Shown here: in pieces, positions 1-64,000 of the stretch
Layout of the letters: every line of letters begins with the position of its first letter
Position numbering within the stretch: the stretch's first letter is position 1
Virus genome (UHGV): UHGV-1350217
DNA: 64,000 bases
Source: a virus
Reading direction: 5' to 3' (one strand)
Notes under the pieces: model-generated
Database searches by the model: none
Told to the model about the DNA's origin: nothing
What the model saw: only the letters and a program-made list of their open reading frames with translations
Position numbers and translations under genes: made by a program

Positions 1-1
1 A

Positions 2-550
2 GAGACTGCTGATAAGCTAGCTATACCTCAAGCATTTAGAGATGCCTTTGATGTATTAATGGTCAATGAAGGAACTCAATTACATAAAGCTTATAGTACA
101 GTAATCAAATACTCTGACTTACTAGCTAGATATTCTCTATGGAAGCATCTAATGGCTAATAAAGGTAAAGATGATAGTACTATCAAGACAGATACAGAAA
201 TATGGGATTTATTAGATAAGGCATTTATTAACTACTCTACACAAGACCATCCATATCTAAAATATGCTAATGATATAGGTTTTGCTAGATTTACCAAATA
301 TTGGATTAGAGCTCAGAACTATATAGCTAATGGTCTGCTGGGTACCAAACTAGCTACTACTATGCTATCACTAGCTACACAAGCTATGACAGGTATAAAG
401 ATAGAAAGCCCGTTGAATGTGATATTAGGCAAAAAGCTATTTGGCTATCATACATTTACATTGCCATTAGTAGATGATATAGCTGAGATAGTAGCTGACC
501 CTATTAATCTAGACAATCCATTGCAGTATATTAATAGCTACTTTAAATAA
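2..550 (+). CDS. hypothetical protein, 5'-partial (reading frame is open from the window edge)
   Basis: Frame 2 has no stop from position 2 and stops at 550, so the ATG at 59 is internal. It is convergent with the downstream minus-strand genes. Confidence 0.45.
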   Translation, partial: ETADKLAIPQAFRDAFDVLMVNEGTQLHKAYSTVIKYSDLLARYSLWKHLMANKGKDDSTIKTDTEIWDLLDKAFINYSTQDHPYLKYANDIGFARFTKYWIRAQNYIANGLLGTKLATTMLSLATQAMTGIKIESPLNVILGKKLFGYHTFTLPLVDDIAEIVADPINLDNPLQYINSYFK

Positions 551-558
551 TATAAAAA

Positions 559-607
559 CCCCTCTAGTAAAGGAATATGAAACGAACAACATAGAAACCT
601 AGAGGGG
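559..607. terminator. inverted repeat CCCCTCTAG(N31)CTAGAGGGG between convergent genes; candidate bidirectional terminator or binding site
   Basis: Seen in sequence: 9-bp GC-rich arms at 559-567 and 599-607 in an AT-rich spacer. Confidence 0.3.
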
Positions 608-702
608 AAATTAAGGAAGTTACATAATCTTGGATAGAGCCCTTAGGACGTGTTACTAGCTGGGGAGTAAAGCTCTATTACTGCTAGAGAACCAAGACAA
701 CA

Positions 703-966
703 TTATTTTACCATACGACGAAGTCTTTTGCAAGCTCTAAATCTAATAACATTGATTTTATAGTCTTTTTTATTTGTAAAACCACCTGCACCAGTTCGTT
801 CGGTAATTCTAAAAGTACCTAGATTAGCTATCTTAACATTATCTCTTTTGAGTAAACCTTTGCCTATCTCATCGATTAACGCATTAATTACTAATCTAAC
901 ATCTTTCTTAGTAAAGTTAAGCTTGTCAGCAACATTAGCAGCTAAATCCTCTTTATAAATAACCAT
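703..966 (-). CDS. HU/IHF-like histone-like DNA-binding protein
   Basis: The segment ...LIDEIGKG...IANLGTFRITERTGAGGF...KINVIRFRA matches the HU beta-arm and dimerisation core. Start reassigned to MVIYKED, which has an AGGAG 7 nt upstream; the ORF-track start at 1008 is probably too long. Confidence 0.65.
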   Translation of the reverse strand: MVIYKEDLAANVADKLNFTKKDVRLVINALIDEIGKGLLKRDNVKIANLGTFRITERTGAGGFTNKKDYKINVIRFRACKRLRRMVK

Positions 967-1165
967 AAAGAATCTCCTCATAGTGAAATATAAATGGAAG
1001 TATAGCATAAATGAAAGGGATTAAACTCTCTTAGATGATTTATGACAAATAAAAGCGTGAAATTAATTCTTAAGGAGCGAGAATCTAATCCCTAGATTAT
1101 ATGTTCCAATGAACACATAATTTAGAAATCCCTCTAGAATAGGGGAAACTAGAGAGATTCTCGAA

Positions 1166-1190
1166 AAGGACTATTCACTCTATGAAAGAG
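1166..1190 (-). terminator. hairpin TTCACTCT(N5)AGAGTGAA directly downstream of the SSB-like gene
   Basis: 8-bp stem and 5-nt loop located between the 1211 gene end and the HU gene promoter region. Confidence 0.3.
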
Positions 1191-1210
1191 TGAACGTATT
1201 ATACCATAAA

Positions 1211-1894
1211 TTAGAATGGTAAATTAGATGTATCTGTAGAAGGAGTCGATGTAGCAGCTTTAGAGCCGTTTAGGAAAGCTTCTACTTCCTCTTTAGTTAG
1301 ATATTTATCTATCTTATCTTGATGAGCATACTTCTCATCCTTGGCTAGTTGAGTACCTGCTGGAATAGATTTATCTAGTATTTCACTAGCGTGAACTCCA
1401 TCAGTAGTATAGAAATCTTGAATAACAAACTTCTTTTTAATCTGTCCATTATATTTGCTAATATCTCTTCTAATTCTAACTTTTACTTTAGCACCTTCAA
1501 AGTCTTGTAAGACTTTAATCTCTGGAGCTACTAGTTGCTTAGCAGCTTCAGCATTTTTTTTATAAGTAAAGTAAGGGTCTTGGTCTGTAGCTACTGCTAC
1601 CTCATCTACTTTAAGTAAATCTACTCCTAGAATAGTAGCTAGTCTAATAAAGATATTCCTCTCAAAGTTAGCTTTTCCATCGTTATTATCTAGCTTTAAT
1701 CCCCATAGAATACCTTTATTACCATTGTAGTCATATAGAAAGTTTAAGCTTCTAGCTTTATCAGCATTTCTACTTACTACTACTGCTTCTATAGTGATAT
1801 CATAGATACCACTCTCACTAATATAAGGACTAAACTCCTTAACCTTAACTGCTTCATTGATGTCTGCTACATCATTTTTACTAAATAATGCCAT
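1211..1894 (-). CDS. putative single-stranded DNA-binding protein
   Basis: Sits in a recombination module. The C-terminal tail ...TDTSNLPF resembles the acidic ...DDDIPF tail of bacterial and phage SSBs. No further motif was verified. Confidence 0.35.
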   Translation of the reverse strand: MALFSKNDVADINEAVKVKEFSPYISESGIYDITIEAVVVSRNADKARSLNFLYDYNGNKGILWGLKLDNNDGKANFERNIFIRLATILGVDLLKVDEVAVATDQDPYFTYKKNAEAAKQLVAPEIKVLQDFEGAKVKVRIRRDISKYNGQIKKKFVIQDFYTTDGVHASEILDKSIPAGTQLAKDEKYAHQDKIDKYLTKEEVEAFLNGSKAATSTPSTDTSNLPF

Positions 1895-1907
1895 ATCGTT
1901 CCTTTCA

Positions 1908-2573
1908 TTATAGTTCGTCGATATTTACTACTCGATTATGTATATCAGCAATATATTTGTTAATATCAAACTCTTGCTGTTGCATAATCACCTCACTCTT
2001 GCATCCTACTTGTCTGCAAGGAAACTTCTTTAACGGGTCAGAGATAGCTACAATACGCTTACCTTTCTCAACCCCTAAATAAATAGCTTCATCAAATACT
2101 GACAACCATCCGTCATTATCTCTGAAGCTACCTTGAGCAGGTATTGTTATTCTCCCACTATCTCTGTCTGTTACTGTATGTGCTAAGCATACTATATTGA
2201 TACCTTTATCGCATAGAGTATTAAGATATTTGTTAAAGATATAGGTATCCTCTAGTATGCGTTGATGAGATTGATAGCCACTAAATGTCTTAGAATTATA
2301 ATGTACTAGTGATGTATAAAATCTAGTGATAGTATCAAATACTATGTATTCAGGTAATTTTTTAAACTTCTCTTTATAAGCTACTATCTTAGAATTACAC
2401 CAATCCATAAAATCATTAATGCCATTATATTCTTTAAGACTAGCTACGATAGTCTTAGGCATAGTATAAGGTTTTTCATCTAGATTAATTACTAAAGCAT
2501 TTTTTATATCCGCTGCTATAGTAGTTTTACCACTAGCTGCTGAACCACATATTAGAAACTTAATTCCATTCAT
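1908..2573 (-). CDS. AAA/RecA-like ATPase (Sak4-like recombination ATPase)
   Basis: Walker A motif GSAASGKTT near the N-terminus; about 220 aa; lies between the SSB candidate and a nuclease. Confidence 0.55.
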   Translation of the reverse strand: MNGIKFLICGSAASGKTTIAADIKNALVINLDEKPYTMPKTIVASLKEYNGINDFMDWCNSKIVAYKEKFKKLPEYIVFDTITRFYTSLVHYNSKTFSGYQSHQRILEDTYIFNKYLNTLCDKGINIVCLAHTVTDRDSGRITIPAQGSFRDNDGWLSVFDEAIYLGVEKGKRIVAISDPLKKFPCRQVGCKSEVIMQQQEFDINKYIADIHNRVVNIDEL

Positions 2574-2582
2574 TAACTCTCC

Positions 2583-3398
2583 TTAAAAGTTTATAGTTAC
2601 ATCAGGTTTTAGTCTATAGTCTGCATAGAGTAAATAAACTAATTCAGGTTTAGCTTTACCCATCAGGTAAGTATCTGCTATTAGATGAATATAATCATCT
2701 ATAAACCTCATATCATCATCTGTAATAGATTGAGTAATAGGTACTACTTTAGATGGATAATCTTTTAAGGGCTTACCTGTCTTTTCACTTATTCTACCCT
2801 CTATATTATGAGTTATCCAGACTATTCTAATGTTATTAACTTCTATACCTAGTTTTCTATATATCCAAGCATAAGTAAGCATTTGCCATTTATAATTATT
2901 AGGGATATATTCTCTAGGGCTAGACATAGAAGTAGTCTTGAAGTCTACTAGAGTATCCCCTATAATAGCATCAGCTGTTCCTCCTACATAGACATCATCT
3001 GTTAATTTTACAGCTATTCTATCCTCACTTCTTTCAGGAATACCAAAGAGATTTAAATACTCTATCAGTGCTTTACCCATAGGTTCTAATTGGCTTAATA
3101 TAAAAGCCTTATCTAAATCAGGAATAAGCATACTCATATCATCTACATAAGCTTTCAATTCATCTAAATTAACTTCTCTATTCTTGATATATCTCTCTGC
3201 TATTCTATGAACACAACTTCCTAATACTGTAGAAGTATTACCTATAAACTCACCAGATTCACCTAGAACTTGAGTTCTATACCATTCCCACTTTCTCTCA
3301 TTGAAGCCATATATCATACTAGGGGATATTCTAAAGGCATTATCAGGTATTAAATCAGCATAGTTCTCTTGATAATTCATAGATTTCATTTCTTGCAT
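2583..3398 (-). CDS. PD-(D/E)XK family nuclease (phage exonuclease)
   Basis: The segment GGTADAIIGDTLVDFKTT fits the D...(D/E)xK catalytic signature. Gene context is a recombination module. Confidence 0.5.
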   Translation of the reverse strand: MQEMKSMNYQENYADLIPDNAFRISPSMIYGFNERKWEWYRTQVLGESGEFIGNTSTVLGSCVHRIAERYIKNREVNLDELKAYVDDMSMLIPDLDKAFILSQLEPMGKALIEYLNLFGIPERSEDRIAVKLTDDVYVGGTADAIIGDTLVDFKTTSMSSPREYIPNNYKWQMLTYAWIYRKLGIEVNNIRIVWITHNIEGRISEKTGKPLKDYPSKVVPITQSITDDDMRFIDDYIHLIADTYLMGKAKPELVYLLYADYRLKPDVTINF

Positions 3399-3736
3399 AT
3401 AACACCTCTATCATCTATCTCATAGCCTAGAGTTTTAATTCTCTTTTCTAGGAACTTTTTATCAAACTTATTACCTACTAGAGTCATAATATAATCTATA
3501 GTCCTACTAGATAAATCTAATGCAGGTTGAGCTGCTAGAGCTATAGCATCATCTATTAGTTTCTGACCTAAGAACTCATCTGATTTAACATTGCTAGTAG
3601 ATAGATTTAATGGGGGTATACTAGCCTTAAAAGCTTTTAAATCCTCTAGTTGCTTAGACAATACAGATTCCTCTTTCTTTAGTATTCCTAGAATAATCTT
3701 TAATTCCTCTAGGTCTAATGTTATTTGAACATTCAT
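3386..3736 (-). CDS. hypothetical protein
   Basis: ORF in the operon, with overlapping stop/start codons on both sides. Confidence 0.45.
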   Translation of the reverse strand: MNVQITLDLEELKIILGILKKEESVLSKQLEDLKAFKASIPPLNLSTSNVKSDEFLGQKLIDDAIALAAQPALDLSSRTIDYIMTLVGNKFDKKFLEKRIKTLGYEIDDRGVICKK

Positions 3737-4908
3737 TTCAATCCTTTCTTTAAAGTTTTATAATCTCTCTTTTCACCTATAAATAGATGAGCTTTATAAG
3801 ACATTCTAGATATAGCTACATAGATAAGTCTTAGATACTCCTCTAAGCTAATAGGCTTATTGTAATGATTATATTTAGATGGAACTCTAAATAGCTGTTG
3901 ATATATATCTCTAACATCTACAAAGACTTCCTCTATAGTCATACCTTGAGCTTTATGGACTGTAGAAGCAAAGACCTGTTTAGGATGATATATCATATCC
4001 ATTTCTTGCCAGTATGCTTCAGGAGTCTTATATTGTTTCATATGATTTTCTAAAGCAGTCTTAGTCTTATAGACTTTGATTGGATAAGTATTATACTCAA
4101 ATGAAACTAACATTGAGTAATAATCAGGAAACTCATCTAGAGATATTATTTCAACTATATCTCCATTCCTAGCGCTTCCTAAGGGCTTATCTATAACTAG
4201 CATATCTCCTACACTAAACTTAGCTTGATTAATATTGGCATTATAACTATCTACTACTTTATTGCTATAGGCTAATATTCGTTTATGCCTATTAGAAGCC
4301 AAATAAGCTATGCAGAATGCTTTATGGTCATCATAGGCTATGATACCCTTAGGTAAGTTCTCTGATAGCTTGTAGAGTTTCCTAGAGGATATAGAATGCC
4401 TTAACGATTCTAACCACTCTTGAACCTCTGGATTATCTACTTGTCTCATATTCTCTACTAGAGTAATAACACTAGCATTACTAGGAATGCTAGCTTTAAT
4501 ACCTATAGCAGGTAATTGAGATAAGTCTCCTACTAAGATAATCTTTCTATAAGAAGCATTTAGAATAGCATTAAGGACATTTTGAGTAAGCATAGAGAAC
4601 TCATCTATAATAATAACCTTAGATACTAATGGCTCTCTTACTTGACTAAGATATTCACTAATACCATTACGAGTCATAACAAACCCTGCTATAGAATGAG
4701 TTGTATAGCATTTCTTACCTATTTTAGATTCTAGCAATGACTTAGCTTTATTAGTAGTAGCTGTAATGAAGCAGTCTTTTAAAACTTTAGCTAGTTCAGA
4801 TATGAGAAAACTCTTACCTGAACCAGCATTACCTAATATAGCTACTACTCTAGGTTTATCAGTTAGACATAGATTATAAGCCTCTTGTTGTAGTTTATTT
4901 AATTCCAT
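3733..4908 (-). CDS. SF1B DNA helicase (Dda/RecD-like)
   Basis: Walker A GNAGSGKS, Walker B IIIDEFSM, and a C-terminal TVHKAQG motif. Confidence 0.7.
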   Translation of the reverse strand: MELNKLQQEAYNLCLTDKPRVVAILGNAGSGKSFLISELAKVLKDCFITATTNKAKSLLESKIGKKCYTTHSIAGFVMTRNGISEYLSQVREPLVSKVIIIDEFSMLTQNVLNAILNASYRKIILVGDLSQLPAIGIKASIPSNASVITLVENMRQVDNPEVQEWLESLRHSISSRKLYKLSENLPKGIIAYDDHKAFCIAYLASNRHKRILAYSNKVVDSYNANINQAKFSVGDMLVIDKPLGSARNGDIVEIISLDEFPDYYSMLVSFEYNTYPIKVYKTKTALENHMKQYKTPEAYWQEMDMIYHPKQVFASTVHKAQGMTIEEVFVDVRDIYQQLFRVPSKYNHYNKPISLEEYLRLIYVAISRMSYKAHLFIGEKRDYKTLKKGLK

Positions 4909-7106
4909 TTCATTACCTGTGAGATGATAGTACTACGTAGTCTAGCTTCAGGCATAGGGTAAGTCCAATATGAATTAATTTCGTAAACTAAATTAATAAT
5001 ATCCTCATTAGACATTCCTAGTTCCTTAGCCATTCTAGCAGCTCTCCATAAAGCTACACTTCCTTTACCTTGTGGAGCATTAAATGCAAAGTCAAATGTA
5101 GCTTGAGGATTTTCTAATTGAGTAGCTTTCTGTTCAGCTGTCAAATCACTAGGAGAGATATAGCTATTAGTATCCTCTAGACCCTTAGCTATTAATAAAA
5201 ACTCTCTAGCCTCTAACGGATTAGCATTAGTTACTGATAAGACATTTCTACCAGAATAAGAATAATATATTTGACTTCTAGGGAGAATATCAGCATTCAA
5301 ACCTAGAAAGTCTGATATAGCTTTAATAAACCCTTTATACTCTATATCATTTAACTCTACTAAGCTATCTAATTCTAATAAGACTCTATATTTATAGGCA
5401 TTATTAGCATCACTAGTTCTTACTATATGATGATTAAACTCTTTTAAAAAATCATCAACCATCTCATCATCAAAATTAGAGTTATCTATATCTAAAGCTA
5501 TCCATTTAATTTTTCCATATACATTAGCATTGCTTCTAATTCCATTCTTAAACTTAAATGGAGTATAAGCAAAGTCTTTTTGGAGCATATCAGCTAGTCT
5601 AGAGAAAGGTAACTCTGCTGACTGATATCCACTAGCACACATAGCTTTACGTTGTTCTTTATCACCACTAACAGATACAAAAGATACATTTACTAAATCA
5701 GTTTTGATTATTTTCTTATAGTCTATTCCATCAGTAGATACTTCAAAATAGCCTTTATCATCTACACTATTAGCAAACTTTACTAAGTCTTTTAGAGTGT
5801 TATCTACATTTCTAATAGATGGAATAAAACCTAATTTCTTTAACTGATGTAGGTTTAGACTGAATACTTTATCTATAGTAGTGGATTGTTCTGCTAGAGT
5901 AACTAACATTTGATAAGGCTCTTTAGCTAATTCTTTTTCAAATAAGACTATATCATCTAAAATAGACTCAGTAAAGCTAATAGCTTCTTTATATTCTAGT
6001 TCTGTTATAGTATCTAAGCCTTTTAGTAAAGCCAATGCTCCAGCTAATTTAAATGCTCTCCAATAAGCGTGAGTTCTATTAAGCCTAGATATATTAAGAG
6101 TCTTATCTAGTTTCTCAGCAGATTCAGAGCAATATGTTTTATACACTAGCATTAATTGAGAACAAGTAGGAGTCATAGTTATATTTTGACCTACTTTAGC
6201 TATTTCCCTAAGAGCTATATTTCTAAAGATATCTTGCAAGTTTCTTACTGTTTGATATGCTAAATCCTCTCTAGCTACAGCAGCATTAATCATATCTCTA
6301 ACACTAGCATATTCAACTTCATCATTAGCTACTGGAATAAAGCAAAAGAAAGACCTTCTAGATAACTTAGAGTTAAACTGCTTAGAAAACTCTCTCTTAG
6401 CTTTTTCATCATAGAATAAGATATCAGGAGATGACATAAATAGACCACTGAATGGTAGATTTTTAATCTCTTTAGACTGAGATTGTTTAGATTTAATAAT
6501 CTTAACTTCTTTCTTACCTTCATCATACATCTCTGATAATAAAGTTAGATTACTAAGCAAACTAGAGCTATTCTGTAATTCAGAAGTAAACTCTCCTGTA
6601 TAGATAAATCCTGCTCCTATACCATCATCATCTAGAGTATTTAGATGAGCTATAAGACCTTCATTAGTGCTAAGAGAGGCAAATAATGGATTAGGAGCAT
6701 CATAATATTTCATATATTCGCTAGCATCATCAAATCTAACTTTCTTAGCTTGCTTAGCTAGTTCTTTTGCTCTATCTATAGCTTTATCAGTTCTAATTTT
6801 ATTAATCTCATCATAGCCTTCTTTGAAGCATCTATGAATTAGATTAACACTAGAATCCTTACCTAGACCACTAGGGGATAAGATAAAACTAATAGCATTA
6901 ATAGGAATAAGACTTCCATTGTAATGCACTAAGCTTCTATGAAATTGAGAAGCAAATAAAATAGCTTCATTAACAGCTATCATTAGTTTCATCTTGTCGT
7001 TAATTCTAGGGTCTGTAATGACGTTAGCTAAGTCATATATAGTCTTAGGTATTGGAGTATTAAAAGCATTCTGACTTACTAATTCTTGTTTTAATTTTTC
7101 AAGCAT
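4899..7106 (-). CDS. DNA primase with a C-terminal AEP (prim-pol) domain and an N-terminal P-loop-like region
   Basis: C-terminal IALDIDN (DxD), NHHIVRTSD (sxH) and LELD motifs typical of archaeo-eukaryotic primases; N-terminal SPSGLGKDSS. Confidence 0.45.
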   Translation of the reverse strand: MLEKLKQELVSQNAFNTPIPKTIYDLANVITDPRINDKMKLMIAVNEAILFASQFHRSLVHYNGSLIPINAISFILSPSGLGKDSSVNLIHRCFKEGYDEINKIRTDKAIDRAKELAKQAKKVRFDDASEYMKYYDAPNPLFASLSTNEGLIAHLNTLDDDGIGAGFIYTGEFTSELQNSSSLLSNLTLLSEMYDEGKKEVKIIKSKQSQSKEIKNLPFSGLFMSSPDILFYDEKAKREFSKQFNSKLSRRSFFCFIPVANDEVEYASVRDMINAAVAREDLAYQTVRNLQDIFRNIALREIAKVGQNITMTPTCSQLMLVYKTYCSESAEKLDKTLNISRLNRTHAYWRAFKLAGALALLKGLDTITELEYKEAISFTESILDDIVLFEKELAKEPYQMLVTLAEQSTTIDKVFSLNLHQLKKLGFIPSIRNVDNTLKDLVKFANSVDDKGYFEVSTDGIDYKKIIKTDLVNVSFVSVSGDKEQRKAMCASGYQSAELPFSRLADMLQKDFAYTPFKFKNGIRSNANVYGKIKWIALDIDNSNFDDEMVDDFLKEFNHHIVRTSDANNAYKYRVLLELDSLVELNDIEYKGFIKAISDFLGLNADILPRSQIYYSYSGRNVLSVTNANPLEAREFLLIAKGLEDTNSYISPSDLTAEQKATQLENPQATFDFAFNAPQGKGSVALWRAARMAKELGMSNEDIINLVYEINSYWTYPMPEARLRSTIISQVMKWN

Positions 7107-7321
7107 CTACATAGTCCTAAATAGTTAAAAGTAGCAGATATAAGAGGATTAGAGGGTATCTCCTCTAGATTTAAAGTATCCTCTTTATAATTACTAATCT
7201 GTTCATAATAATGAGCTTTCCCCTCTGTATCAAAAGCCTTATAGTAATTTAAATTGCTATAGACTTTATGATACTTCTCTGTAAGATACTCCTCTAGTTC
7301 TGATAGTTTATTAAAGAGCAT
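7091..7321 (-). CDS. hypothetical protein
   Basis: ORF in the operon. Confidence 0.4.
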   Translation of the reverse strand: MLFNKLSELEEYLTEKYHKVYSNLNYYKAFDTEGKAHYYEQISNYKEDTLNLEEIPSNPLISATFNYLGLCRCLKN

Positions 7322-7710
7322 TAGATTAATCCTTCATATTCACAATATTCTCTAAGATACTTAGGAGTTATAACTTCAGCAGGACTATCACCTTCTAAAT
7401 CCTCTAGAATAGTATCTATTAAATCCATCATATCTATTCTATGAAGTAGATATTCCATTCTCTCTGGCATTACTCTTTCTATAAGTTCTCTAAAAGCTGC
7501 TTGATTCCAAGCATCTTGTTCTAGATTAAAGTTCTCAATCTTACCTTCCATAGCATCTCTAGGGATATACAATACGTCGTTATCAGTATCAGCTATACCA
7601 TAACTATAAGCTCCATAACCATCTTTCTCTACGATAGTATTAACCTTCTCTTTGCCTTTATTTTCTACTATAGCTGAGGATAATCTCATATCTAGCTCTT
7701 TAAATGTCAT
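7321..7710 (-). CDS. hypothetical protein
   Basis: ORF in the operon. Confidence 0.45.
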   Translation of the reverse strand: MTFKELDMRLSSAIVENKGKEKVNTIVEKDGYGAYSYGIADTDNDVLYIPRDAMEGKIENFNLEQDAWNQAAFRELIERVMPERMEYLLHRIDMMDLIDTILEDLEGDSPAEVITPKYLREYCEYEGLI

Positions 7711-8210
7711 AGTTCCATATCTCCAAACTCTTTAATGAATACATTTAGGAATACTTGGTCTTTGGATATATCTCTGACTAATCTCTCAGGATATCTAAAC
7801 CACCTATTAACTCTACTCATATGAGCTTCTAAAGTACAATATTGAAGCTCTGGATATTTCTCATATAAATGTCTAATAGATTCAGTCTCAGTAGGATACT
7901 TAGAAGTAGCTATATAGTAATACTTCTGTAAAGACATATAGAGCAATTCCATATAATCCATATAAGCTTTATATCTATCATAGTCTAGTAATAGAGTAAG
8001 CCTATTCTCACTAAGATTTACTCTCTTAAGCCATTGAAACCAAGGTTGAAGTTTCTTATGATATCTACTTATCCAGCATAGATAGTTAGAATCTAAGTCT
8101 CTCTTAGTCCAACTAGGATTATCCTCTTTCATAGCATATCTTAGTCTTTTCCAATTATGCTCAGCTATAGTAGTTAATAACCATAGGTCTTTTAATCTAT
8201 CTGAAATCAT
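7707..8210 (-). CDS. paralog family protein A (RxNRWF...EFG family)
   Basis: One of three tandem paralogs sharing the YYY(K/I), YPE(M/L), R(V/I/M)NRWF and EFG motifs. Confidence 0.55.
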   Translation of the reverse strand: MISDRLKDLWLLTTIAEHNWKRLRYAMKEDNPSWTKRDLDSNYLCWISRYHKKLQPWFQWLKRVNLSENRLTLLLDYDRYKAYMDYMELLYMSLQKYYYIATSKYPTETESIRHLYEKYPELQYCTLEAHMSRVNRWFRYPERLVRDISKDQVFLNVFIKEFGDMEL

Positions 8211-8719
8211 ATCTCTCCAAACTCAGCTATACAAGCTGTTAGAAATCTCTTTTCTCTATCAGGTCTTTTATAATTCTTAGGGATACCTAGAAACCATCTG
8301 TTAATTCTGCACATCCAAGCTCCAGCTTTTATAACTCTCATATCAGGATATTTAGATAATAGAGTATTAACTAAACTCCAGTCTGACTTATGAGTTTCTC
8401 TACCTTTATAGTAATACTCTTGACATAGCTCATATAGCAATTCTACATATTCTCTATATAGCTCTACAGCTGTCTTATTAATATATAGCTTTATCTTAGA
8501 GTAACTATTAGAATCTACTTTTCTAATCCAATTAATATAGGGATAGTACTTATCTCTATATCTCACAGACCAAGTAGCGTAGAAAGCAGTAGATTCTTTT
8601 CTAGATAGACCATTAGGATATAAACTATGCATATATGTAGATACAGGTATCCAAGAGTTATCTAGTGGAGTATCTAGTAATTTTTCTAACTCCTTTAATC
8701 TAGCAATCTTTGAACTCAT
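8207..8719 (-). CDS. paralog family protein B
   Basis: Begins MSSKI.RLKELEKLLD...WIP, as copy C does; shares the RINRWFLG and EFGEI motifs. Confidence 0.55.
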   Translation of the reverse strand: MSSKIARLKELEKLLDTPLDNSWIPVSTYMHSLYPNGLSRKESTAFYATWSVRYRDKYYPYINWIRKVDSNSYSKIKLYINKTAVELYREYVELLYELCQEYYYKGRETHKSDWSLVNTLLSKYPDMRVIKAGAWMCRINRWFLGIPKNYKRPDREKRFLTACIAEFGEI

Positions 8720-9222
8720 ATTACTCCAAACTCCTCTATGCAGTATTTAATGAATAGAAGTTCTTTACTAGCGTCTCTATAAGTATTAGGCACTCCTAAA
8801 AACCATCTATTCATTCTAGCCATCCAAGTTCTAGGTTCTAATAGACTCATCTCAGGATAAGCTCTTATCATATATGTAATAAACTTCCATTCTGAATCAT
8901 ATCTCTCTAGACCTTTGTAGTAATAAGCTTGAGCTATCTCATAAACTAACTTGCAATATTCATAGAATCTATTGACTGCATTTTTATTAATAAGCAATAC
9001 TCTTTTAGAGTCATTAGGATATTCATACTTAAGCCAATTACTCCAAGGAGTTCTATTATGAAATAATCTCTGAGACCACATAGAGTAATGATTATCGACA
9101 GCTCTATGAGTTCTATACTCAGGATGAGTTAAATGTATATATTCTCTAATAGGAATCCAAGAGTCATCTATAACATCTAGTTTACTCTCTAATTCTCTTA
9201 GTTTAGTAATCAGTGAACTCAT
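8716..9222 (-). CDS. paralog family protein C
   Basis: MSSLITKLRELESKLD...WIP...RMNRWFLG...EFGVI. Confidence 0.55.
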   Translation of the reverse strand: MSSLITKLRELESKLDVIDDSWIPIREYIHLTHPEYRTHRAVDNHYSMWSQRLFHNRTPWSNWLKYEYPNDSKRVLLINKNAVNRFYEYCKLVYEIAQAYYYKGLERYDSEWKFITYMIRAYPEMSLLEPRTWMARMNRWFLGVPNTYRDASKELLFIKYCIEEFGVI

Positions 9223-9727
9223 ATTTACTATTATCTCCCTCTATAGAGTAATTAACTACAAATGAAGTGAGATATATCTCAAATCGTCTCTTGAAAGCTT
9301 TAATAATACCTCTAGGAACAGAATTAGGAGTATTGAAGCTAATAATGGCATTATTATCCTCTCTAGTAATCTTAACATTACTAGCATTTAATTTACAACC
9401 CCAATTAGCTTCTCTCCAAGGTCTCCAAGTAGGATAACCATAAAGTTCTATATTTCTTAAGACTTTATCTCTATATTCTAAGAAGTTCTCTAAAGATAAG
9501 CCTCTTACTTGTAATATATCAGCCATCTCTTTTTCATCTCTATTCTCTCTATATTCTATAGCTTTCTGAGTCAAATCACCACTTAGAATATCTAGGCTAT
9601 CAGGCATAGGAATGAGTTTATTAAAATCAAAGTTTGAATCACAAGATTTAATAGAATCTAAGATAGTATCAAGATTATTAGAGCTTTTAGCAGTAACTAT
9701 TAATGTATTTGATACTTCTACTGACAT
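9203..9727 (-). CDS. hypothetical protein
   Basis: ORF. Confidence 0.45.
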   Translation of the reverse strand: MSVEVSNTLIVTAKSSNNLDTILDSIKSCDSNFDFNKLIPMPDSLDILSGDLTQKAIEYRENRDEKEMADILQVRGLSLENFLEYRDKVLRNIELYGYPTWRPWREANWGCKLNASNVKITREDNNAIISFNTPNSVPRGIIKAFKRRFEIYLTSFVVNYSIEGDNSKYEFTDY

Positions 9728-10041
9728 TAATATCCCCTATTATAGTTATAGAACTGTTGATTTCTCATCTGCTGTTCTTGAAGCATTCTTTGATACTCCA
9801 TTTGCTGTCTTTGCAATTCCATCTGCTGTTGCATTTGCTGTTGTTGTCTTTGCATATCAGCTTGCATTCTAAGTTGGTCTGCTTGATTTTGTAGTTGTTG
9901 ATATGTCATATTATGCTTGTTATGTAAGTTTTGCCAAAACATCTGACTTTCTAACTCTTTCTGTTGGCAAGCATAATCACTACTAGCACAAGAAGCAAAT
10001 AGACTACTAGCTACTAAAGCTATTAAGATTAATCCTTTCAT
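9727..10041 (-). CDS. glutamine-rich secreted lipoprotein
   Basis: Signal peptide MKGLILIALVASSLFASC with a lipobox-like SC motif, followed by a Q/M-rich low-complexity repeat. Confidence 0.45.
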   Translation of the reverse strand: MKGLILIALVASSLFASCASSDYACQQKELESQMFWQNLHNKHNMTYQQLQNQADQLRMQADMQRQQQQMQQQMELQRQQMEYQRMLQEQQMRNQQFYNYNRGY

Positions 10042-10043
10042 TT

Positions 10044-10433
10044 TTATCTCCTTTTATTACATTTAATACCAGCTTTTCTAAGCAACTTAACTCCATCTTT
10101 ATCTAGATTGAGTAACTCTTTATACCATACTTCTTTTACTGTTCCAGATTGAATAATTGCACTAGCACAATTAACACAAGGAGCATAAGAGCAATAAAGT
10201 ATAATCTCATCACTACCTCTATAATTAATCAAGCAATTAACTTCTGCGTGAATTACTGTAGGTAGAGTCCTTTTATTCTCATCTCTAGTAGGCATATTTA
10301 ATGCACTATCATTAAATCCTACAGATACTAGTTTATTATTACTAACCGCTATACAAGCTACAGGTCTAGTATCTCTACTATATTCCTCAGCATTTTTAAC
10401 TAATTGCCATATAAATGAACTAATATTCATCAT
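10044..10433 (-). CDS. dCMP deaminase (CMP/dCMP deaminase zinc-binding family)
   Basis: VIHAEVNCL (the HAE motif) and SYAPCVNCA (the PCxxC motif). Confidence 0.75.
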   Translation of the reverse strand: MMNISSFIWQLVKNAEEYSRDTRPVACIAVSNNKLVSVGFNDSALNMPTRDENKRTLPTVIHAEVNCLINYRGSDEIILYCSYAPCVNCASAIIQSGTVKEVWYKELLNLDKDGVKLLRKAGIKCNKRR

Positions 10434-10990
10434 AACTCCTTTGGGAAAGATTCCATAGCTTTACGATAAGGGTCAGTAACACTAGCTAGTAATCTATTAG
10501 CTGTAGATAACCAACCGATAGAGAAATAAATACCATCTATAGTTCCGCTAGTTATAGAAGCTGCTAAATGTGTTTCTATACGTACATCAAACAGATATTC
10601 TCGCCTATCTAGTTTATCGTCATATAAAGGATAGGACAAGCAATACCCGAATAAGTGCTGTTCTATCTTAGAATACAATTCTTTAAGCAATAAAGCTTTA
10701 GAGACGCTATAAGCACTCTTAGTAAGCATATCTAAATCAATATAATCAGAATAATCTGGTGGATATAATTCAGGTAATCTAATAGTTCTATCAGGATTAC
10801 AGATAACATCATAGACATAACCTTTAAATAACTTCATACGTCTAGGAGTCATCTTTGCTTGTATTTCATCTGGTATTTTACTTTCAATGGAGCTTCCATT
10901 TATACATACACTTAAAGTATCTTTTGATAGTTCTACCAAACAATCTGAAGTAACTAATAATAATCTATTATCGGTTCTAAACTTTAACAT
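10430..10990 (-). CDS. hypothetical protein
   Basis: ORF. Confidence 0.45.
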   Translation of the reverse strand: MLKFRTDNRLLLVTSDCLVELSKDTLSVCINGSSIESKIPDEIQAKMTPRRMKLFKGYVYDVICNPDRTIRLPELYPPDYSDYIDLDMLTKSAYSVSKALLLKELYSKIEQHLFGYCLSYPLYDDKLDRREYLFDVRIETHLAASITSGTIDGIYFSIGWLSTANRLLASVTDPYRKAMESFPKEL

Positions 10991-11000
10991 CTATATACTC

Positions 11001-11606
11001 CTAGTAACCATATTTTGCATTTTCTTTAATCTTTTCAGCTTGACTAATAACATAGTCTAACAGCTTAGTATCCTCTAGTCCTGACATATCATATATAGAT
11101 TTATCTATACAGTAAACTAGCTTTAGACCTTTATAATCTACATCTCCTATGAATACTGTATTCTCTTTGTAATAGTCTACAGAGACATCTGTTATAACAG
11201 AGCAAAGGATAATATTATCCTTAAATATCTGCTTAAAACCTCCATATTTATAGCTATTAGCAAAGCAGCCATAAGAAGTAAATAAATCTATACAAGCTTG
11301 TTTTAGAAGCTCTAAGAACTTTTCTGATAGTAACCTATTTATAACAGCAGTAGGATTCATAGCTATATAGTCTAAATCTAATATTCCCTTATCTGTAGAG
11401 TTTTTATAGATAAATTGCTGTTGAACATACTTATTAAGCATACTTTCAAATGGCTGATATATCTTATCTAGAGGTTTAGTAAATGCTAATTCTATTAGAG
11501 AATTGTCTAGTAAAGCAATACTTACAGCTACATCAGATGCTTTAACACTTCTTATACACTTATACTTGATATAAATATCATTAATTTTGACAAACTTACA
11601 TTTCAT
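11001..11606 (-). CDS. hypothetical protein
   Basis: ORF. Confidence 0.45.
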   Translation of the reverse strand: MKCKFVKINDIYIKYKCIRSVKASDVAVSIALLDNSLIELAFTKPLDKIYQPFESMLNKYVQQQFIYKNSTDKGILDLDYIAMNPTAVINRLLSEKFLELLKQACIDLFTSYGCFANSYKYGGFKQIFKDNIILCSVITDVSVDYYKENTVFIGDVDYKGLKLVYCIDKSIYDMSGLEDTKLLDYVISQAEKIKENAKYGY

Positions 11607-12147
11607 TTCTACATTCCTTATAATTTGCTTTATACCAGTTAGCTACTGCTTCTGGTGATTTATCTTTAACCCATTTCTTTCTAGACTCATCCCATTTACC
11701 TACTCTAGAGTTAATTTCTTTAATAGTCTCAATCATACATTTAAACCAGTTAAATCCTAGATAATAGATATTAGAGAAAAGATATTCAATGAAGTTTACT
11801 AATAGTTCATTAGATATATCAGGATGTTTCTTTAAATCCTCACTTAGACCTAAAATAGTAACTTCTAGAGCTGTAGCATTTCCTAAATACTCTCTAGATT
11901 GATTTGCTATGTTTATAGCTATTTCATAATCATCGTCTAGAACATTAAAAGCAAAGACTGCCATATCACAATAAGCATCTATTTTTTCATAGTCATCTTT
12001 AGCTTCTTTAAGTTCATTGACTTCCTCTAATAGATTATTTATTAGACCACTAAATTGATTTTCTCTAGTTAGATGTCTCTCTTTTCTCCATTCTTTTAGA
12101 GCTTTGCGAACAACTGCTATTGATACTAATTCATTTTTATGTGCCAC
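11596..12147 (-). CDS. possible MazG-like nucleotide pyrophosphohydrolase
   Basis: The cluster LLEEVNELKEAKDDYEKIDAYCDMAVFAF resembles the EExxE...D metal-binding pattern. Weak. Confidence 0.3.
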   Translation of the reverse strand: MAHKNELVSIAVVRKALKEWRKERHLTRENQFSGLINNLLEEVNELKEAKDDYEKIDAYCDMAVFAFNVLDDDYEIAINIANQSREYLGNATALEVTILGLSEDLKKHPDISNELLVNFIEYLFSNIYYLGFNWFKCMIETIKEINSRVGKWDESRKKWVKDKSPEAVANWYKANYKECRNEM

Positions 12148-12490
12148 TAGTCTTTACTCCTTTCTTTAATCCTCTAGGTCTTTTAGTCTTAGTAAGTTTC
12201 TCTACTCTAAGGTCAAACTTTACTCTGTCAAATCTATAGCGATAGAATGAAGTTAAGATTCTTACGAAGTTTCTTATTAAAGTTCCTCGTCTAGTAGGAG
12301 ATACTTTATTTCTGACTCTTAAAGCTAGCATAGACTCCTCTATCTGTTCTCTAGTAAACCCTGTCTTATAGCATTTCTCATATTTCAATAAATACCATTC
12401 CATAGTGTTACTACACATAAAGGAATGCAATGCTCTAGTAGGATTAGCATCTGAATAGAAACTAGCTTTAATTTCTTTCATATGACCCAT
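12137..12490 (-). CDS. hypothetical protein (basic C-terminus)
   Basis: ORF. Confidence 0.4.
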   Translation of the reverse strand: MGHMKEIKASFYSDANPTRALHSFMCSNTMEWYLLKYEKCYKTGFTREQIEESMLALRVRNKVSPTRRGTLIRNFVRILTSFYRYRFDRVKFDLRVEKLTKTKRPRGLKKGVKTSGT

Positions 12491-12491
12491 A

Positions 12492-12872
12492 CTATAACCC
12501 TTCCGTTAGATATTTCATATTGCAATAACCTAATTTATCTAGCCATATTAGACAATAGCTAATAAACTCCTCTAAGAGTTCATCACTAGCCTCTAGCTTT
12601 AAATCAGGAGAATATCCAGCCATTTTCATAATATAGCTGTTTATTCTATAGCAGCATCTGATATTATTCATATGCCTATAGATTTTAAGCTCTTTATTTA
12701 CTGATACATATTGGATAACAGACTGAAGCATACCTTTTAAAGCTTCAGAAGTACATTCTGGCTTTTCTAACATATAAGCTAAGGTCTGAAGTAAATAAGC
12801 TATTAGATTATGTTCTAATGGATAATCTTTTAGTTTAAGTCTTAACTCTACTAATTCATTCTCTGTAATCAT
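12492..12872 (-). CDS. hypothetical protein
   Basis: ORF. Confidence 0.4.
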   Translation of the reverse strand: MITENELVELRLKLKDYPLEHNLIAYLLQTLAYMLEKPECTSEALKGMLQSVIQYVSVNKELKIYRHMNNIRCCYRINSYIMKMAGYSPDLKLEASDELLEEFISYCLIWLDKLGYCNMKYLTEGL

Positions 12873-12873
12873 C

Positions 12874-13359
12874 TCACACCTTTAAATTAACATCTCTAGC
12901 ATATGTAAGAATAGCTAGACTATCACTTATACCATCTAGTAAAGCACCTCTTTCAGAATAGAAATTAACATAGGGATACTTCTCTTGCATTTTCTCGCAT
13001 ATCTTAGCTTTACGTATCTTTCTATCTTTCTCATTAATCTCAAAGTGTTTTTGCCATAATCTAGGGTTTACAAAAGCAAAAGGAATACAATTAGCCATTA
13101 GCATTCCTTGAATTATGCCAAAGTTAGTACCAAAAGAAAATACACTCTTTACACCTTGTCTAGGCATAGAGTGAACATTTTCTATATAGGCTTTAACTAT
13201 TAAGTCTGGAGATTCTGATAAGTCATAGAGTATTTTAGCATAAGTGTCTGTATTGTAAGCATAAGCTTGAGCAGGTTTATCATCAATCTGCATAGCCATA
13301 GCACCTTTAAACCCTGGGTCAAAAGCTAAGTAAGCTCTTGACTTTTTATGTTCTACCAT
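12874..13359 (-). CDS. RuvC-like Holliday junction resolvase
   Basis: N-terminal AFDPGFKGAMA and C-terminal DGISDSLAI resemble the RuvC/YqgF catalytic motifs. Confidence 0.45.
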   Translation of the reverse strand: MVEHKKSRAYLAFDPGFKGAMAMQIDDKPAQAYAYNTDTYAKILYDLSESPDLIVKAYIENVHSMPRQGVKSVFSFGTNFGIIQGMLMANCIPFAFVNPRLWQKHFEINEKDRKIRKAKICEKMQEKYPYVNFYSERGALLDGISDSLAILTYARDVNLKV

Positions 13360-13407
13360 TTTAACTCCTCATATTGAAATTAAAACAGCTTTATAACAGA
13401 AATTAAC

Positions 13408-13644
13408 TTAATGTTTTATATCGCTACATTGTGAGCAATCTTGACAAGCTATTAAGTCTTTTAATAATCTAACAGCTTCCTCTGCTGAATTAATAGGGAA
13501 AGTCAAGACTTCTGTATTATGACAAGTAGTACATTCAGCTACTACTAGTAATACAGCAGTATGAGTAGAACGCTTCTCTACATACTTCTCATATACAGGT
13601 AAGTCTAGACTATCTCTCATAGTAGTCATAGATAATATTTTCAT
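13408..13644 (-). CDS. small zinc-ribbon protein
   Basis: CTTCHNT...CQDCSQC gives a Cys4-type arrangement. Confidence 0.4.
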   Translation of the reverse strand: MKILSMTTMRDSLDLPVYEKYVEKRSTHTAVLLVVAECTTCHNTEVLTFPINSAEEAVRLLKDLIACQDCSQCSDIKH

Positions 13645-13982
13645 TGCTTTATCACCATAATTTTACATCCGTCTAGATGAATATAGTAATGTGTAGATTC
13701 CTCTGTTATATAAAAACAGCTGCTAGTACACCATAAATCATCGTAGTTAAACGTTAAAGCCTTAGAGGTATCTTTATATACTCTAAGGCTTCTCGTCTCT
13801 CCTAAGCTATCCCAAGAGCATACAAGATACTTTTTAGACCTAGATAATTTCTCTAGTCTAACTTTTACTCTAGGGATAGCTTTTAACTTTTTACCTATAT
13901 ACTCTAATGTCATAGATTCATTACCACTATATAAGCTGCAAAGAATGCTATTAACACTAAAATTACTTGAGTTACTTCCCAT
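13641..13982 (-). CDS. hypothetical protein
   Basis: ORF. Confidence 0.4.
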   Translation of the reverse strand: MGSNSSNFSVNSILCSLYSGNESMTLEYIGKKLKAIPRVKVRLEKLSRSKKYLVCSWDSLGETRSLRVYKDTSKALTFNYDDLWCTSSCFYITEESTHYYIHLDGCKIMVIKQ

Positions 13983-13986
13983 TTAG

Positions 13987-14343
13987 TCATATTATAAATC
14001 CTGGAACTGAAACTATATTGCCATTAGTATCTTTAATGGCTTTAGAAGTAAAAGGACATAAAGTCTTAACTTTTAATTTATTAGCCTTACAATACTGCTG
14101 TACTATACTAGATACTATATAGTAAGCATTATCTTTAGTATTTATAGGCAAACCTTCTAACTCTCCAAACTCTTGAATAAACAGTCCTTGACCTATCTCT
14201 CTAATAGTAGATTTAACTCTAGCTACTTTACCACTAGGTTTAAATGTCCATCTATAACCTACTCGATTATTTTTACCAGGTACATCTACTACTACAGGAT
14301 GAGGTGTTAGATTAACTATCTTAAATGCTGCTAAGCTTTGCAT
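13987..14343 (-). CDS. hypothetical protein
   Basis: ORF. Confidence 0.4.
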   Translation of the reverse strand: MQSLAAFKIVNLTPHPVVVDVPGKNNRVGYRWTFKPSGKVARVKSTIREIGQGLFIQEFGELEGLPINTKDNAYYIVSSIVQQYCKANKLKVKTLCPFTSKAIKDTNGNIVSVPGFII

Positions 14344-14918
14344 TCAATTTCCTTATAGATAGCATCTTGTTTTATAAACTCCTCATCTAGTTTACCTAAT
14401 AGTTCCATAGCTTTAGAAGTAGAATAGATATCAGGGTCATAAGTAACTGTATATTTTATATTTTGATGTAATACAGCTTCTATATATTCCATATGTTTTT
14501 CATTAACTCCGTGCATATCATCATAAGGAGTATACATATCTACATTAATAAAAGTCTGCATTCCATAAGGATTAAACTCTATAGATACTCTAGAATACTT
14601 ATTAAATAAAGTATTCTGTAGAGTAGCTATATAGTAACAGATATTCTTAAGATACTGCTTAATCACACATTCCAAGATGGCTATTCTCTGCTTACCTAGC
14701 AGATTAAGTTGTATAGGATAAAGTACTTTAACATAATCATAAAGACATTGCTCTTTATTATTCTCAGCCTCTATCTCTCTAGTATTTAATGCTAGTTTTT
14801 TACAGATTAATCCATCATTATAATCTAACAGAATGTTACTTGTAGTAGATAATATCTTTAGATTAAACTGACCAAATAAGTCTTTTCTGAATAAACCAGT
14901 TCTTTCTCTTAAATACAT
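14331..14918 (-). CDS. hypothetical protein
   Basis: ORF; possibly distantly related to the two paralogs upstream. Confidence 0.4.
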   Translation of the reverse strand: MYLRERTGLFRKDLFGQFNLKILSTTSNILLDYNDGLICKKLALNTREIEAENNKEQCLYDYVKVLYPIQLNLLGKQRIAILECVIKQYLKNICYYIATLQNTLFNKYSRVSIEFNPYGMQTFINVDMYTPYDDMHGVNEKHMEYIEAVLHQNIKYTVTYDPDIYSTSKAMELLGKLDEEFIKQDAIYKEIECKA

Positions 14919-15439
14919 TAATCCTCCTTTACAACTTCACTTAATTTAGACAATACCTCTATGATAGTCTTTATAGGATTTTCCATATCTCTATGATAGA
15001 AAGTATAATCAAACATACTCTGTGTAATATTAATAGTAGAAATACTAATAGTATTCCATTTCTCTTTATGTTCAATGAGTATTTTAACTTTCATATCATC
15101 AAAATCACACTTTAAATTAATATAGTATTTATAATCTAAGGCTTTACTTATCTGCTCTCGCAGATTTAAGAGAAACTTCTTAAGAGTTAAAAGGAACTCT
15201 TGAATTAAATCGCAGATATCACTAAATTGCTTATCAGGATATATAAATAATACTTTATTAAAAAAATCAGCAGTGAATGCCTTATCGTCTGGATGTTTAT
15301 AATTGTAGACTCCTATTTTCCCATATAATCTATTATCATCAACAATAGTATATACAAAAGAAGCAGTTTTTAAACCCAAATCTCGATTTAATTTACGTAA
15401 TTCAGTATTATACTTATGAAATAGTTCTCGTAAATCCAT
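14918..15439 (-). CDS. hypothetical protein, tandem paralog 1
   Basis: Shares F(F/Y)xxVLF(I/G)YP(D/H)K and downstream leucine-rich segments with 15450..16001. Confidence 0.45.
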   Translation of the reverse strand: MDLRELFHKYNTELRKLNRDLGLKTASFVYTIVDDNRLYGKIGVYNYKHPDDKAFTADFFNKVLFIYPDKQFSDICDLIQEFLLTLKKFLLNLREQISKALDYKYYINLKCDFDDMKVKILIEHKEKWNTISISTINITQSMFDYTFYHRDMENPIKTIIEVLSKLSEVVKED

Positions 15440-15449
15440 ATATAATCCT

Positions 15450-16001
15450 TTAACTCTTAATTACTCTATCTACTACAGGTTTAATATTAGATAATAGTAA
15501 TATTATGATACTTTCAGTATTTACATTGCTATCACAATTAATTATATAATCTACACCACTATTAGTATTTATTCTAATAGTATTACCTAAATCTTTAACA
15601 CTCTCATCAGTTAGGTTTATAAAAACTGATTGAGTATCAAAAGAGTAATATACTCTAGGTATATAAGATGTCTCTCTTAATACTGAACTTAATTCTTGAC
15701 GTAGATAAGTTAACTCATCTTTTACATTTTCTAGATACTTACTAACTATATTAGATAGCTCATTAAACTTATCTGTTTTATGAGGATATCCAAATAATAC
15801 ATTATCATAGAAATTATTCACTGTATCTGTACCATTTGCTAATAATGGCTTAAATAAAAATAACATACCTCTTACAGCTTCTAACTTATCATCTAAAGCT
15901 AAATAAGATACAGTATTATCTACTCTCAATTTATCTAGTTTATAGATATCCTCTTTAAACTTCTCTGTTAATTGTATTATATTCATTAATGTGTCTCCCA
16001 T
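15450..16001 (-). CDS. hypothetical protein, tandem paralog 2
   Basis: See 14918..15439. Confidence 0.45.
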   Translation of the reverse strand: MGDTLMNIIQLTEKFKEDIYKLDKLRVDNTVSYLALDDKLEAVRGMLFLFKPLLANGTDTVNNFYDNVLFGYPHKTDKFNELSNIVSKYLENVKDELTYLRQELSSVLRETSYIPRVYYSFDTQSVFINLTDESVKDLGNTIRINTNSGVDYIINCDSNVNTESIIILLLSNIKPVVDRVIKS

Positions 16002-17038
16002 TGATTTTTACCAAACTTAGGTTCTCCGTGAACAGGGTATTTTAGACCTAATTCATAGCTAGTATCTATAAAACTCTGTTCTAATATTGAACCAAACTCC
16101 TCTTTAATTTCAGGTCTAATCTCGAAACTAATAGCATCGTGAACATTTAATATATAAGCAAAGTCTTTATCATACTTATACTTACTTCTTAAGATATTGT
16201 CTATATGAACTAATAAATACTTCATATAAATAGCTCCAGCAGATTGTAATAGTAGATTTAAAGCACTATGAGGACTTCTACAATAAAGCTTCCTACTATC
16301 TAAACCATAGAGATTATCTGCCATAGCTTTAGCGGTAGAATCCTCTACTAGGTCATTATAACCTTTAGTACCACTTTTAAATCTACTAGTAAGTTTAGTA
16401 GCATAGATAGTAGCTTTAATTAATTCGTCATCTACTGGAGCATATTGAGTTTTATTAACTGGATAGTAAAGCTTTCCATTAATCTCTTTACTTCTAGAGG
16501 ATATACTATCAGATGCTATAGCATATTCATCACTAGTATAATCAAACTCTTGACCTTTATAAAGCATATGACCTAGCTTAGTCATACCTGCACCATATAA
16601 AGTGGCATAAATAAAGATTTTAGCAGCATCTCTAGTATCTAATCCAGCTATTCTTTGATTTACAGTATGAACGTCAGTACCCTTAGACTTATCTCCGTGT
16701 TCTACAACTTTAGCATAGTAATAATTGTCGTATTTACTGAGATAATGACCTAACATCACTAACTCTAAAGCCGAAGCATCTACATCCACAAAAACTCTAC
16801 CTTCAGGAACACATATTAATTCTCTCATAAACTGGTCTTTACTAAGTTGTGTCATATTAGGGGAATTGTGTGTCATCCTTCCAGTATTCGCTCCGAGACT
16901 ATCTACTTTACCGTGTATTCTATGAGTATTGGGATTATAACAATTCATAAAACTACCAGCTCCAGTACATAGCATACTAAGGTCTTTATTAGTCTTTAGA
17001 TAGTCTTTTAATAAACTCTTAGCTTCGTTTAATTCCAT
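15986..17038 (-). CDS. DNA polymerase I (family A), C-terminal polymerase piece with palm and fingers
   Basis: Motif A DVDASALELVML, motif B RDAAKIFIYATLYGAG, motif C NVHDAISFE. TGRMTHNSPNMTQL matches the TGRLSSxDPNLQNIP region. Has its own AGGAG and ATG. Confidence 0.8.
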   Translation of the reverse strand: MELNEAKSLLKDYLKTNKDLSMLCTGAGSFMNCYNPNTHRIHGKVDSLGANTGRMTHNSPNMTQLSKDQFMRELICVPEGRVFVDVDASALELVMLGHYLSKYDNYYYAKVVEHGDKSKGTDVHTVNQRIAGLDTRDAAKIFIYATLYGAGMTKLGHMLYKGQEFDYTSDEYAIASDSISSRSKEINGKLYYPVNKTQYAPVDDELIKATIYATKLTSRFKSGTKGYNDLVEDSTAKAMADNLYGLDSRKLYCRSPHSALNLLLQSAGAIYMKYLLVHIDNILRSKYKYDKDFAYILNVHDAISFEIRPEIKEEFGSILEQSFIDTSYELGLKYPVHGEPKFGKNQWETH

Positions 17039-17261
17039 ACCATACTCCTAGTAGCAAGCATTGTCCTAGTAGAAATCCTAATAGATATATGATGTTTTTA
17101 AGCCAAATAACACGTTTCTCAAGCTCTTGAATATAAAGGTTAGTACTTATACTAGTACTAATATTATTATCGCTTAGAGTGCATTCTTTTGCATTTAAAA
17201 GGCTATATATCATTCGTTGTAAATCTACTTGTTCTTTCTGCATAGTTTCTATACTTAACAT
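17019..17261 (-). CDS. possible small membrane protein encoded in the insert that splits the DNA polymerase gene
   Basis: ATG at 17261 (minus strand) gives ~80 aa, MLSIETMQKEQVDLQRMIYSLLNAKECTLSDNNISTSISTNLYIQELEKRVIWLKNIIYLLGFLLGQCLLLGVWYGIKRS, ending in a hydrophobic helix. SD is poor and it overlaps the downstream polymerase start. Confidence 0.2.
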   Translation of the reverse strand: MLSIETMQKEQVDLQRMIYSLLNAKECTLSDNNISTSISTNLYIQELEKRVIWLKNIIYLLGFLLGQCLLLGVWYGIKRS

Positions 17262-17292
17262 CCTAGTTCTAATTAACGTCAAATCAGAGGAT

Positions 17293-18354
17293 TCATTCGC
17301 CATCAGACTCATCACTAGAGTCAAACTTACTATCAAGTGTCTCAGCATTTACGACTATATTTCCTTTCTCAGTAAATACTACTGGTTTCCAATTATAGAC
17401 TCTCATTAATCTATCAGCTATTTGTTGTCTGCTAGACGGATTAAATACTTGAAGCTTTAACTTTTGATAAGTACAACCTTCAGTAGTGATAACATCTATA
17501 GTTCTAAAAGGTTTATCTCTTAGAATACCCTTATACTTTACAAATCTACCATTCTTGCCTATAGGGAGCTGATATTTAGGCGTAAAGATACCTAGAGGTT
17601 TAGTAGAGTCTAATATTAGCTTCTTAATACTAGACCTCTTAGGAATTATCACATCACCATCAGCTACTAGCATAGGAGGGAATTGCTTTCTAAGCTTTTG
17701 CTCTAAACCTATAGAGTGCATTTGTAATCTAGCTGATTCTTTTCTAGCTTTATCTATATCAAAATAACAACCATATTCCTGTTGGTCAAAGATAATAGAA
17801 GCTACTCTATATTCACACTCTCTGATAGACTTAGATGGGTATCTTTCTTTCTTGATTAACTCATTATAAAGCATATAAGTTACATCTACATCTCTTTTAC
17901 AATAAGTCATCATTTCTTGATTTAATCCATTAGCAAAATCGTCATAATCTAACTTAACTAAACCTAGTCTAAATCCAAAAGCTTTAATGCTATAACTACC
18001 ATATAAACTAGGAGGTATTACAGCTCTAGATTTATCAAACTCTGCTAATACGTCTTTAGGTAGAGTAAGCTTAGCATCTATTAGAGTATCTATTAGACTC
18101 TTATCTTTAATCTTACCTAATAGACGTTCTATAATAGGAATATCAAACTTACAGATATTATGACCTATAATTATATCAGCTGAATCTAGTATAGCCTTAG
18201 CTTCGTTTAATAAGCCATCTGAATTATTTACTTTTTCACAAGTATATATCTTAGTAGGATTACTATCTATCTTTAAGGCTATACACCATATATGCTCTAT
18301 ATTCTTTACTAAGTCCACTAATGGACTTGTTTCGATATCAAATACTACCTGCAT
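17293..18354 (-). CDS. DNA polymerase I (family A), N-terminal piece with 3'-5' exonuclease and the start of the polymerase domain
   Basis: Exo I motif VVFDIETS, Exo II motif GHNICKFDIPII. C-terminal ...SRQQIADRL...EKGN...NAETL matches the Pol I thumb entry. Ends in an acidic tail followed by TGA. Confidence 0.8.
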   Translation of the reverse strand: MQVVFDIETSPLVDLVKNIEHIWCIALKIDSNPTKIYTCEKVNNSDGLLNEAKAILDSADIIIGHNICKFDIPIIERLLGKIKDKSLIDTLIDAKLTLPKDVLAEFDKSRAVIPPSLYGSYSIKAFGFRLGLVKLDYDDFANGLNQEMMTYCKRDVDVTYMLYNELIKKERYPSKSIRECEYRVASIIFDQQEYGCYFDIDKARKESARLQMHSIGLEQKLRKQFPPMLVADGDVIIPKRSSIKKLILDSTKPLGIFTPKYQLPIGKNGRFVKYKGILRDKPFRTIDVITTEGCTYQKLKLQVFNPSSRQQIADRLMRVYNWKPVVFTEKGNIVVNAETLDSKFDSSDESDGE

Positions 18355-18781
18355 AGTTATGAGTTCTATAAGGTCTAATATAAATCACAAAGTTCTTTTC
18401 TGTAGCTCTATAGCAATTTATAATCTGACATTTATATTTATACTTAGCTAATTCCTCAGCAAATATATTTCTGATTAGCTTAGTAGTATAAGTACTATCA
18501 CTAACTATAACATCAAATCTAATAGACCCCAGTTTCTTTTTACTTTGAGAATAATGCCTAGTAAAGATTTCGATAATACTAGAATTACGTTCTAGTATAT
18601 CTCTGCATAATATATTCCATTCTGGCATTTCTACGCTCTTATTTATAATCGTATCTATATAAGTCTGTAAATCTATTCTTGTATCTTTCTCTATACTCTT
18701 ACTAGGTTTAAACCATAGAAATACGATAGCTACAGAACAGATTATAATCAATACAGCAGGTATTATTACAAAATCACTCAT
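18338..18781 (-). CDS. membrane-anchored hypothetical protein
   Basis: N-terminal TM helix IIPAVLIIICSVAIVFLWF. Confidence 0.4.
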   Translation of the reverse strand: MSDFVIIPAVLIIICSVAIVFLWFKPSKSIEKDTRIDLQTYIDTIINKSVEMPEWNILCRDILERNSSIIEIFTRHYSQSKKKLGSIRFDVIVSDSTYTTKLIRNIFAEELAKYKYKCQIINCYRATEKNFVIYIRPYRTHNYAGSI

Positions 18782-18931
18782 TTTCTAATCTCCTTTTCGA
18801 TAATCGAACAATTACAGTCTTTCATATTTTCTAAGATACTTAGTCTCTTGTACTCTATTACAGTATTAGATATTAAACCTGCAATACCTATAACTAAAAT
18901 TGTAACTGCAAAATAGAAGTCTATATTACCT

Positions 18932-19117
18932 TTAATCATCTTTACTATCCTTTTTGATTGAGCAATTACATTCAGTTAATGTATCTAGAGTTTTCTCTAA
19001 TACTTTAACTTTTTGATTATTTATTACAAGTATTGCAATTACTCCAGCTATAGTTAGTATGAGTAGTGCTCCTAATGTAGAAAAAAGTGCTAGTAAAGCA
19101 TTATCCATTTCTTTCAT
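18932..19117 (-). CDS. small single-pass membrane protein
   Basis: LLALFSTLGALLILTIAGVIAILVI. Confidence 0.35.
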   Translation of the reverse strand: MKEMDNALLALFSTLGALLILTIAGVIAILVINNQKVKVLEKTLDTLTECNCSIKKDSKDD

Positions 19118-19234
19118 TCCTTTCCCTTTCTATACGTTTTTTAGTATTATCTATAAACTCATAAAATTTATAAGAGTAATAAACACCACGAACAATCCAG
19201 AAAAGCACCATAAATACTAATAATACTTCAAATA

Positions 19235-20020
19235 TCATTCTATGCCTTCTACTGTATATAGTTCACTAAGAATATCTTTATAAGTCTCTAGTAATGTCTC
19301 TTTAACAAACATAAACTTAATACCACTAATAAGCTTCTTATCTAGTTTATGCTTCTTTACTAAAGCTTCTAGATAGTCTTTAATCTCAGCTACTGTCATA
19401 GACATAAACTTAACCCTATTTACTAGTCCTGGAATATCTTTTAAGTCATCTAAAATAGCTTCTAATTCTCCATAATCATCTTCTGGCTCTAGAGTATGTT
19501 CTGTATGATAAAAACCATAACCAGGAGTACTTCTATAAGCAGGATATACATAAGTCTTAGTATCTAGGTTTTCATCAAAGATACAATCAGTATCTGGTTC
19601 ATAATCTATAGTATTCCATAATTTAGTTAGATTATCAATGAAGTTATTATCTAAGATACTGTCATCAAAGCCATTATAGACTATATAAGGATTACCTTCT
19701 ATGAACTTAGGCTTTATATCTAGTATCTTTTCAGCTTCATTAGGTTCAATAGACATATCATTATCTTTAACTATGGCTATACACTTACCTTTACTATAGG
19801 TCATAGTATCTCCAACTAAAGTAGCTAATCTAGCCTCTGTATGCTTTAGCTCTACTCTACCACTATGATGGTCTACAATAGAGCTAACTGATACTATATT
19901 CTCACCACTAGCTAATGGAAATACTATTCCAGGTTTAGTTAGGCTAGTATTTAAATCAGTACCACTAAAGGACTGACCATCTACTTGGTCTACACTATTT
20001 GTCTTTAGGTATTTTCGCAT
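19235..20020 (-). CDS. hypothetical protein
   Basis: ORF; ATGA overlap with a possible 47-aa TM ORF at 19095..19238. Confidence 0.45.
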   Translation of the reverse strand: MRKYLKTNSVDQVDGQSFSGTDLNTSLTKPGIVFPLASGENIVSVSSIVDHHSGRVELKHTEARLATLVGDTMTYSKGKCIAIVKDNDMSIEPNEAEKILDIKPKFIEGNPYIVYNGFDDSILDNNFIDNLTKLWNTIDYEPDTDCIFDENLDTKTYVYPAYRSTPGYGFYHTEHTLEPEDDYGELEAILDDLKDIPGLVNRVKFMSMTVAEIKDYLEALVKKHKLDKKLISGIKFMFVKETLLETYKDILSELYTVEGIE

Positions 20021-20549
20021 TTAATATCCTCTCTGCTAATTGCTTTAATTCAAGGTCTTTCTTAGCTTCTGATATGATTTCTTGAGTAGACTTTCTAAAA
20101 TCCCATAGAAAGTCTTTAAAATCTGATTCCCATAAAGCTCTAACTCTTTGGTCTTTAGTCTTAGACTTCTCAGCTTCCTCTAGGTCTAAGAATACTGCAT
20201 AGATATTATCTTTATCGTGAAGTATATATGCTAAGGGTTCAGTTCCTTTATAGACTATAAATACTCTTATAGTATTATCCTCAGAACCTATGAAAAAATC
20301 TAGTTTAATTCTAAAGTTATCAGATACTATAGAATCTAATCTAGATATTAAATCCTTTCTAAGGTTATCTATCTGTTTAATAGATATATCTTTGATAACT
20401 ATAGCCCTTAGACCAAAATGATATTCTGTCATATCTTTATTCATAGTTAAATTGTCTACTTGACTAGTTTTAGTATCAATAATATCTGATAGAGACATAG
20501 TCCAATCTAGGAAAGCCCCATAGACTTTATCTATTTTATCTACATACAT
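19995..20549 (-). CDS. hypothetical protein
   Basis: ORF. Confidence 0.45.
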   Translation of the reverse strand: MYVDKIDKVYGAFLDWTMSLSDIIDTKTSQVDNLTMNKDMTEYHFGLRAIVIKDISIKQIDNLRKDLISRLDSIVSDNFRIKLDFFIGSEDNTIRVFIVYKGTEPLAYILHDKDNIYAVFLDLEEAEKSKTKDQRVRALWESDFKDFLWDFRKSTQEIISEAKKDLELKQLAERILNAKIPKDK

Positions 20550-20557
20550 ATTAACTC

Positions 20558-20956
20558 CTATGGATGTTTATGGAGAGTATTTAATGGAACTGACTTAAAC
20601 TCATAATCTTTGAAGTATTGCTTTAAGATAGGTATAAGCTCTTGTACTTTCATATTATGAAGCTCTTTTACCTCATCAGATACTTTCTCTACATCTGCTA
20701 GATTAAAATCTACAGTAGTACTAGATACTTCCTGAGGATAGTTATAAAATACAGTTGGGATTTGAATGCAAAACTTAGAACCATCTTTAAAGGTCTTTTC
20801 TAAGTGTAATGCCCAATAATGTACCTGATATTCGTTAGAACTAGCCAACTCTCCTGAATTAACTCTAATAGCTTCTAGAGACTTCTGAGTCCATAGAGTG
20901 ATGTTTACTACTTTACCATTAGAGTAATCTACTATTCTTTTTACTAATGAATCCAT
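20558..20956 (-). CDS. hypothetical protein
   Basis: ORF. Confidence 0.45.
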   Translation of the reverse strand: MDSLVKRIVDYSNGKVVNITLWTQKSLEAIRVNSGELASSNEYQVHYWALHLEKTFKDGSKFCIQIPTVFYNYPQEVSSTTVDFNLADVEKVSDEVKELHNMKVQELIPILKQYFKDYEFKSVPLNTLHKHP

Positions 20957-22131
20957 CCTACTTCCTTATATAATTTAAGTGTATTCTCTATACATACTTT
21001 AGTCCATATTTTCCATTCTGGATGCAAGATAGTATGAGAATAAGCACTATTAGCGTTAGAGATATTAAGAGTTAATAAACCCTCTCTAGTTGTGTTATCA
21101 AAATCTCCAGTACATACAGCATTACTACCTCTACCTATATTATTACTCATCATAGGAGTCATATGGGTATAACCTTTAACTCCTCTTGTAGTTAAGTATC
21201 TTTGTATTTGAGCTACTCCATAATATGGAACTACAAAGCCATTAGATAGCATCTGTAAAGGAATATAGACATTCATCTCTGGATTCTCTATAGTCTCTTT
21301 ATCAGTGTAATATATATAAGCATTCTTTACTTGCTTTAATAATTTATCAAATAGGTAATTTAATGGAGCTAAATCTATAGGTTCATTCAGTATAGTTGCC
21401 AAATTAGAAGGAACACCTAGATAGTTATTAAGAGCGTCTCCAAGCATATCTCTAAGTGTATTATTACCTACTTTAGTATTATTTTCAAAGCAAGCTTTTT
21501 TTAGATTTGTAACTCTATCCTCATAAAGACTTAAAATCTCATAATAAAGTTTATTAAGTCTTTCTACAACATCAGAAGCTATATTTTCATCATAAGGTTT
21601 ACTTAGAGAGTAAATACTAGCTATATATTTTCTATCAGTAAAAGTATTCATAGATATTAAAGACATAGCTACCATAGGATGAAGTGGATTAAACACTTTA
21701 CCATTTTCTGTATCTTTAATTAATACTCCATATAAAGTACTTTTATCTAAGTTATTTACTTCCTCTAGGATTCTATTAATACTAGACGTAGTAGTGATAT
21801 TAACTATCTTAGAATCTAATGCTTTATTATTGTCAAGTAAAACATTATCATTTACTAAATCACTCATATCCTCTGTATAATACTTTGGATATTCTATCCA
21901 TCTACCTGCTTTTTCTACATTAAGCCATAAGATTTCATAATTGGTATTAATAGGTAATAGATTCTGAAACAGCTCTTTAGTTCTATCATCTAAACAGTCA
22001 TAACTAGGTAAACTACCAGTACTATTATAGATAAAAGAGACTGTTTTATATAAAAGCTCTATCTTATCTTTAAACATCTCTCGGACTTTATCTAGATATG
22101 AATTAAGAAACACATTCTCTACGATTGTCAT
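20944..22131 (-). CDS. hypothetical protein (395 aa)
   Basis: ORF. Confidence 0.45.
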   Translation of the reverse strand: MTIVENVFLNSYLDKVREMFKDKIELLYKTVSFIYNSTGSLPSYDCLDDRTKELFQNLLPINTNYEILWLNVEKAGRWIEYPKYYTEDMSDLVNDNVLLDNNKALDSKIVNITTTSSINRILEEVNNLDKSTLYGVLIKDTENGKVFNPLHPMVAMSLISMNTFTDRKYIASIYSLSKPYDENIASDVVERLNKLYYEILSLYEDRVTNLKKACFENNTKVGNNTLRDMLGDALNNYLGVPSNLATILNEPIDLAPLNYLFDKLLKQVKNAYIYYTDKETIENPEMNVYIPLQMLSNGFVVPYYGVAQIQRYLTTRGVKGYTHMTPMMSNNIGRGSNAVCTGDFDNTTREGLLTLNISNANSAYSHTILHPEWKIWTKVCIENTLKLYKEVGWIH

Positions 22132-23321
22132 CGTTGCAACTCCTCTAGTGGAAATGTTATATCAGTACTATAATCATTAGTAGTTCCAGTAAAGTTTAGA
22201 CTAGCTGTATCTAGAGTTTTATCGAATAACACTTCATTAGACGCTTCATCTAGGTTATCTCTAGTAGCTAGTATCTTAATAAACTCTACAGTAGCTACTA
22301 GACAATTCATAAAGAACTGAGCTAGTTTAATACTTCCATAAGTCTCTACTTGACTAGCTGTATTAGCTATAGGCTTAGCAATAATAGATACATTATCATT
22401 CTGATGCAATAAAGCTAAGAATCGTAAGTATTTTTTAGCAAATATTTGCCTAGTCTCAAAATCTGGAGCACCTATATACACACAGTGATAAGGGTCTAGA
22501 TTTTTGTGATTTATATGTAGAAACTCATTAAGTCTAAAGTAGTTATTATGTAGCCTTAAAGAAGTACTAGCTAATGAAACTAATTTACCTCTGTTAATTA
22601 AACTTAATTTCCCTATAATTAGTCTAGTATTATTACTTCTATTTATAATTGAATTATCAGTAAATAGACTAAAAGATTCAGCAGTATTAAGTCTTAGCAT
22701 ATTATTAGCTTCTAATGTTTCTTGTTCAAAAATACTGATAGAGTGAAAGATATTATTCATATTTAATATCTCACATAGTTCTATTAGATTCTCAAAGACA
22801 TTACACATCATACCTCCATAACCTATAGAGACAATGTCTAGCTTCTTTTTCTTGACTGCTAGTAAGTCTTTTTTAATGTCTTTAAGGTTATAACCTAGAT
22901 TCTTTAGCTGTTGCTCTAATGGTATTCTCTTTAGTCTTAGCCATCTTTCAAAGAATCTACTAAGAGTAAAGTCTTTAGTTCTGAATCTCTCTACATATGA
23001 AGTCATATCAGCTAATATATTGCTTTGATATCCTAAGTCTCTAGAGAATATATAAGGTACATAATTATCTAGTAGCAATTTCTTATTCTTTTTATTAAAG
23101 ACACTATATTTATCCTTCGGAGCAATGAAAGCATATCTAGTGATAAAACTCATAGATAGATGCTTATTTAGATTATCATCAGAATATCTCTTATTGTTAT
23201 TTATAATAGAGCTTAAATCAACAGTATTTTGAGTTCTCTCTTTTAGACTATTATCAGTTAAATCTTTAGTAGCGTTAGAACATAGAATACCCAACTTATA
23301 TTTATAGTCGTTTATAGTCAT
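22128..23321 (-). CDS. hypothetical protein with a possible Rossmann/ThiF-E1-like nucleotide-binding segment
   Basis: IVSIGYGGMMCNVFENL...ANNMLRL loosely resembles the E1/ThiF GxGGxG...SNLNRQ region. Weak. Confidence 0.4.
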   Translation of the reverse strand: MTINDYKYKLGILCSNATKDLTDNSLKERTQNTVDLSSIINNNKRYSDDNLNKHLSMSFITRYAFIAPKDKYSVFNKKNKKLLLDNYVPYIFSRDLGYQSNILADMTSYVERFRTKDFTLSRFFERWLRLKRIPLEQQLKNLGYNLKDIKKDLLAVKKKKLDIVSIGYGGMMCNVFENLIELCEILNMNNIFHSISIFEQETLEANNMLRLNTAESFSLFTDNSIINRSNNTRLIIGKLSLINRGKLVSLASTSLRLHNNYFRLNEFLHINHKNLDPYHCVYIGAPDFETRQIFAKKYLRFLALLHQNDNVSIIAKPIANTASQVETYGSIKLAQFFMNCLVATVEFIKILATRDNLDEASNEVLFDKTLDTASLNFTGTTNDYSTDITFPLEELQR

Positions 23322-23340
23322 TTTACTTCCTATATTAAAT

Positions 23341-23360
23341 TAGGGCTATTTCTAGCCCTA
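23341..23360 (-). promoter_or_regulatory. TAGGGCTA-TTTC-TAGCCCTA perfect hairpin 15 nt upstream of the RBS of gene 22128..23321
   Basis: 8-bp stem, 4-nt loop, GC-rich for this genome. Confidence 0.35.
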
Positions 23361-23364
23361 TGAT

Positions 23365-23525
23365 TATTTGCCACTACCAGCAGCAACTTTAAGAGTAGTG
23401 ATATCTACCTCGTCTACTTGAACGTCATCATCATCTGTAGATTCATCAGTAGAGTTATTATTACTCTCAGCTTGCCTAGTAGCTTGCTCAGCTTTCCTTT
23501 GGTCGATAATTTCTTGAATAGTCAT
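23365..23525 (-). CDS. small acidic protein (53 aa)
   Basis: Not in the ORF track because it is under 60 aa. AGGAGG lies 5 nt before the ATG. Sequence MTIQEIIDQRKAEQATRQAESNNNSTDESTDDDDVQVDEVDITTLKVAAGSGK. Confidence 0.4.
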
Positions 23526-23981
23526 TTAGTCCTCCTTTTTAAAAATAGTGATATCAAAAGTGTTTGGCTTGTCAGACTTTCTATCAATTTTAGTCTCTCC
23601 ACTAGTAGCTAGAATGTTATCATCTTTTGCTAATAGGTTTGTAAACTCATTCATAGCTATCTGACCTATCTTAGCTATTTTAAGAGCTGTTGGGTCATTA
23701 TCAGTTGAGATTCTAATTACGGTCTTTTTAGTTTTAATATTAGGGAAGTCTGAGTAGACTTTTTCAAAGTCTTGATTAATGATAGTAATTAAACTATCTC
23801 CCTGCTTCATAGCCCACTCTGCTGCTTCCTCAACTGTATCGAAGCTAGCATTAGGCTTAGTATCCTTATCAATGCTAGATGCATTGATATAACCTTTATA
23901 AGCTTTAGTAGTATTTTCTTTGCTATCATCTTTCTTTAAAGTCTCAAGCAATTTTGCTAGAAGTTCCTCCGCTTTTTTCAT
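23526..23981 (-). CDS. hypothetical protein
   Basis: ORF. Confidence 0.45.
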   Translation of the reverse strand: MKKAEELLAKLLETLKKDDSKENTTKAYKGYINASSIDKDTKPNASFDTVEEAAEWAMKQGDSLITIINQDFEKVYSDFPNIKTKKTVIRISTDNDPTALKIAKIGQIAMNEFTNLLAKDDNILATSGETKIDRKSDKPNTFDITIFKKED

Positions 23982-24023
23982 AAATGTCCTTTTTCATTTG
24001 CAAATAAAAATAATCAAGATGGT

Positions 24024-24731
24024 CTATTCACCATCACCTACTAGTACAACCTCCTTTCTCTGTAAGATATCTATATTACAATCTAGTAGTTCTAATAGAT
24101 AAGTCTTTAATTTATTACTAGCTATATTTAATAAACTCTTAGAATTAAGCTTTACTTTTAGATTATCTGTTAATTGAATTATCTGATAATCTAAGCTATC
24201 AGTCTTATCTGTAATTACTAGAGTTATATTAGGAGTGTCTAGTTTTATATTAGAGTCTAATGTAATCTCTAGATTCTCTATATTAAATACAGCTCTATCA
24301 TCTAGAAACTTTTCTTGAATATATTTAAAAGTCTGAATAAATAGAAATAGCTGTAAAATTAGAGATTCGGGATTCTGAATATTTAAAAGTTCATTTGCTG
24401 TAGTTCTGTTGATAAAATAATAGCATCTATTTATACTTGAAAATAAACTACTATTTATAGCATTATATAAAATCTCATCACCATTACCTATAAAAAAGCG
24501 TCTATTTAATAAATTTACTTCTCCTTTAAATCTAGCAATATTTTCAGCTGTATTATCAGTAGCTATTATAGCTACTAGATTATAGTGGTTACATAAATCC
24601 TTAGTTATATTTATAGTAGTATTTGCAAGACTACCTTCTAATCTATTATACTTCTCTAAGATATACTTTCTAGTCTTTATCAATAGCTCTAACTTCTCTA
24701 GTAATTCTCCATAGTATTCCATTAAAGTCAT
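24024..24731 (-). CDS. hypothetical protein
   Basis: ORF. Confidence 0.45.
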   Translation of the reverse strand: MTLMEYYGELLEKLELLIKTRKYILEKYNRLEGSLANTTINITKDLCNHYNLVAIIATDNTAENIARFKGEVNLLNRRFFIGNGDEILYNAINSSLFSSINRCYYFINRTTANELLNIQNPESLILQLFLFIQTFKYIQEKFLDDRAVFNIENLEITLDSNIKLDTPNITLVITDKTDSLDYQIIQLTDNLKVKLNSKSLLNIASNKLKTYLLELLDCNIDILQRKEVVLVGDGE

Positions 24732-24741
24732 TTTATAGCCT

Positions 24742-25203
24742 TTAATATAACTGCGATAACTGATTAGATAAATACTTTACTTTTGTTGGAAAGAAGTATC
24801 TTTCTATGTCAGATAGTCTATTACGAGCTTTAGAGATATTAATATCTCCTATGACTATAACTACTGTAGAACCATACTCATCCTCTTTATCCGTAATAGC
24901 TAATGTTGAATATTTATTATCCGTAACTCTATTACTCAATATAGCTATTTTAAACCCTACAGACTTATAGTAAGTTATTACTATTACTTCTATATCTTTG
25001 TCATCCATTATCATTATAAAGTTATAGAAGTAGTTAAGTAAATCAGCAGACAATGCTCCTGATACTTCTTTATTATCATAGTCTTTAAAGTAATGAACTT
25101 CATTTCTATTTTTAGCATCTATCTCTAGATACATCTCTTTTATACATCTTGGTATAAGAATTTGGTCTTTAAAATCCATCAATATATCTACTATACTTTT
25201 CAT
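24742..25203 (-). CDS. hypothetical protein
   Basis: ORF. Confidence 0.45.
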   Translation of the reverse strand: MKSIVDILMDFKDQILIPRCIKEMYLEIDAKNRNEVHYFKDYDNKEVSGALSADLLNYFYNFIMIMDDKDIEVIVITYYKSVGFKIAILSNRVTDNKYSTLAITDKEDEYGSTVVIVIGDINISKARNRLSDIERYFFPTKVKYLSNQLSQLY

Positions 25204-25559
25204 TTCTTTATCTCCTCGGTAAACTCTATATAACCTACTTTTAATATAACTATATCATTCACTAATTCTATAGATATAGATACATTAAAGTCTATACTCA
25301 CATACTCTAAAGCGTAATTTGCTATGTTCCATAAAGAGAGAATTATACTAGGGTATTCTAGTGCTAAAGCCCAATTATCTATTATCTTAAACATATCAGT
25401 ATAAATAATATCGTCAAACTTTAGTTTAAACTCAAATTGCTTATTACCCTTAACTGACTTAATAGTAATGAATTGAACATCTTTTAAGAAGTTAAAATGA
25501 AAATCCTCAACTCTCTTTTTAAACCTAGCCTCTATGATTTGCATATCATCCATAGTCAT
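25200..25559 (-). CDS. hypothetical protein
   Basis: ORF. Confidence 0.45.
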   Translation of the reverse strand: MTMDDMQIIEARFKKRVEDFHFNFLKDVQFITIKSVKGNKQFEFKLKFDDIIYTDMFKIIDNWALALEYPSIILSLWNIANYALEYVSIDFNVSISIELVNDIVILKVGYIEFTEEIKK

Positions 25560-25942
25560 CTCTTTAATTCCTTTTCTAGCTGTACTATATGGTCTATAGT
25601 TAAGACTATCTTATTCTTATCAAATAAAACAGAAAAATCTAAAGTAATATCATTAAGATGTATCTTATCTATGACCACATAAGAGTTCATAAATAAATCC
25701 CATAGATTTAATACATCTTTAGCTATATCTCTGTCATAGTTCTCTAGGATGTCTACAACACTATGATAGGTGTATTTACCTGTATGAGGGATTAAAGTTG
25801 TAACTCTCTCTTTATTAAATACCCTTAGATTTATAGACTTCACAAGGTTATACTCAGTATTGCTGGATACAATCTCACGTATCTTTGGTATATGCTCTTT
25901 GAACTTATTAATCATCCAATATAAATCACCCTCTGTCAGCAT
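25556..25942 (-). CDS. hypothetical protein
   Basis: ORF. Confidence 0.45.
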   Translation of the reverse strand: MLTEGDLYWMINKFKEHIPKIREIVSSNTEYNLVKSINLRVFNKERVTTLIPHTGKYTYHSVVDILENYDRDIAKDVLNLWDLFMNSYVVIDKIHLNDITLDFSVLFDKNKIVLTIDHIVQLEKELKR

Positions 25943-26013
25943 CTATATACTCCTTATAGAAAAAATTAAAGTGTCTAAGGGAATACACCCTAGACAATTT
26001 ACACTTCACAAGA

Positions 26014-26027
26014 GACGCCGAAGGCGC
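26014..26027 (-). promoter_or_regulatory. GC-rich mini-hairpin CGCC-GAA-GGCG; candidate hairpin promoter of the N4 virion-RNAP type, or a terminator at the end of the RNAP gene
   Basis: 4-bp GC stem with a 3-nt GAA loop in a very AT-rich 210-bp intergenic spacer, between the RNAP gene and the next operon. Confidence 0.3.
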
Positions 26028-26152
26028 TAACAATGTGATACTTATTTAAAAGCAAAATAAAGCTCTACAATTGATTGTAATGTCTAGATAGTATCTTTAT
26101 ACTACTAAACTATTATCGTCGATTATAGAGCTTGCTAGATATGTCTATGAGG

Positions 26153-28015
26153 CTAACAGATATAATAGCCATCTATGTTGTTTCTAATGGCTTGATATAT
26201 ATCCTCATTATAATTGCTCACTATGCCTGTTAGGTCAATATCCTTATCGGTTACTTGCTTTAGGATACTCTCTAGGATAGGCTCTTTATACAACCTAGCT
26301 AGTGTGTATCTATAGCACTTTCTCAATTCCTCGCAGTCATTGGCATATACACCAAATGAATCGTGAATTGGACTGACTACTATACCTCTCTCCCTTAGCA
26401 TAGTAATCACTTGCCTACATACCCAAGCATCTAAGCTGTGTACCAAATTTACTGCTAGACTTCTCCAGTTATCTTTAGATGCTTCATTATCCTCACACCT
26501 AATGTTGAAGCTAGGATACTTGATACTCTTATCAAGCTCCTTTACTTCTATCTTGTGAATCTTTGTAACTAGACTTGGAACATATGCATAATGTCCATCA
26601 GGTAATCTCCAACTATGATATAACTTAGGCTCATATAGACTATTGATATACTCCTTTAGTCTTATAGGACCACTAGCTAGTTCCTCTATGGCTTGTTCAA
26701 ACACTCCATAGTAGTTACCTAGCATTGTCTTAGGGGTAGCTACTGAGTTGTAGCCAGAAGTCATAATGCTAGCCTTTATGACATCTCTAGGCTTTGCTAA
26801 GTCTAGCTCTTTAGCCTTAGCCTCTAGCCAAGCATCTAAGTCATCTCTATCTCTAGGCTGTACTAGCTCTCTGACTCTATCATACACTAGGCTATAGAAG
26901 TCTTGTCTCTTAGTATTGCCTAATACATTCAATTTCTCCATAGCTTTCTCATCTCTAGTGATGACACTCATCAGCTGATAGCCACTAGCTGTAGCGTCTA
27001 GTCTGACTATCTGTCTAGACTTTCCAGTCTGTAAATAGTGCTTATACTCCTTGACTGCTTGTTTAAACAATAACTTATCACTAGCTGTATTAGTTAATTC
27101 CTCTAGACCTTTATCATCTAACAACTTCTCTAGGTTACTTCTACTCCATTGTAGTCTAGTCTCCCAGTTAGACTTGTCTAGACCATAGGCATTAGCTATA
27201 TCAATCAATAGCCATTCATTGCCTCTAGCATTGACTTCTCTATGCTGGTAGAATCTAAGCAGAGCTTTACCATATTCATTGGCTTGAACATTTATGCAGT
27301 AGCCTTTGCTATATATCCTTCCTCTCTTATCATAGTTCCATTCAAAGTAGAATGGTCTAGTAGAATACTCCTTAGCCATATCTCTTAGCTTAGTGTTAAA
27401 CTTGCTAATACCTTCACTACGATTGGTATCGTCTAGTGTACTATTGATGAAGTCTAGGTCTAGACTATAGGCTACACTAGAGAGATACTCTAGTACATCT
27501 AGGTTAATGCTAGAGTTATCGCTCAAAGCTAAGTGTTGATTAGCCTTATGTCCTAGTATATGTTCACTAGGGTCTGAATACTCTAGTGGTATTATGCTAG
27601 GTCTAAGGTCATAGTCCAATGGTAAGTCAGTCTCTAGTAATCCTTCTGCTATTAAATCAGCATTAGGCTTGACTAGATATGACATACTTCCCTTATCATT
27701 AGGGATACGATTAATATCGTATAGTCCGCAGTGCTGTAGCACTCCTAGTACTAAAGCACCTAGTTGTATATCCCATATCACTGACTTATCTTTGCTAGTG
27801 TAAATCATACCAGCTATGGACTGTAATACACCTCCATCTAATGGTAGAGTAGAGATAGCTTTGAATACTCTTTCTACTAGGTATTCAGGCATAGACTCTA
27901 TTATTTCTACCTGTTCATCTCTAGTAGTCCATCTGGATTTACTAGAGGAATAGCCTAGTATATATTGCTCTAAGGTTTTATACATACTAGACTTAATGAG
28001 TTCTAGTTTGTCCAT
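26153..28015 (-). CDS. single-subunit T7-like DNA-dependent RNA polymerase, N-terminally truncated mini form (N4 RNAPII-like, but as one polypeptide)
   Basis: DxxGR motif YDKRGRIY, motif A RLDATASGYQLMSVITRDE, motif B RDVIKASIMTSGYNS, motif C SPIHDSFGV. At 620 aa it is far shorter than the 883-aa T7 enzyme. Confidence 0.85.
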   Translation of the reverse strand: MDKLELIKSSMYKTLEQYILGYSSSKSRWTTRDEQVEIIESMPEYLVERVFKAISTLPLDGGVLQSIAGMIYTSKDKSVIWDIQLGALVLGVLQHCGLYDINRIPNDKGSMSYLVKPNADLIAEGLLETDLPLDYDLRPSIIPLEYSDPSEHILGHKANQHLALSDNSSINLDVLEYLSSVAYSLDLDFINSTLDDTNRSEGISKFNTKLRDMAKEYSTRPFYFEWNYDKRGRIYSKGYCINVQANEYGKALLRFYQHREVNARGNEWLLIDIANAYGLDKSNWETRLQWSRSNLEKLLDDKGLEELTNTASDKLLFKQAVKEYKHYLQTGKSRQIVRLDATASGYQLMSVITRDEKAMEKLNVLGNTKRQDFYSLVYDRVRELVQPRDRDDLDAWLEAKAKELDLAKPRDVIKASIMTSGYNSVATPKTMLGNYYGVFEQAIEELASGPIRLKEYINSLYEPKLYHSWRLPDGHYAYVPSLVTKIHKIEVKELDKSIKYPSFNIRCEDNEASKDNWRSLAVNLVHSLDAWVCRQVITMLRERGIVVSPIHDSFGVYANDCEELRKCYRYTLARLYKEPILESILKQVTDKDIDLTGIVSNYNEDIYQAIRNNIDGYYIC

Positions 28016-28016
28016 C

Positions 28017-28301
28017 TTAGTAGTTCTCCATTGTTATCTTTATATTCTCATCCTCTTGCTTTTCTGCTAGTATATAGAACTTACTATCTGATTTATGTAT
28101 ATTCTTGATAATCTTATTTAGTTCCTCTAATGTTGCTTTCAATGGATACTTTAATTTATCTAGATACAATGTATATCTACCAATATCTAGCTTATCAAAG
28201 TTTCCTTTAGCAGTATAGTAAAGTCTGCAATAATCACTAGCATAAGACTGCATAATACTTCTCATAAATCCTTCAACTAATAATTCAATAACACTTTGCA
28301 T
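28017..28301 (-). CDS. hypothetical early protein
   Basis: ORF abutting the RNAP start. Confidence 0.45.
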   Translation of the reverse strand: MQSVIELLVEGFMRSIMQSYASDYCRLYYTAKGNFDKLDIGRYTLYLDKLKYPLKATLEELNKIIKNIHKSDSKFYILAEKQEDENIKITMENY

Positions 28302-28345
28302 TTCATACTCCTTTAATGCTTGTCAATATTAGTCTACACAGACAA

Positions 28346-28567
28346 CTAGTTATTATCTCTCCACATTAGAGTTAGCCAGTCTTTTATATCACTAGCTAGT
28401 TCTCTAAACTCTATACCACTCTTGCCATAGAATGCTAGATTGTATGGAGCTACTAATAGTACATACATTATGAATATTAGTACTCCAATAGGAAATAGTA
28501 CACCTATGGATAGCAGAGCTACCCATAGTTTGCATATTAGTTTAATCATCTTTATATTCCTCCTCAT
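28346..28567 (-). CDS. small membrane protein
   Basis: Two hydrophobic helices: LICKLWVALLSIGVLFPIGVLIFIMYVLLVAPY. Confidence 0.4.
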   Translation of the reverse strand: MRRNIKMIKLICKLWVALLSIGVLFPIGVLIFIMYVLLVAPYNLAFYGKSGIEFRELASDIKDWLTLMWRDNN

Positions 28568-28925
28568 TCTGTAGTGATGGTTTCATCCTATCCTCCCATC
28601 GTTCACTACCATCATACTCTACACGTTCTATCCAGTCTGGACTATTCTTAAATGTTATCCATCCATCCCAGTATTGAGTACCATAGCCTGCGTAATATTC
28701 TAGATATTCATTAGGAATCTCATCCCAATTAATATCATCTGTACCCGAGTATACTTGTATACCTTCCTCATCAAAAGCTGTACCAAGATACTTTAGATAA
28801 TACTCGTCTACTTGTAGAGTACCTATCATTTCAATAGTCTCATCCTTGAAGTTTAGTTCATTAACACTCTTAGTCATCTTATTACTCCTTATAAATGCTA
28901 AGTAATTAGTCTCGATAGGAGACAA
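28542..28925 (-). CDS. highly acidic, aromatic-rich early protein (DNA-mimic or anti-restriction candidate)
   Basis: D/E/W/Y-rich composition, for example DEEGIQVYSGTDDINWDEIPNEYLEYY...EEEYKDD. Confidence 0.4.
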   Translation of the reverse strand: MSPIETNYLAFIRSNKMTKSVNELNFKDETIEMIGTLQVDEYYLKYLGTAFDEEGIQVYSGTDDINWDEIPNEYLEYYAGYGTQYWDGWITFKNSPDWIERVEYDGSERWEDRMKPSLQNEEEYKDD

Positions 28926-29114
28926 CTAGATGCTAGTGTATATCTATGGACAAACTTACAAATTGTTTATCTATGGATGGAATACACTAATAGAATTAAA
29001 ATAAGTACTAGTAATCCATCACGTCCATAGATTACTAGCAGAGCTACAACTTGAGTTTACGCAGGTGAGTAGTACCTCGAATGAGTTTAATGACATCTTA
29101 GGTCGATAGCTTAG

Positions 29115-29393
29115 TTAGAGTGCAAGCTTATAATCACTGGCTGTAAGCTGACGAATGAGTTTCAAGTCCTCAATAGGTTTACCTGACTTAGTTACACCGT
29201 AGTCCTCACCCTTCTGAGTCTTAGCAAAGTCTAAAGCTTTGTCCAAGTCCTCAAAAGTGATTCTCTCTCGGTTTTTGAAGCAGTACCAAGTGGATGGAGC
29301 TAATTCTCTTGCCTTCTTATAGCTAATAAGCTCGCCTTCATTCTCAAATATGACTGACTTAATCATAAGATTCTCCTTAGAAAAGATTTTCAC
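29115..29393 (-). CDS. hypothetical early protein
   Basis: ORF. Confidence 0.45.
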   Translation of the reverse strand: MKIFSKENLMIKSVIFENEGELISYKKARELAPSTWYCFKNRERITFEDLDKALDFAKTQKGEDYGVTKSGKPIEDLKLIRQLTASDYKLAL

Positions 29394-29468
29394 CTTCCCA
29401 GTCTATCTATGGATGAAATTGTCATAGATGTAGTATTTGAATGATAAAAATCAAATAGAAAAAATTAT

Positions 29469-29490
29469 AAAGTAGAGGTTTTACCCTCTA
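29469..29490 (-). terminator. hairpin AGTAGAGG(N6)CCTCTACT flanked by A and T runs; intrinsic terminator candidate, possibly bidirectional
   Basis: 7-8 bp stem, with TTTTT on the plus strand and ATAATTTTTT on the minus strand. Confidence 0.35.
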
Positions 29491-29658
29491 CTTTTTGCTG
29501 ATTTTCTTAGGTGTTATATCTAAGATATCAGCTAACTCTAACGATATATTAGCTGCAACATCAGATGCTGCATCTTTTACATCAAGTTCTAGCCCTTGCT
29601 TTCTCAATCCCTTTTTAGCTAGGAATAGGAAAACACAGATACCAATAACATATTCCAT
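29488..29658 (-). CDS. small membrane protein; first gene of the minus-strand block
   Basis: Start reassigned to MEYVIGICVFLFLAKK, which has AGGAGG 5 nt upstream. The longer ORF-track start at 29757 has no SD. Confidence 0.4.
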   Translation of the reverse strand: MEYVIGICVFLFLAKKGLRKQGLELDVKDAASDVAANISLELADILDITPKKISKK

Positions 29659-29690
29659 CATATCCTCCTTAGGGAAATGTCGTAATAAGA

Positions 29691-29704
29691 GGCTACTGCT
29701 AGCC
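29691..29704 (-). promoter_or_regulatory. GGCTA-N4-TAGCC hairpin motif upstream of the first early gene
   Basis: The same palindromic motif as at 23341-23360. Confidence 0.3.
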
Positions 29705-30090
29705 CAACTAAAACTAAAGATAATGCTAACATAGCAAACTCCTTGAATTAATTTCACCTTACCAGAATTAAAGAATTACTTTTATCAGCTACCCTCAAGG
29801 GGGTAGACTGATGGATAAATTGCACAGTCTGGCTAGTACTACCCTCGTATTAAATTACATAAAATCTAATGCCTCACCTAAGATTCTTATAAGCTTGTAT
29901 CTTTTTACTTTTCTCTTATTGTTATCACTTACAGAGATAAATCAGAGGTATTTGAAAGCAAATACTTATGCTATGGTAGTTTGATAAGGTTTTTTGCTAT
30001 GTGATTTGACTTATAATAAAAATGCTTATAAGTTAGGTTTAACCTTCACTAAGTTATAATATGTGATATATCTCAAATTAAGGAGTAGTT

Positions 30091-30633
30091 ATGCCTAGAG
30101 CTAGGTATGAAAATCACGTTCTTAGAACGTATGTAGATAAAGATACAGGAGAGTTTATATACCAAGATGAATTTGTCAAAATAAGTGGACAAAGAAAACT
30201 TGCAGGGTTTAGATTAGCTTATATGGGTAATATTAAAGCTTTAATACTTCAATTTGGAACTACTAGAGAATTATATATTGCCTTAGATATTATAAGTTCT
30301 TTACCTAATAAACTTACTTATGATATAGCTTTAAATGTAGAAGGTTTAGCTAAGCATTATAAAGTAAAGCCTTGGGTTATTAGACGAGTAATTAATACTC
30401 TTAAAAGAACTAACACTCTAGAAGGCTCTAGGGGTAAATATACAGTTAATCCCTTCTTTATCGTTCCAAAGTATATGGATGATGATTTAGTTTATAAAGC
30501 TCAAAAAGAGTGGGAAAAGAAATATGGAAAGTTTAAACTTCTACCTAAGAGTTTAAAACCTAGACATAAAGCAGTTATACCTAAAGTTACTCCAGAGGAA
30601 GCTGCTGGTAGAAGTATGAATAGTCCTGTATGA
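30091..30633 (+). CDS. hypothetical protein; first gene of the plus-strand block
   Basis: SD AAGGAG upstream; basic protein of 180 aa. Confidence 0.5.
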   Translation: MPRARYENHVLRTYVDKDTGEFIYQDEFVKISGQRKLAGFRLAYMGNIKALILQFGTTRELYIALDIISSLPNKLTYDIALNVEGLAKHYKVKPWVIRRVINTLKRTNTLEGSRGKYTVNPFFIVPKYMDDDLVYKAQKEWEKKYGKFKLLPKSLKPRHKAVIPKVTPEEAAGRSMNSPV

Positions 30634-30644
30634 TATAAGTCTAG

Positions 30645-30699
30645 TATTTATCTCCTTAGTAGAGTATAATAAAGAAAATACTATATAAGGAGATAAATA
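30645..30699 (+). promoter_or_regulatory. 14-bp perfect inverted repeat that sequesters the Shine-Dalgarno of the 30703 gene
   Basis: TATTTATCTCCTTA at 30645-30658 is the exact complement of TAAGGAGATAAATA at 30686-30699. The latter contains the SD 4 nt before the ATG at 30703. Confidence 0.5.
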
Positions 30700-30702
30700 C
30701 TA

Positions 30703-31566
30703 ATGGCTAATATACAAGGTAAAAAGTATATCAAGCAAAACAATGCACCTAGTAGTAGAGAGATAATACCTACTACTGATACTAGTTCAATAGACAATCC
30801 AAATAATAGTAAAGTTAATCTAGCAGCTATTACAGCTAGTAAAGTATATGGTTGGTTTAATGCCAATAGACGTAAGAAGCATAAATGTGTTATTACTGAT
30901 GAAGCTGTAGAGCTGATTAAAAAGAGTGCTAGTGAGGAAGCTTTTGATGGCTATAGATTTATAGATACTATATTAGAGTTTAGAAGTATCCTAGATGAGG
31001 ATAGTGATATACAGCTAGAGGATTACATCAATGCAGTAAGATTTTGTAGCTATCTAGAAATTTATAAAGGTAATGCCATAGAAGCATATATAGAAGCTTT
31101 TAGATATAAAGAGTTTGTAGATAAGAAGCGTAATGCACCTAGAGATAGTAGAGAATATCTTAGTTTGGTTAATGCTGCATCTAGATACAGAAAGCATCCA
31201 CTAGTAAAGAAAATCCTAGCCCAAAGTGAAATACCATTGTATATTATGTTTCAAGGCTATAGATATGCAGCTGTAGAGAAATTAGTAGAGGAGATGAATA
31301 ATGCTAAGCTTAGCAGAGATAGGATTAATGCAGCTGATAAGTTGCTATTACATCTAAAAGCTCCAGAGGGCATAGAAGTAAATGTTAATGTCAAGAAAGA
31401 TAGTGAGACTATCATAGATACATATCAGGAAGCTATTATGAATATGATACAAAAGCAAAAGGCTCTAATACAAAATGGAGGTAATATGCACGATATAGTC
31501 AATGCCAGCATTAAAGGAGAGGAGAAAGAAGTGATAGACATAGAGGAGAGTGAAAGTAATGCCTAA
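30703..31566 (+). CDS. putative terminase small subunit (by position), otherwise hypothetical
   Basis: Immediately upstream of and overlapping the terminase large subunit gene; no motif evidence. Confidence 0.3.
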   Translation: MANIQGKKYIKQNNAPSSREIIPTTDTSSIDNPNNSKVNLAAITASKVYGWFNANRRKKHKCVITDEAVELIKKSASEEAFDGYRFIDTILEFRSILDEDSDIQLEDYINAVRFCSYLEIYKGNAIEAYIEAFRYKEFVDKKRNAPRDSREYLSLVNAASRYRKHPLVKKILAQSEIPLYIMFQGYRYAAVEKLVEEMNNAKLSRDRINAADKLLLHLKAPEGIEVNVNVKKDSETIIDTYQEAIMNMIQKQKALIQNGGNMHDIVNASIKGEEKEVIDIEESESNA

Positions 31567-33199
31567 GAGTATGGATGAATTACTAAATGAAGTAAATTAT
31601 GACTTTACTGGCTATATGCCTAGTAATGAAGCATTAATGGTAGTTAATTTCATTAAAGAAGTAAATGGGGGAAGTGAAGATAATAAAACTCCACTAATGC
31701 ACTTGAAAGTATTAGATATGGTCTGTAATACTTCAGCTAGAGATATCATAGTAGCTCATCGTGGTTTTGCTAAAAGCTCATTAATGGAGTATTTAATATT
31801 ATTCAATGCAGGATTTGGGTACTTTCCAGGATTTGGTAAAGCTCCATTTATAATGTATGTTAGTGATAGTATTGAAAATGGTGTAAAGACTCTTAGAAAG
31901 AACATTCAATTTAAATATGAGAATAGTAAGTTCTTACAGCAGTTAATACCTAATAAAAAACTTACCCTAGTATCAGATGAAGGAAGTAGTAGTAGCAATG
32001 ACTTTTATGAAGAAGGAACTGGAGGTAGAAAGTTTACTGATGTAAGAATGGAGTTTGAGAATGTTAAAGGAGTTAGAACAGTAGTTAAAGGATTTGGAGT
32101 TAGTACTGGAATCAGAGGTACTAGAGAATTAGGTCAAAGACCTAGTATAGCCTTATTAGATGACTTAATGAGAGATGAGGATGCTAGAAGTGATACTGTA
32201 ATATCTAGTATAGAGGATGTAGTATACAAAGCCGTTAGTAAAGCTTTACACCCTACTAGACAAAAGATTATATGGACTGGTACTCCTTTTAATGCTAAAG
32301 ACCCTTTATATAGAGCTGTAGAGAGTGGTAGTTGGGATGTAACCCTAGCTCCTATATGTGAGCAATTCCCTGTTAGTAAAAAGGACTTTAGAGGTAGTTG
32401 GGAGGATAGATTTCCATATGAATATGTTAAGAGAGAATATGATGAAGCTATGGCTTTACAAAAGCCTGAGAACTTCAATCAAGAACTAATGCTTAGAGTT
32501 ACTAGCTTAGAGGATAGATTAATAAGAGATGAGTATATTAAGTATTTTGATGAAGCTACTATGCTTAAAAGTAGAAGTTATTATAATTTCTATATAACTA
32601 CGGATTTGGCTACTACTATAAGACAGAATAGTGATTATAGTGTTATTACAGTATGGGCTATCAATAGTGCTAAGCAATATATGGCTATAGATGGTTTCTG
32701 TGCTAGAGTAGAAGTATCTGAGTTTATAGAGGAGTTATTTAGACTATGTAGTAAATATAAGCCTATGCTAGGAGTAGGTATAGAAGTTACTGGACAGCAA
32801 GGAGGGTTTATATCTTGGATACAACAAGAGATGGTTAGAAAGAAAGTATACTTCCCTCTAGCTTCTAGCAATAATAAAGGTAGTGCAGGTATTAGACCTA
32901 TTGCTGATAAGTTTTCAAGATTTGTTACTTTTAGTCCTGAGTTTACACAAGGTAACATTTGGATTGGTAATAAATTAAAAGCTAGTGCTTGGGGATTAGA
33001 GTTCCAAGATGAAATATCTAAGGCTACAAAGACAGGCTTTAAAAGTAGACACGATGATGTACTAGATACTATCTCAATGCTACAAGCTATGAATGTCTTT
33101 GCCCCTAGTGATAATTCTTATGAAGGATTAGATAAAGATGAAAAACTTTTCTATGAGGATGAAGAAGGTTTGGGAGACATTCAAAATACTATTTTCTAA
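31550..33199 (+). CDS. terminase large subunit
   Basis: AHRGFAKSS matches the terminase-type deviant Walker A. A C-terminal nuclease-like region includes YNFYITTDLAT. 549 aa, at the start of the structural block. Confidence 0.75.
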   Translation: MKVMPKSMDELLNEVNYDFTGYMPSNEALMVVNFIKEVNGGSEDNKTPLMHLKVLDMVCNTSARDIIVAHRGFAKSSLMEYLILFNAGFGYFPGFGKAPFIMYVSDSIENGVKTLRKNIQFKYENSKFLQQLIPNKKLTLVSDEGSSSSNDFYEEGTGGRKFTDVRMEFENVKGVRTVVKGFGVSTGIRGTRELGQRPSIALLDDLMRDEDARSDTVISSIEDVVYKAVSKALHPTRQKIIWTGTPFNAKDPLYRAVESGSWDVTLAPICEQFPVSKKDFRGSWEDRFPYEYVKREYDEAMALQKPENFNQELMLRVTSLEDRLIRDEYIKYFDEATMLKSRSYYNFYITTDLATTIRQNSDYSVITVWAINSAKQYMAIDGFCARVEVSEFIEELFRLCSKYKPMLGVGIEVTGQQGGFISWIQQEMVRKKVYFPLASSNNKGSAGIRPIADKFSRFVTFSPEFTQGNIWIGNKLKASAWGLEFQDEISKATKTGFKSRHDDVLDTISMLQAMNVFAPSDNSYEGLDKDEKLFYEDEEGLGDIQNTIF

Positions 33200-33208
33200 G
33201 GCAATACT

Positions 33209-33619
33209 ATGGATAATGGAACAAGCATCAAAGAAGTAATGAAAGGTATGCAAGATTATCTTTATATGAATATCAGTAACTATAAAGGTAAACCTATGAG
33301 TGATGAAGCCTTAGTAGTTTATATTAATCAAGCCTTACTGGAGATATATAGTATGCTATTAATCAATAAAGAACAAGCTATCATAGCAGTACCTAAAGAA
33401 GCTAGAGTATTCACATTAGAAGGTAATGATGACCCTAATATTACTTATACAGATAAGAATGGAGTAAAGCATCAAAGAATGGCTAAAGACCCTAACGTAA
33501 TACTAGGTACTATTAAACAAGCTAGAGAAAACGAATATGGCAAAGCTATGCAAGCTAGAGATGAGGAATCTAATCAAACAATGAAAACTCTAGTCAATGA
33601 CTATGATTTTAAGAGGTAA
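33209..33619 (+). CDS. virion structural protein (hypothetical)
   Basis: Position in the late operon. Confidence 0.4.
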   Translation: MDNGTSIKEVMKGMQDYLYMNISNYKGKPMSDEALVVYINQALLEIYSMLLINKEQAIIAVPKEARVFTLEGNDDPNITYTDKNGVKHQRMAKDPNVILGTIKQARENEYGKAMQARDEESNQTMKTLVNDYDFKR

Positions 33620-33624
33620 TTATT

Positions 33625-34569
33625 ATGGCAGTAGCAGACCACTATTTAACTTATTGTAAGGGTGTTATAGAGTCTATATCTCCAATAGAGCATATAAATA
33701 CTATAATAAAAGACAAAAACCTCAGAGAGGTTTCAGTTAATGGCAATATCATTAAGAAACTTACATTTAATGGTCAATTCTCTAATAATTTCCCTATAAC
33801 AGAGTTTTACTTATCAGATATACCATATAAAGAGAGTGTAAAACACTCATTAGAAATTAATGATATTACGTGGGAGAATAAGTTACAAATACCAGATTCA
33901 TTAAGTTTTTGCTTATTTACTAAAGATAATGCTACTTATAAATATATAGGTGGATATGGCATAGATTTAACTAGTTTAAAAGGTCAAGTATTTAAATGTA
34001 CTACTCCAGAGTTTCCTACAGATAAAAACACTATCTCCTTAGTACAAATAGGAGATAATACCATAGCATTTCTACATTGCTATATAAATAGTGAGTTCTC
34101 TTATATAATAGTTAAAGATGAGAATGTTGCACCACAAGCACCTGATATCAATCAAAATAATATACAAGCTATTGATTCCTCTAATGTACTAGAGATATTA
34201 AAGTTATGGGATAGTGAAGGTGATGAATACATTATGAATGAACAGAATGTATATCAAATTAACCCTTTAACTTTATATCTACCTAATGTCAAAGAAGGAA
34301 CTATAGTATACGTTGAATATAAGACTATGCCTCCACAACTAGTATTTAAAGGAGGTAATAGTTCTACATTCCCACTTCCTCCAGAACTATATAAATTACT
34401 GTATGCCTTAGTAGCTCTAAAAGTAGTAAGGTCAATAGATGACTTTAAATCTATGGAAGGAGCAATATTAAATAACTATGCACTGGAATTACAGCAAGCA
34501 ATGAACTCTAACTGGGCATTAAGTAATGAGATGGAATCTACTTTACAATTTAAGAAAGGGTTTTATTAA
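33625..34569 (+). CDS. virion structural protein (hypothetical)
   Basis: Position in the late operon. Confidence 0.4.
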   Translation: MAVADHYLTYCKGVIESISPIEHINTIIKDKNLREVSVNGNIIKKLTFNGQFSNNFPITEFYLSDIPYKESVKHSLEINDITWENKLQIPDSLSFCLFTKDNATYKYIGGYGIDLTSLKGQVFKCTTPEFPTDKNTISLVQIGDNTIAFLHCYINSEFSYIIVKDENVAPQAPDINQNNIQAIDSSNVLEILKLWDSEGDEYIMNEQNVYQINPLTLYLPNVKEGTIVYVEYKTMPPQLVFKGGNSSTFPLPPELYKLLYALVALKVVRSIDDFKSMEGAILNNYALELQQAMNSNWALSNEMESTLQFKKGFY

Positions 34570-35744
34570 TGCTTATACCTTTTACTACAAGCAATATAAA
34601 GAGTGTCCAAACTGAGACATCTCCTGATGGTAAGAATAAAGTTACGACTACTATAGTTCAATATGAGATACCAGCAGAGTTAACTAGCTTTGCTACTAAT
34701 ATTGAAGCTATATTAAACGTTAATAACAATATAGAGAATGTTAAGAAAGTATCTGGTGCTATAGAAATATGCAATAAGATACTAGCTGAGATAGATACTC
34801 TAAAAGCTGTAAATGCTAATATAGAGACTATTAAACAAGTAAATTCTATGAAAGCCTCTATAGAGACTATTAAAGATACTCTAGATGTACTAAGAACTAC
34901 TAATAATAATCTAGACCTATTAAAAGCTATCTATGCAGATAAAGAGATGTATAAAACACTCTATGGCTTTAGAGATGCTTATGTTAATGATTCAGAGAAT
35001 ATGCAAGTATTAAAAGACATCTATGCTAAGCTAGAGAAATTACTAGGAGTATATGACAAATTAGATGTAATATCTATAGTATATGACCATTTACTAGCTA
35101 TAGAGATAGTAGCTCAAGGTATGTCTAATATCGTTACATTTAACAGCAATATAGAGACATACAAACAGCTAGTAACATTAAAGAATGACATAGCTACGCT
35201 AGCTAGTAATATGGTCATAATCAAAGAAGCATTAGAGAAATTAAATGACTTACCTAGACTTACTAATGAACTAGAAGCTAAACTTACTACTAAAATTACT
35301 CAAGCCTTAGCAGATATAGATTCTAAAGCTAAAGAAGTATTAAAGCAAATAGCTGATAGCTTTGTTAAATGGGAACTAGAACTCACTAAGATTCAAAAAG
35401 AGATTAGTGATTTTAAACTAGATACCAAACAAGCATTAGACAATATCTCTACTCAGATACTACCTAGTGTAAACAAGAATAAAGATGACATTGCTAAGCT
35501 AGATACTAAGCTTAATAATGAATTATTGCTACTTAAACAAGAGATTCTTAGTATTAAAGAGAAATATACAGGTCATCAGATTGTTAATAACATTACTTCT
35601 ACTGAAACTACTACAGCTACAGAAACTAAGAATGTTACAGAGACCAAAAATGTTACAGCTGATGTTAAAGCTACTGTAACAAGTACTAATAATAACACTA
35701 CAACTAACAATATTACTAATCTAGGAAATGGAGAAGATATCTAA
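34569..35744 (+). CDS. coiled-coil tail fibre/appendage protein
   Basis: Long heptad-like repeats (for example NANIETIKQVNSMKASIETIKDTLDVL) and a T/N-rich C-terminus. Confidence 0.45.
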   Translation: MLIPFTTSNIKSVQTETSPDGKNKVTTTIVQYEIPAELTSFATNIEAILNVNNNIENVKKVSGAIEICNKILAEIDTLKAVNANIETIKQVNSMKASIETIKDTLDVLRTTNNNLDLLKAIYADKEMYKTLYGFRDAYVNDSENMQVLKDIYAKLEKLLGVYDKLDVISIVYDHLLAIEIVAQGMSNIVTFNSNIETYKQLVTLKNDIATLASNMVIIKEALEKLNDLPRLTNELEAKLTTKITQALADIDSKAKEVLKQIADSFVKWELELTKIQKEISDFKLDTKQALDNISTQILPSVNKNKDDIAKLDTKLNNELLLLKQEILSIKEKYTGHQIVNNITSTETTTATETKNVTETKNVTADVKATVTSTNNNTTTNNITNLGNGEDI

Positions 35745-35745
35745 G

Positions 35746-37488
35746 ATGAAAAAGCATATATTCTATATTACTTACACACCTAAAGTTGAATACAATGGTA
35801 CTATTCCTACAGACCCTAAGCAATTCAAAGACTTAGTAGAATCTATCTGGGATACCGATGGTAAAAAGATAGTAGAGAAGTTATTAGTTAGAAACATAGA
35901 TACTAAAATAGATTTTAGAGGTATCTATTACAATAAGAAGTTTAAGTTTATAGGTATAGTTCAATTACCTACTAAGAATGCTGATATAGAGCATTATAAA
36001 GACTATATGACACTATATACACTTAGTGGCACTGGTGAAGGTACTAGTGCAGACCTAACTCCTCTAAATACAGCCATAGAAGCTTTGAAAAAAGAACTAG
36101 CTGATTTAAAAGCTAAAGGACTACAAGGAAGTATTACAGAGGATAAAGTCAAAGAGTTAATCAATAATAGCGCTATTGAAACTAATAAGATTATTGAAAG
36201 TCTAAAGAAAGATAACTCTACAGAGATTACTAAGTTACTTCAAGAGATACTTAATAATAAAGAGACTATCAAAGAGACTATTAAGAATATAGCAGAGATA
36301 CAAAAACTAGAAAGAGAGTTTAATCAAAAACTTACTGAGACTAATAATAAAGTTACTACTCTAGAAAGTAAAACTACAACTTTAGAGACTAAAACTAAAG
36401 AATTAGAAACTAAAGCTAATGGAATACTATCCAAAGAGGAACTATTAAAACTACTAGGTGATGCTAAAGTAAAGAACTCTGATAATCTAGGAGGTATTCC
36501 ATCTAGTGGATTCATTAGAAACTATATGAATAATTCTTTGACTGACCAAGATTTAAACTCTATAGATTATCCAGGGTTCTTTTCACAAAAAGATAAGACT
36601 AAAGCTCTAGCAGCTAAGAATTATCCTAAAGATAGTCTAATAGGTATTCTATTTGTAGGAAACTCTGTAAGTCCTCAGCAAGTTTACTTTGCTAATGAAA
36701 CTAATGAAATATATGTTAGAAGTAAAACAGCAGGTGATTGGACAACTTGGACAAAGACTTCATTAGATTTTAACTCTATTAAACCTGAAATTGAAACTTT
36801 AATTACTGAAAAGACTAATACAGTAATTGAAAGCAAACTAGCTAATATAATAGCCAAAGACAGTGAAAAGTTAGGTGGGTTAGATAAGACTAAGTTTATT
36901 AGAGATTATATGACTGGTCAGAGTTCCATTAATAATAGAGATATTAATGATATTACTGAGCCAGGATTTTATTATATAGATTCTGACTCTTTAATACACA
37001 CAGAAAATTATCCAGAGAACTTTAATATTAATGGTAATCATTCAGAATCTCTTTTAATAGTAAGCTTTATAAGCCAGCCAGCTCAATTTCTTATTACTGG
37101 TTATGGTCAAATGTACTTTCGCTATAAAGGCTTTATGGCAGGTACACTAATGTGGTATCCTTGGCAGTATATGAATAAACCTATAGACTTACCTATTCTG
37201 ACATTTGATATAACTCATACTTCAGTTAATAACATTTATCCTACTATCTATAGACCTAATTTAGAGATTACTCTAACACAAGCTGGTCAGACTATGTCTT
37301 TTAATAATTCAGTATTTTCTAATGAAGGAATTAGTGGTATGATAGTAGTTCATAACACTAAGAATATTTCTGATTTTGCAGATGAATGTATTTGGGCTAC
37401 TGAAAAACCTACTGAATTAAGAGATACTGAGTATTTTACTTATATGGTATTACCAGGTAATAAGATACTATTAGGTAGAGTATATTAA
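35746..37488 (+). CDS. tail fibre or receptor-binding protein with an internally duplicated C-terminal module
   Basis: Coiled-coil N-terminal part. Two repeats of LGG(I/L)...FIR(N/D)YM...D(L/I)N(S/D)I..PGF(F/Y)...NYP. Start moved to 35746 because GGAGAAG lies 9 nt upstream; the ORF-track start at 35728 overlaps the previous gene. Confidence 0.45.
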   Translation: MKKHIFYITYTPKVEYNGTIPTDPKQFKDLVESIWDTDGKKIVEKLLVRNIDTKIDFRGIYYNKKFKFIGIVQLPTKNADIEHYKDYMTLYTLSGTGEGTSADLTPLNTAIEALKKELADLKAKGLQGSITEDKVKELINNSAIETNKIIESLKKDNSTEITKLLQEILNNKETIKETIKNIAEIQKLEREFNQKLTETNNKVTTLESKTTTLETKTKELETKANGILSKEELLKLLGDAKVKNSDNLGGIPSSGFIRNYMNNSLTDQDLNSIDYPGFFSQKDKTKALAAKNYPKDSLIGILFVGNSVSPQQVYFANETNEIYVRSKTAGDWTTWTKTSLDFNSIKPEIETLITEKTNTVIESKLANIIAKDSEKLGGLDKTKFIRDYMTGQSSINNRDINDITEPGFYYIDSDSLIHTENYPENFNINGNHSESLLIVSFISQPAQFLITGYGQMYFRYKGFMAGTLMWYPWQYMNKPIDLPILTFDITHTSVNNIYPTIYRPNLEITLTQAGQTMSFNNSVFSNEGISGMIVVHNTKNISDFADECIWATEKPTELRDTEYFTYMVLPGNKILLGRVY

Positions 37489-37498
37489 GGAGTCTTAA

Positions 37499-38626
37499 AT
37501 GAATACTATGCTTATGGCTACTTATATACCAAAACAGCAAGAAACTCCAGCTAGACTTATTACTGATATATATCCTTATGGTTCCTTTGACCATAAGGAA
37601 CATATACAGACTAATACTAATAAAGTCATTATGAGATATATGCCTTATAGTTATACTGGAATGTTAGAAGTTAGATTACGTTTAAATGATGGTAAATATG
37701 AAGTATTTATACCTCATATTAGCGTTATTCTTGGAGAAGGTGGTACTAGCGTACCAACTACTAAAGAGAATATCAAATATACAGTTAAGATTACTAATTA
37801 CAATGAGATTATAGTCTATGCTGATGGTAATCCTATAATGTTTAAAGATGCTTCTAAAGAATTACAAGTATCCTATGCTAGTCCTTATTATATTGGTAAA
37901 GTTTCTATACCTAATAATCCTATGAATCTTGATACTTATAAGAACTATATTTCTAAATCAGAATTAGGAGGTCTTTATTATCATCAGACTGGAGGAGAGT
38001 TCTTAAAAAATGAAGCTCATATTAAAGAAGGAACTTCAGCTACTGCTGTACTGTTCAAAGATACATATGATAAAAATCAGGCATTAAAAGGGGTTACAAT
38101 AGCAGGTTGGACTAATGCTGTTAATCCATTAGTAGAATTTCCTAAAGATATTAGTACTAAGACAATTCAATATATGAAAATACCTTTAGATATGAGCAAG
38201 TTTGTTAAATTACCTAGTCAGACTGAATATTCTTTTGTATTAGAATTAAAAGCTACTATAGGTTGGTATGATGAAAACTCTATGCTAACAGGTAATAAAG
38301 CTAATTTAACTAATACTAATGAGATTCACGGATATGCTCTAGTAATAGATAGTAAAATCTATGCTTCTATGATTCCTTATACTACTAAGTGGGAAAAGAA
38401 AGACTTTGATACTAATATAGAACACACACAGCATTCTATGCTAGGATTAGCAATGAAAGTAGATAAAGATGGTCATAGTTTGCTTATAGTAGATGAGCAT
38501 ATTAGAAGTCTAGAATCCCTAGAGATAATTGCTCATAGTGATTATGATGGAGGTGGTGAACTAGATATATGTAATATTCTAGGTAATGATGAAACCCTAT
38601 CAGCTTATCAAAAGGACTTAGAATGA
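37499..38626 (+). CDS. tail-associated structural protein (hypothetical)
   Basis: Position only. Confidence 0.4.
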   Translation: MNTMLMATYIPKQQETPARLITDIYPYGSFDHKEHIQTNTNKVIMRYMPYSYTGMLEVRLRLNDGKYEVFIPHISVILGEGGTSVPTTKENIKYTVKITNYNEIIVYADGNPIMFKDASKELQVSYASPYYIGKVSIPNNPMNLDTYKNYISKSELGGLYYHQTGGEFLKNEAHIKEGTSATAVLFKDTYDKNQALKGVTIAGWTNAVNPLVEFPKDISTKTIQYMKIPLDMSKFVKLPSQTEYSFVLELKATIGWYDENSMLTGNKANLTNTNEIHGYALVIDSKIYASMIPYTTKWEKKDFDTNIEHTQHSMLGLAMKVDKDGHSLLIVDEHIRSLESLEIIAHSDYDGGGELDICNILGNDETLSAYQKDLE

Positions 38627-38973
38627 TACATAGACCTATTTTAAAACCTTATAATAAAAGACAATTTGAAGTAGCTGAGGATTATGAGTTTGAAGGTATG
38701 ATTATCCCTAAAGGCTATCAGACTAATGGTGCTAATATACCTAGAGTATTCTGGAGTTTATTCCCTCCTAATAGTCCAGAGTATCTTAGTGCAGCTCTAA
38801 TACACGATTATATGTATGATTTAGCTATGGGTACTTATGCCAATCCTCTAGGGATTACATTTAAAGATGCAGATAAGAAGTTCTATGAGAATCTACTAGA
38901 ACTCAATGTGCCTAAATGGAAAGCTTGGTTATTCTATAAAAGTATTAGACTATATTCTAAAATTAGGTGGTAA
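38623..38973 (+). CDS. hypothetical protein
   Basis: ORF overlapping both neighbours. Confidence 0.4.
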   Translation: MIHRPILKPYNKRQFEVAEDYEFEGMIIPKGYQTNGANIPRVFWSLFPPNSPEYLSAALIHDYMYDLAMGTYANPLGITFKDADKKFYENLLELNVPKWKAWLFYKSIRLYSKIRW

Positions 38974-39332
38974 AAATGAAGTTTATAAGTAGTAAAGTAA
39001 TCATAATCTGCTTAATATTAGCAATAGTATCCTTTGGGATTAGTTTTTATAATCTAGGAACTAAAATAAAGCTATTAGAGGCTGAGAATATGCAATATAA
39101 ACAAGTAATTCAAGATTATAATACTACTGTAGAGGATTTAAAAGTTGAGATTCTTAGAGTATCTAATATAGCTAATCATAATGCTAAAGTAGCTGCTAAA
39201 TTAGATAGCTCTAAGGCTAAGCAAGTAATTAAAGTTAAAGTAAAGAAAGAGGATAATTATGAAGTATCTAACGATATTAATCTTACTCGTGAACTTGATA
39301 GGCTGTGGGAACAAACAATCAACAGTAAGTAA
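38967..39332 (+). CDS. i-spanin-like protein #1 (N-terminal TM plus coiled coil)
   Basis: TM helix VIIICLILAIVSFGISF followed by a coiled coil. A lipoprotein ORF overlaps its 3' end out of frame. Confidence 0.4.
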   Translation: MVKMKFISSKVIIICLILAIVSFGISFYNLGTKIKLLEAENMQYKQVIQDYNTTVEDLKVEILRVSNIANHNAKVAAKLDSSKAKQVIKVKVKKEDNYEVSNDINLTRELDRLWEQTINSK

Positions 39333-39531
39333 ACCTATAGTGGTAACTTGTACTCCTATTAGTCTCAAAGAATTTTATCCTACAAAGATTTCTAAGCCAT
39401 CATTTGATAGTAATCAAGCTATCCTCGATAGTTATGGAGAGTTATTAAAAAGCTATAGTATTAATACTAAGAAACTTCTTAATCTAATAGAGTTAGTTAA
39501 GAATCAAAATAAGCAATGCAAAGGTAACTAG
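39259..39531 (+). CDS. o-spanin-like lipoprotein #1
   Basis: MKYLTILILLVNLIGCG lipobox; AAGAGGA SD; starts inside the preceding gene out of frame. Confidence 0.4.
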   Translation: MKYLTILILLVNLIGCGNKQSTVSKPIVVTCTPISLKEFYPTKISKPSFDSNQAILDSYGELLKSYSINTKKLLNLIELVKNQNKQCKGN

Positions 39532-39879
39532 ATGGACGAGACTACTGTAGCTATACCTAATGCAGACCCTAGTAGTCTCTTAACATCTATAGTATCTAAT
39601 GCTAAGACTTTTGAGACTCTAGGTATTACTGGAGTACTGTTTATTCTAGTTATAGCTCTAGGATTTATGCTAGTATTTAAATTACGTAATGATACTAAGC
39701 TTACTAATATTGCTACACAGCTAAGTGCTTTAGCTACAGCTACTAGTAATGCTAATGAGATGAATAAAGAACTTAATTCATCTAATATGAAGTTTATAGA
39801 GCATTATTTAGAAACTATCAAGCAAGCATTAGATAAGTTAGAAGGATATATCTTGGATATAAAAGAGAGGCATAGCTAA
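39532..39879 (+). CDS. holin candidate (single TM)
   Basis: One TM helix, GITGVLFILVIALGFMLVF, with a charged C-terminal region; sits inside the lysis cassette. Confidence 0.35.
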   Translation: MDETTVAIPNADPSSLLTSIVSNAKTFETLGITGVLFILVIALGFMLVFKLRNDTKLTNIATQLSALATATSNANEMNKELNSSNMKFIEHYLETIKQALDKLEGYILDIKERHS

Positions 39880-40208
39880 TGGAAATTGCTAAGATATTAC
39901 AAATAGTCAGTGTTACTATAATAGTAGGTCTAAGTACATATGCTTATTACCTATCATCTAAGCTAGACCAAACTAAGTATGAACTAGCTAATAAGATAAT
40001 AGAGATGAATCTATGCAAAGCAGATAAGCAAACAGCTGAAGCTAAGATAGAGTTACAAAATACTCAAATTAAAGCTTTAGCTATTAAGCCCTTAGATGAA
40101 AAAGAACTAAAGAAACATATTAAAGTACTAGAGAAAGTAGAAGTTCCTAAAGAAAATACTGATTCTAAGAAAGTAGAATACTATGAAAATCTCTTTGATA
40201 ATATGTAG
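39879..40208 (+). CDS. i-spanin (Rz-like) #2
   Basis: N-terminal TM helix VSVTIIVGLSTYAYYL followed by a coiled coil; the 3' end overlaps a lipoprotein gene. Confidence 0.5.
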   Translation: MEIAKILQIVSVTIIVGLSTYAYYLSSKLDQTKYELANKIIEMNLCKADKQTAEAKIELQNTQIKALAIKPLDEKELKKHIKVLEKVEVPKENTDSKKVEYYENLFDNM

Positions 40209-40407
40209 TGCTATATTGCTTATAGGTTGTTCTAAAGAGCCTATAGTAAGGACTGAATATAAAACAGTAAATGTTCCAGTTAAATGTACTGAAGCTATGC
40301 CTAGTAAACCTAGATATATCAAAGGCAATTTAAAGAGTGCTAGAGATTTAATGGCATATTATAAGAAATGTGAATTAATATTAATAAATTGTATAAAGGA
40401 TAACTAA
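40183..40407 (+). CDS. o-spanin (Rz1-like lipoprotein) #2
   Basis: MKISLIICSAILLIGCS lipobox; 74 aa with several Cys; starts in the +1 frame within the last 8 codons of the i-spanin. Confidence 0.5.
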   Translation: MKISLIICSAILLIGCSKEPIVRTEYKTVNVPVKCTEAMPSKPRYIKGNLKSARDLMAYYKKCELILINCIKDN

Positions 40408-40823
40408 TGCTAATGAGTATAACTAGATTTAAAGAGATAGATGATAGAACTATAGGTAAGTTTACAATTACAGAGGATGGAGAGTTATTTCTTAGTGGAT
40501 ATACTTGTGAACCAGCAGGGCCTGATACTATTCTAAGTGGTAAAGATAAGAGAATACCACAAGGAGAATATACTATTACTTGGCATAACAGCCCTAGATT
40601 TAATAGACTACTTCCATTAATATTTAACTCTCAAGTACCTGCTACTAGATGTATATTAATACATTCAGGCAATACTGGAAAGAATACTGAAGGATGTATT
40701 CTAGTAGGTAAGACTTATGATAATAATGGAGTATGGAGTTCTAGAGAGACTCTAAATGCTTTAATAGAGATATTCCAAAAAGCTAAAGATATTAAACTAG
40801 TAATAACTAATCAAATAGGATAG
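40407..40823 (+). CDS. putative endolysin or cell-wall hydrolase (YkuD / L,D-transpeptidase-like fold)
   Basis: ILIHSGNTGKNTEGCILVG resembles the His...GC catalytic motif of YkuD-fold enzymes. It is the last gene of the lysis cassette. Confidence 0.35.
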   Translation: MLMSITRFKEIDDRTIGKFTITEDGELFLSGYTCEPAGPDTILSGKDKRIPQGEYTITWHNSPRFNRLLPLIFNSQVPATRCILIHSGNTGKNTEGCILVGKTYDNNGVWSSRETLNALIEIFQKAKDIKLVITNQIG

Positions 40824-40827
40824 ACAG

Positions 40828-42891
40828 ATGATAGCAAATGAGGAAAAAGCTCTTAGAATATTCAAAGCGGATTTCATCTCGGCTCAGAATGCTAAGAAAG
40901 AGATAGAAGCTAAAATGGAGGAATGGAGAGATAGATATAATGGTAAGCCATATGGAAATGAGACTAAAGATGGCTCTAGGTCTAAGATAGTATCTAGAGA
41001 TATTAAAAAGCAATCTGAATGGCAACACGCTGAACTATTAGACCCATTTGTATCTACTCCTGATATTATTCAAGCTAATCCTAATAGTTATGAGGATGCA
41101 GAAATAGCACCTAGAATAGGTCTATTGCTTAACACTCAATTTTGCTTGCAATTTAATAGATATAACTTTATGGCTAAAGCTCTTAAAGTTTTAGATGTAG
41201 AAGGAACTTGTGTAGTTAGATTAGGCTGGGAATATGAGGAAAAAGAAGTAGTAGATTTAGTCTATGATGAAATCCCTAATCCTCAATTACAGCAATTAAA
41301 ATTAATTATTCAGCAAGCTCTAGAGCAAGGAGACCAACAAACTGCTATAGAGTTACAACAACAAGGACAGCAATTACCTCCTACTATAAAGCAACCTAGA
41401 CAAGTTAAAAGAGTAAAGCCTATTAAAAATCATCCTACAGCTACAGTATGCAGAAATGATGATATATTCATAGACCCTACTTGTATGGATGACTTCGAAA
41501 ATTGTCAATTTATAATTCATAGATATGAGACAGATTTAAGTCATCTAAAGAAAGCTGGTATCTATAAAAACCTAGAGGAAATTAAAATCAAACTAGATAG
41601 CTCTAATATAGATGGAGTATATGATGATTACAAAAGACCTGATAGATATCTATTTAACTTTGAAGATAAAACTAGACGTAAACTACTAGTCTATGAATAT
41701 TGGGGATTCTATGACATTAATAATGATGGTATTAATGAATCTATAGTATGTACTTGGGTAGGTGATACTATCATTAGATTTGAGGAGAATCCATATCCTG
41801 ATAAAAAGCTTCCATTTGTAGTTACTCCATTTACTCCTATTCCTTTTCAGATGTATGGTGAATCTAATGCTGAATTACTAGATGATATACAAAAAGTTAA
41901 GACTGCTATTTATAGAGGATTTGTAGATAATATGGCATTAAGTAATAATGCTCAAAAAGGTATTAGACAAGGAGTACTAGACCAAGCTAATAGAATTAAG
42001 TTCTTAGCAGGTAAGAACTTTACCTTTGCAGCTAATGGTAATCCAGCTGTAGATTTCTATGAAGGACATTTCAATGAATTACCTGGAAGTATCTTTAATA
42101 TGCTTCAATTACTATCTAATGAAGCTGAGAGTATCACTGGAGTTAAGTCTTTTAATCAAGGATTAAATAGCAATACTCTAGGGGGTACAGCTACAGGTAT
42201 ACAAGGAGTACTTACTAGTGCTAGTACCCGTAGATTAAATATAGTCAGAAACATCTCTGAGAACTTAGTAAAGCCTATACTACGTAAATGGCTAGCATAT
42301 GATGCAGAGTTTCTAGATGAGGAAACTCAGATTAGAATAACTAATGATGAGTTTCTATGGCTTAAAAGAGACGACTTAGGAGCTAATATAGACATAGTAC
42401 TATCTATCTCTACAGCTGATGATAATCAATCTAAAGCTAATAGCCTTACTATGATGTTACAGACTACAGCTCAATCATTACCGTTTGAAATTACTAAGCC
42501 TCTATTAATACAAATGGCTCAGTTATATAGAATGCCAGATTTAGCTAAAGCAATAGCAGATTATACTCCTCAACCACCTCAACCAACTCCTGAGGAACAG
42601 CAAATGGCTCAACTACAACTAGAGGGTATGCAAGCAGAGAATGCTCTAACTATGTCTAAAGTAGATAAGAATCAAGTAGATAATGAATACAAGCAAGCTA
42701 GAACAGAGAGTGAAAAAGCTAAAGCAGCTAATATAGCTTCTAAGACAGATAAGCAAGACTTAGATTATCTACACGATTACTATCAAACTAAGGCTAAAAA
42801 TGAAGCAGATAAGCAAGCTAGACAGCAGAAGTTTGATATTGATAAAGAAACTTTAAAACTATTAGAAAACTCTAATAGGAAGTATTTATAA
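40828..42891 (+). CDS. portal protein
   Basis: 687 aa; lies between the lysis/tail genes and the scaffold-MCP pair, as in N4-like phages; Q-rich C-terminal region. Confidence 0.5.
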   Translation: MIANEEKALRIFKADFISAQNAKKEIEAKMEEWRDRYNGKPYGNETKDGSRSKIVSRDIKKQSEWQHAELLDPFVSTPDIIQANPNSYEDAEIAPRIGLLLNTQFCLQFNRYNFMAKALKVLDVEGTCVVRLGWEYEEKEVVDLVYDEIPNPQLQQLKLIIQQALEQGDQQTAIELQQQGQQLPPTIKQPRQVKRVKPIKNHPTATVCRNDDIFIDPTCMDDFENCQFIIHRYETDLSHLKKAGIYKNLEEIKIKLDSSNIDGVYDDYKRPDRYLFNFEDKTRRKLLVYEYWGFYDINNDGINESIVCTWVGDTIIRFEENPYPDKKLPFVVTPFTPIPFQMYGESNAELLDDIQKVKTAIYRGFVDNMALSNNAQKGIRQGVLDQANRIKFLAGKNFTFAANGNPAVDFYEGHFNELPGSIFNMLQLLSNEAESITGVKSFNQGLNSNTLGGTATGIQGVLTSASTRRLNIVRNISENLVKPILRKWLAYDAEFLDEETQIRITNDEFLWLKRDDLGANIDIVLSISTADDNQSKANSLTMMLQTTAQSLPFEITKPLLIQMAQLYRMPDLAKAIADYTPQPPQPTPEEQQMAQLQLEGMQAENALTMSKVDKNQVDNEYKQARTESEKAKAANIASKTDKQDLDYLHDYYQTKAKNEADKQARQQKFDIDKETLKLLENSNRKYL

Positions 42892-42939
42892 GCTTAAAGC
42901 TTATGTTATACTTAAATAACTTTATACAAGGAGAAATAT

Positions 42940-43236
42940 ATGAATGATGAACTCTTAGATGAGTTGGAAAATGCTGATTTAGTTACAGGAGATAACTCTT
43001 ATAACGTAAAGCTAGCTAAGGCATTATCAAGACTAGAGAATAACAAAGACTTTCAGTTAGTTATTTTAGATGGCTTTATGCAAGAGAAAGTAGTCTCTAT
43101 GGCTATGCAATTATCTATTCCAGGAGCTGATAAAGGTACTATTATGGAGTATCTAATAGCAGCTAATAAACTAAGAGACTATTTCATCGCTATTAAAAAT
43201 CTAGCTGGTGAAATTGACAACGAAACTAAGGATTAA
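42940..43236 (+). CDS. hypothetical head protein
   Basis: Position only. Confidence 0.4.
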   Translation: MNDELLDELENADLVTGDNSYNVKLAKALSRLENNKDFQLVILDGFMQEKVVSMAMQLSIPGADKGTIMEYLIAANKLRDYFIAIKNLAGEIDNETKD

Positions 43237-43238
43237 TT

Positions 43239-44336
43239 ATGGCAGAGGATATTAAGAAGGAACTAACCGACGAAGATGTATATAATATGTCTGAGGAGGA
43301 GTTCAACAAGTTTCTACAAGATGATTTAGATAAGTTAAATACCACTGAAGTAGCTGATGAACCTACAGAACAACCTACAGAGGAAGTTACTAAAACTCCT
43401 ACTGAGGAAGTAGCTAAAACTGATGAAAATCAAGAACCTGTAGAACAACCAAAAGAGGAAACACCTGTAGAAACTCCTACAGATAATGCTTCTAATGACG
43501 AATCTACAAGTAACGATAATAAAGCAGAGGAAACTCCTGAGACTTATACCATTAGGGCTAATAAGCAAGACTATACACTTACACTAGATGAAATCAAAAA
43601 TCTAGCAAGTAAAGGTATAGACTATACTAAAAAGACTCAGCAGTTTAAAGAGTATCTACCTGTTTTAGATGCACTGAAACAGCAAGGAATTAAACCTGAA
43701 TCTATTAATGTCTTAATAGACGTTGCTAAAGGCAATAAAGAAGCTATTAAGAGCATTATCAAAGCTAATAATATAGACCCTATGGATTTAGATGATTCTA
43801 TGTCTGTTGCAGATGATGATGGTAAGGAATCAAAACCTTATGCTCCACAAGAGTATAGACCTAATTATGCTAAGCAGGAACTAGATGAAGTTGTTGCTAG
43901 ACTCTCACAAGAGCCTGAATATTATAAACAGACTATTTCTGTAGTTAGTAGTTTAGACGATGTCTCTAAAGATTTTCTGCAAAATAATCCTGCTGCTATT
44001 GAAGGTTTGCAGAATGATATTAAATCTGGAGAATATGCTAAGACTATGACTTATGCTAATACACTAGCAGTTAGAGATAATTTCTCTAAGCCTGTTCTAG
44101 AGTATTACATTAATGCAGCTAGAGAATTAGCTATGAATAATATTCAAAGAGCAGCTAGTACTAAAGACCAAGATATTGCTAGAGAACGACAAAGAATAGA
44201 GAATAGAAATAAAGTAGTAGCTTCTAATCCAGTAGCTACACCTCCTGCTAAAGACCTAGTAGGTAAAGATGCAGAGGATGCTATATTTTCAATGTCTACT
44301 GAGGAGTTCCAGAAGTATCTTGAAAGTATTAAATAA
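43239..44336 (+). CDS. scaffolding protein candidate
   Basis: Very acidic, with P/E/T-rich repeats and predicted helices; immediately upstream of the major capsid gene. Confidence 0.45.
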   Translation: MAEDIKKELTDEDVYNMSEEEFNKFLQDDLDKLNTTEVADEPTEQPTEEVTKTPTEEVAKTDENQEPVEQPKEETPVETPTDNASNDESTSNDNKAEETPETYTIRANKQDYTLTLDEIKNLASKGIDYTKKTQQFKEYLPVLDALKQQGIKPESINVLIDVAKGNKEAIKSIIKANNIDPMDLDDSMSVADDDGKESKPYAPQEYRPNYAKQELDEVVARLSQEPEYYKQTISVVSSLDDVSKDFLQNNPAAIEGLQNDIKSGEYAKTMTYANTLAVRDNFSKPVLEYYINAARELAMNNIQRAASTKDQDIARERQRIENRNKVVASNPVATPPAKDLVGKDAEDAIFSMSTEEFQKYLESIK

Positions 44337-44351
44337 TAAAAGGATTTAATT

Positions 44352-45554
44352 ATGGCTAATCCATACAAATATCAAGACGGTAACCCTTCAACTCACGGTA
44401 ATCAGATGATTCTAGCAGCTGCTAATAGAGCAGGTATTGAAGCAGCTAAAGCTCATATGATTTATAGACAATTTGCTGATAGAAAGTTCACTCTACCTCA
44501 GCGAAATGGTAAGATTTATAAAATTACTAAATATCAGAATATGTATGATAGAGCTCTAGGTACTCCAGAGTTTCTAGCTAAAGGCTTTATGCAAGGTAGA
44601 GACATAGCTGATGTTCAGACAGCTACTACAGGAGCAGCACTATCTGAAGGAGCTGGACGACAGAATCTAGTAGATACTAGTGTTAAAGTACTAGAGACTA
44701 CTATGAAACGCTATGGTGAGATGATTGAATACACTGATGAACTAGACTTGTTTTCAGACAATATGAGTTCAATCAGACTACGACAGCAAATGGGAGATAG
44801 AGCAGCTAGTCTTTACGAGGACTTGCTACAGCTAGACCTATTAGCTACTACTAACGTAATGTATCCATCTCTAGCATCTAGTGTTGCTACTATGGGAACA
44901 GGTCTAGTAGCTGATGGTAGTCTAGATAATAACTATCGAGCTAGCTATGACTTCTTTAAACGATGTGTAGTTAAGCTAAAAGCTAATAGAGCTAAGAAAT
45001 CTACTTCTGCTATCAATGCTACTACAGGTATTGGTACAGTTCCTATTGATGCTAGTTATTACTGTGTAATTCCAGCAGCAGTACACTATGACCTAGATTG
45101 CTTATCTAAGACATCTACTGATGCTAAAGTATCTAAGTTTGCCTTTGTTCCTGTAGTAGAGTATCCATCTACTAAAGGCGCTATTGAAGGTGAAGTAGGT
45201 GCTATGGGAGAAGTTAGATTTATCGAAGCTGAGCAAGCTGTAGTATATAGAGGACAAGGAGCAGAAGTTCCAGCATCTTATGCAGGTCATCTGTCTAAAT
45301 CTCAAAAAGGGGGTAAAGACCACTTTGATGTATTCCCAGTTCTATTCCCTACTAAAGATAGCTTTGCTACTGTAGGTCTAGAAGGCAAAGATGGTATTAA
45401 CTTTATTGTTAAATCTCCTAAAGAGGATGTTAATAGAGCTAATAACCCTTATGGTACTCAAGGATTTACTTCTTATAACTTCTTTTATGCAACTCTTATT
45501 ATTCGAGAGGAAGCATTACTTAAAGGTTATTTGCTTGCTACAGCAATCGATTAA
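44352..45554 (+). CDS. major capsid protein
   Basis: 400 aa, the most GC- and codon-optimised gene; followed by a strong terminator; position matches the N4-like scaffold-MCP arrangement. Confidence 0.6.
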   Translation: MANPYKYQDGNPSTHGNQMILAAANRAGIEAAKAHMIYRQFADRKFTLPQRNGKIYKITKYQNMYDRALGTPEFLAKGFMQGRDIADVQTATTGAALSEGAGRQNLVDTSVKVLETTMKRYGEMIEYTDELDLFSDNMSSIRLRQQMGDRAASLYEDLLQLDLLATTNVMYPSLASSVATMGTGLVADGSLDNNYRASYDFFKRCVVKLKANRAKKSTSAINATTGIGTVPIDASYYCVIPAAVHYDLDCLSKTSTDAKVSKFAFVPVVEYPSTKGAIEGEVGAMGEVRFIEAEQAVVYRGQGAEVPASYAGHLSKSQKGGKDHFDVFPVLFPTKDSFATVGLEGKDGINFIVKSPKEDVNRANNPYGTQGFTSYNFFYATLIIREEALLKGYLLATAID

Positions 45555-45562
45555 TCTACTTT

Positions 45563-45580
45563 GGGGAGTTAATTCTCCCC
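45563..45580 (+). terminator. intrinsic terminator GGGGAG-TTAATT-CTCCCC after the capsid gene
   Basis: 6-bp GC stem followed by a T-rich stretch. Confidence 0.45.
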
Positions 45581-45606
45581 TATATCTTTATAGAAAGGCT
45601 TAACTT

Positions 45607-46005
45607 ATGGCTAATCCAATGAAAAAAACTTCAGATGAAAATACTACTAGTCCTTTAGTAATTCAATCAGTTCCTAATACTGTAGAGACTAATCTACCTA
45701 GTGATACTATTAATAGACTAAAAGAAGCAGCTCTAAAGAAATACAAAGTAACTGTAACTAATAATGATCCTAAAGAAAGTGCTAATTTGACTAGTGTATA
45801 TGTATCAGTTGCTAATGCTTTCTTTACTAAGTCTTATGTACTTCCATTTGGTATTCCAGTAAATGGAGTAGAGCAATGTGTTATTGATAATCTAAAAGAG
45901 ATTACATTTCCTTTTACTACTGAAAGTGATGTAAACCCAGGTCTTAGTAAAACTACTATGAGACCTAAATATACTGTAGTAGTAGAACCTTACGTAGAGG
46001 AGTAA
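45607..46005 (+). CDS. virion protein (hypothetical)
   Basis: Position only. Confidence 0.4.
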   Translation: MANPMKKTSDENTTSPLVIQSVPNTVETNLPSDTINRLKEAALKKYKVTVTNNDPKESANLTSVYVSVANAFFTKSYVLPFGIPVNGVEQCVIDNLKEITFPFTTESDVNPGLSKTTMRPKYTVVVEPYVEE

Positions 46006-46008
46006 TCT

Positions 46009-46749
46009 ATGGCTACTGGTTGTCTAGATTGTAAGGCTCTAACTACTGATTTAGACAATCTGTCATTAGAGCTAGAATTACCTCAAAAAGATGATTTAAA
46101 GATTGACCTAGATGTAGGTGATTTAACTGATGGTTCTTTAACAGAAGTTAATCACTATGGTAGAGAACTGCTAGAATGGAAAGGCTCTAAGATATTAGAC
46201 AAACTCTGTGAAGTAATGTCTGAGAATCTTAGAGCTCAATATGATAGTGGTAGAATAGTCAATAAAGACTATGCTGATGTATATTCACAATCCTTAGCAG
46301 TTACACTTCAACAAGCTGTTACTTTTATAACTACTAAAGCACAAGTAGAAGCTTCACTGAAAACCCAATGGTGGGTTCAACTAGCTAATATCAAGATGCA
46401 ATACTTACAATTAAAAGTAGATTTATTAATTAAAATAGCTGAACTTAAAATGAAATGTTGTCTAACTCAGGCTCAAATAGCACAAATTGAAGCTCAAGCT
46501 AGACTACTAGATAGACAACTACTAGGTTTTGATGATAATATGTATATTAAGCTTATAGAATATCAACTACAAGCTTTCTCTATGATTTATTCTAGTGGTA
46601 TGTTAGATGATGGAGCATTACCTACTCCATTAAATAATGCAGAGTTATCTAATGTCTATAAAACTTATAAAGATAGAATAACTGCAGTAACTCCTAAATT
46701 ACTAGCAGATGAAAAGATAAATGCTGCTAACTCATTATATCTCCCTTAA
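46009..46749 (+). CDS. virion protein (hypothetical)
   Basis: Position only. Confidence 0.4.
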   Translation: MATGCLDCKALTTDLDNLSLELELPQKDDLKIDLDVGDLTDGSLTEVNHYGRELLEWKGSKILDKLCEVMSENLRAQYDSGRIVNKDYADVYSQSLAVTLQQAVTFITTKAQVEASLKTQWWVQLANIKMQYLQLKVDLLIKIAELKMKCCLTQAQIAQIEAQARLLDRQLLGFDDNMYIKLIEYQLQAFSMIYSSGMLDDGALPTPLNNAELSNVYKTYKDRITAVTPKLLADEKINAANSLYLP

Positions 46750-46761
46750 TAAGGAGATATA

Positions 46762-49700
46762 ATGGGATTCTTTAAAAAGAAAAAGACCTATGATGAATAT
46801 ATTCATCAATTAATGTATGGACCTACTGAATGGTATACCAAAAGAGATTATGGTAAATCAGGTAAGAAGTTCTATGCAGGTACTATACAAGCTAATAGAA
46901 AGCTGATATATGATAAATCAGCTAAGATGTCTAATTATGATGCTATTAAAGATTTAATTACTACTTATAATACATATCACGAAATGCCTTTTGTTAGAAA
47001 GAAACTTCAAGGATGGAATAAGACTTTAGTTACTAAAAAGACAGAATTACAATTAGATAAATTACTAGCTACTATACCTGATTTTAAAAGCCTGATAAGC
47101 TATGAGCAAGGAACTGAATATAAGCTCTTTCCTGAGTATATGCTAAAGCAGATATTCCCTAGCTATGATTATGATACTAGTACTTTTACCTTTAATAATG
47201 ACTTATATACATATAAATATGATGCTGATATAAATACTGCTGCTATAATTGCAGATAGTTATATAAAACCATCTAATACTAAAGAGTTTACTTCTACAGT
47301 AAAATGCTATGTAGATAATGCTATTACTAGAGATAAAGTAATTACACTAGCTATAGACCCTAGTATAACTACTAATGTCAAAGAAATTAAAGTAAGTTAT
47401 TATATCTATGACCCAGATAAGAAATTAAAAGAGACTATATTAACTGATTGTCCTATAGATGGTAAAGTATCTATTTCACTAGATAAAACCTTAGTAGAGG
47501 ATACTATTATATCTATAGAGGTTACTGAAGTAATTACTGACCCTATAACTCATCAAGAAACTAAGAATATCTATACAGATACTTCACTTCCTATAGTATT
47601 TAGATATCCTATTCCATCTAGACGTAATTATTCAGACTTTAACTTCTATTTTAATCCAAGTAGTAAATTAGATGAAGTAGTAAAAAAAGCTGTATATGAT
47701 AACTTCAAAGCTACTTTTCATATAGACCCTTATGATAATACTAATAATGTCATAGAGGAGGAAAGAACTAGTATAGAAATACAACCTAATGACCCTAAGT
47801 ATGAAACTAGACCTAATGAAGTAAAAGTAGAAATAGTATCTAAGTTTACTTGGAAAGACCATACTAAAACAGTAACTCAAACTACTAAAGTATGGAATCC
47901 TGTAAAGAAAAAATATGAGGATAAGACTATATCTTATCAAGAGAATATCATTGAAGTTTTAATTACTGATATGTGGGTAGATAAAAGACTATTTCTACTA
48001 GACTCTATAACTGATAAATTAGAATGGTACTTTATAGCTTATTACAACACTTCTGGTAAACGTTCTATTTATACCCTTAGGGATATATCCTCTGTCAATG
48101 CAAATGGCTCTAAACCTACTGTATTGACTGCTGCTGTTAGAGTATTAGCAAATGGTGGATTAGCTGGAGGTAAAAGAGGAGATATAAATCTACAAAAGAC
48201 TAAACGTAAAAATAAGAACTATCGTAGAATACCTAAAAAGTATAAGCCATTATTATATGAAGCTCTTAGAGATAATAAAGATAGTGATATAAAAGATGCT
48301 TGGATAACTTCTTGTATAAACTTTCAACCTTATTTGAAAGCTTCTACTAGAGTAGATAAGTATTATATTAAGTATCTACAGACTATGTTTAAGTTCTTTG
48401 ATAAAGAGTTTAGTTGCTTTAACAAGTCTTTTAAGAATAACTCAGGACAAGTATATTACTTATCAGGAAACTATGCAGATAGGTGGGAAGTTAGTCCTTG
48501 TGCTTATAGACTTAGAGGAGTAAAGAAAATTATATCTAGGAATACTCTACCATCTAGATTATGCTTTTTAGGAGAGGAGTTAGATAATCCTAATCACCTA
48601 TGCCTTTATTGTTTTGTTCCTAATTATATAGAGGATGATGGAACTAGTCAAACTAGAAAGTTTAATACTATTACTCAATATATTCTAGATTTAACTTACT
48701 GGTATGGAAATTATAATTTCAATGATGGCAAATCTACAGATTGGACTATTAGAATAGCTAAGTATTCTAAGATACCTAAAATCATATGGGGTAGTTCAGG
48801 ATATAAGAGACATTTTAGGAGACATAGTGATGACGATGATGATGACTATTCAGTAACCCCTAGTATAAATCTAGGAGAATATAAAGAATCTCCTAAGACA
48901 CCTCTTAGTGGCAATGCTACATATAATCAAGCTATTACTATTCCTGCTGGAAATAATTATAAAAGAGAAGTTTTAGAATATATGTGGGATAAGAATAATA
49001 GCTTTGTAACAGGACATTATACAGGTTCTTATGCTTATGATAGTGGAGGCAATAGAGATAAAACTTTTCATATGCCTTATCCTATATTAGCTAGCTCAGT
49101 AAATAACTTCGAGTCTTATATAAATAATCAAACTGCTAGATGTACTGAAATGTTTGGTAACAATTCTTTAACTTTCAAATGGCTATCTAGTGGAGTAGAG
49201 CTATCAGAAGCTGATAAAGCTAATATTATTGCATTTACTAAAACTAGAGTTGGTATTAAAGATAGAAAAGGAAATACTATTATCCCTATGAGTGATGTAA
49301 ACATCAGATATAGAGAAAAAGTCATTAGAAAGACTAGATATATAGACATAACTAGTGATACTACTGGAGTAATGAATTATGGAGATAAAAAAGAAGGTCT
49401 AATAGCAAATACTTTACCTAAAAACTATACTGAGTCTACATATTGGGTTAGTTATTTTAATAATACTAATATATTTGAACTCTATAATGGACAACCTGCT
49501 TTACTAGAATATATGGGGTCTAATGGACACAACCAAAAGACTATATTCTTTACTAGTCATAATTTTGGAGGAAATGTAGAAACTAGATTTAGTTATATAG
49601 AGATAATTAAGATAGATTATGTCTATAAGTATAGAGTAAACGGAGTAGTTATTGAAGGTAGTGATGAGAAATGGCTTAACTATAACTCTTGGGAGTTTAA

Positions 49701-50448
49701 AGGTATAGTAGAACCTAGTTTTACTCCTCCTATGCCTTGGAGAATGTGGGTTAGAGTTCCATTATATATTCAAGAAGCAGTACTAACTAGTATATTATTC
49801 TTAGGATTTAGAATAGAGTTTCAAGTTAAAAAAGCTACTACTTTATTTAAAGTCATAGGTATAGTAGTTACTGTAGTAGGTATAGTCTTAATAGTAGTTG
49901 GAGCATTAACTTCTTGGTCAGGTTTTGGTATACCTCTAATGACTTGGGGTAAAGTAGTATTAGGTATAGGTCTCTCAATGCTTGGAGCAGCTTATGGTAA
50001 AGCTTTTCTATCATATCTAGGTATGGCTTTCTCATTATGGGGAGGCTATGGTATGATACAAGCAACAGCAGCAGCTAATATAGCAGCTGGAGCTAGTGCA
50101 GGATTTGAAACAGCTAAGAGTGCTTTATCTATGGCTTCATTAGTATATTCTACAGCTAATAATGCTTATAAACTAGCTACTCAAAATAAAGCTCAAGCTA
50201 AGCTAGAAAGACAACAGAAAGAGCAAGAGGAAAAAGATAGATTAAAGAATGACAGAGAGTTTCAAGAAAGTTTAGATGAAGTAAATCTAGCAGACTATGA
50301 CATACCTAAGAGTATTGACGAACAGCTAGATTTATATTACTTCATAGCTTATGGTGGTCTAATGTATGACTATAATACGGTAGAGCAAATAGCATATCAC
50401 TCAGCTGAACAGCCTATAATGAGTGAGACATTTGACAGATTTAAATAA
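46762..50448 (+). CDS. large internal virion / ejection protein (1228 aa) with a C-terminal multi-TM glycine-zipper region
   Basis: Poly-Asp run RRHSDDDDDDYS. C-terminal hydrophobic Gly/Ala-rich helices VIGIVVTVVGIVLIVVGALTSWSGFGIPLMTWGKVVLGIGLSMLGAAYG. Confidence 0.45.
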   Translation: MGFFKKKKTYDEYIHQLMYGPTEWYTKRDYGKSGKKFYAGTIQANRKLIYDKSAKMSNYDAIKDLITTYNTYHEMPFVRKKLQGWNKTLVTKKTELQLDKLLATIPDFKSLISYEQGTEYKLFPEYMLKQIFPSYDYDTSTFTFNNDLYTYKYDADINTAAIIADSYIKPSNTKEFTSTVKCYVDNAITRDKVITLAIDPSITTNVKEIKVSYYIYDPDKKLKETILTDCPIDGKVSISLDKTLVEDTIISIEVTEVITDPITHQETKNIYTDTSLPIVFRYPIPSRRNYSDFNFYFNPSSKLDEVVKKAVYDNFKATFHIDPYDNTNNVIEEERTSIEIQPNDPKYETRPNEVKVEIVSKFTWKDHTKTVTQTTKVWNPVKKKYEDKTISYQENIIEVLITDMWVDKRLFLLDSITDKLEWYFIAYYNTSGKRSIYTLRDISSVNANGSKPTVLTAAVRVLANGGLAGGKRGDINLQKTKRKNKNYRRIPKKYKPLLYEALRDNKDSDIKDAWITSCINFQPYLKASTRVDKYYIKYLQTMFKFFDKEFSCFNKSFKNNSGQVYYLSGNYADRWEVSPCAYRLRGVKKIISRNTLPSRLCFLGEELDNPNHLCLYCFVPNYIEDDGTSQTRKFNTITQYILDLTYWYGNYNFNDGKSTDWTIRIAKYSKIPKIIWGSSGYKRHFRRHSDDDDDDYSVTPSINLGEYKESPKTPLSGNATYNQAITIPAGNNYKREVLEYMWDKNNSFVTGHYTGSYAYDSGGNRDKTFHMPYPILASSVNNFESYINNQTARCTEMFGNNSLTFKWLSSGVELSEADKANIIAFTKTRVGIKDRKGNTIIPMSDVNIRYREKVIRKTRYIDITSDTTGVMNYGDKKEGLIANTLPKNYTESTYWVSYFNNTNIFELYNGQPALLEYMGSNGHNQKTIFFTSHNFGGNVETRFSYIEIIKIDYVYKYRVNGVVIEGSDEKWLNYNSWEFKGIVEPSFTPPMPWRMWVRVPLYIQEAVLTSILFLGFRIEFQVKKATTLFKVIGIVVTVVGIVLIVVGALTSWSGFGIPLMTWGKVVLGIGLSMLGAAYGKAFLSYLGMAFSLWGGYGMIQATAAANIAAGASAGFETAKSALSMASLVYSTANNAYKLATQNKAQAKLERQQKEQEEKDRLKNDREFQESLDEVNLADYDIPKSIDEQLDLYYFIAYGGLMYDYNTVEQIAYHSAEQPIMSETFDRFK

Positions 50449-50459
50449 GGAGAATACTT

Positions 50460-50951
50460 ATGTTTTGGGATAGCTTTTTAAGTGGATTACAATCAGTTGG
50501 TAATTCATTATTTGGTGCAGGAACTTTCGGTAATGCAGCTAATCAAGTAGGAACTACAGCAGCTAATCAAGTTAATAATCAAGCTCTGCAAGGTTTATTA
50601 AACTTAGGTTCTACAGCAGCAGGAACTGCTAATAATGCTGGTCTAGCTGCTAGTCTAGCACAAGCTGCTCAAGCTGGTAATCAAGTAGCTACTAATGGAA
50701 CTAATGTAGCTCAAGGATTAACACAGCAAGCTACACAACCTAGTGGGGGAGGATTAATGAATAAAGTCTTAGCTCCTACTATGGATATGTATACAGCTTG
50801 GAATGCTTATAAGCAAAATATGAAACAAGCTAAGTATGGTCTAGCTGAAAGACAGAGAGAAGATACCTTCAAATGGCAAGAAAGAGATAGGTCAGCTAGA
50901 AATAGAGCTAATACTACAGCTAATTACTTTACCAATGGACAAGTAATCTAA
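50460..50951 (+). CDS. low-complexity G/A/N/Q-rich virion protein
   Basis: Composition only. Confidence 0.4.
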   Translation: MFWDSFLSGLQSVGNSLFGAGTFGNAANQVGTTAANQVNNQALQGLLNLGSTAAGTANNAGLAASLAQAAQAGNQVATNGTNVAQGLTQQATQPSGGGLMNKVLAPTMDMYTAWNAYKQNMKQAKYGLAERQREDTFKWQERDRSARNRANTTANYFTNGQVI

Positions 50952-50961
50952 GGAGTCTAAT

Positions 50962-53811
50962 ATGGCAGATTTAAATATAGGAGGAACTAGTGCTTTTCTA
51001 GGGCCTGCTGTTAATACTCAAATAAATCAGACTGATGTCAAAGGAACAGATTTTACTAGGACTATGCTACAGGCATTACAAGGTGCAGCTATAGCAGATG
51101 AAAATACTAGAAAGAATGACTTAGCTTCTGCTGAATTATTAGCAGCTAACACTGAAGCTAGTGAAAAAGCATATCAGTATGGACAAAATCTAGCAGCAGA
51201 CCAATTAGTGAAAGCTATAGGATTAGAGAATGCTGCATTGAATCCTTTTATTGGAACATATGCTAGAGCTAAACTAGATGATACTACTAAAAAGTTTCAA
51301 GAGGTTAGAAATACTAATAGAGATTTCAATGAAATAGCTGATTATGCTAAAACATATGGACATACTCCAGCTATAGATGCTATTCTTATTAATCGAGAAA
51401 ATGCTAAAAGAGGTCTAGCAGAAAGAGATATAGAATTAGCTAGACTAAGAGGTGATTCTAATGGTAATCCTACAACAGCTACTAGTACTAGTCTTACAGT
51501 CAAAGGAGGTTTACCTGATAATTTAAGAGTTCCTTCTTATATTAATTCAACTGATGGTAGTATTGACTTTAATAAAATTAATTCAATAATGTCAGGTAAT
51601 AACTCAGCTAATCGGCAAATGAATAGTGCCCTAGCTCCTACAGGTAATGATACTGCTACACAGAATGCTTCAGCTAGCCCTAGACTTAATGGTATTAGTG
51701 CAGCAGGTAGAGCAGCTGATGGATTAAGTAGAATACAAACTACTACTTCTACAGGTAAGTGTGCTACTTCAGTAAGAGAGAATCTAGAAAGAGCTGGATA
51801 TAGACTTCCTACGGGTAAAGATAGAACTAGTGCTTATATGTATGCTGATAATGGTCTATTAGAGGATATGGGATTTCAACGTATAGATAATGCTTATTCA
51901 CAGAATCCTCTTAAAGGAGATATAGTAGTTTTTGGTAAAACTGATAAACATCCTGATGGACATATAGCTATGTTTGATGGTAATAACTGGGTTAGTGATT
52001 TTAGACAACGAAGCATTAATCCATATATAGATAAAAAGTCAGCAGGACAGATGTCATATTTCAGAGACCCTAGAGCAATAGATGATAATCCTGATTTTGC
52101 TAAGTTTCAACAACAAGCTATGAATCCTATCAATCAATTTAAACAAGCTCTAGGATTAAATCCAGAGCCTACAGCAAGTGAGAGGGCTACAGATAGTACT
52201 AACATACCTTCTTACTCTCAGAATGGTTTAGACGCTAAGGAAATGGCTTCTAAAGCACTATCTACAAATCAGTCTAAAGCTGTTAGTTTTAATAATTCTT
52301 TAGGAGTAGATACAGAAAAGAATCCTGAAACTGGTTTACCTATGAATGATGTAGCTGGTAATCAACTAAGTAATGCTATTCAACAGACTAGTAAACTTAA
52401 AGGACAGAGTCTTTTTATTTCTGAGGATGATAAATCTCAAGATAATAAAATTATGGTAAATCTAGGAGATAAGATAGGTGTGTTTGATAATACTCCTGAT
52501 GGACTAAATCAAGCTGAGCAAATGAAAGCTAATGTAGGTATAGGTAGACCATCTATGATAGAAGCTATTACTACTAAAGCTCAAATGTCCTATGGTAAAG
52601 AACCTATGCAGACTTATGAGGATTATGTTAATAAAAATATAGATAATAATCCTGCATTATATGGAAGCAATATACACGTATCTAAAGCTATTACAGATAA
52701 AGGTAATCTAGATAGTATAGCTAGTATAACTGGCTTACCTATAGTTCAATATGATGATAATGGAAACCCTATCGAAGATACTATAGCTTATCCTCCTAAT
52801 ATGTCTAATAGACTAGCTAATATAGGACATACTGATACAGCTAGTGTAGAAAGAGCTCAGAAAGCTGCAGATGACTTAAAAGAGTTCTATCAACAATCAG
52901 GACAAGACTATACTATAGGAAAAAATCATCCAAATATTAGAATAAACAATGATGGTAGCTTAAAAGAAGGAAATCCTAATAATATGACTAAAGAGGAAAG
53001 AAAATATAATAAGATGGTTCAAACTGAGGATTTTCTAACTGACCCTGCTATATCTGGTGCTAATAAGATAATTCAAACTACTAAAGATATGCCGATTATA
53101 AAAGATAAAGGGGATAATACTGAGAAATATACCTCTTTAGTTCAAAAGGACTTAGCTGAAGGCAATAATGAAAAGATAATTCTAGCTGGTATTACTCTGC
53201 ATACTCTAGGTATAGAGGATGCTGATGGTATGAATGCTGATGCTATGGATATGCTATATAGAGTAATGACTGAAGATAAAACACCTACTGAAGCTCTAGC
53301 TTCTGGTAAGCTAGGTATTTTTAAAGATGCTAAAGCTCAAGAGTTAGTTAAGCTATTACCTAAAGCTTATAAAGAAATAGCAGCTTATGCAGCTGATAGT
53401 AGTGGTTTTCTATTTAGTAAAAAAGGCTCTAGAAGTGAAGGTATGATACCTATATTCTTAGACGATAAAGGTAATTTTAGAGTTAATAGATTTAAGATGG
53501 ATACACCCGAGAATAGAAAGTTTGCTGAGGATAATGGAGTACCTGTAGCTAATTCATCTAAGCATTTGGCTTTAGTTCCTAATCAACTAGGTTATAAATT
53601 AGAGAGTTTTCTTAGAGGAATATCTGACAAATATGCTAAAGAAGCTTTTGCTAAATCTACTCATCAAAGAAAATATATTTCAGACGAAACAAGAGATAGA
53701 ATGAAACAAGATGATGCTCAATTCTTACTAGATAATAATGGAGATACTTACGATTGGTTAGCTACAACAGGAATGAGTAAAGGGGAATACTTAGAGAATA
53801 TGCAACGCTAG
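50962..53811 (+). CDS. internal virion protein with a CHAP peptidoglycan-hydrolase domain (949 aa)
   Basis: GKCATSVRENLERAGY...GDIVVFG...GHIAMFDGNNW carries the conserved Cys and His of CHAP/NlpC-P60 domains, at about 51750-52010. Confidence 0.5.
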   Translation: MADLNIGGTSAFLGPAVNTQINQTDVKGTDFTRTMLQALQGAAIADENTRKNDLASAELLAANTEASEKAYQYGQNLAADQLVKAIGLENAALNPFIGTYARAKLDDTTKKFQEVRNTNRDFNEIADYAKTYGHTPAIDAILINRENAKRGLAERDIELARLRGDSNGNPTTATSTSLTVKGGLPDNLRVPSYINSTDGSIDFNKINSIMSGNNSANRQMNSALAPTGNDTATQNASASPRLNGISAAGRAADGLSRIQTTTSTGKCATSVRENLERAGYRLPTGKDRTSAYMYADNGLLEDMGFQRIDNAYSQNPLKGDIVVFGKTDKHPDGHIAMFDGNNWVSDFRQRSINPYIDKKSAGQMSYFRDPRAIDDNPDFAKFQQQAMNPINQFKQALGLNPEPTASERATDSTNIPSYSQNGLDAKEMASKALSTNQSKAVSFNNSLGVDTEKNPETGLPMNDVAGNQLSNAIQQTSKLKGQSLFISEDDKSQDNKIMVNLGDKIGVFDNTPDGLNQAEQMKANVGIGRPSMIEAITTKAQMSYGKEPMQTYEDYVNKNIDNNPALYGSNIHVSKAITDKGNLDSIASITGLPIVQYDDNGNPIEDTIAYPPNMSNRLANIGHTDTASVERAQKAADDLKEFYQQSGQDYTIGKNHPNIRINNDGSLKEGNPNNMTKEERKYNKMVQTEDFLTDPAISGANKIIQTTKDMPIIKDKGDNTEKYTSLVQKDLAEGNNEKIILAGITLHTLGIEDADGMNADAMDMLYRVMTEDKTPTEALASGKLGIFKDAKAQELVKLLPKAYKEIAAYAADSSGFLFSKKGSRSEGMIPIFLDDKGNFRVNRFKMDTPENRKFAEDNGVPVANSSKHLALVPNQLGYKLESFLRGISDKYAKEAFAKSTHQRKYISDETRDRMKQDDAQFLLDNNGDTYDWLATTGMSKGEYLENMQR

Positions 53812-53848
53812 TTGTGTATTAAATATATTCTTATTCTTTCACTATAAT

Positions 53849-53882
53849 ACTGCTAAACTTAAACTAATTTAAGGATAGCAGT
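53849..53882 (+). promoter_or_regulatory. hairpin that encloses the SD of the giant RNAP gene
   Basis: ACTGCTA pairs with TAGCAGT (7 bp) and CTTAAA with TTTAAG (6 bp) around a CTAA loop. The second arm ends 1 nt before the ATG. Confidence 0.35.
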
Positions 53883-56800
53883 ATGTATAATGAAAATGAT
53901 GAAAATCAACAAGAATATAATAAGCCTACTTCTAAAGATAAATCTAGCAGTATCTCTTTGATGAATACTCTCTCTGATGCTTTTAAGCAAAATGGAGGGG
54001 TACCTCAAGAGCTAGAGAACTCTACAGTTAGAAACTTCTTTAATACTAATTATGCTCCTATATTCAAGCCAGCTAATCAAGTTAAAGCTGAAAGAGCTAC
54101 AGAAGTTGTTAAAGATATATTACAACGTCAAGGATTTCCTTCTACTCCAGAGGATGATGCAGCAGCTAGAATAGCAGCAGATACCACATATGCTCCTCAA
54201 TATCAACAACTAGAACTTAATGAGCAAAGATTAGATTTAATTTCTCAAAAGAATAAGCAAGATTTAGACAATGCAGAGCATATGAATAAACTAAAGCTAC
54301 TAGATGCTCTAAGTCCTCAAGCATTAGCTGATATAGGTTATGGAAGTAAAGGTAGCTACTCTATGTCTCCAGAGGAAAGAGCAGCATATGTTAGAAAAAT
54401 GACAGCTGACCCTTATAAACAAGCTATGCAACTAGCTGAAATAAAAGCTACAGATGATAGACTTAAAGCAGCTAGAGGTCTAACTATTATCAATGACTTA
54501 AATGATAGGTTTAAAATAGAACAACAAAGGGAAGCTCTCAACAGAGATAAAGAGAATCTTACTACTGATTTAGCTTCATTAGCTTCATATAATAACTATA
54601 TGAAAGAGATTAATCCTGCTTTCACTTCTACTACCTTTGAGACAGGTAATCCTCTAGAAAAAAATCCTGATTATTCTATTACTGCTAATATTGCAGACCA
54701 ATGGGGAGAGTTCTATAGAGATACTTTAGGTGTAGGACAACTAGCTAGTGAAGGTGCTAGTGATTTAGCTAAGCTAGCTGTTAGAAAAGCTAAGAACTGG
54801 AATAAATCTGTATCTGATATAGCTACAGAAGTTTTACAAGAGGATTATGAGCTAAATAAACAGAGACAAGCAGGTAAATCTACAGGTCATCCTATAGATG
54901 ATTTTCTAGCTGGAGCTATTAGAGGTTCAGGTAAAGCAGCTAAAGACAGAAATGCAGTTAATAGATTTACTATTGATTTAATGAAAGCTGATTATGATGC
55001 TTCTGATGGAGCATTATCTACTGTTAAAAATATAGGAGGAGATTTACTAGGAGCTTCAGGACAATTTATAGCTGGTTCAACTCCTGAAGTACTTAGTGCT
55101 TTGGTTCCTGGAGGACTAGTAAATAAAGCTACAGAGAAAGCTGCTGCTAAATATGGTGAAAAAGTAGCTATGGAAGCAGCTGGTAAAGATTTAATTAATG
55201 CTACTAGAGCTACTACAGAAGCTCTTGATAAACTTAAATCTACAGCTCCTAAAGCTATGACTGACAAAGTAATTGCTGAAGTTCCTAAGAGAAATGAACT
55301 CTTTAAAGCTATGCAAGATAAGTTTAATCAAGACTTTAGAGCTATTAAAAAGTCTACAGATTTAACTAGAAAAGAGAAACTAGAGAAACTTCAAGCTTTA
55401 AGACGTCAAAGAAATGTAGAACTTACAAGTACAGAGAATAATAATCTAATCAAAGCCTATGCTAAAGCTACAGATGCTGAGAAAGCAAGAATGCTATCAG
55501 CTTATAAAGAGTCTTTAAAAGAGAATGGCTTTAAAGAAGCTAATGCAGCAGCATTTAGAAGTGAATATGCAGCTAATAAAGCTTTACATACTAATGCTAT
55601 ATCTAAAGTAGAGGAAGCTAATAAAAAACTAGCTGATACTATGGAGAAATATCATATAGACCCTACTACTAGAACTATCTCTGATAAAGGTAAAGAACTA
55701 TTAGGTAAAGAGTTTGCAGCAGAGTTTCAAGCTAATAGTAAAAGATATAGTCCATTAGCTAATGCCTTTAGAACTCTTACCCCTACTGCTGCAGTAGTCG
55801 CTGAAAGAAATGCTAGACAAGCTATGGCTAATAGATTAGGTATAGATGAAAGAGACTTAGTTCAAGTAGTAGATAGTGGAGACTTTATCTCTAATATGCC
55901 ACTAGCATATGTCTATTCAGCTCTAAATACACTAGAGGCTACTAACCTACTAGAAGGAGCTTTTAAAGGAGCAGGACTTAAAGATATATTTAGTACTACT
56001 AAGAAGTTCCTTACAGGTGTAGACGACACTACTATAGCTGCTACTAAGCAAGCTACTAAAGAAGCAGCTTCTAGGACTATGAAAGAAAGAGCATCTGAAC
56101 TAGCTACTAGACTCAAAGATAAGCCATTAAAAGAAGTTAGAGATATAACTACTAAAATGTTTGGTCTAGCTTCTAAGACTTTAAAAAGTACTGCTAAAGT
56201 AGCAGGTAAAAGAGGTCTATATGGTTTTGCTAATGAAGGAACTGCTGAGTTCTTACAAGAGTATTCAGAGCAATTACAGCAAAATGGCTTTAATCTACAA
56301 GAGATATTAAATCCTCAAACACTAGAACAAGCTAAAGAAGCAGGATTAATAGGAGGTCTAACTGGAGGAACTACAGGTACTCTAAGTACTGGAAGTCATC
56401 TAGTTAGAAATGTCTATGATAAAGGTATTAAACCTCTAGCTACTTCTCTTAAAGATAAATGGCTAGAGCATAAAGAAGCTAAAGCAGATGAAAAGACTGA
56501 AGCTACTAGAACTACAACTAACTATGAAGCTTCACATAACAATGATGGTTCTGTTATAGCTAATACTACTAGTCCAGCTAAAGTAATTGAGGATAGTCTA
56601 AATACTAATCTAAATAATAATACTATTAAGAAAATAGCTTCAGAAGCTCAAATAAGACAAGCTAAGAAAAACCAAGATTTCTTTGATAATGATAAACCTA
56701 AGACTAAAGCAGATATAGATAGACATACTGATGACTTAATGCAAGAGTATAAATATGCTCCAGAGAAAAGACCAGAAGTAAGAGATGCTGTAGTAAATAC

Positions 56801-59800
56801 TGCTGTATCTAGAAATGCTGTAGATTATACTGCTGATGAATTGAAAGATTTAGGAGTTAATGATGAAACTATAGCTAGATATGGTAATATCAATCTACAA
56901 TTACAAGATACTCTTACTGATAATTATAAAGTTTCAGATGTAACTAAAGATTGGAATATACCTACTGAGAAACTTACAGAGATACAAGACTTTATACCTA
57001 GTCTAGATAAATTAGATAAAGATACTTTCAAAGACCTTACTAATGAACAGAAAGCCTTAGTATTAGATGTATTAAATAATAAAGCTGTAAAAGTTAAACC
57101 TGAGAATATCACAGGTAGAGTATATACTCCATCATTCTCTACTGATGAGAATCCTATAAAACTTAATGTAGAGCATAAACTTACAGATACTGGAGATTTA
57201 GACTTATCAGACTTTGCTGAAAGAGCTAAGAACTTAAATAAAGCCTTTAATTATAATGCTGATACAAATAAGAAAATTACTAGTACTGATGCCTATTATG
57301 GATTAAATGAGTTAAGCTTCTTACTTACTAATGCTAATAGTAATAATATAGCTACTAAAGAGGAGGATATCACTTCTGAAAGTAATAACTCACTTCTTAA
57401 GTCTTTACATAATATAGGTACAGCTATAGGTAAAGGAGAAGTAGATAAGCTAGAAGGTAATGATAGACAAGTCTTAGAAGGTTTAAAACAGTTAATTAAA
57501 GATGGAGCTATCAAGAATAAAGAGAATCAAGTAGTTAGTCTAGGTAGTGCAGAGAAACTACTAGATGAAGTAGATAAATATGCTAAAGTAGAACTAGAAA
57601 AAACTACTCCTGTTACTGATGAATTGTCTACTAATCCTAAGTTTAAAGACCAAGGTTCTCAAGCTATTAATAAAGTCTTTCATTCACAGAATGACTCTTT
57701 AGATACAAAAACTTCTGAGTTTGTTATGACTGCTCTAGGTGTAGCTGATATAGCTCAAGCTAGTAGTGTTAATATCAAAGTTATGAGAAAGAATCAAGCT
57801 ATTAATATGGAGGATGTATCCTCTGATATAGCTTCTACTGCTGCTAGAATAGTCAATAAGTTAAATGCTGTTATGCACGATATTATGCTTACTAGAGCTG
57901 AGAAAGCTAAGGCTTATAGATATCTAATGAGTCAGTTAAAAGAACTTACTGTTAGAGTTAATTCTAAAGTTTCAGCTATTAATTCAGTTCGTAATAAAAC
58001 AGGTCTATTAGATGACTTAAGAAAAGACCTAAAAAGAAAGCTAGAAAGCCAATCAGAAAATAAGACTGATGAGCAAATATCCAAAAGTGTAGAGGATATA
58101 ATTAATGACCAATATATTCTTGGTACTGAAGGTTTCTCAGCTGTAGTAATAGAGATACCATATAAAAATCCTAAAGGAACTAAATTACTTAATGATCTTA
58201 GTCCTGCGGAGTTAAGTAAAAATCTAGATTTAAAATTAGTACCTAAAAAGTCTTTCTCATTTAATAAAAGAGAACAAGTTACTACTGAGGATATAAATGC
58301 TTATAATAGCAAGTATAGTAATGGAGAACAGTATTATCTAATAGCTAAAATAGATAAGAATAATGGAACTATTAGCTTTGACCAATCTGAGGATAACTCT
58401 TTAGCTTTACTACAGAATGCTATTATTAATGACTCTAATCTATTATCTAAGGCTTTAGAGCTATTCACTGGAGTTAGGGAAGCTTTTAGTAATACTACTC
58501 TAGGTACTTTACTAGACCCTAAAGCTATAGATGAAGGGTATTTATTTAATCTACTAAGACAATATGATACAGCTTCTATTAAGACAGATGAACAGATAGA
58601 AGTTTTAAAAAATAACTATAAGAAATTACTAGAAAGTGATACAGCTACTCAAGAGGAAAAAGATAATGCTCTAAAAGATTTGTCTTTATATGTTGTACCT
58701 ATTAAAGATAATCAAGGTAATATAGTAAAAGATCAATATAGACGAATTACTAAAGCTGATGTTAATAAGAACATTCAAGCCTTTATGAATAACTCTATTC
58801 AAAGTATGGCTTTATCTCAAAAGAGAATGTTAGCATTAAGGACTATATTAAAGAATCCTGTTCCAGCAGTAGCTGATAGATTTAAATCTCTTATTCCTGA
58901 ATTAGCTGATATGCAAGTACTAGATAGCCCTTCTATTATAGTTAAATTAAGAGATATCTATGAATGGTATAAAAGAGACTTTGAAATAGCTAAAGCTCAA
59001 ATGGCTTATTTACTATCAGACAATCCTGATGAGATAGCTAGACTAATGCTAGCTATGAAATATATAGAGCAAGAGACTGTAAGAAAAGAACTTGGTAGAT
59101 TAAGCCAAAGTGAGTTTAATAAAGTTCGTATGCAGGGATACTCTCAATGGTCTGATAAGTTTAAAGTAATGCTTAGAAACTTCTATGGCTTTAATAAGAG
59201 CATAGAATATACAGAACAGCAATTTAATTCTAAACTAGAGGAAGTAAATAAAACAAGAGAAGCTAGAGATTTGCCTAAAATAACTCTAGAGGAAATAGAG
59301 ACTATGACTAAGCCTCTATTAAATGATTTCTCCCCAGTTAGCATTATAAGCAATATGCAATCTCTTATGTCTATAGCAGCTTCTAAAGAGTTAGCTAAAG
59401 GATTTAAACTAAGTAATAACTCACTTATGGATTTACTAGATGACTCTAAGTTAGACCTAAACAAATCAGATACTCTAGACTTTGATAGAAATCTCATAGG
59501 CTATGCTTATGATTTTAACCCTCTAGAAGCTAAAGGCTTTAAGTATTTTACTAATGGAAAGAATACTTCTATAGATTCTCTTAAACTAGGAGAATTGACA
59601 TATAGTAATTTTAAAGATAGATTGAATGCTTCCCTTATTAATAATGTTAAAAACTTTGAAAAGATGCCTAAAGGTCTATTTAATGATGTCTTTATATTCA
59701 ATAAGGATGGCTCTATAAATAGTGTTAAAGAACCTTATACTAGAGCTATGTTTATGAGTCTAATGGAAACTATGACTAAAGGTGTTAATCCATCTCCTAT

Positions 59801-62800
59801 TACTCTAGGTTCAGCTGAGACACTAGCTTCTAAAATAGCTAAGTATAAAGCAAACTCTACTGTTTCAGCTGCATATCAAGCTCTAAGAACTACTGATAAT
59901 ATCATTAATATCTTAGGACTTACTCCTAATAATCATAGGACTATTAGTGAACTTACAGCTATTAGAAGTCAATTAGCTATGTTTAATGAGTCTCTTATGG
60001 AAGGAATGCTATCTGGTCTAAATAAATTAGGTATAGAATGGGATGGAGGTAAAAGTGTCTATAAATTAAATGAAAAAGCACGTAAAGATACAGAAGCTCA
60101 AGTAGATAAGCTTATAAGAGAGCAAGTATTTGAAAGTAAAGTACAAGGAGTAAATTACTTCTCTGATGCTATCTTAAAGACTCAGTTCAATATAAATCAC
60201 GCTCCATTAAAAGAATATGCTGCTAGAGACCAGCAAGAAGCTATAGTAGCTAATGCTTTAGCGCCTAGATACTTTGATAAAGATAGAATGGAACAATCTA
60301 TAAAAATCTGGAAAGACCCTAATCTATTCTTTAACGAATTAAAACAAGACTTAGGTGATGACTTAATAGCTATAGGTCAAGATTATAATGATATAAAAGA
60401 GAAATTAGACCAATTTAGAGAATTAGCAGGTATAACTGATAAGAACTGGACTAATAAAGTAATTGTACTAATACCTAAAAGAGAGTTCTCTACAGATAAT
60501 CCTGCTCTAGCTCTATACAAAGATGAGGTATTACCTAAAATACTCAATACTATTGAGGATTACAGACAAGTATTAGTAAAGTTTAATTCAGATAGTGTTC
60601 AAGAGAACTTACCTGAATATACTGTATGGAATACTAGTGTTAATGAACGTATGAGTGTAGTAGGTATTATGAATCAGCAAGCTAATAAGAAACTAAGAGC
60701 TTTATATAAGAAAATCCAAGACGAAGCTAAAGCTGATGAATTAGTTAAGACTATGTATGGTCTAACTGATGACAAAGAAAATCCATACTACAATATGATG
60801 GGTAATCATAAAGACTATGATAAGCAACTCTTAGCTGGTCTAGGTTTAGTTACTGAGTTCTCTGAATATGTAAAGTTAGATGATGAAATTGGTAAAAAGA
60901 AAGAACTCGAGTTTAAAAAATTATCTAGCCAGACTAATCAAGCTATAAAAGATTTAGATAGTAAACATAATGAAGGTTCAGTATCAGATGAGGATTATAA
61001 TCTACAGTATCAAGAAATTATGAATAAATATGATACTGATAGAACGAGTATAGAGACTTCTTTAAATCAAGAGTTTGAGGACTTAGTACAGAAAAACCTA
61101 GATACTGAGATTGAACCTCTAATAGATACTTTACAGAAAGACTATTTCTCACAGATAGATGATGACCTAGAAGTATTAAAAGCTATAACAGCTGCTAATA
61201 AAGTAGAGAAGTTCTTTGGAAAAGATGGAATACTTACTACTTCTAGTAAATTAGCCTTTATTACAGCAGCTAGATTATATCATAAGAATATGACTTTTGA
61301 TGAGTTTAATGAAGCTCTTAAAGCTCTAGCTAATATAGAAATAGATGGTCAATCCTTTGGGCCTGTATCTAGACAAGCTGTAGAAAGTATGAATATATTT
61401 ACGACTAGAGTAGCTCAAGCAGCTGGTATAGCATTAGGTAAGATACTTCCTAATATGCTATTACAAGATGTCTATAAAGCTACTGGAGAGAGTGTCTTTA
61501 AAGCTATGTATAGTACTGAGTTAAATAATGTAATTATTTCAGCTAAAGAGACAATACCTAATAATATGACAGTAAAAGGCTTACTACTAGAAAAGCTAAT
61601 TAAGATTGCTCTAGATAAGTTTAGACTTACTGCTCAAGATACAAGTCCTAAGACAATGAAAACTGTAGAATCTATAGTAAGACTAATGCTCACTAAAGCA
61701 ATAGATTCTATACCAGATAATAATCTAATAATTGGCAAAACTCTTAATGAAATAACTCCTCATATGATTGCTAGACTAAGAAAAATCTCTAAACCAATAT
61801 TACAGTTATTTAACTATGGTAGTGGTTTAAAGAACAATGCTAGTGGGTTTGTATTTTCATTCTTTGAGGATTCTTTACTAAATGTCCTAGATAAAGCCTA
61901 TGAGAAAGGTAAAGAAATACCTAGTACCAAGTATACTAGTATGACTGATATCTTTGATGATAAAGATATAGCAATACTAACTATACTAGGTATAGATAAC
62001 TATAAAGACTTAGTTCAATATATAGATACTAAAACTAAGTCATTTAATACTAATAAATTAGATTTAGCATTAAGTAACATAGGTAGTCTTATGGAGAGTA
62101 CTGTTGGAGCAGCGTTGAACGATATACTTCCATATCAAACTGAACTATCTAATACTTATCTAGATATAGCTAAATATTATTTTCAGCTATTCTGCGGTTC
62201 TTTAGCTAGAGAATTAAAGCTAGATATTAATAATGTACTAGGTAACTTTACTGATGATAATGGTAAAGTTCTATATGGCTTTAAAATCTCTGATATATAT
62301 AAAGAGGATTTCTCTAAAGCTATTAAGAAACTTCTTAAGAATGAAAGAACTAGAAACTATGCAGGTATCTTTATTAAGTCTTTCATAGGTGATAATGCTG
62401 ATGTAGATGAAGCTACTTTAATGTCATTTTTCTCTAAAGTATCTACTAAATCAGGTTCTAATGGATATACTTCACTAGCTACTAAAGCTAAAGGTAATGA
62501 TGTATATCTAGTCTTTACAGATAAAGCAGTACTTACTAATCTAGGTCAATCTATTGATGCTAGAATTATGGCTAGAGTTCAAAAGAAACTCATAGATGGA
62601 GGTATTATCTATGGAGAAAATAACTTTGACGCTATCACTACTGACCCTAGATTTCATCCTTTAATAGCTAGAATGATGAATGAAGCCTTAGGTGAGATAA
62701 TATTGCATTTTAAAAGAGATAACTGGGGATATAATCTCTTATCTATGGCTGAGGATTTAAGTAATGATATTCCTACCCTAATGGATTTAAACCATCTAGA

Positions 62801-64000
62801 TAATGGAGAAATGCACGCTAGAGTAGAAAGCTTACAGCATAGAGCTAAGCTAGCTAAATCTAATATTATCAATACAGCCAATGATATTAGAGCTTATGGT
62901 ATGACTGTAGATAATTTCTCTATTAGATATAAAGATGGAACTACAGCTTATAAATATAGACCAGATGATAAAACTAAAGAGAAAGCCTTAAAGAGATTGA
63001 ATACTTATAATCCTACACAAGTAACCTCAGCAGGTAGACAATTAGACTTTATGGTTAATAACTTCCTTAGAGAGTATCTAAACATACCTACTTTATATGA
63101 GAATAAAGATACTAGCTTGGCTATAGCAGCTAGAAAGAAAGTATTACTTAGCTTTAAAACTTTAATAGACCTAATGCCTAATAATACTCGTAAAGGCTTA
63201 CAAGACTTTAGGGATATGATAGATAATATTCTTAAGAATAATCAGCTAAGTACTCTAGACTATACTAAGTTATTAAATAAACTAGGTTCTATACCTAATA
63301 TTAGAAATACTCTAAATAGTATAATTGATGAGTTTTTTACTGATAAGTCTAAGATATCTATAGATTCTAAATTAGTTCATTCTCCATACTCATCTTTATT
63401 TCAAAAGACAGAGCAGAGATATTGGGCTTCTAGAGCATTTAAAGATGGTCTAGACTCCTTAGAAAAGACATTAGAGTTTAATAGATTTCATATTAATAGC
63501 AATAGAGCTAGAAGGTTAGCATTAAACTTTAATGCTAATAAGAATATCTTTACACCTACTTTAGATGATAAAAATAACTTAATCTTAACTAATGCTAATG
63601 GAGATATAGTTACATTAGACAGCACAGGATTAACATTAACAGACTCTAAAAATAATGCTACCAATCTTAAAGTAATGTCAGCTAATATCATTCATATGAC
63701 TAAAGAATTAGCTATGAAGCTATCTACAGAGCAGAAAGATAATACTCCTATAAAAGACCAAATAGAGAACTTTAAGAATAAAGGCTTTACTGTAATAGAT
63801 TTAAGAAGTAATCCTAATGAGTTTATTCATATCTCAAAGGATAGTAATACTATCTCAGCTGAAGTAGGTGCTGAGAAGCTATATAATGCCTTTAAAAACT
63901 TCACTACTCCTGCAAGACTATTTGAACTAGCTCAGACATATAAAGACTTGACTAAGTCAGAACTAGGTAAAGCAGTCATAGAAGCTTTTGAACATTCATA
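53883..64000 (+). CDS. giant virion RNA polymerase (N4 vRNAP-like), 3'-partial (>3372 aa within the window)
   Basis: I translated frame 0 from 53883 to 54240 and from 58740 to the window end; no stop was found. Motif A-like EIDGQSFGP has its Asp at 61344-61346. Motif B RLRKISKPILQLFNYGSG spans 61779-61820 and has the exact T7 spacing R-x3-K-x7-YG. It is the last gene of the late operon, as in N4. Confidence 0.8.
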   Translation, partial: MYNENDENQQEYNKPTSKDKSSSISLMNTLSDAFKQNGGVPQELENSTVRNFFNTNYAPIFKPANQVKAERATEVVKDILQRQGFPSTPEDDAAARIAADTTYAPQYQQLELNEQRLDLISQKNKQDLDNAEHMNKLKLLDALSPQALADIGYGSKGSYSMSPEERAAYVRKMTADPYKQAMQLAEIKATDDRLKAARGLTIINDLNDRFKIEQQREALNRDKENLTTDLASLASYNNYMKEINPAFTSTTFETGNPLEKNPDYSITANIADQWGEFYRDTLGVGQLASEGASDLAKLAVRKAKNWNKSVSDIATEVLQEDYELNKQRQAGKSTGHPIDDFLAGAIRGSGKAAKDRNAVNRFTIDLMKADYDASDGALSTVKNIGGDLLGASGQFIAGSTPEVLSALVPGGLVNKATEKAAAKYGEKVAMEAAGKDLINATRATTEALDKLKSTAPKAMTDKVIAEVPKRNELFKAMQDKFNQDFRAIKKSTDLTRKEKLEKLQALRRQRNVELTSTENNNLIKAYAKATDAEKARMLSAYKESLKENGFKEANAAAFRSEYAANKALHTNAISKVEEANKKLADTMEKYHIDPTTRTISDKGKELLGKEFAAEFQANSKRYSPLANAFRTLTPTAAVVAERNARQAMANRLGIDERDLVQVVDSGDFISNMPLAYVYSALNTLEATNLLEGAFKGAGLKDIFSTTKKFLTGVDDTTIAATKQATKEAASRTMKERASELATRLKDKPLKEVRDITTKMFGLASKTLKSTAKVAGKRGLYGFANEGTAEFLQEYSEQLQQNGFNLQEILNPQTLEQAKEAGLIGGLTGGTTGTLSTGSHLVRNVYDKGIKPLATSLKDKWLEHKEAKADEKTEATRTTTNYEASHNNDGSVIANTTSPAKVIEDSLNTNLNNNTIKKIASEAQIRQAKKNQDFFDNDKPKTKADIDRHTDDLMQEYKYAPEKRPEVRDAVVNTAVSRNAVDYTADELKDLGVNDETIARYGNINLQLQDTLTDNYKVSDVTKDWNIPTEKLTEIQDFIPSLDKLDKDTFKDLTNEQKALVLDVLNNKAVKVKPENITGRVYTPSFSTDENPIKLNVEHKLTDTGDLDLSDFAERAKNLNKAFNYNADTNKKITSTDAYYGLNELSFLLTNANSNNIATKEEDITSESNNSLLKSLHNIGTAIGKGEVDKLEGNDRQVLEGLKQLIKDGAIKNKENQVVSLGSAEKLLDEVDKYAKVELEKTTPVTDELSTNPKFKDQGSQAINKVFHSQNDSLDTKTSEFVMTALGVADIAQASSVNIKVMRKNQAINMEDVSSDIASTAARIVNKLNAVMHDIMLTRAEKAKAYRYLMSQLKELTVRVNSKVSAINSVRNKTGLLDDLRKDLKRKLESQSENKTDEQISKSVEDIINDQYILGTEGFSAVVIEIPYKNPKGTKLLNDLSPAELSKNLDLKLVPKKSFSFNKREQVTTEDINAYNSKYSNGEQYYLIAKIDKNNGTISFDQSEDNSLALLQNAIINDSNLLSKALELFTGVREAFSNTTLGTLLDPKAIDEGYLFNLLRQYDTASIKTDEQIEVLKNNYKKLLESDTATQEEKDNALKDLSLYVVPIKDNQGNIVKDQYRRITKADVNKNIQAFMNNSIQSMALSQKRMLALRTILKNPVPAVADRFKSLIPELADMQVLDSPSIIVKLRDIYEWYKRDFEIAKAQMAYLLSDNPDEIARLMLAMKYIEQETVRKELGRLSQSEFNKVRMQGYSQWSDKFKVMLRNFYGFNKSIEYTEQQFNSKLEEVNKTREARDLPKITLEEIETMTKPLLNDFSPVSIISNMQSLMSIAASKELAKGFKLSNNSLMDLLDDSKLDLNKSDTLDFDRNLIGYAYDFNPLEAKGFKYFTNGKNTSIDSLKLGELTYSNFKDRLNASLINNVKNFEKMPKGLFNDVFIFNKDGSINSVKEPYTRAMFMSLMETMTKGVNPSPITLGSAETLASKIAKYKANSTVSAAYQALRTTDNIINILGLTPNNHRTISELTAIRSQLAMFNESLMEGMLSGLNKLGIEWDGGKSVYKLNEKARKDTEAQVDKLIREQVFESKVQGVNYFSDAILKTQFNINHAPLKEYAARDQQEAIVANALAPRYFDKDRMEQSIKIWKDPNLFFNELKQDLGDDLIAIGQDYNDIKEKLDQFRELAGITDKNWTNKVIVLIPKREFSTDNPALALYKDEVLPKILNTIEDYRQVLVKFNSDSVQENLPEYTVWNTSVNERMSVVGIMNQQANKKLRALYKKIQDEAKADELVKTMYGLTDDKENPYYNMMGNHKDYDKQLLAGLGLVTEFSEYVKLDDEIGKKKELEFKKLSSQTNQAIKDLDSKHNEGSVSDEDYNLQYQEIMNKYDTDRTSIETSLNQEFEDLVQKNLDTEIEPLIDTLQKDYFSQIDDDLEVLKAITAANKVEKFFGKDGILTTSSKLAFITAARLYHKNMTFDEFNEALKALANIEIDGQSFGPVSRQAVESMNIFTTRVAQAAGIALGKILPNMLLQDVYKATGESVFKAMYSTELNNVIISAKETIPNNMTVKGLLLEKLIKIALDKFRLTAQDTSPKTMKTVESIVRLMLTKAIDSIPDNNLIIGKTLNEITPHMIARLRKISKPILQLFNYGSGLKNNASGFVFSFFEDSLLNVLDKAYEKGKEIPSTKYTSMTDIFDDKDIAILTILGIDNYKDLVQYIDTKTKSFNTNKLDLALSNIGSLMESTVGAALNDILPYQTELSNTYLDIAKYYFQLFCGSLARELKLDINNVLGNFTDDNGKVLYGFKISDIYKEDFSKAIKKLLKNERTRNYAGIFIKSFIGDNADVDEATLMSFFSKVSTKSGSNGYTSLATKAKGNDVYLVFTDKAVLTNLGQSIDARIMARVQKKLIDGGIIYGENNFDAITTDPRFHPLIARMMNEALGEIILHFKRDNWGYNLLSMAEDLSNDIPTLMDLNHLDNGEMHARVESLQHRAKLAKSNIINTANDIRAYGMTVDNFSIRYKDGTTAYKYRPDDKTKEKALKRLNTYNPTQVTSAGRQLDFMVNNFLREYLNIPTLYENKDTSLAIAARKKVLLSFKTLIDLMPNNTRKGLQDFRDMIDNILKNNQLSTLDYTKLLNKLGSIPNIRNTLNSIIDEFFTDKSKISIDSKLVHSPYSSLFQKTEQRYWASRAFKDGLDSLEKTLEFNRFHINSNRARRLALNFNANKNIFTPTLDDKNNLILTNANGDIVTLDSTGLTLTDSKNNATNLKVMSANIIHMTKELAMKLSTEQKDNTPIKDQIENFKNKGFTVIDLRSNPNEFIHISKDSNTISAEVGAEKLYNAFKNFTTPARLFELAQTYKDLTKSELGKAVIEAFEHS

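Follow-up and report, generated by a model that had tools for sequence, protein, structure and literature searches.

Genes at the DNA polymerase locus

The stretch of 64,000 nucleotides that was analysed, from the virus genome UHGV-1350217 and hereafter called the window, encodes a complete T7-like family-A DNA polymerase as the products of two ORFs on the minus strand. The first of these, polN (17293..18354, minus strand), encodes the N-terminal fragment of the enzyme (353 aa) and the second, polC (15986..17038, minus strand), the C-terminal fragment (350 aa), which are exactly the coordinates at which the original prediction had placed a split polymerase. The interval from the polN stop to the polC start (17039..17292) measures 254 bp, the length predicted for the insert, and the whole of it is occupied by a small gene, orfS (17019..17303, minus strand). 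An acidic tail followed by a stop had been predicted for the first ORF, and polN does terminate in the ten residues FDSSDESDGE followed by TGA. The fresh start predicted for the second half is likewise present: polC begins with an ATG at 17038, which is preceded at a distance of 6 nt by the Shine-Dalgarno sequence AGGAG (17045..17049, minus strand). It should also be noted that the window phage carries its own T7-type RNA polymerase. A scan of 17039..17292 with a sigma-70 consensus detected no promoter- or terminator-like site, a result of little weight since this consensus was the only one used and may not suit a phage that encodes a polymerase of that type.

The product of polN was found to align with residues 3–371 of T7 gp5 and to match the Pfam family DNA_pol_A_exo1 (E 3.5e-6). 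Besides the 3′-5′ exonuclease domain it comprises the beginning of the polymerase domain, and its share of the thumb runs as far as the equivalent of T7 helix H2. The motifs Exo I (FDIET, of the form DxE), Exo II (HNICKFD, of the form HNxxKFD) and Exo III (YCKRD) are all present and align with D5/E7, the HNGHKYD motif and the YNVQD motif of the T7 enzyme. The product of polC begins with MELNEA, aligns with T7 gp5 residues 381–657 and matches Pfam DNA_pol_A (E 7e-23) from position 79 of the 381 positions of the model. It contains the last thumb helix (equivalent to T7 helix I), the palm and the fingers, with motif A (DVDASALEL) and motif C (VHDA) in the palm and motif B (RDAAKIFIYATLYGAG) in the fingers. 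These three motifs conform to the patterns DxxxLE (A), RxxAKxxxYxxxYG (B) and HDE/A (C) and align with those of T7, and the motif residues are invariant in an alignment of 51 sequences. As judged from these alignments, the catalytic motifs of the enzyme are all intact in polN and polC, and the exonuclease motifs, motifs A, B and C and a fold like that of T7 gp5 (see below) assign the protein to the T7-like family-A DNA polymerases. Both halves are under purifying selection, with dN/dS values against close relatives of 0.11–0.20 for polN and 0.08–0.16 for polC.

Position of the break and structural modelling

The break had originally been placed where Pol I continues into the fingers. The alignments with T7 gp5 put it instead within the thumb, at T7 residues 372–380, between helices H2 and I, and the thumb would therefore be built from two chains. 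In the alignment of the junction this site is a variable loop. The prediction that no residues are missing was borne out, with polN aligning up to T7 residue 371 and polC from residue 381, and with the two halves abutting to the nucleotide in unsplit pelagiphage relatives (for example at 12247/12248 in HTVC134P).

An AlphaFold 2 model was built from polN and polC artificially fused as one chain, with the alignment of 51 sequences as input, and gave a pLDDT of 89.1 and a pTM of 0.86, compared with a pLDDT of 32.8 when the fused protein was modelled from the single sequence. In a Foldseek search against the PDB the 27 highest-ranking matches were without exception structures of T7 DNA polymerase, with E values as low as 1.8e-37 and TM scores of 0.70–0.79 (0.74–0.79 for the best). 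The concatenated polN and polC products are thus predicted to fold like T7 polymerase. Residues 342–350 at the junction were modelled as a coil between the helices 337–341 and 351–376, with the local pLDDT falling to about 63. As the input was an artificial fusion, this model says nothing on the assembly of two chains.

The gene between polN and polC

The predicted protein of orfS is 94 aa long from the ATG at 17303, or 109 aa from an ATG at 17348 which would add a hydrophobic N-terminal extension, and ends in both cases at 17019. The original prediction of a possible 80-aa ORF with a transmembrane helix was right as to the ORF and the helix and too short as to the length. The ATG of orfS lies within ATGGCGAATGA, which overlaps the polN stop. 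The gene overlaps the end of polN by 11 nt (56 nt if the start is at 17348) and the start of polC by 20 nt. At its C-terminus a transmembrane helix, IIYLLGFLLGQCLLLGVW, is followed by a KRS tail. In its reading frame orfS shows a dN/dS of 0.12–0.26, as against 0.6–5.5 in the other two frames, and 22 cluster representatives (89–100% identity) carry an undamaged copy, one of them with an in-frame indel of a single codon. The 254-bp insert is a real protein-coding gene. No match to orfS was found in Pfam or PHROGs, and the homologue search returned near-identical copies within the same phage group only; orfS would be a lineage-specific small protein with a predicted C-terminal membrane helix.

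Conservation of the split among related phages

A search with polC detected about 29 protein clusters of stand-alone homologues of approximately 350 aa (48–96% identity), including records from Campylobacter hyointestinalis, C. concisus and C. fetus, and full-length homologues (570–610 aa) appeared only at 40% identity or less to polC. At the nucleotide level, 20 kb of the window had no megablast match in the phage collection, and distant blastn gave only patches of about 100 nt in pelagiphage polymerases. Genome contigs searched with a single-protein query also gave nothing, and an alignment-based query found C. concisus.

In a neighbour-joining tree the stand-alone polC proteins form one clade, the sister group of which is contiguous at the break site. 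Mapping by tblastn and the alignment of the junction showed the polN stop and the new polC ATG at the same alignment column in every member of the clade, with the acidic tail and stop codon of polN also conserved across it. The two-gene arrangement was found in more than 20 independent assemblies and is therefore neither chance nor an assembly artefact. The fission has been inherited by the whole of this group of Campylobacter-associated phages. It is likely that it arose once, as the tree suggests; this apparent single origin falls short of proof since the tree carries no support values and since one unsplit relative (L032) is a mosaic, in which the identity is 65% up to the intron and 40% beyond it.

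What lies between the two halves varies with the lineage among the related loci (designated by L numbers). The 254-bp gap with orfS is shared by the window and L002, L004–L008 and L010, and L001 and L029 have a gap of 419 bp with two small ORFs. Gaps of 0.35–1.6 kb in other members hold a dCMP deaminase gene, genes for DUF7222 proteins or other small ORFs. Small or hydrophobic gap ORFs include one of 39 aa in L001 and L029, one of 64 aa in L014 and short ones in L009 and L011. Two members have no insert at all: in L003 polN and polC overlap by 11 nt, and in L028 they are separated by an 18-nt spacer of the form TAA-AAGGAG-N9-ATG. The sites AGGAG in L003 and AAGGAG in L028 are dedicated sites equivalent to the polC Shine-Dalgarno sequence of the window. 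These insert-free loci show that the split is independent of any insert.

Test for an intron

The insert had also been suggested to be the footprint of a group I intron. If the 254 bp were an intron of group I (or group II), small and either degenerate or devoid of an ORF, splicing would restore the mRNA of a full-length polymerase, and such a reading is not without a basis, as 254 nt fits the size of a minimal group I intron and introns of this class are common in the gene family. Rfam model RF00028 scored 80–93 bits in polC of L006, L017, L030 and L032, which served as positive controls, and larger interruptions in relatives were found to hold, at the intron sites, ORFs for HNH_3/NUMOD4 and Endonuclease VII (Endonuclease_7) proteins. 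However, these true introns sit at conserved catalytic motifs, some beside HNH endonuclease genes, whereas the break in the window is in a variable loop. When 16700–17700 was searched with Rfam at a permissive cut-off (E ≤ 10), no intron and only noise (ROSE_2 and snoRNAs) was returned. Scans at the gathering threshold of the whole window and 24 related loci located introns solely within polC of relatives, with none anywhere in the window, none at any gap between the two halves and no RF00028 core in the insert. The stability of the folded insert RNA was no greater than that of shuffled sequences (z = +0.33), and the substitutions in it follow the codon pattern described above for orfS, with no sign of structure constraining the coding sequence. 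Further, the identical site is where L003 and L028 are split, with nothing to splice, ordinary genes such as that for dCMP deaminase occupy the gap in other relatives, polC has an AGGAG-ATG of its own, and the extra tail and stop of polN are conserved in the clade. No intron was detected in the insert, and its splicing is considered very improbable as an explanation.

Mobile elements, joining of the halves and assembly error

A related possibility is that the insertion of a mobile element, whether a free-standing homing endonuclease gene, an intron or a moron, made the split, with orfS as its remnant or cargo; the original prediction had listed such a footprint among its explanations. The unrelated DNA at the junction in different lineages does resemble an insertion hot spot, introns and HNH genes have colonised the polymerase gene elsewhere, and in a related lineage (L019–L023) the gene is broken elsewhere, with two ORFs between the pieces in this case as well. 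Against this, Pfam and PHROGs assigned no nuclease family to orfS or to nine gap ORFs of relatives, and endonuclease, transposase and integrase domains are absent from the gap ORFs tested, so that nothing in them marks a homing endonuclease. The gap itself yielded neither repeats nor a ribozyme. The purifying selection on orfS indicates that it is not a decaying remnant, and the existence of insert-free split relatives is also against a footprint of this kind. Nor is a mobile element necessary, since the polymerase fission of phage S-SBP1 arose by a simple frameshift and a new start codon (PMC10201439). The origin of the split through a mobile element is accordingly held to be unlikely, and it concerns the origin only, being compatible with a polymerase that consists of two subunits at present.

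The two halves could in principle also end up as one polypeptide, if a split intein joined them or if the ribosome shifted frame or bypassed the gap. Split-intein ‘fractured genes’ with an intervening endonuclease gene are known from metagenomes (PMC2677866), and the overlapping frames of L003 superficially resemble a frameshift site. A split intein would have an N-intein of approximately 100 aa terminating the first half and a C-intein of approximately 35 aa leading the second, followed by a Cys, Ser or Thr at +1. The extra residues at the junction number about 10 on polN and 3–4 on polC, too few for intein halves, and polC starts with M-E-L without such a nucleophile; no intein is present and the fractured-gene reading was rejected. 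Frameshifting and bypassing were rejected as well. All frames of the gap contain stops and a separate conserved ORF lies there, gap lengths that range between −11 nt and about 1.6 kb cannot be reconciled with a conserved frameshift or bypass signal, and in L028 an in-frame TAA is followed by its own AAGGAG-ATG. Joining by either route is regarded as extremely improbable.

Finally, the split could be a sequencing or assembly error, or the polymerase a pseudogene of a defective element. The window appears to derive from a metagenome-assembled genome, as an orfS protein identical to its own is recorded as ‘MAG TPA: hypothetical protein [Caudoviricetes sp.]’, and this would leave room for an error. 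The same architecture is however found in many independent assemblies, among them genomes of Campylobacter isolates, and a single indel cannot amount to a 254-bp segment. The single sequencing indel raised in the original prediction is excluded by the conservation of the split, and dN/dS values of about 0.1–0.2 for all three ORFs speak against both an error and a pseudogene. Explanations of this sort have next to no chance of being correct.

A two-gene DNA polymerase

It is considered highly probable that the locus represents a fixed fission of a T7-type family-A polymerase, with polN and polC as cistrons in their own right and a single enzyme formed by the non-covalent association of their products. 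The marks of gene fission are present: polN has its own stop, polC has its own ribosome-binding site and start at the homologous position with zero residues lost, and the split is kept in diverged relatives with purifying selection on both halves. Of the explanations originally offered, the genuine two-subunit polymerase is thus the one that is supported, by the clade-wide split at one site, the selection, the intact motifs and the insert-free split relatives. An ancestral T7-type polymerase gene would have undergone fission where it encodes a loop on the thumb surface, between the equivalents of helices H2 and I, and this would later have become fixed as polN and polC, with each chain contributing to the thumb. 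From then on the boundary between the two would have become an ordinary intergenic junction at which different lineages gained different genes, orfS being the gene probably acquired in the lineage of the window phage. It is probable that polN, orfS and polC are co-transcribed and that their translation is coupled, as suggested by the overlapping stop and start codons and the dedicated AGGAG of polC. The non-covalent association of the two products and any function of orfS are inferred.

A more speculative extension is that the boundary between polN and polC is a selected ‘cargo slot’, which would couple accessory genes to the expression of the replicase, and that the recurrent small membrane proteins anchor the two-piece polymerase to the membrane or regulate it there. 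This is considered unlikely. If it were true, a DNA-contacting thumb made of two chains might permit a regulated assembly of the polymerase. Candidates for such membrane proteins are orfS, the 39-aa and 64-aa ORFs of L001/L029 and L014, and the short hydrophobic ORFs of L009 and L011.

Comparison with other split DNA polymerases

To our knowledge, family-A polymerases were long considered single-chain enzymes, and the first natural fission of a gene into exonuclease and polymerase parts was reported as late as 2023. Naturally split polymerases occur in family B, namely gp43A/gp43B of some T4-related phages and PolB of Methanothermobacter, where two polypeptides cooperate and foreign DNA sometimes lies between the cistrons. 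The polymerase family and the break points differ from those of the window, and the resemblance is one of functional analogy only.

The nearest precedent is found in S-SBP1-like T7-like cyanophages, in which fission of the PolA gene gave interacting exonuclease and polymerase products (Czernecki et al., 2023, NAR; PMC10201439). As in the window, a fixed fission has left a T7-like family-A polymerase with two neighbouring genes, the overlapping stop and start of L003 show the same layout, and the predictions for S-SBP1 are that solvent reaches the new termini and that the two products form the normal fold (PMC10201439). By the description in that paper, the S-SBP1 fission separates the exonuclease from the whole polymerase domain, whereas the break in the window lies about 170 residues further, at T7 residues 372–380 inside the thumb, and polN therefore carries part of the polymerase domain. 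The window phage also belongs to a different clade, linked to Campylobacter records, most members of which have at least one unrelated gene between the halves.

PolA is also found in two ORFs with a small ORF between them in the OM43 phages MEP401 and MEP402 (Zobellviridae), for which the question of an intron was left open (PMC10580990). There, too, the exonuclease and the N-terminal part of the polymerase are followed by an ORF without assigned function (77 aa) and then by the C-terminal part. However, these phages belong to another family, the small ORF is unrelated to orfS, and gp15 of MEP401 starts at motif A (MILNADAKALE, corresponding to polC residues 82–150), about 80 residues downstream of the window break. 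For the window clade, and for this clade only, the question of intron or split is answered. In the polymerase genes of SPO1/HMU phages, Bastille and the T7-like phage phiL7, group I introns are known, accompanied or not by homing endonuclease genes, as cited in PMC10580990 (refs 42–44 therein). In the window, too, a few hundred bp interrupt the polymerase ORF, and such introns occur in its relatives; the window insert differs in having no ribozyme signature or excess structure and in encoding a conserved protein, and its flanking halves in having their own stop, ribosome-binding site and start, at a site that is a variable loop.

Split T7-like PolAs have thus already been published, at sites that differ from the thumb site described here. 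The latter represents a second, independent kind of fission, which cuts the polymerase domain itself through the DNA-gripping thumb and which is stable across a diverse clade of phages linked to Campylobacter, oral and gut species among them. Since relatives of the same gene carry both fissions and introns, the two can be distinguished in metagenomic annotation. Gene callers label the halves as ‘exonuclease’ and ‘truncated polymerase’, and recognition of the pattern would therefore avoid a verdict of ‘replication-defective’ for such phages. The arrangement also provides a natural two-piece PolA design, which may be useful in protein engineering and in split-enzyme assays.

Organization of the split polymerase genes

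The family-A DNA polymerase of UHGV-1350217 was found to be encoded, as originally predicted, by two minus-strand ORFs separated by 254 bp: polN (17293..18354, 353 aa), with a Pfam DNA_pol_A_exo1 match, and polC (15986..17038, 350 aa), with a Pfam DNA_pol_A match (E 7e-23). The latter match covers the model from position 79 onward only, indicating that the domain begins in polN. The C-terminus of polN reads ...LDSKFDSSDESDGE and is followed by TGA. The fresh AGGAG-ATG proposed for the second half was confirmed, with polC starting at ATG 17038 and AGGAG (17049..17045) lying upstream with a 6-nt spacing. The claim that no residues are missing was borne out by comparison with solved structures, in which T7 gp5 residues 3–371 align with polN and 381–657 with polC, and by tblastn against phage genomes, in which the two query halves adjoin to the nucleotide in unsplit pelagiphage relatives (HTVC134P, 12247/12248; HTVC309P, 13336/13337). 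The polymerase is thus complete across polN and polC with nothing left out, and all catalytic residues are present in the two combined.

On T7 gp5 the break maps to residues 372–380. As both helix H2 (365–372) and helix I (376–400) of T7 gp5 belong to the thumb (PMC9198812), the fission lies inside the thumb and not at the thumb/fingers or exo/pol border, contrary to the earlier suggestion that Pol I continues into the fingers at this point. PolN accounts for the exonuclease domain, the beginning of the polymerase domain and the larger share of the thumb, leaving the last thumb helix, palm and fingers to polC. An AlphaFold2 model of concatenated polN and polC, using a 51-sequence alignment, was confident, with a pLDDT of 89.1 and a pTM of 0.86, and in the PDB every one of its best matches was T7 DNA polymerase (E 1.8e-37, TM up to 0.79). 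Model residues 342–350 are in coil conformation, with confidence falling locally to ~63, and are flanked by helices 337–341 and 351–376. The model, which is of an artificially fused chain rather than two chains, fits a placement of the new termini in an exposed loop.

Conservation and origin of the split

To place the split among related phage polymerases, a database search was conducted with polC. This returned ~29 clusters of stand-alone proteins of 348–356 aa (48–96% identity), among them records of Campylobacter hyointestinalis and C. fetus, with full-length forms (570–610 aa) appearing only at ≤40% identity. An upstream N-half gene was present in each stand-alone context examined. A further ~35 loci of the clade came from scanning viral and genome collections; many lie on phage contigs of 59–70 kb, and two are in C. 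concisus CCUG 19995. Locus mapping and junction alignment placed the polN stop and the new polC start at one alignment column in all members, flanked by ...KVDxxTL... and ...LKxYLK..., and the closest outgroups (loci L032, L062, L019–L023, P0030, P0031 and P0034) are contiguous across this site. In a neighbour-joining tree of the C-half region, calculated without support values, all stand-alone C-halves grouped into a single clade, and its sister group is unbroken at this position. The dN/dS ratios were 0.11–0.20 for polN and 0.08–0.16 for polC. The polymerase gene has thus undergone fission, and a sequencing error is rejected because the split is conserved across relatives.

The unsplit locus L032 is a mosaic at 1431–2814, with 65% identity to the window polC before an intron and 40% after it, a pattern that would fit recombination or co-conversion around the intron site.

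Gene content of the polN–polC junction

What lies between the halves varies by lineage. In L003 (48% identity) they overlap by 11 nt and in L028 they are parted by an 18-nt spacer (TAA-AAGGAG-N9-ATG), while the window, L002 (86% identity), L004–L008 and L010 share a 254-bp gap with one ORF. An 88-aa minus-strand ORF and a 39-aa hydrophobic ORF occupy the gap in L029 and in L001 of C. hyointestinalis (419 bp in the latter). Two small ORFs are found in L017, L025, L031, L033, L075 and L087, three in L012, L015, L016, L018, L024 and L030, and a dCMP deaminase gene (PF00383, PHROG 174) in L013, L014, L027 and L045. The largest gaps are those of L009 (about 1.6 kb, DUF7222 proteins) and L011 (about 1.5 kb, a 319-aa ORF). 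No nuclease, transposase or integrase domain was detected with Pfam or PHROGs in the gap ORFs tested. Given this variable content and the lack of such domains, the boundary behaves like an ordinary intergenic junction within a phage replication module, one that has been filled by different genes in different lineages.

It should also be noted that the differing cargos of L001 (5585–5851, minus strand) and L011 (3123–3401, minus strand) both hold a ~90-aa minus-strand ORF. The two products have a membrane segment at the N-terminus and resemble each other in a Cys-rich motif (CSYCDKNFNC... and CGYCDKNYIC..., respectively), so that this looks like a recurrent small gene at the junction.

In the window the insert was suggested to carry a possible 80-aa ORF ending in a transmembrane helix. 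The ORF and its C-terminal helix were upheld but the length was not: orfS (17019..17303, minus strand) runs for 94 aa from ATG 17303, which lies inside ATGGCGAATGA and overlaps the polN stop, or for 109 aa from an alternative ATG at 17348 giving a hydrophobic N-terminal extension, and it ends 20 nt inside polC. Among five diverged copies the in-frame dN/dS was 0.12–0.26, in line with both polymerase halves, versus 0.6–5.5 in the other two frames. A protein search returned 22 cluster representatives (89–100% identical), all 22 intact, two having a single-codon in-frame insertion in common, and confined to contigs of the window's phage group. The protein is conserved in its central region and has a hydrophobic helix near the C-terminus (IIYLLGFLLGQCLLLGVW), after which comes KRS; no Pfam or PHROG match was found for the family. 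The insert is therefore a gene, and orfS can be described only as a small membrane protein specific to this lineage and predicted to be expressed together with polN and polC. Directly upstream of polN (18338..19238, minus strand) lie four further small ORFs of 147, 53, 61 and 45 aa, each with a predicted membrane helix, so that orfS belongs to a group of small membrane-protein genes clustered within the replication module.

Intron, intein and recoding explanations

The interruption had also been proposed as the footprint of a mobile element or group I intron, and such introns do occur in this lineage. RF00028 matches of 80–93 bits were detected in polC of L006/L010 (1702–1985, in motif B), L017 (3665–3890), L030 (4099–4354, at motif C) and L032 (1900–2146), demonstrating that the Rfam method works here. 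These lie at four different positions, corresponding to window polC aa 60, ~aa 142–147 (motif B, two loci) and aa 303 (motif C). Larger interruptions of 0.7–1.0 kb were found at or near the intron sites and at polC aa ~91 (motif A), for example in L018 (2771–3376), L016 (4525–5061) and L031 (2670–3350), with ORFs bearing HNH_3/NUMOD4 or Endonuclease VII domains which are presumably intron-borne homing endonucleases; others occur in L024, L025, L028, L033, L062 and L087. The C. concisus element (L087/L088) carries two such interruptions in addition to the N/C split.

In the window itself, Rfam at gathering threshold gave no family match over the whole stretch, a permissive scan (E≤10) of 16700–17700 returned noise only, polC contained no group I intron, and the RNA stability of the insert was no better than that of shuffled sequence (z = +0.33). 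The true introns of polC sit at catalytic motifs, whereas the N/C break falls within a variable loop, comes with a stop, Shine-Dalgarno and start of its own, and is insert-free in L003 and L028. On these grounds, and with no nuclease, transposase or integrase among the gap ORFs tested, the intron or mobile-element reading was rejected. A split intein was excluded since only ~10 and 3–4 extra residues flank the break and polC starts M-E-L, with no nucleophile. Frameshifting or bypass was excluded by the gap length, ranging from −11 nt to 1.6 kb, and by the separately translated ORF within it.

Proposed mechanism and comparison with known split polymerases

With the fission conserved, dN/dS at purifying levels and the catalytic residues kept, a genuine two-subunit polymerase is strongly supported and very probable. 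PolN, orfS and polC would be co-transcribed, no promoter- or terminator-like site having been found in the gap in a scan limited to the sigma-70 consensus. The gene overlaps would probably give translational coupling, polC also having its own AGGAG, and a T7-like enzyme would form by non-covalent association of the fragments. The basis for inferring both association and coupling is the analogy with the S-SBP1-like T7-like cyanophages, whose exo/pol gene fission was reported as the first split PolA, the two-chain prediction superposing on an unsplit homologue (Czernecki et al., 2023; PMC10201439). The S-SBP1 break is described as separating whole domains with no intervening gene, whereas that of the window is inside the thumb with orfS between. 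In the OM43 phages MEP401 and MEP402, PolA is likewise divided between two ORFs that flank a small unknown ORF, and the authors could not decide whether the interruption was an intron (PMC10580990). In MEP401 the second ORF begins at motif A, which places its break ~80 residues downstream of the one in the window. The sister lineage L019–L023, contiguous at the window site, is broken instead in the thumb-tip region, ~100 residues closer to the N-terminus (L019, 1711–4565: polymerase ORFs of 301 and 448 aa with two unknown ORFs of 125 and 81 aa between), which looks like an independent fission. Fission of T7-like PolA has thus occurred more than once, at different loops. The general phenomenon is already published; the site, the clade and the variable cargo are new, and the locus represents a clean, well-sampled intradomain PolA fission.

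Genome context

The window has a G+C content of ~31%, and nothing closely related to it was found in the phage collection; related contigs are 59–70 kb. It encodes a short (620 aa) T7-type single-subunit RNA polymerase (26153..28015, minus strand; PF00940), an SU10-type portal (40828..42891, plus strand; E 1e-138), a PIF1/AAA_30 helicase (3733..4908, minus strand) and a PD-(D/E)XK nuclease (2583..3398, minus strand). The large ORFs 4899..7106, 20944..23321, 31550..33199 and 35728..37488 had no Pfam match. The C. concisus, C. hyointestinalis and C. fetus records suggest a Campylobacter host at the level of the wider clade. In C. concisus CCUG 19995 the same polymerase locus occurs on contigs 010 and 001 (L087, L088) of one isolate genome, one copy on a 63-kb contig and the other inside a 566-kb contig, suggesting an integrated and an episomal copy or an assembly duplication. 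Finally, 53868..64000 (plus strand) is occupied by a single uninterrupted reading frame that extends past the window end and has at least 3,377 codons. Its product would be a giant protein for a genome of roughly 66 kb, comparable in size to the virion RNA polymerases found in N4-like phages.

Follow-up and report, generated by a model that had tools for sequence, protein, structure and literature searches.

A one-chain RNA polymerase of the N4 RNAPII type predicted in the genome of an uncultured N4-like podophage

Results

The window analysed here, a 64-kb slice of a viral genome of ~67.4 kb, carries on its minus strand a gene for a single-chain RNA polymerase of the RNAPII type (26153..28015, 620 aa, ATG start). 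The gene call deposited with the source contig gives the same 620-aa ORF. Upstream of the start codon only six open codons precede a stop at 28034-36 in this minus-strand frame, and therefore the ORF is not part of a longer one, as would have been the case with the in-frame extension considered in the preliminary description of this DNA. More than 100 full-length homologs (27–92% identity) all keep the frame open, so the ORF is not a chance one. An origin as a fragment or frameshifted-fusion artefact was ruled out by the identical 620-aa product on five independent contigs and by full-length versions with 84–92% identity on many more.

A profile search matched the product to PF00940 (Pfam RNA_pol) with 115.9 bits (cut-off 22, E=2.7e-33). 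The four family motifs, all on the minus strand, were found where the preliminary description had placed them, and each could be aligned to T7 RNA polymerase. The DxxGR motif (27317..27331) reads D229-K-R-G232-R233 within WNYDKRGRIY and corresponds to T7 D421-R425; motif A (26975..27004), RLDATASGYQ with the catalytic D340, corresponds to the T7 D537 region; motif B (26750..26788) is R410-x3-K414-x7-Y422; and motif C (26351..26371), PIHDSFG, contains H551-D552, aligned to T7 H811-D812. In an alignment of 49 sequences D229, R233, D340 and the motif B residues R410, K414 and Y422 were all invariant, and H551/D552 were present in the consensus; both catalytic Asp residues looked for, D340 of motif A and D552 of motif C, are there. 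The chain is 263 aa shorter than T7 RNA polymerase (620 vs 883 aa), and its DxxGR motif lies 192 residues nearer the N-terminus (D229 vs D421), close to the ~260 aa and ~190 residues given earlier. Sequence comparison confirmed the predicted product as a T7-family RNA polymerase with a complete set of catalytic motifs.

The AF2 model of the polymerase (pLDDT 86.6) has a right-hand fold of palm, fingers and thumb. Foldseek gave a TM of 0.75 against T7 RNAP, and the top structural match was a mitochondrial RNAP. Profile comparison gave significant matches to both T7 RNAP and N4 gp15/gp16. With T7, hhalign covered residues 269-851 only (E=4e-30), and the first ~268 residues of T7, for which there is no sequence counterpart, are replaced by a domain of ~137 aa; this bears out the earlier statement that most of the T7-type N-terminal promoter-binding domain is missing. 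The N-terminal domain of the polymerase (aa 1-118, 27662..28015, minus strand) is winged-helix-like, with helices and a beta-hairpin at 99-117, and a sequence counterpart was found neither in T7 RNAP nor in gp15. The thumb is shortened, as about 25 residues match T7 347-405 in hhalign. The specificity-loop region is kept: a long beta-hairpin at aa 478-520 (26456..26584, minus strand) is by hhalign the equivalent of T7 about 735-781, and in the model strands 482-490 and 502-512 form a specificity-loop-like hairpin.

Along the single chain, residues 119-261 aligned with gp15 107-268 and residues 267-609 with gp16 8-399 (BLASTP/hhalign), and in BLASTP the order of gp15 then gp16 was collinear. 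The hhalign comparison with gp15 gave E=9e-16. Among PDB sequences searched with phmmer, N4 RNAP2 was the best match (E=1e-23), T7 gave E=6e-17, and N4 RNAP1 also matched, while the best tblastn matches were all N4-like phages. The RNAPII-type clade was separated from T7-size outgroups with 100% bootstrap in an NJ tree. At the position of the N4 gp15/gp16 split, where gp15 alignments end at polymerase residues 255-261 and the gp16 alignment begins at 267, the polymerase has a continuous linker (aa 256-266, 27218..27250, minus strand); the ORF is unbroken here, with no two-gene split between DxxGR and motif A. These comparisons support reading the 620-aa enzyme as an unsplit ortholog of N4 RNAPII (gp15+gp16), and the collinearity upholds the earlier view of it as a one-chain counterpart of the N4 heterodimer.

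The gene is the last of a short leftward early unit beside a divergent control region, in line with the early-region location given before. It is followed by a gap of 210 nt (25943..26152, minus strand) containing a GC hairpin (GCGCC-TTCG-GCGTC) and a terminator-like hairpin with a T-run at 25996..25972, and this gap is likely the end of the early unit. Immediately before the polymerase start codon, with a spacer of 1 nt, lies a 94-aa ORF (28017..28301, minus strand) that has no Pfam or PHROG match and a positional partner in the nearest clade only. The early small ORFs, of 57, 83/92, 111/127, 73 and 94 aa, had no family matches, did not match phrog_4099 (gp2) or phrog_5020 (gp1), gave no significant BLASTP hit to gp1/gp2 and showed no conservation beyond the nearest clade after an iterative HMM search; an upstream partner ORF conserved across clades was not found. 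The suggestion that the small neighbouring ORFs could be cofactors is therefore unsupported.

Two non-coding blocks of the same strand are near-invariant. The first (29730..29860; 95–98% identity in a four-genome alignment) contains a bulged 11-bp hairpin (DNA fold z=-2.3), immediately precedes the first early ORF and is a candidate early promoter or regulatory element. The second (29395..29500) has a terminator-like hairpin and then an ATCTATG / CCATAGATAG palindrome. Rfam gave no match in the 25.8-30.2 kb region. A repeated middle-promoter motif or promoter-like direct-repeat family was not found within the 64-kb window, where neither TCCATAGATA (23 vs 14.4 expected) nor GAGGGTA (6 vs 4.2 expected) was enriched and sigma-70-like sites were at chance level (38 vs 36.7 expected).

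Synteny with N4 extends over the whole genome, and Schitoviridae-like hallmark genes (TerS-like/TerL, gp67-like, portal, MCP, vRNAP and DNA polymerase) are in N4 order. The late module follows the N4 arrangement of TerL, appendage, portal, scaffold-like, MCP, 1228-aa, 163-aa and 949-aa proteins and a giant protein, and the portal is nearest to those of N4-like phages (37–47% identity). A gene for a dedicated primase (phrog_2135, E=6e-90) is present, and Sak4-like and SSB genes close the replication module, which is also in N4 order. The N4-type single-strand DNA-binding protein gene (1211..1894, minus strand; phrog_743, E=4.6e-9), the last of the leftward replication block, occupies the position of N4 gp45. 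The polymerase gene lies upstream of these replication genes. Of 80 related loci, 51-52 have TerL and a gp69-like gene beside the polymerase operon. Since a near-DNA search with 20 kb gave no match among cultured phages, the virus has no close cultured relative; it is an uncultured human-associated N4-like podophage. A chromosomal relative in C. vicugnae points to a possible host among the Campylobacterota.

At the gp50 position by synteny is a giant gene, ~4,680 aa in relatives, inside which the window is cut. Its first ~3,372 codons are at 53883..64000 (plus strand), and its last 182 codons and stop are at 1..550 (plus strand), where tblastn with the C-terminal part of the L003 giant protein gave 97.8% identity. 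The window lacks about 1,127 codons of the gene, among them those of the HELxH block. Inspection for ssRNAP-like motifs found, all on the plus strand, a T/DxxGR-NxQ block (60633-60698), motif A (61332-61364), motif B (61779-61826) and a candidate motif C (62613-62639). Counted from the start Met at 53883, the putative active-site residues would be D2484 (motif A), K2637/Y2645 (motif B) and D2916 (candidate motif C). A profile of 11 Schitoviridae vRNAPs matched the giant protein with E=1e-8 to 5e-6 (200 shuffles as a control gave at most 2.3 bits), and the significant match falls in the C-terminal HELxH block. In hhalign the giant protein and vRNAPs were collinear over the T/DxxGR, motif B and HELxH blocks, with marginal collinear profile matches in the polymerase core (E 0.015-0.07). 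The giant ORF had no match in PHROGs, Pfam, PDB sequences or phage tblastn; a PDB profile search with four aligned sequences of the giant segment and an hhalign comparison with mini-vRNAP (E=0.22) were not significant. IMG/VR and protein searches with the segment, its alignment and the 949-aa upstream protein recovered the same near clade only, and a single-sequence AlphaFold model of giant residues ~1991-3110 (pLDDT 36.6) was unusable. The phage thus appears to carry a giant homolog of the N4 vRNAP as well, with a putative polymerase core.

The one-chain form, which the preliminary description had called an attractive minimal polymerase, proved to be common. Of the 150 nearest cluster representatives, 87 are single chains of 451–729 aa, many of them smaller than the 620-aa enzyme; 51 gp16-type subunits start at polymerase position about 241-267. 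About 60 of the 80 related IMG/VR loci are single-chain, and 17 are split at polymerase positions 255-265. Other relatives are split at non-N4 sites, sometimes by homing-endonuclease genes. The Enterobacter phage SABI has two genes in the same frame, with a stop codon and three codons between them. In the NJ tree, the polymerase belongs to a 24-member clade (83% bootstrap) in which no N4-type split occurs and which lies on a branch separate from every split form. The split forms do not make up a monophyletic group (0% bootstrap); nested among them is a large clade of unsplit enzymes. A profile search of the genome contigs with the RNAP alignment gave no match. A literature search found no published description of unsplit RNAPII forms, and a 2023 catalogue of uncultured N4-like viruses nowhere mentions RNAP1/RNAP2.

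Discussion

In the "single-subunit" RNAP family, N4 RNAPII is the textbook example of an enzyme with two subunits, and it is not promoter-specific on duplex DNA. By sequence and profile, it (gp15 + gp16; PDB 6DT7) is the closest known relative of the polymerase described here. The two enzymes share the four motifs, the early-region setting and an N4-like genome that also encodes an N4-type SSB and a giant protein of the vRNAP type. A truncated thumb and a reduced N-terminal domain are also common to both, having been described for N4 RNAPII too (PMC4496689). They differ in chain number, which is one of 620 aa here and two of 269 + 404 aa in N4, and their identity is only 27–29%. The ~70-aa insertion of gp16 (about residues 256-326) is absent from the polymerase, and no sequence similarity could be detected between the first ~118 aa of the polymerase and gp15 1-106. 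N4 RNAPII also has gp1/gp2, whereas homologs were not found in the genome region examined here.

The other members of the family are more distant. T7 RNA polymerase (Autographiviridae), the longer enzyme, has about 16–22% identity; its AT-rich recognition loop and intercalating-hairpin subdomain (residues 1-268) lack a sequence counterpart in the polymerase, in which the thumb and finger insertions are reduced, and a T7-type promoter family was not seen in the window. The N4 gp50 vRNAP (mini-vRNAP, PDB 3Q0A and 9PNQ) is a different paralog, and the window has its own vRNAP-type gene. The mitochondrial RNAPs (yeast Rpo41, human POLRMT) are eukaryotic enzymes of about twice the length that carry PPR and N-terminal extensions and share only 14–18% identity.

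The present analysis shows the ORF with its motifs and fold, its orthology to gp15+gp16 and its one-chain state, as well as an N4-like genome that encodes a vRNAP homolog. Because one-chain forms are common in metagenomes, the polymerase is a variant of a known enzyme, not a new kind. According to a 2015 review from the N4 laboratory, RNAPII is a heterodimer in essentially every vRNAP-bearing phage, and it is unclear how the split originated or what advantage it gives (PMC4496689). It is possible, though we hold it only tentatively, that this lineage keeps the ancestral unsplit middle polymerase and that the N4 heterodimer was derived by insertion of a mobile homing endonuclease; the chain would then perhaps be self-sufficient, promoter-specific and smaller than any characterised single-subunit RNAP. 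A secondary fusion seems unlikely. In that case an ancestor with the N4-type two-gene RNAPII would have lost the stop codon and spacer, and the single chain would not be ancestral. One mutation would be enough to fuse a gene pair like that of SABI, and the scattered split forms with an unsplit clade among them fit this idea as well. On the other hand, the T7-size outgroups are unsplit, the polymerase's own clade stands apart from the split forms, and splitting demonstrably recurs elsewhere in the gene through endonuclease-gene insertion.

The best overall explanation, in which we have good confidence, is that the enzyme is the unsplit RNAPII ortholog of an N4-like podophage and acts in the middle phase. 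N4 genetics showed that the orthologous enzyme serves middle transcription (PMC4496689), and by this analogy the 620-aa enzyme is most likely the middle-gene transcriptase. Its place as the last gene of a short unit by the divergent region is consistent with an N4-type early product. In the proposed sequence of events, the giant virion protein would be injected with the DNA and transcribe the early unit, which runs leftward from about 29.75 to 26.15 kb and ends with the polymerase gene. The 620-aa enzyme, with a predicted two-metal palm (D340 + D552), an O-helix (R410/K414/Y422) and DxxGR as an RNA-binding motif, would then transcribe the downstream leftward replication block (25.9 to 1.2 kb). 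The timing, template preference, cofactor need and genes transcribed are inferred. Since the AT-rich recognition loop region is missing and the thumb is short, intrinsic recognition of duplex promoters is probably weak, as in N4 RNAPII, and the enzyme probably needs a template that is melted or single-stranded, together with at least one phage accessory protein. As neither gp1/gp2 homologs among the early ORFs nor a repeated middle promoter were found, this cofactor-dependent ssDNA-template mechanism is proposed purely by analogy. Going by the model, the specificity-loop-like hairpin and the folded winged-helix-like N-terminal domain might allow promoter recognition unaided.

These two retained elements would also suit a T7-style strategy, which we consider improbable. 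Here a self-sufficient promoter-specific enzyme made from host-RNAP transcripts would transcribe most of the genome through its own duplex promoters, and the giant protein would have an ejection or structural function only. A gp2- or Drc-like cofactor was not found (gp1/gp2 were compared directly), the giant polymerase core is not significant at profile level, and the near-invariant blocks before the early genes could be promoters for any RNAP. Nevertheless, the N4 synteny holds throughout, the giant protein is homologous to vRNAPs and shows recognisable A-, B- and T/DxxGR-like motifs in the expected order, and the enzyme clusters with N4 RNAPII, not with T7-type enzymes; the window has no repeated T7-like promoter family, and its sigma-70-like sites are no more frequent than chance. 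It is very improbable that the enzyme is an inactive relic or mainly makes primers or R-loops for replication, of which T7 and mitochondrial RNAPs are capable: the gene lies directly upstream of the replication module and its top structural match is mitochondrial, but more than 45 diverged homologs all have the catalytic residues unchanged, a dedicated primase is encoded, and N4 genetics place the orthologous enzyme in middle transcription (PMC4496689).

A phage with the whole N4 gene layout and a vRNAP homolog that carries the enzyme as one chain, like dozens of metagenomic clades, shows that the N4 strategy does not require a split enzyme. The relatives split at various sites by endonuclease inserts suggest how the split arose. 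A small polymerase of this kind would be attractive as a tool only if it is promoter-specific on duplex DNA. The natural one-chain enzymes of 450–700 aa provide material for biochemical and structural comparison, and if the unsplit form is indeed ancestral, the reason for the N4 RNAPII heterodimer would become directly testable.

Polymerase gene and equivalence to N4 RNAPII

The polymerase ORF of the preliminary description was recovered exactly, at 26153..28015 on the minus strand with an ATG start and 620 aa, and it coincides with the gene that the depositor called on the source contig. The upstream frame is open for just six further codons, so it is a complete gene and not part of a longer one. 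The motif residues were also as described there: DKRGR at residues 229-233, RLDATASGYQ with D340, R410-x3-K414-x7-Y422, and PIHDSFG with H551-D552. D229, R233, D340, R410, K414 and Y422 were invariant in an alignment of 49 homologs at 27-88% identity. The Pfam RNA_pol match scored 115.9 bits against a threshold of 22.

A relation to both T7 RNAP and the N4 enzyme had been proposed, and profile comparison bore this out, as the protein matched T7 RNAP and both subunits of the heterodimeric N4 RNAPII. Its top solved-structure match by sequence was RNAP2 (gp16) of N4 (E=1e-23), ahead of T7 RNAP, and RNAP1 (gp15) matched the segment immediately preceding it. In pairwise BLASTP, residues 132-255 aligned to 123-262 of gp15 (269 aa) and residues 267-609 to 8-399 of gp16 (404 aa), in strict collinearity; profile comparison lengthened the gp15 match to residues 119-261 (E=9e-16). 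The enzyme is therefore equivalent to gp15 and gp16 joined in that order in one chain, with residues ~256-266 corresponding to the boundary between the two N4 genes. N4 gp16 differs in carrying an insertion of ~70 aa that the enzyme lacks.

With the family profile, residues 138-590 aligned to residues 269-851 of T7 RNAP (E=4e-30). The first ~268 residues of T7 RNAP, where the AT-rich recognition loop and the intercalating-hairpin subdomain are located, have no counterpart in the 620-aa enzyme. The thumb is shorter, with about 25 residues standing against ~60 of T7 RNAP, and several finger insertions are absent. The T7 specificity-loop region (~735-781) aligned to a long predicted beta-hairpin at residues 478-520.

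Distribution of single-chain and split enzymes

The one-chain enzyme proved to be widespread. The identical protein is in NR as "MAG TPA: DNA directed RNA polymerase [Caudoviricetes sp.]" and was found in human-associated metagenomes on five contigs, the longest of ~67.5 kb. When 1.84 billion cluster representatives were scanned exhaustively with HMMER, 87 matches fell below 1e-30. Among the best 150 cluster representatives, 87 were single chains of 451-729 aa across the split site, 51 were gp16-type subunits whose residue ~5-10 aligned to query residues 264-267, and 10 were T7-sized enzymes. About 60 of the 80 best IMG/VR loci carried the polymerase in one ORF; 17 were split at query 255-265, with spacers of 3 nt to 2.6 kb, and four elsewhere, at ~422 or ~520. 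The inserts at ~520, of ~0.9 kb, encode NUMOD3/GIY-YIG-type homing-endonuclease-like proteins, also in a Campylobacter vicugnae chromosomal copy (L012), and those at ~422, inside motif B, encode by inspection an HNH-like protein. Such endonuclease-type genes interrupt the polymerase gene at 3157-3861 of locus L036, 11690-12403 of L038, 11859-12551 of L012, 2279-2926 of L039 and 2323-2925 of L041. The two polymerase ORFs left by these insertions presumably assemble in trans.

In 51-52 of the 80 loci, whether split or unsplit, TerL and the gp69-like gene are found within 10 kb of the polymerase operon and diverge from it; hence all of these come from N4-like genomes. Cultured N4-like phages have a split enzyme: most of the top tblastn matches cover two annotated genes, and some records are unannotated or list other features. 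In Enterobacter phage vB_Ecl_SABI (L011), the RNAP1-like (1165-2145) and RNAP2-like (2158-3432) genes share one reading frame, with only a stop and three codons between them. The tblastn alignment ran unbroken through this boundary.

Locus L012, which is 1255767-1277383 of the 1.7-Mb chromosome record CP144915.1, holds a polymerase of 35% identity in an N4-like divergent gene layout, with Thy1 and a split family-A DNA polymerase in the region. This suggests that L012 is an integrated N4-like provirus and that the host range of this phage group includes Campylobacterota.

In a neighbour-joining tree of the polymerase core (375 columns, 74 taxa), the RNAPII-type clade was separated from T7-size outgroups with 100% bootstrap. 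The enzyme's own clade (24 members, 83% bootstrap) contained zero N4-type splits. Monophyly of the split forms received 0% bootstrap, and the tree therefore fixes neither the number nor the direction of split or fusion events. On outgroup parsimony, the favoured ancestor is unsplit.

Genome layout and the giant gene

The GC content of the window is 31%; its genes form two divergent blocks, and tRNAs are absent. The rightward block keeps the late-gene order of N4: gp69-like gene, TerL, gp67-like gene, appendage, portal, scaffold-like gene, major head protein, 1228-aa, 163-aa and 949-aa proteins, and a giant open frame that starts at 53883 and runs off the end of the window. A match to PF23899 at 1e-138 identifies the portal, and its closest cultured relatives are N4-like phages of Alteromonas, Klebsiella and Vibrio (37-47% identity). 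The leftward block downstream of the polymerase gene keeps the N4 middle-gene order, with DNA polymerase, Dda-like helicase, primase, exonuclease, Sak4-like protein and, as the last gene, N4-type SSB. The family-A DNA polymerase is in two minus-strand ORFs, 15986-17038 (exonuclease part, 353 aa) and 17293-18354 (polymerase part, 350 aa), with a 254-nt spacer; the Campylobacter relative has a comparable split. The 949-aa protein (50962-53811, plus strand) immediately precedes the giant gene, in the position of N4 gp51, and carries a CHAP/endolysin-like segment at residues ~213-453, as would fit an ejection protein that degrades the cell wall.

The last 182 residues of the giant protein are encoded at 2-547, so that the window represents 64 kb of a circularly permuted genome of ~67.4 kb and is cut within the giant gene. 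A '163-aa ORF' at 59..550 is this C-terminal tail. In relatives the gene encodes ~4,680 aa (for example 3050-17158 of locus L003), ~1,200 aa more than N4 gp50, and the distance of the polymerase-like motifs from the N-terminus is ~940 residues greater than in N4. Searches against Pfam, PHROGs, PDB sequences and cultured phages gave no match to it. Eleven diverse Schitoviridae vRNAPs (virion RNA polymerases), combined in a profile, did match the three full-length copies (E=1.4e-8, 5.7e-8 and 4.8e-6); the matched stretch is a block of the vRNAP C-terminal domain that contains HELxH, and 200 shuffled controls reached at most 2.3 bits. This conserved, metalloprotease-like block, common to Schitoviridae vRNAP C-terminal domains, is at ~3600-3780 of the giant protein, outside the window. 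Profile-profile comparison gave three collinear matches, each marginal alone: the T/DxxGR-NxQ block (TSVNERMSVVGIMNQQANKKLR vs TRVGRMQMLGKYNPQSAKLVR), motif B (RKISKPILQLFNYGSG vs RGIAKNPLTITIYGSG) and the HELxH block. By eye, motif A (IEIDGQSFGP vs VEADGVTNGP) and a candidate motif C (NNFDAIT vs KIFDGMN, same B-to-C spacing) were found. From these sequence comparisons we conclude that the giant gene is a divergent vRNAP homolog. A polymerase core in it is probable, short of proof because single-sequence structure prediction gave no usable model.

Early unit

The polymerase gene is the last of a leftward unit of ~3.6 kb. After it comes a gap of 210 nt that contains a GC hairpin as well as a terminator-like hairpin and its T-run. 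Upstream lie small ORFs for a 57-aa membrane-type protein (listed as an 89-aa GTG ORF), an 83/92-aa protein, a very acidic 111/127-aa protein (28542-28925, minus strand, pI 4.1), a hydrophobic, basic 73-aa protein, and a 94-aa protein, the stop of which is directly next to the polymerase ATG. The acidic protein has a net charge of about -18, matches only PHROG 3972 (unknown function, E=8e-6), and could be a DNA mimic or anti-host factor.

The suggestion that these small neighbours are cofactors has so far gained no support, because they matched neither the PHROG families of the N4 RNAPII accessory proteins gp1 and gp2 nor these proteins by BLASTP, gained no homologs in iterative profile searching, and included no conserved upstream partner across clades. 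Conservation outside the nearest clade was limited to the first early ORF (11 loci).

Two non-coding blocks of the early region are 92-100% identical in four genomes, while the flanking intergenic and coding DNA has diverged. The block at 29730-29860 (minus strand) contains the hairpin ATCAGTCTACCC-CCTTGA-GGGTAGCTGAT, and that at 29395-29500 (minus strand) a terminator-like hairpin followed by the palindrome ATCTATG...CCATAGATAG; one of them folds as a bulged 11-bp hairpin. Both are single-copy within the window, had no Rfam match, and are candidate early promoters, operators or regulatory sites. The sequence TCCATAGATA occurs in three exact copies within 470 bp upstream of early small ORFs (28941-28950, 28968-28977 and 29404-29413, minus strand), with an inverted partner in a hairpin at 29006-29040; it was not enriched window-wide.

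Proposed role and significance

By homology with N4 (PMC4496689), an injected vRNAP-type protein would most likely transcribe the early unit, and the 620-aa enzyme, made next, would transcribe the replication genes. Standard two-metal palm catalysis would follow from the invariant residues and the predicted fold. Because the promoter-binding domain is reduced and the thumb short, the enzyme probably needs a melted template and accessory proteins, by analogy with N4 RNAPII; no accessory proteins were identifiable here. The specificity-loop hairpin and a winged-helix-like N-terminal domain are retained in the model and leave room for intrinsic promoter recognition.

The RNAPII-type enzyme is of a known kind and the genome type is already catalogued. 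Uncultured N4-like viruses of the human gut, with proviruses among them and predicted hosts including Campylobacterales, have been described in a report that makes no mention of RNAP1 or RNAP2 (PMC10654107). A 2015 review noted that RNAPII is a heterodimer in vRNAP-bearing phages and called the origin of this split unclear (PMC4496689). The searchable literature yielded no account of an unsplit RNAPII-type enzyme from an N4-like phage. The single-chain RNAPII-type enzyme is not singular but widespread.
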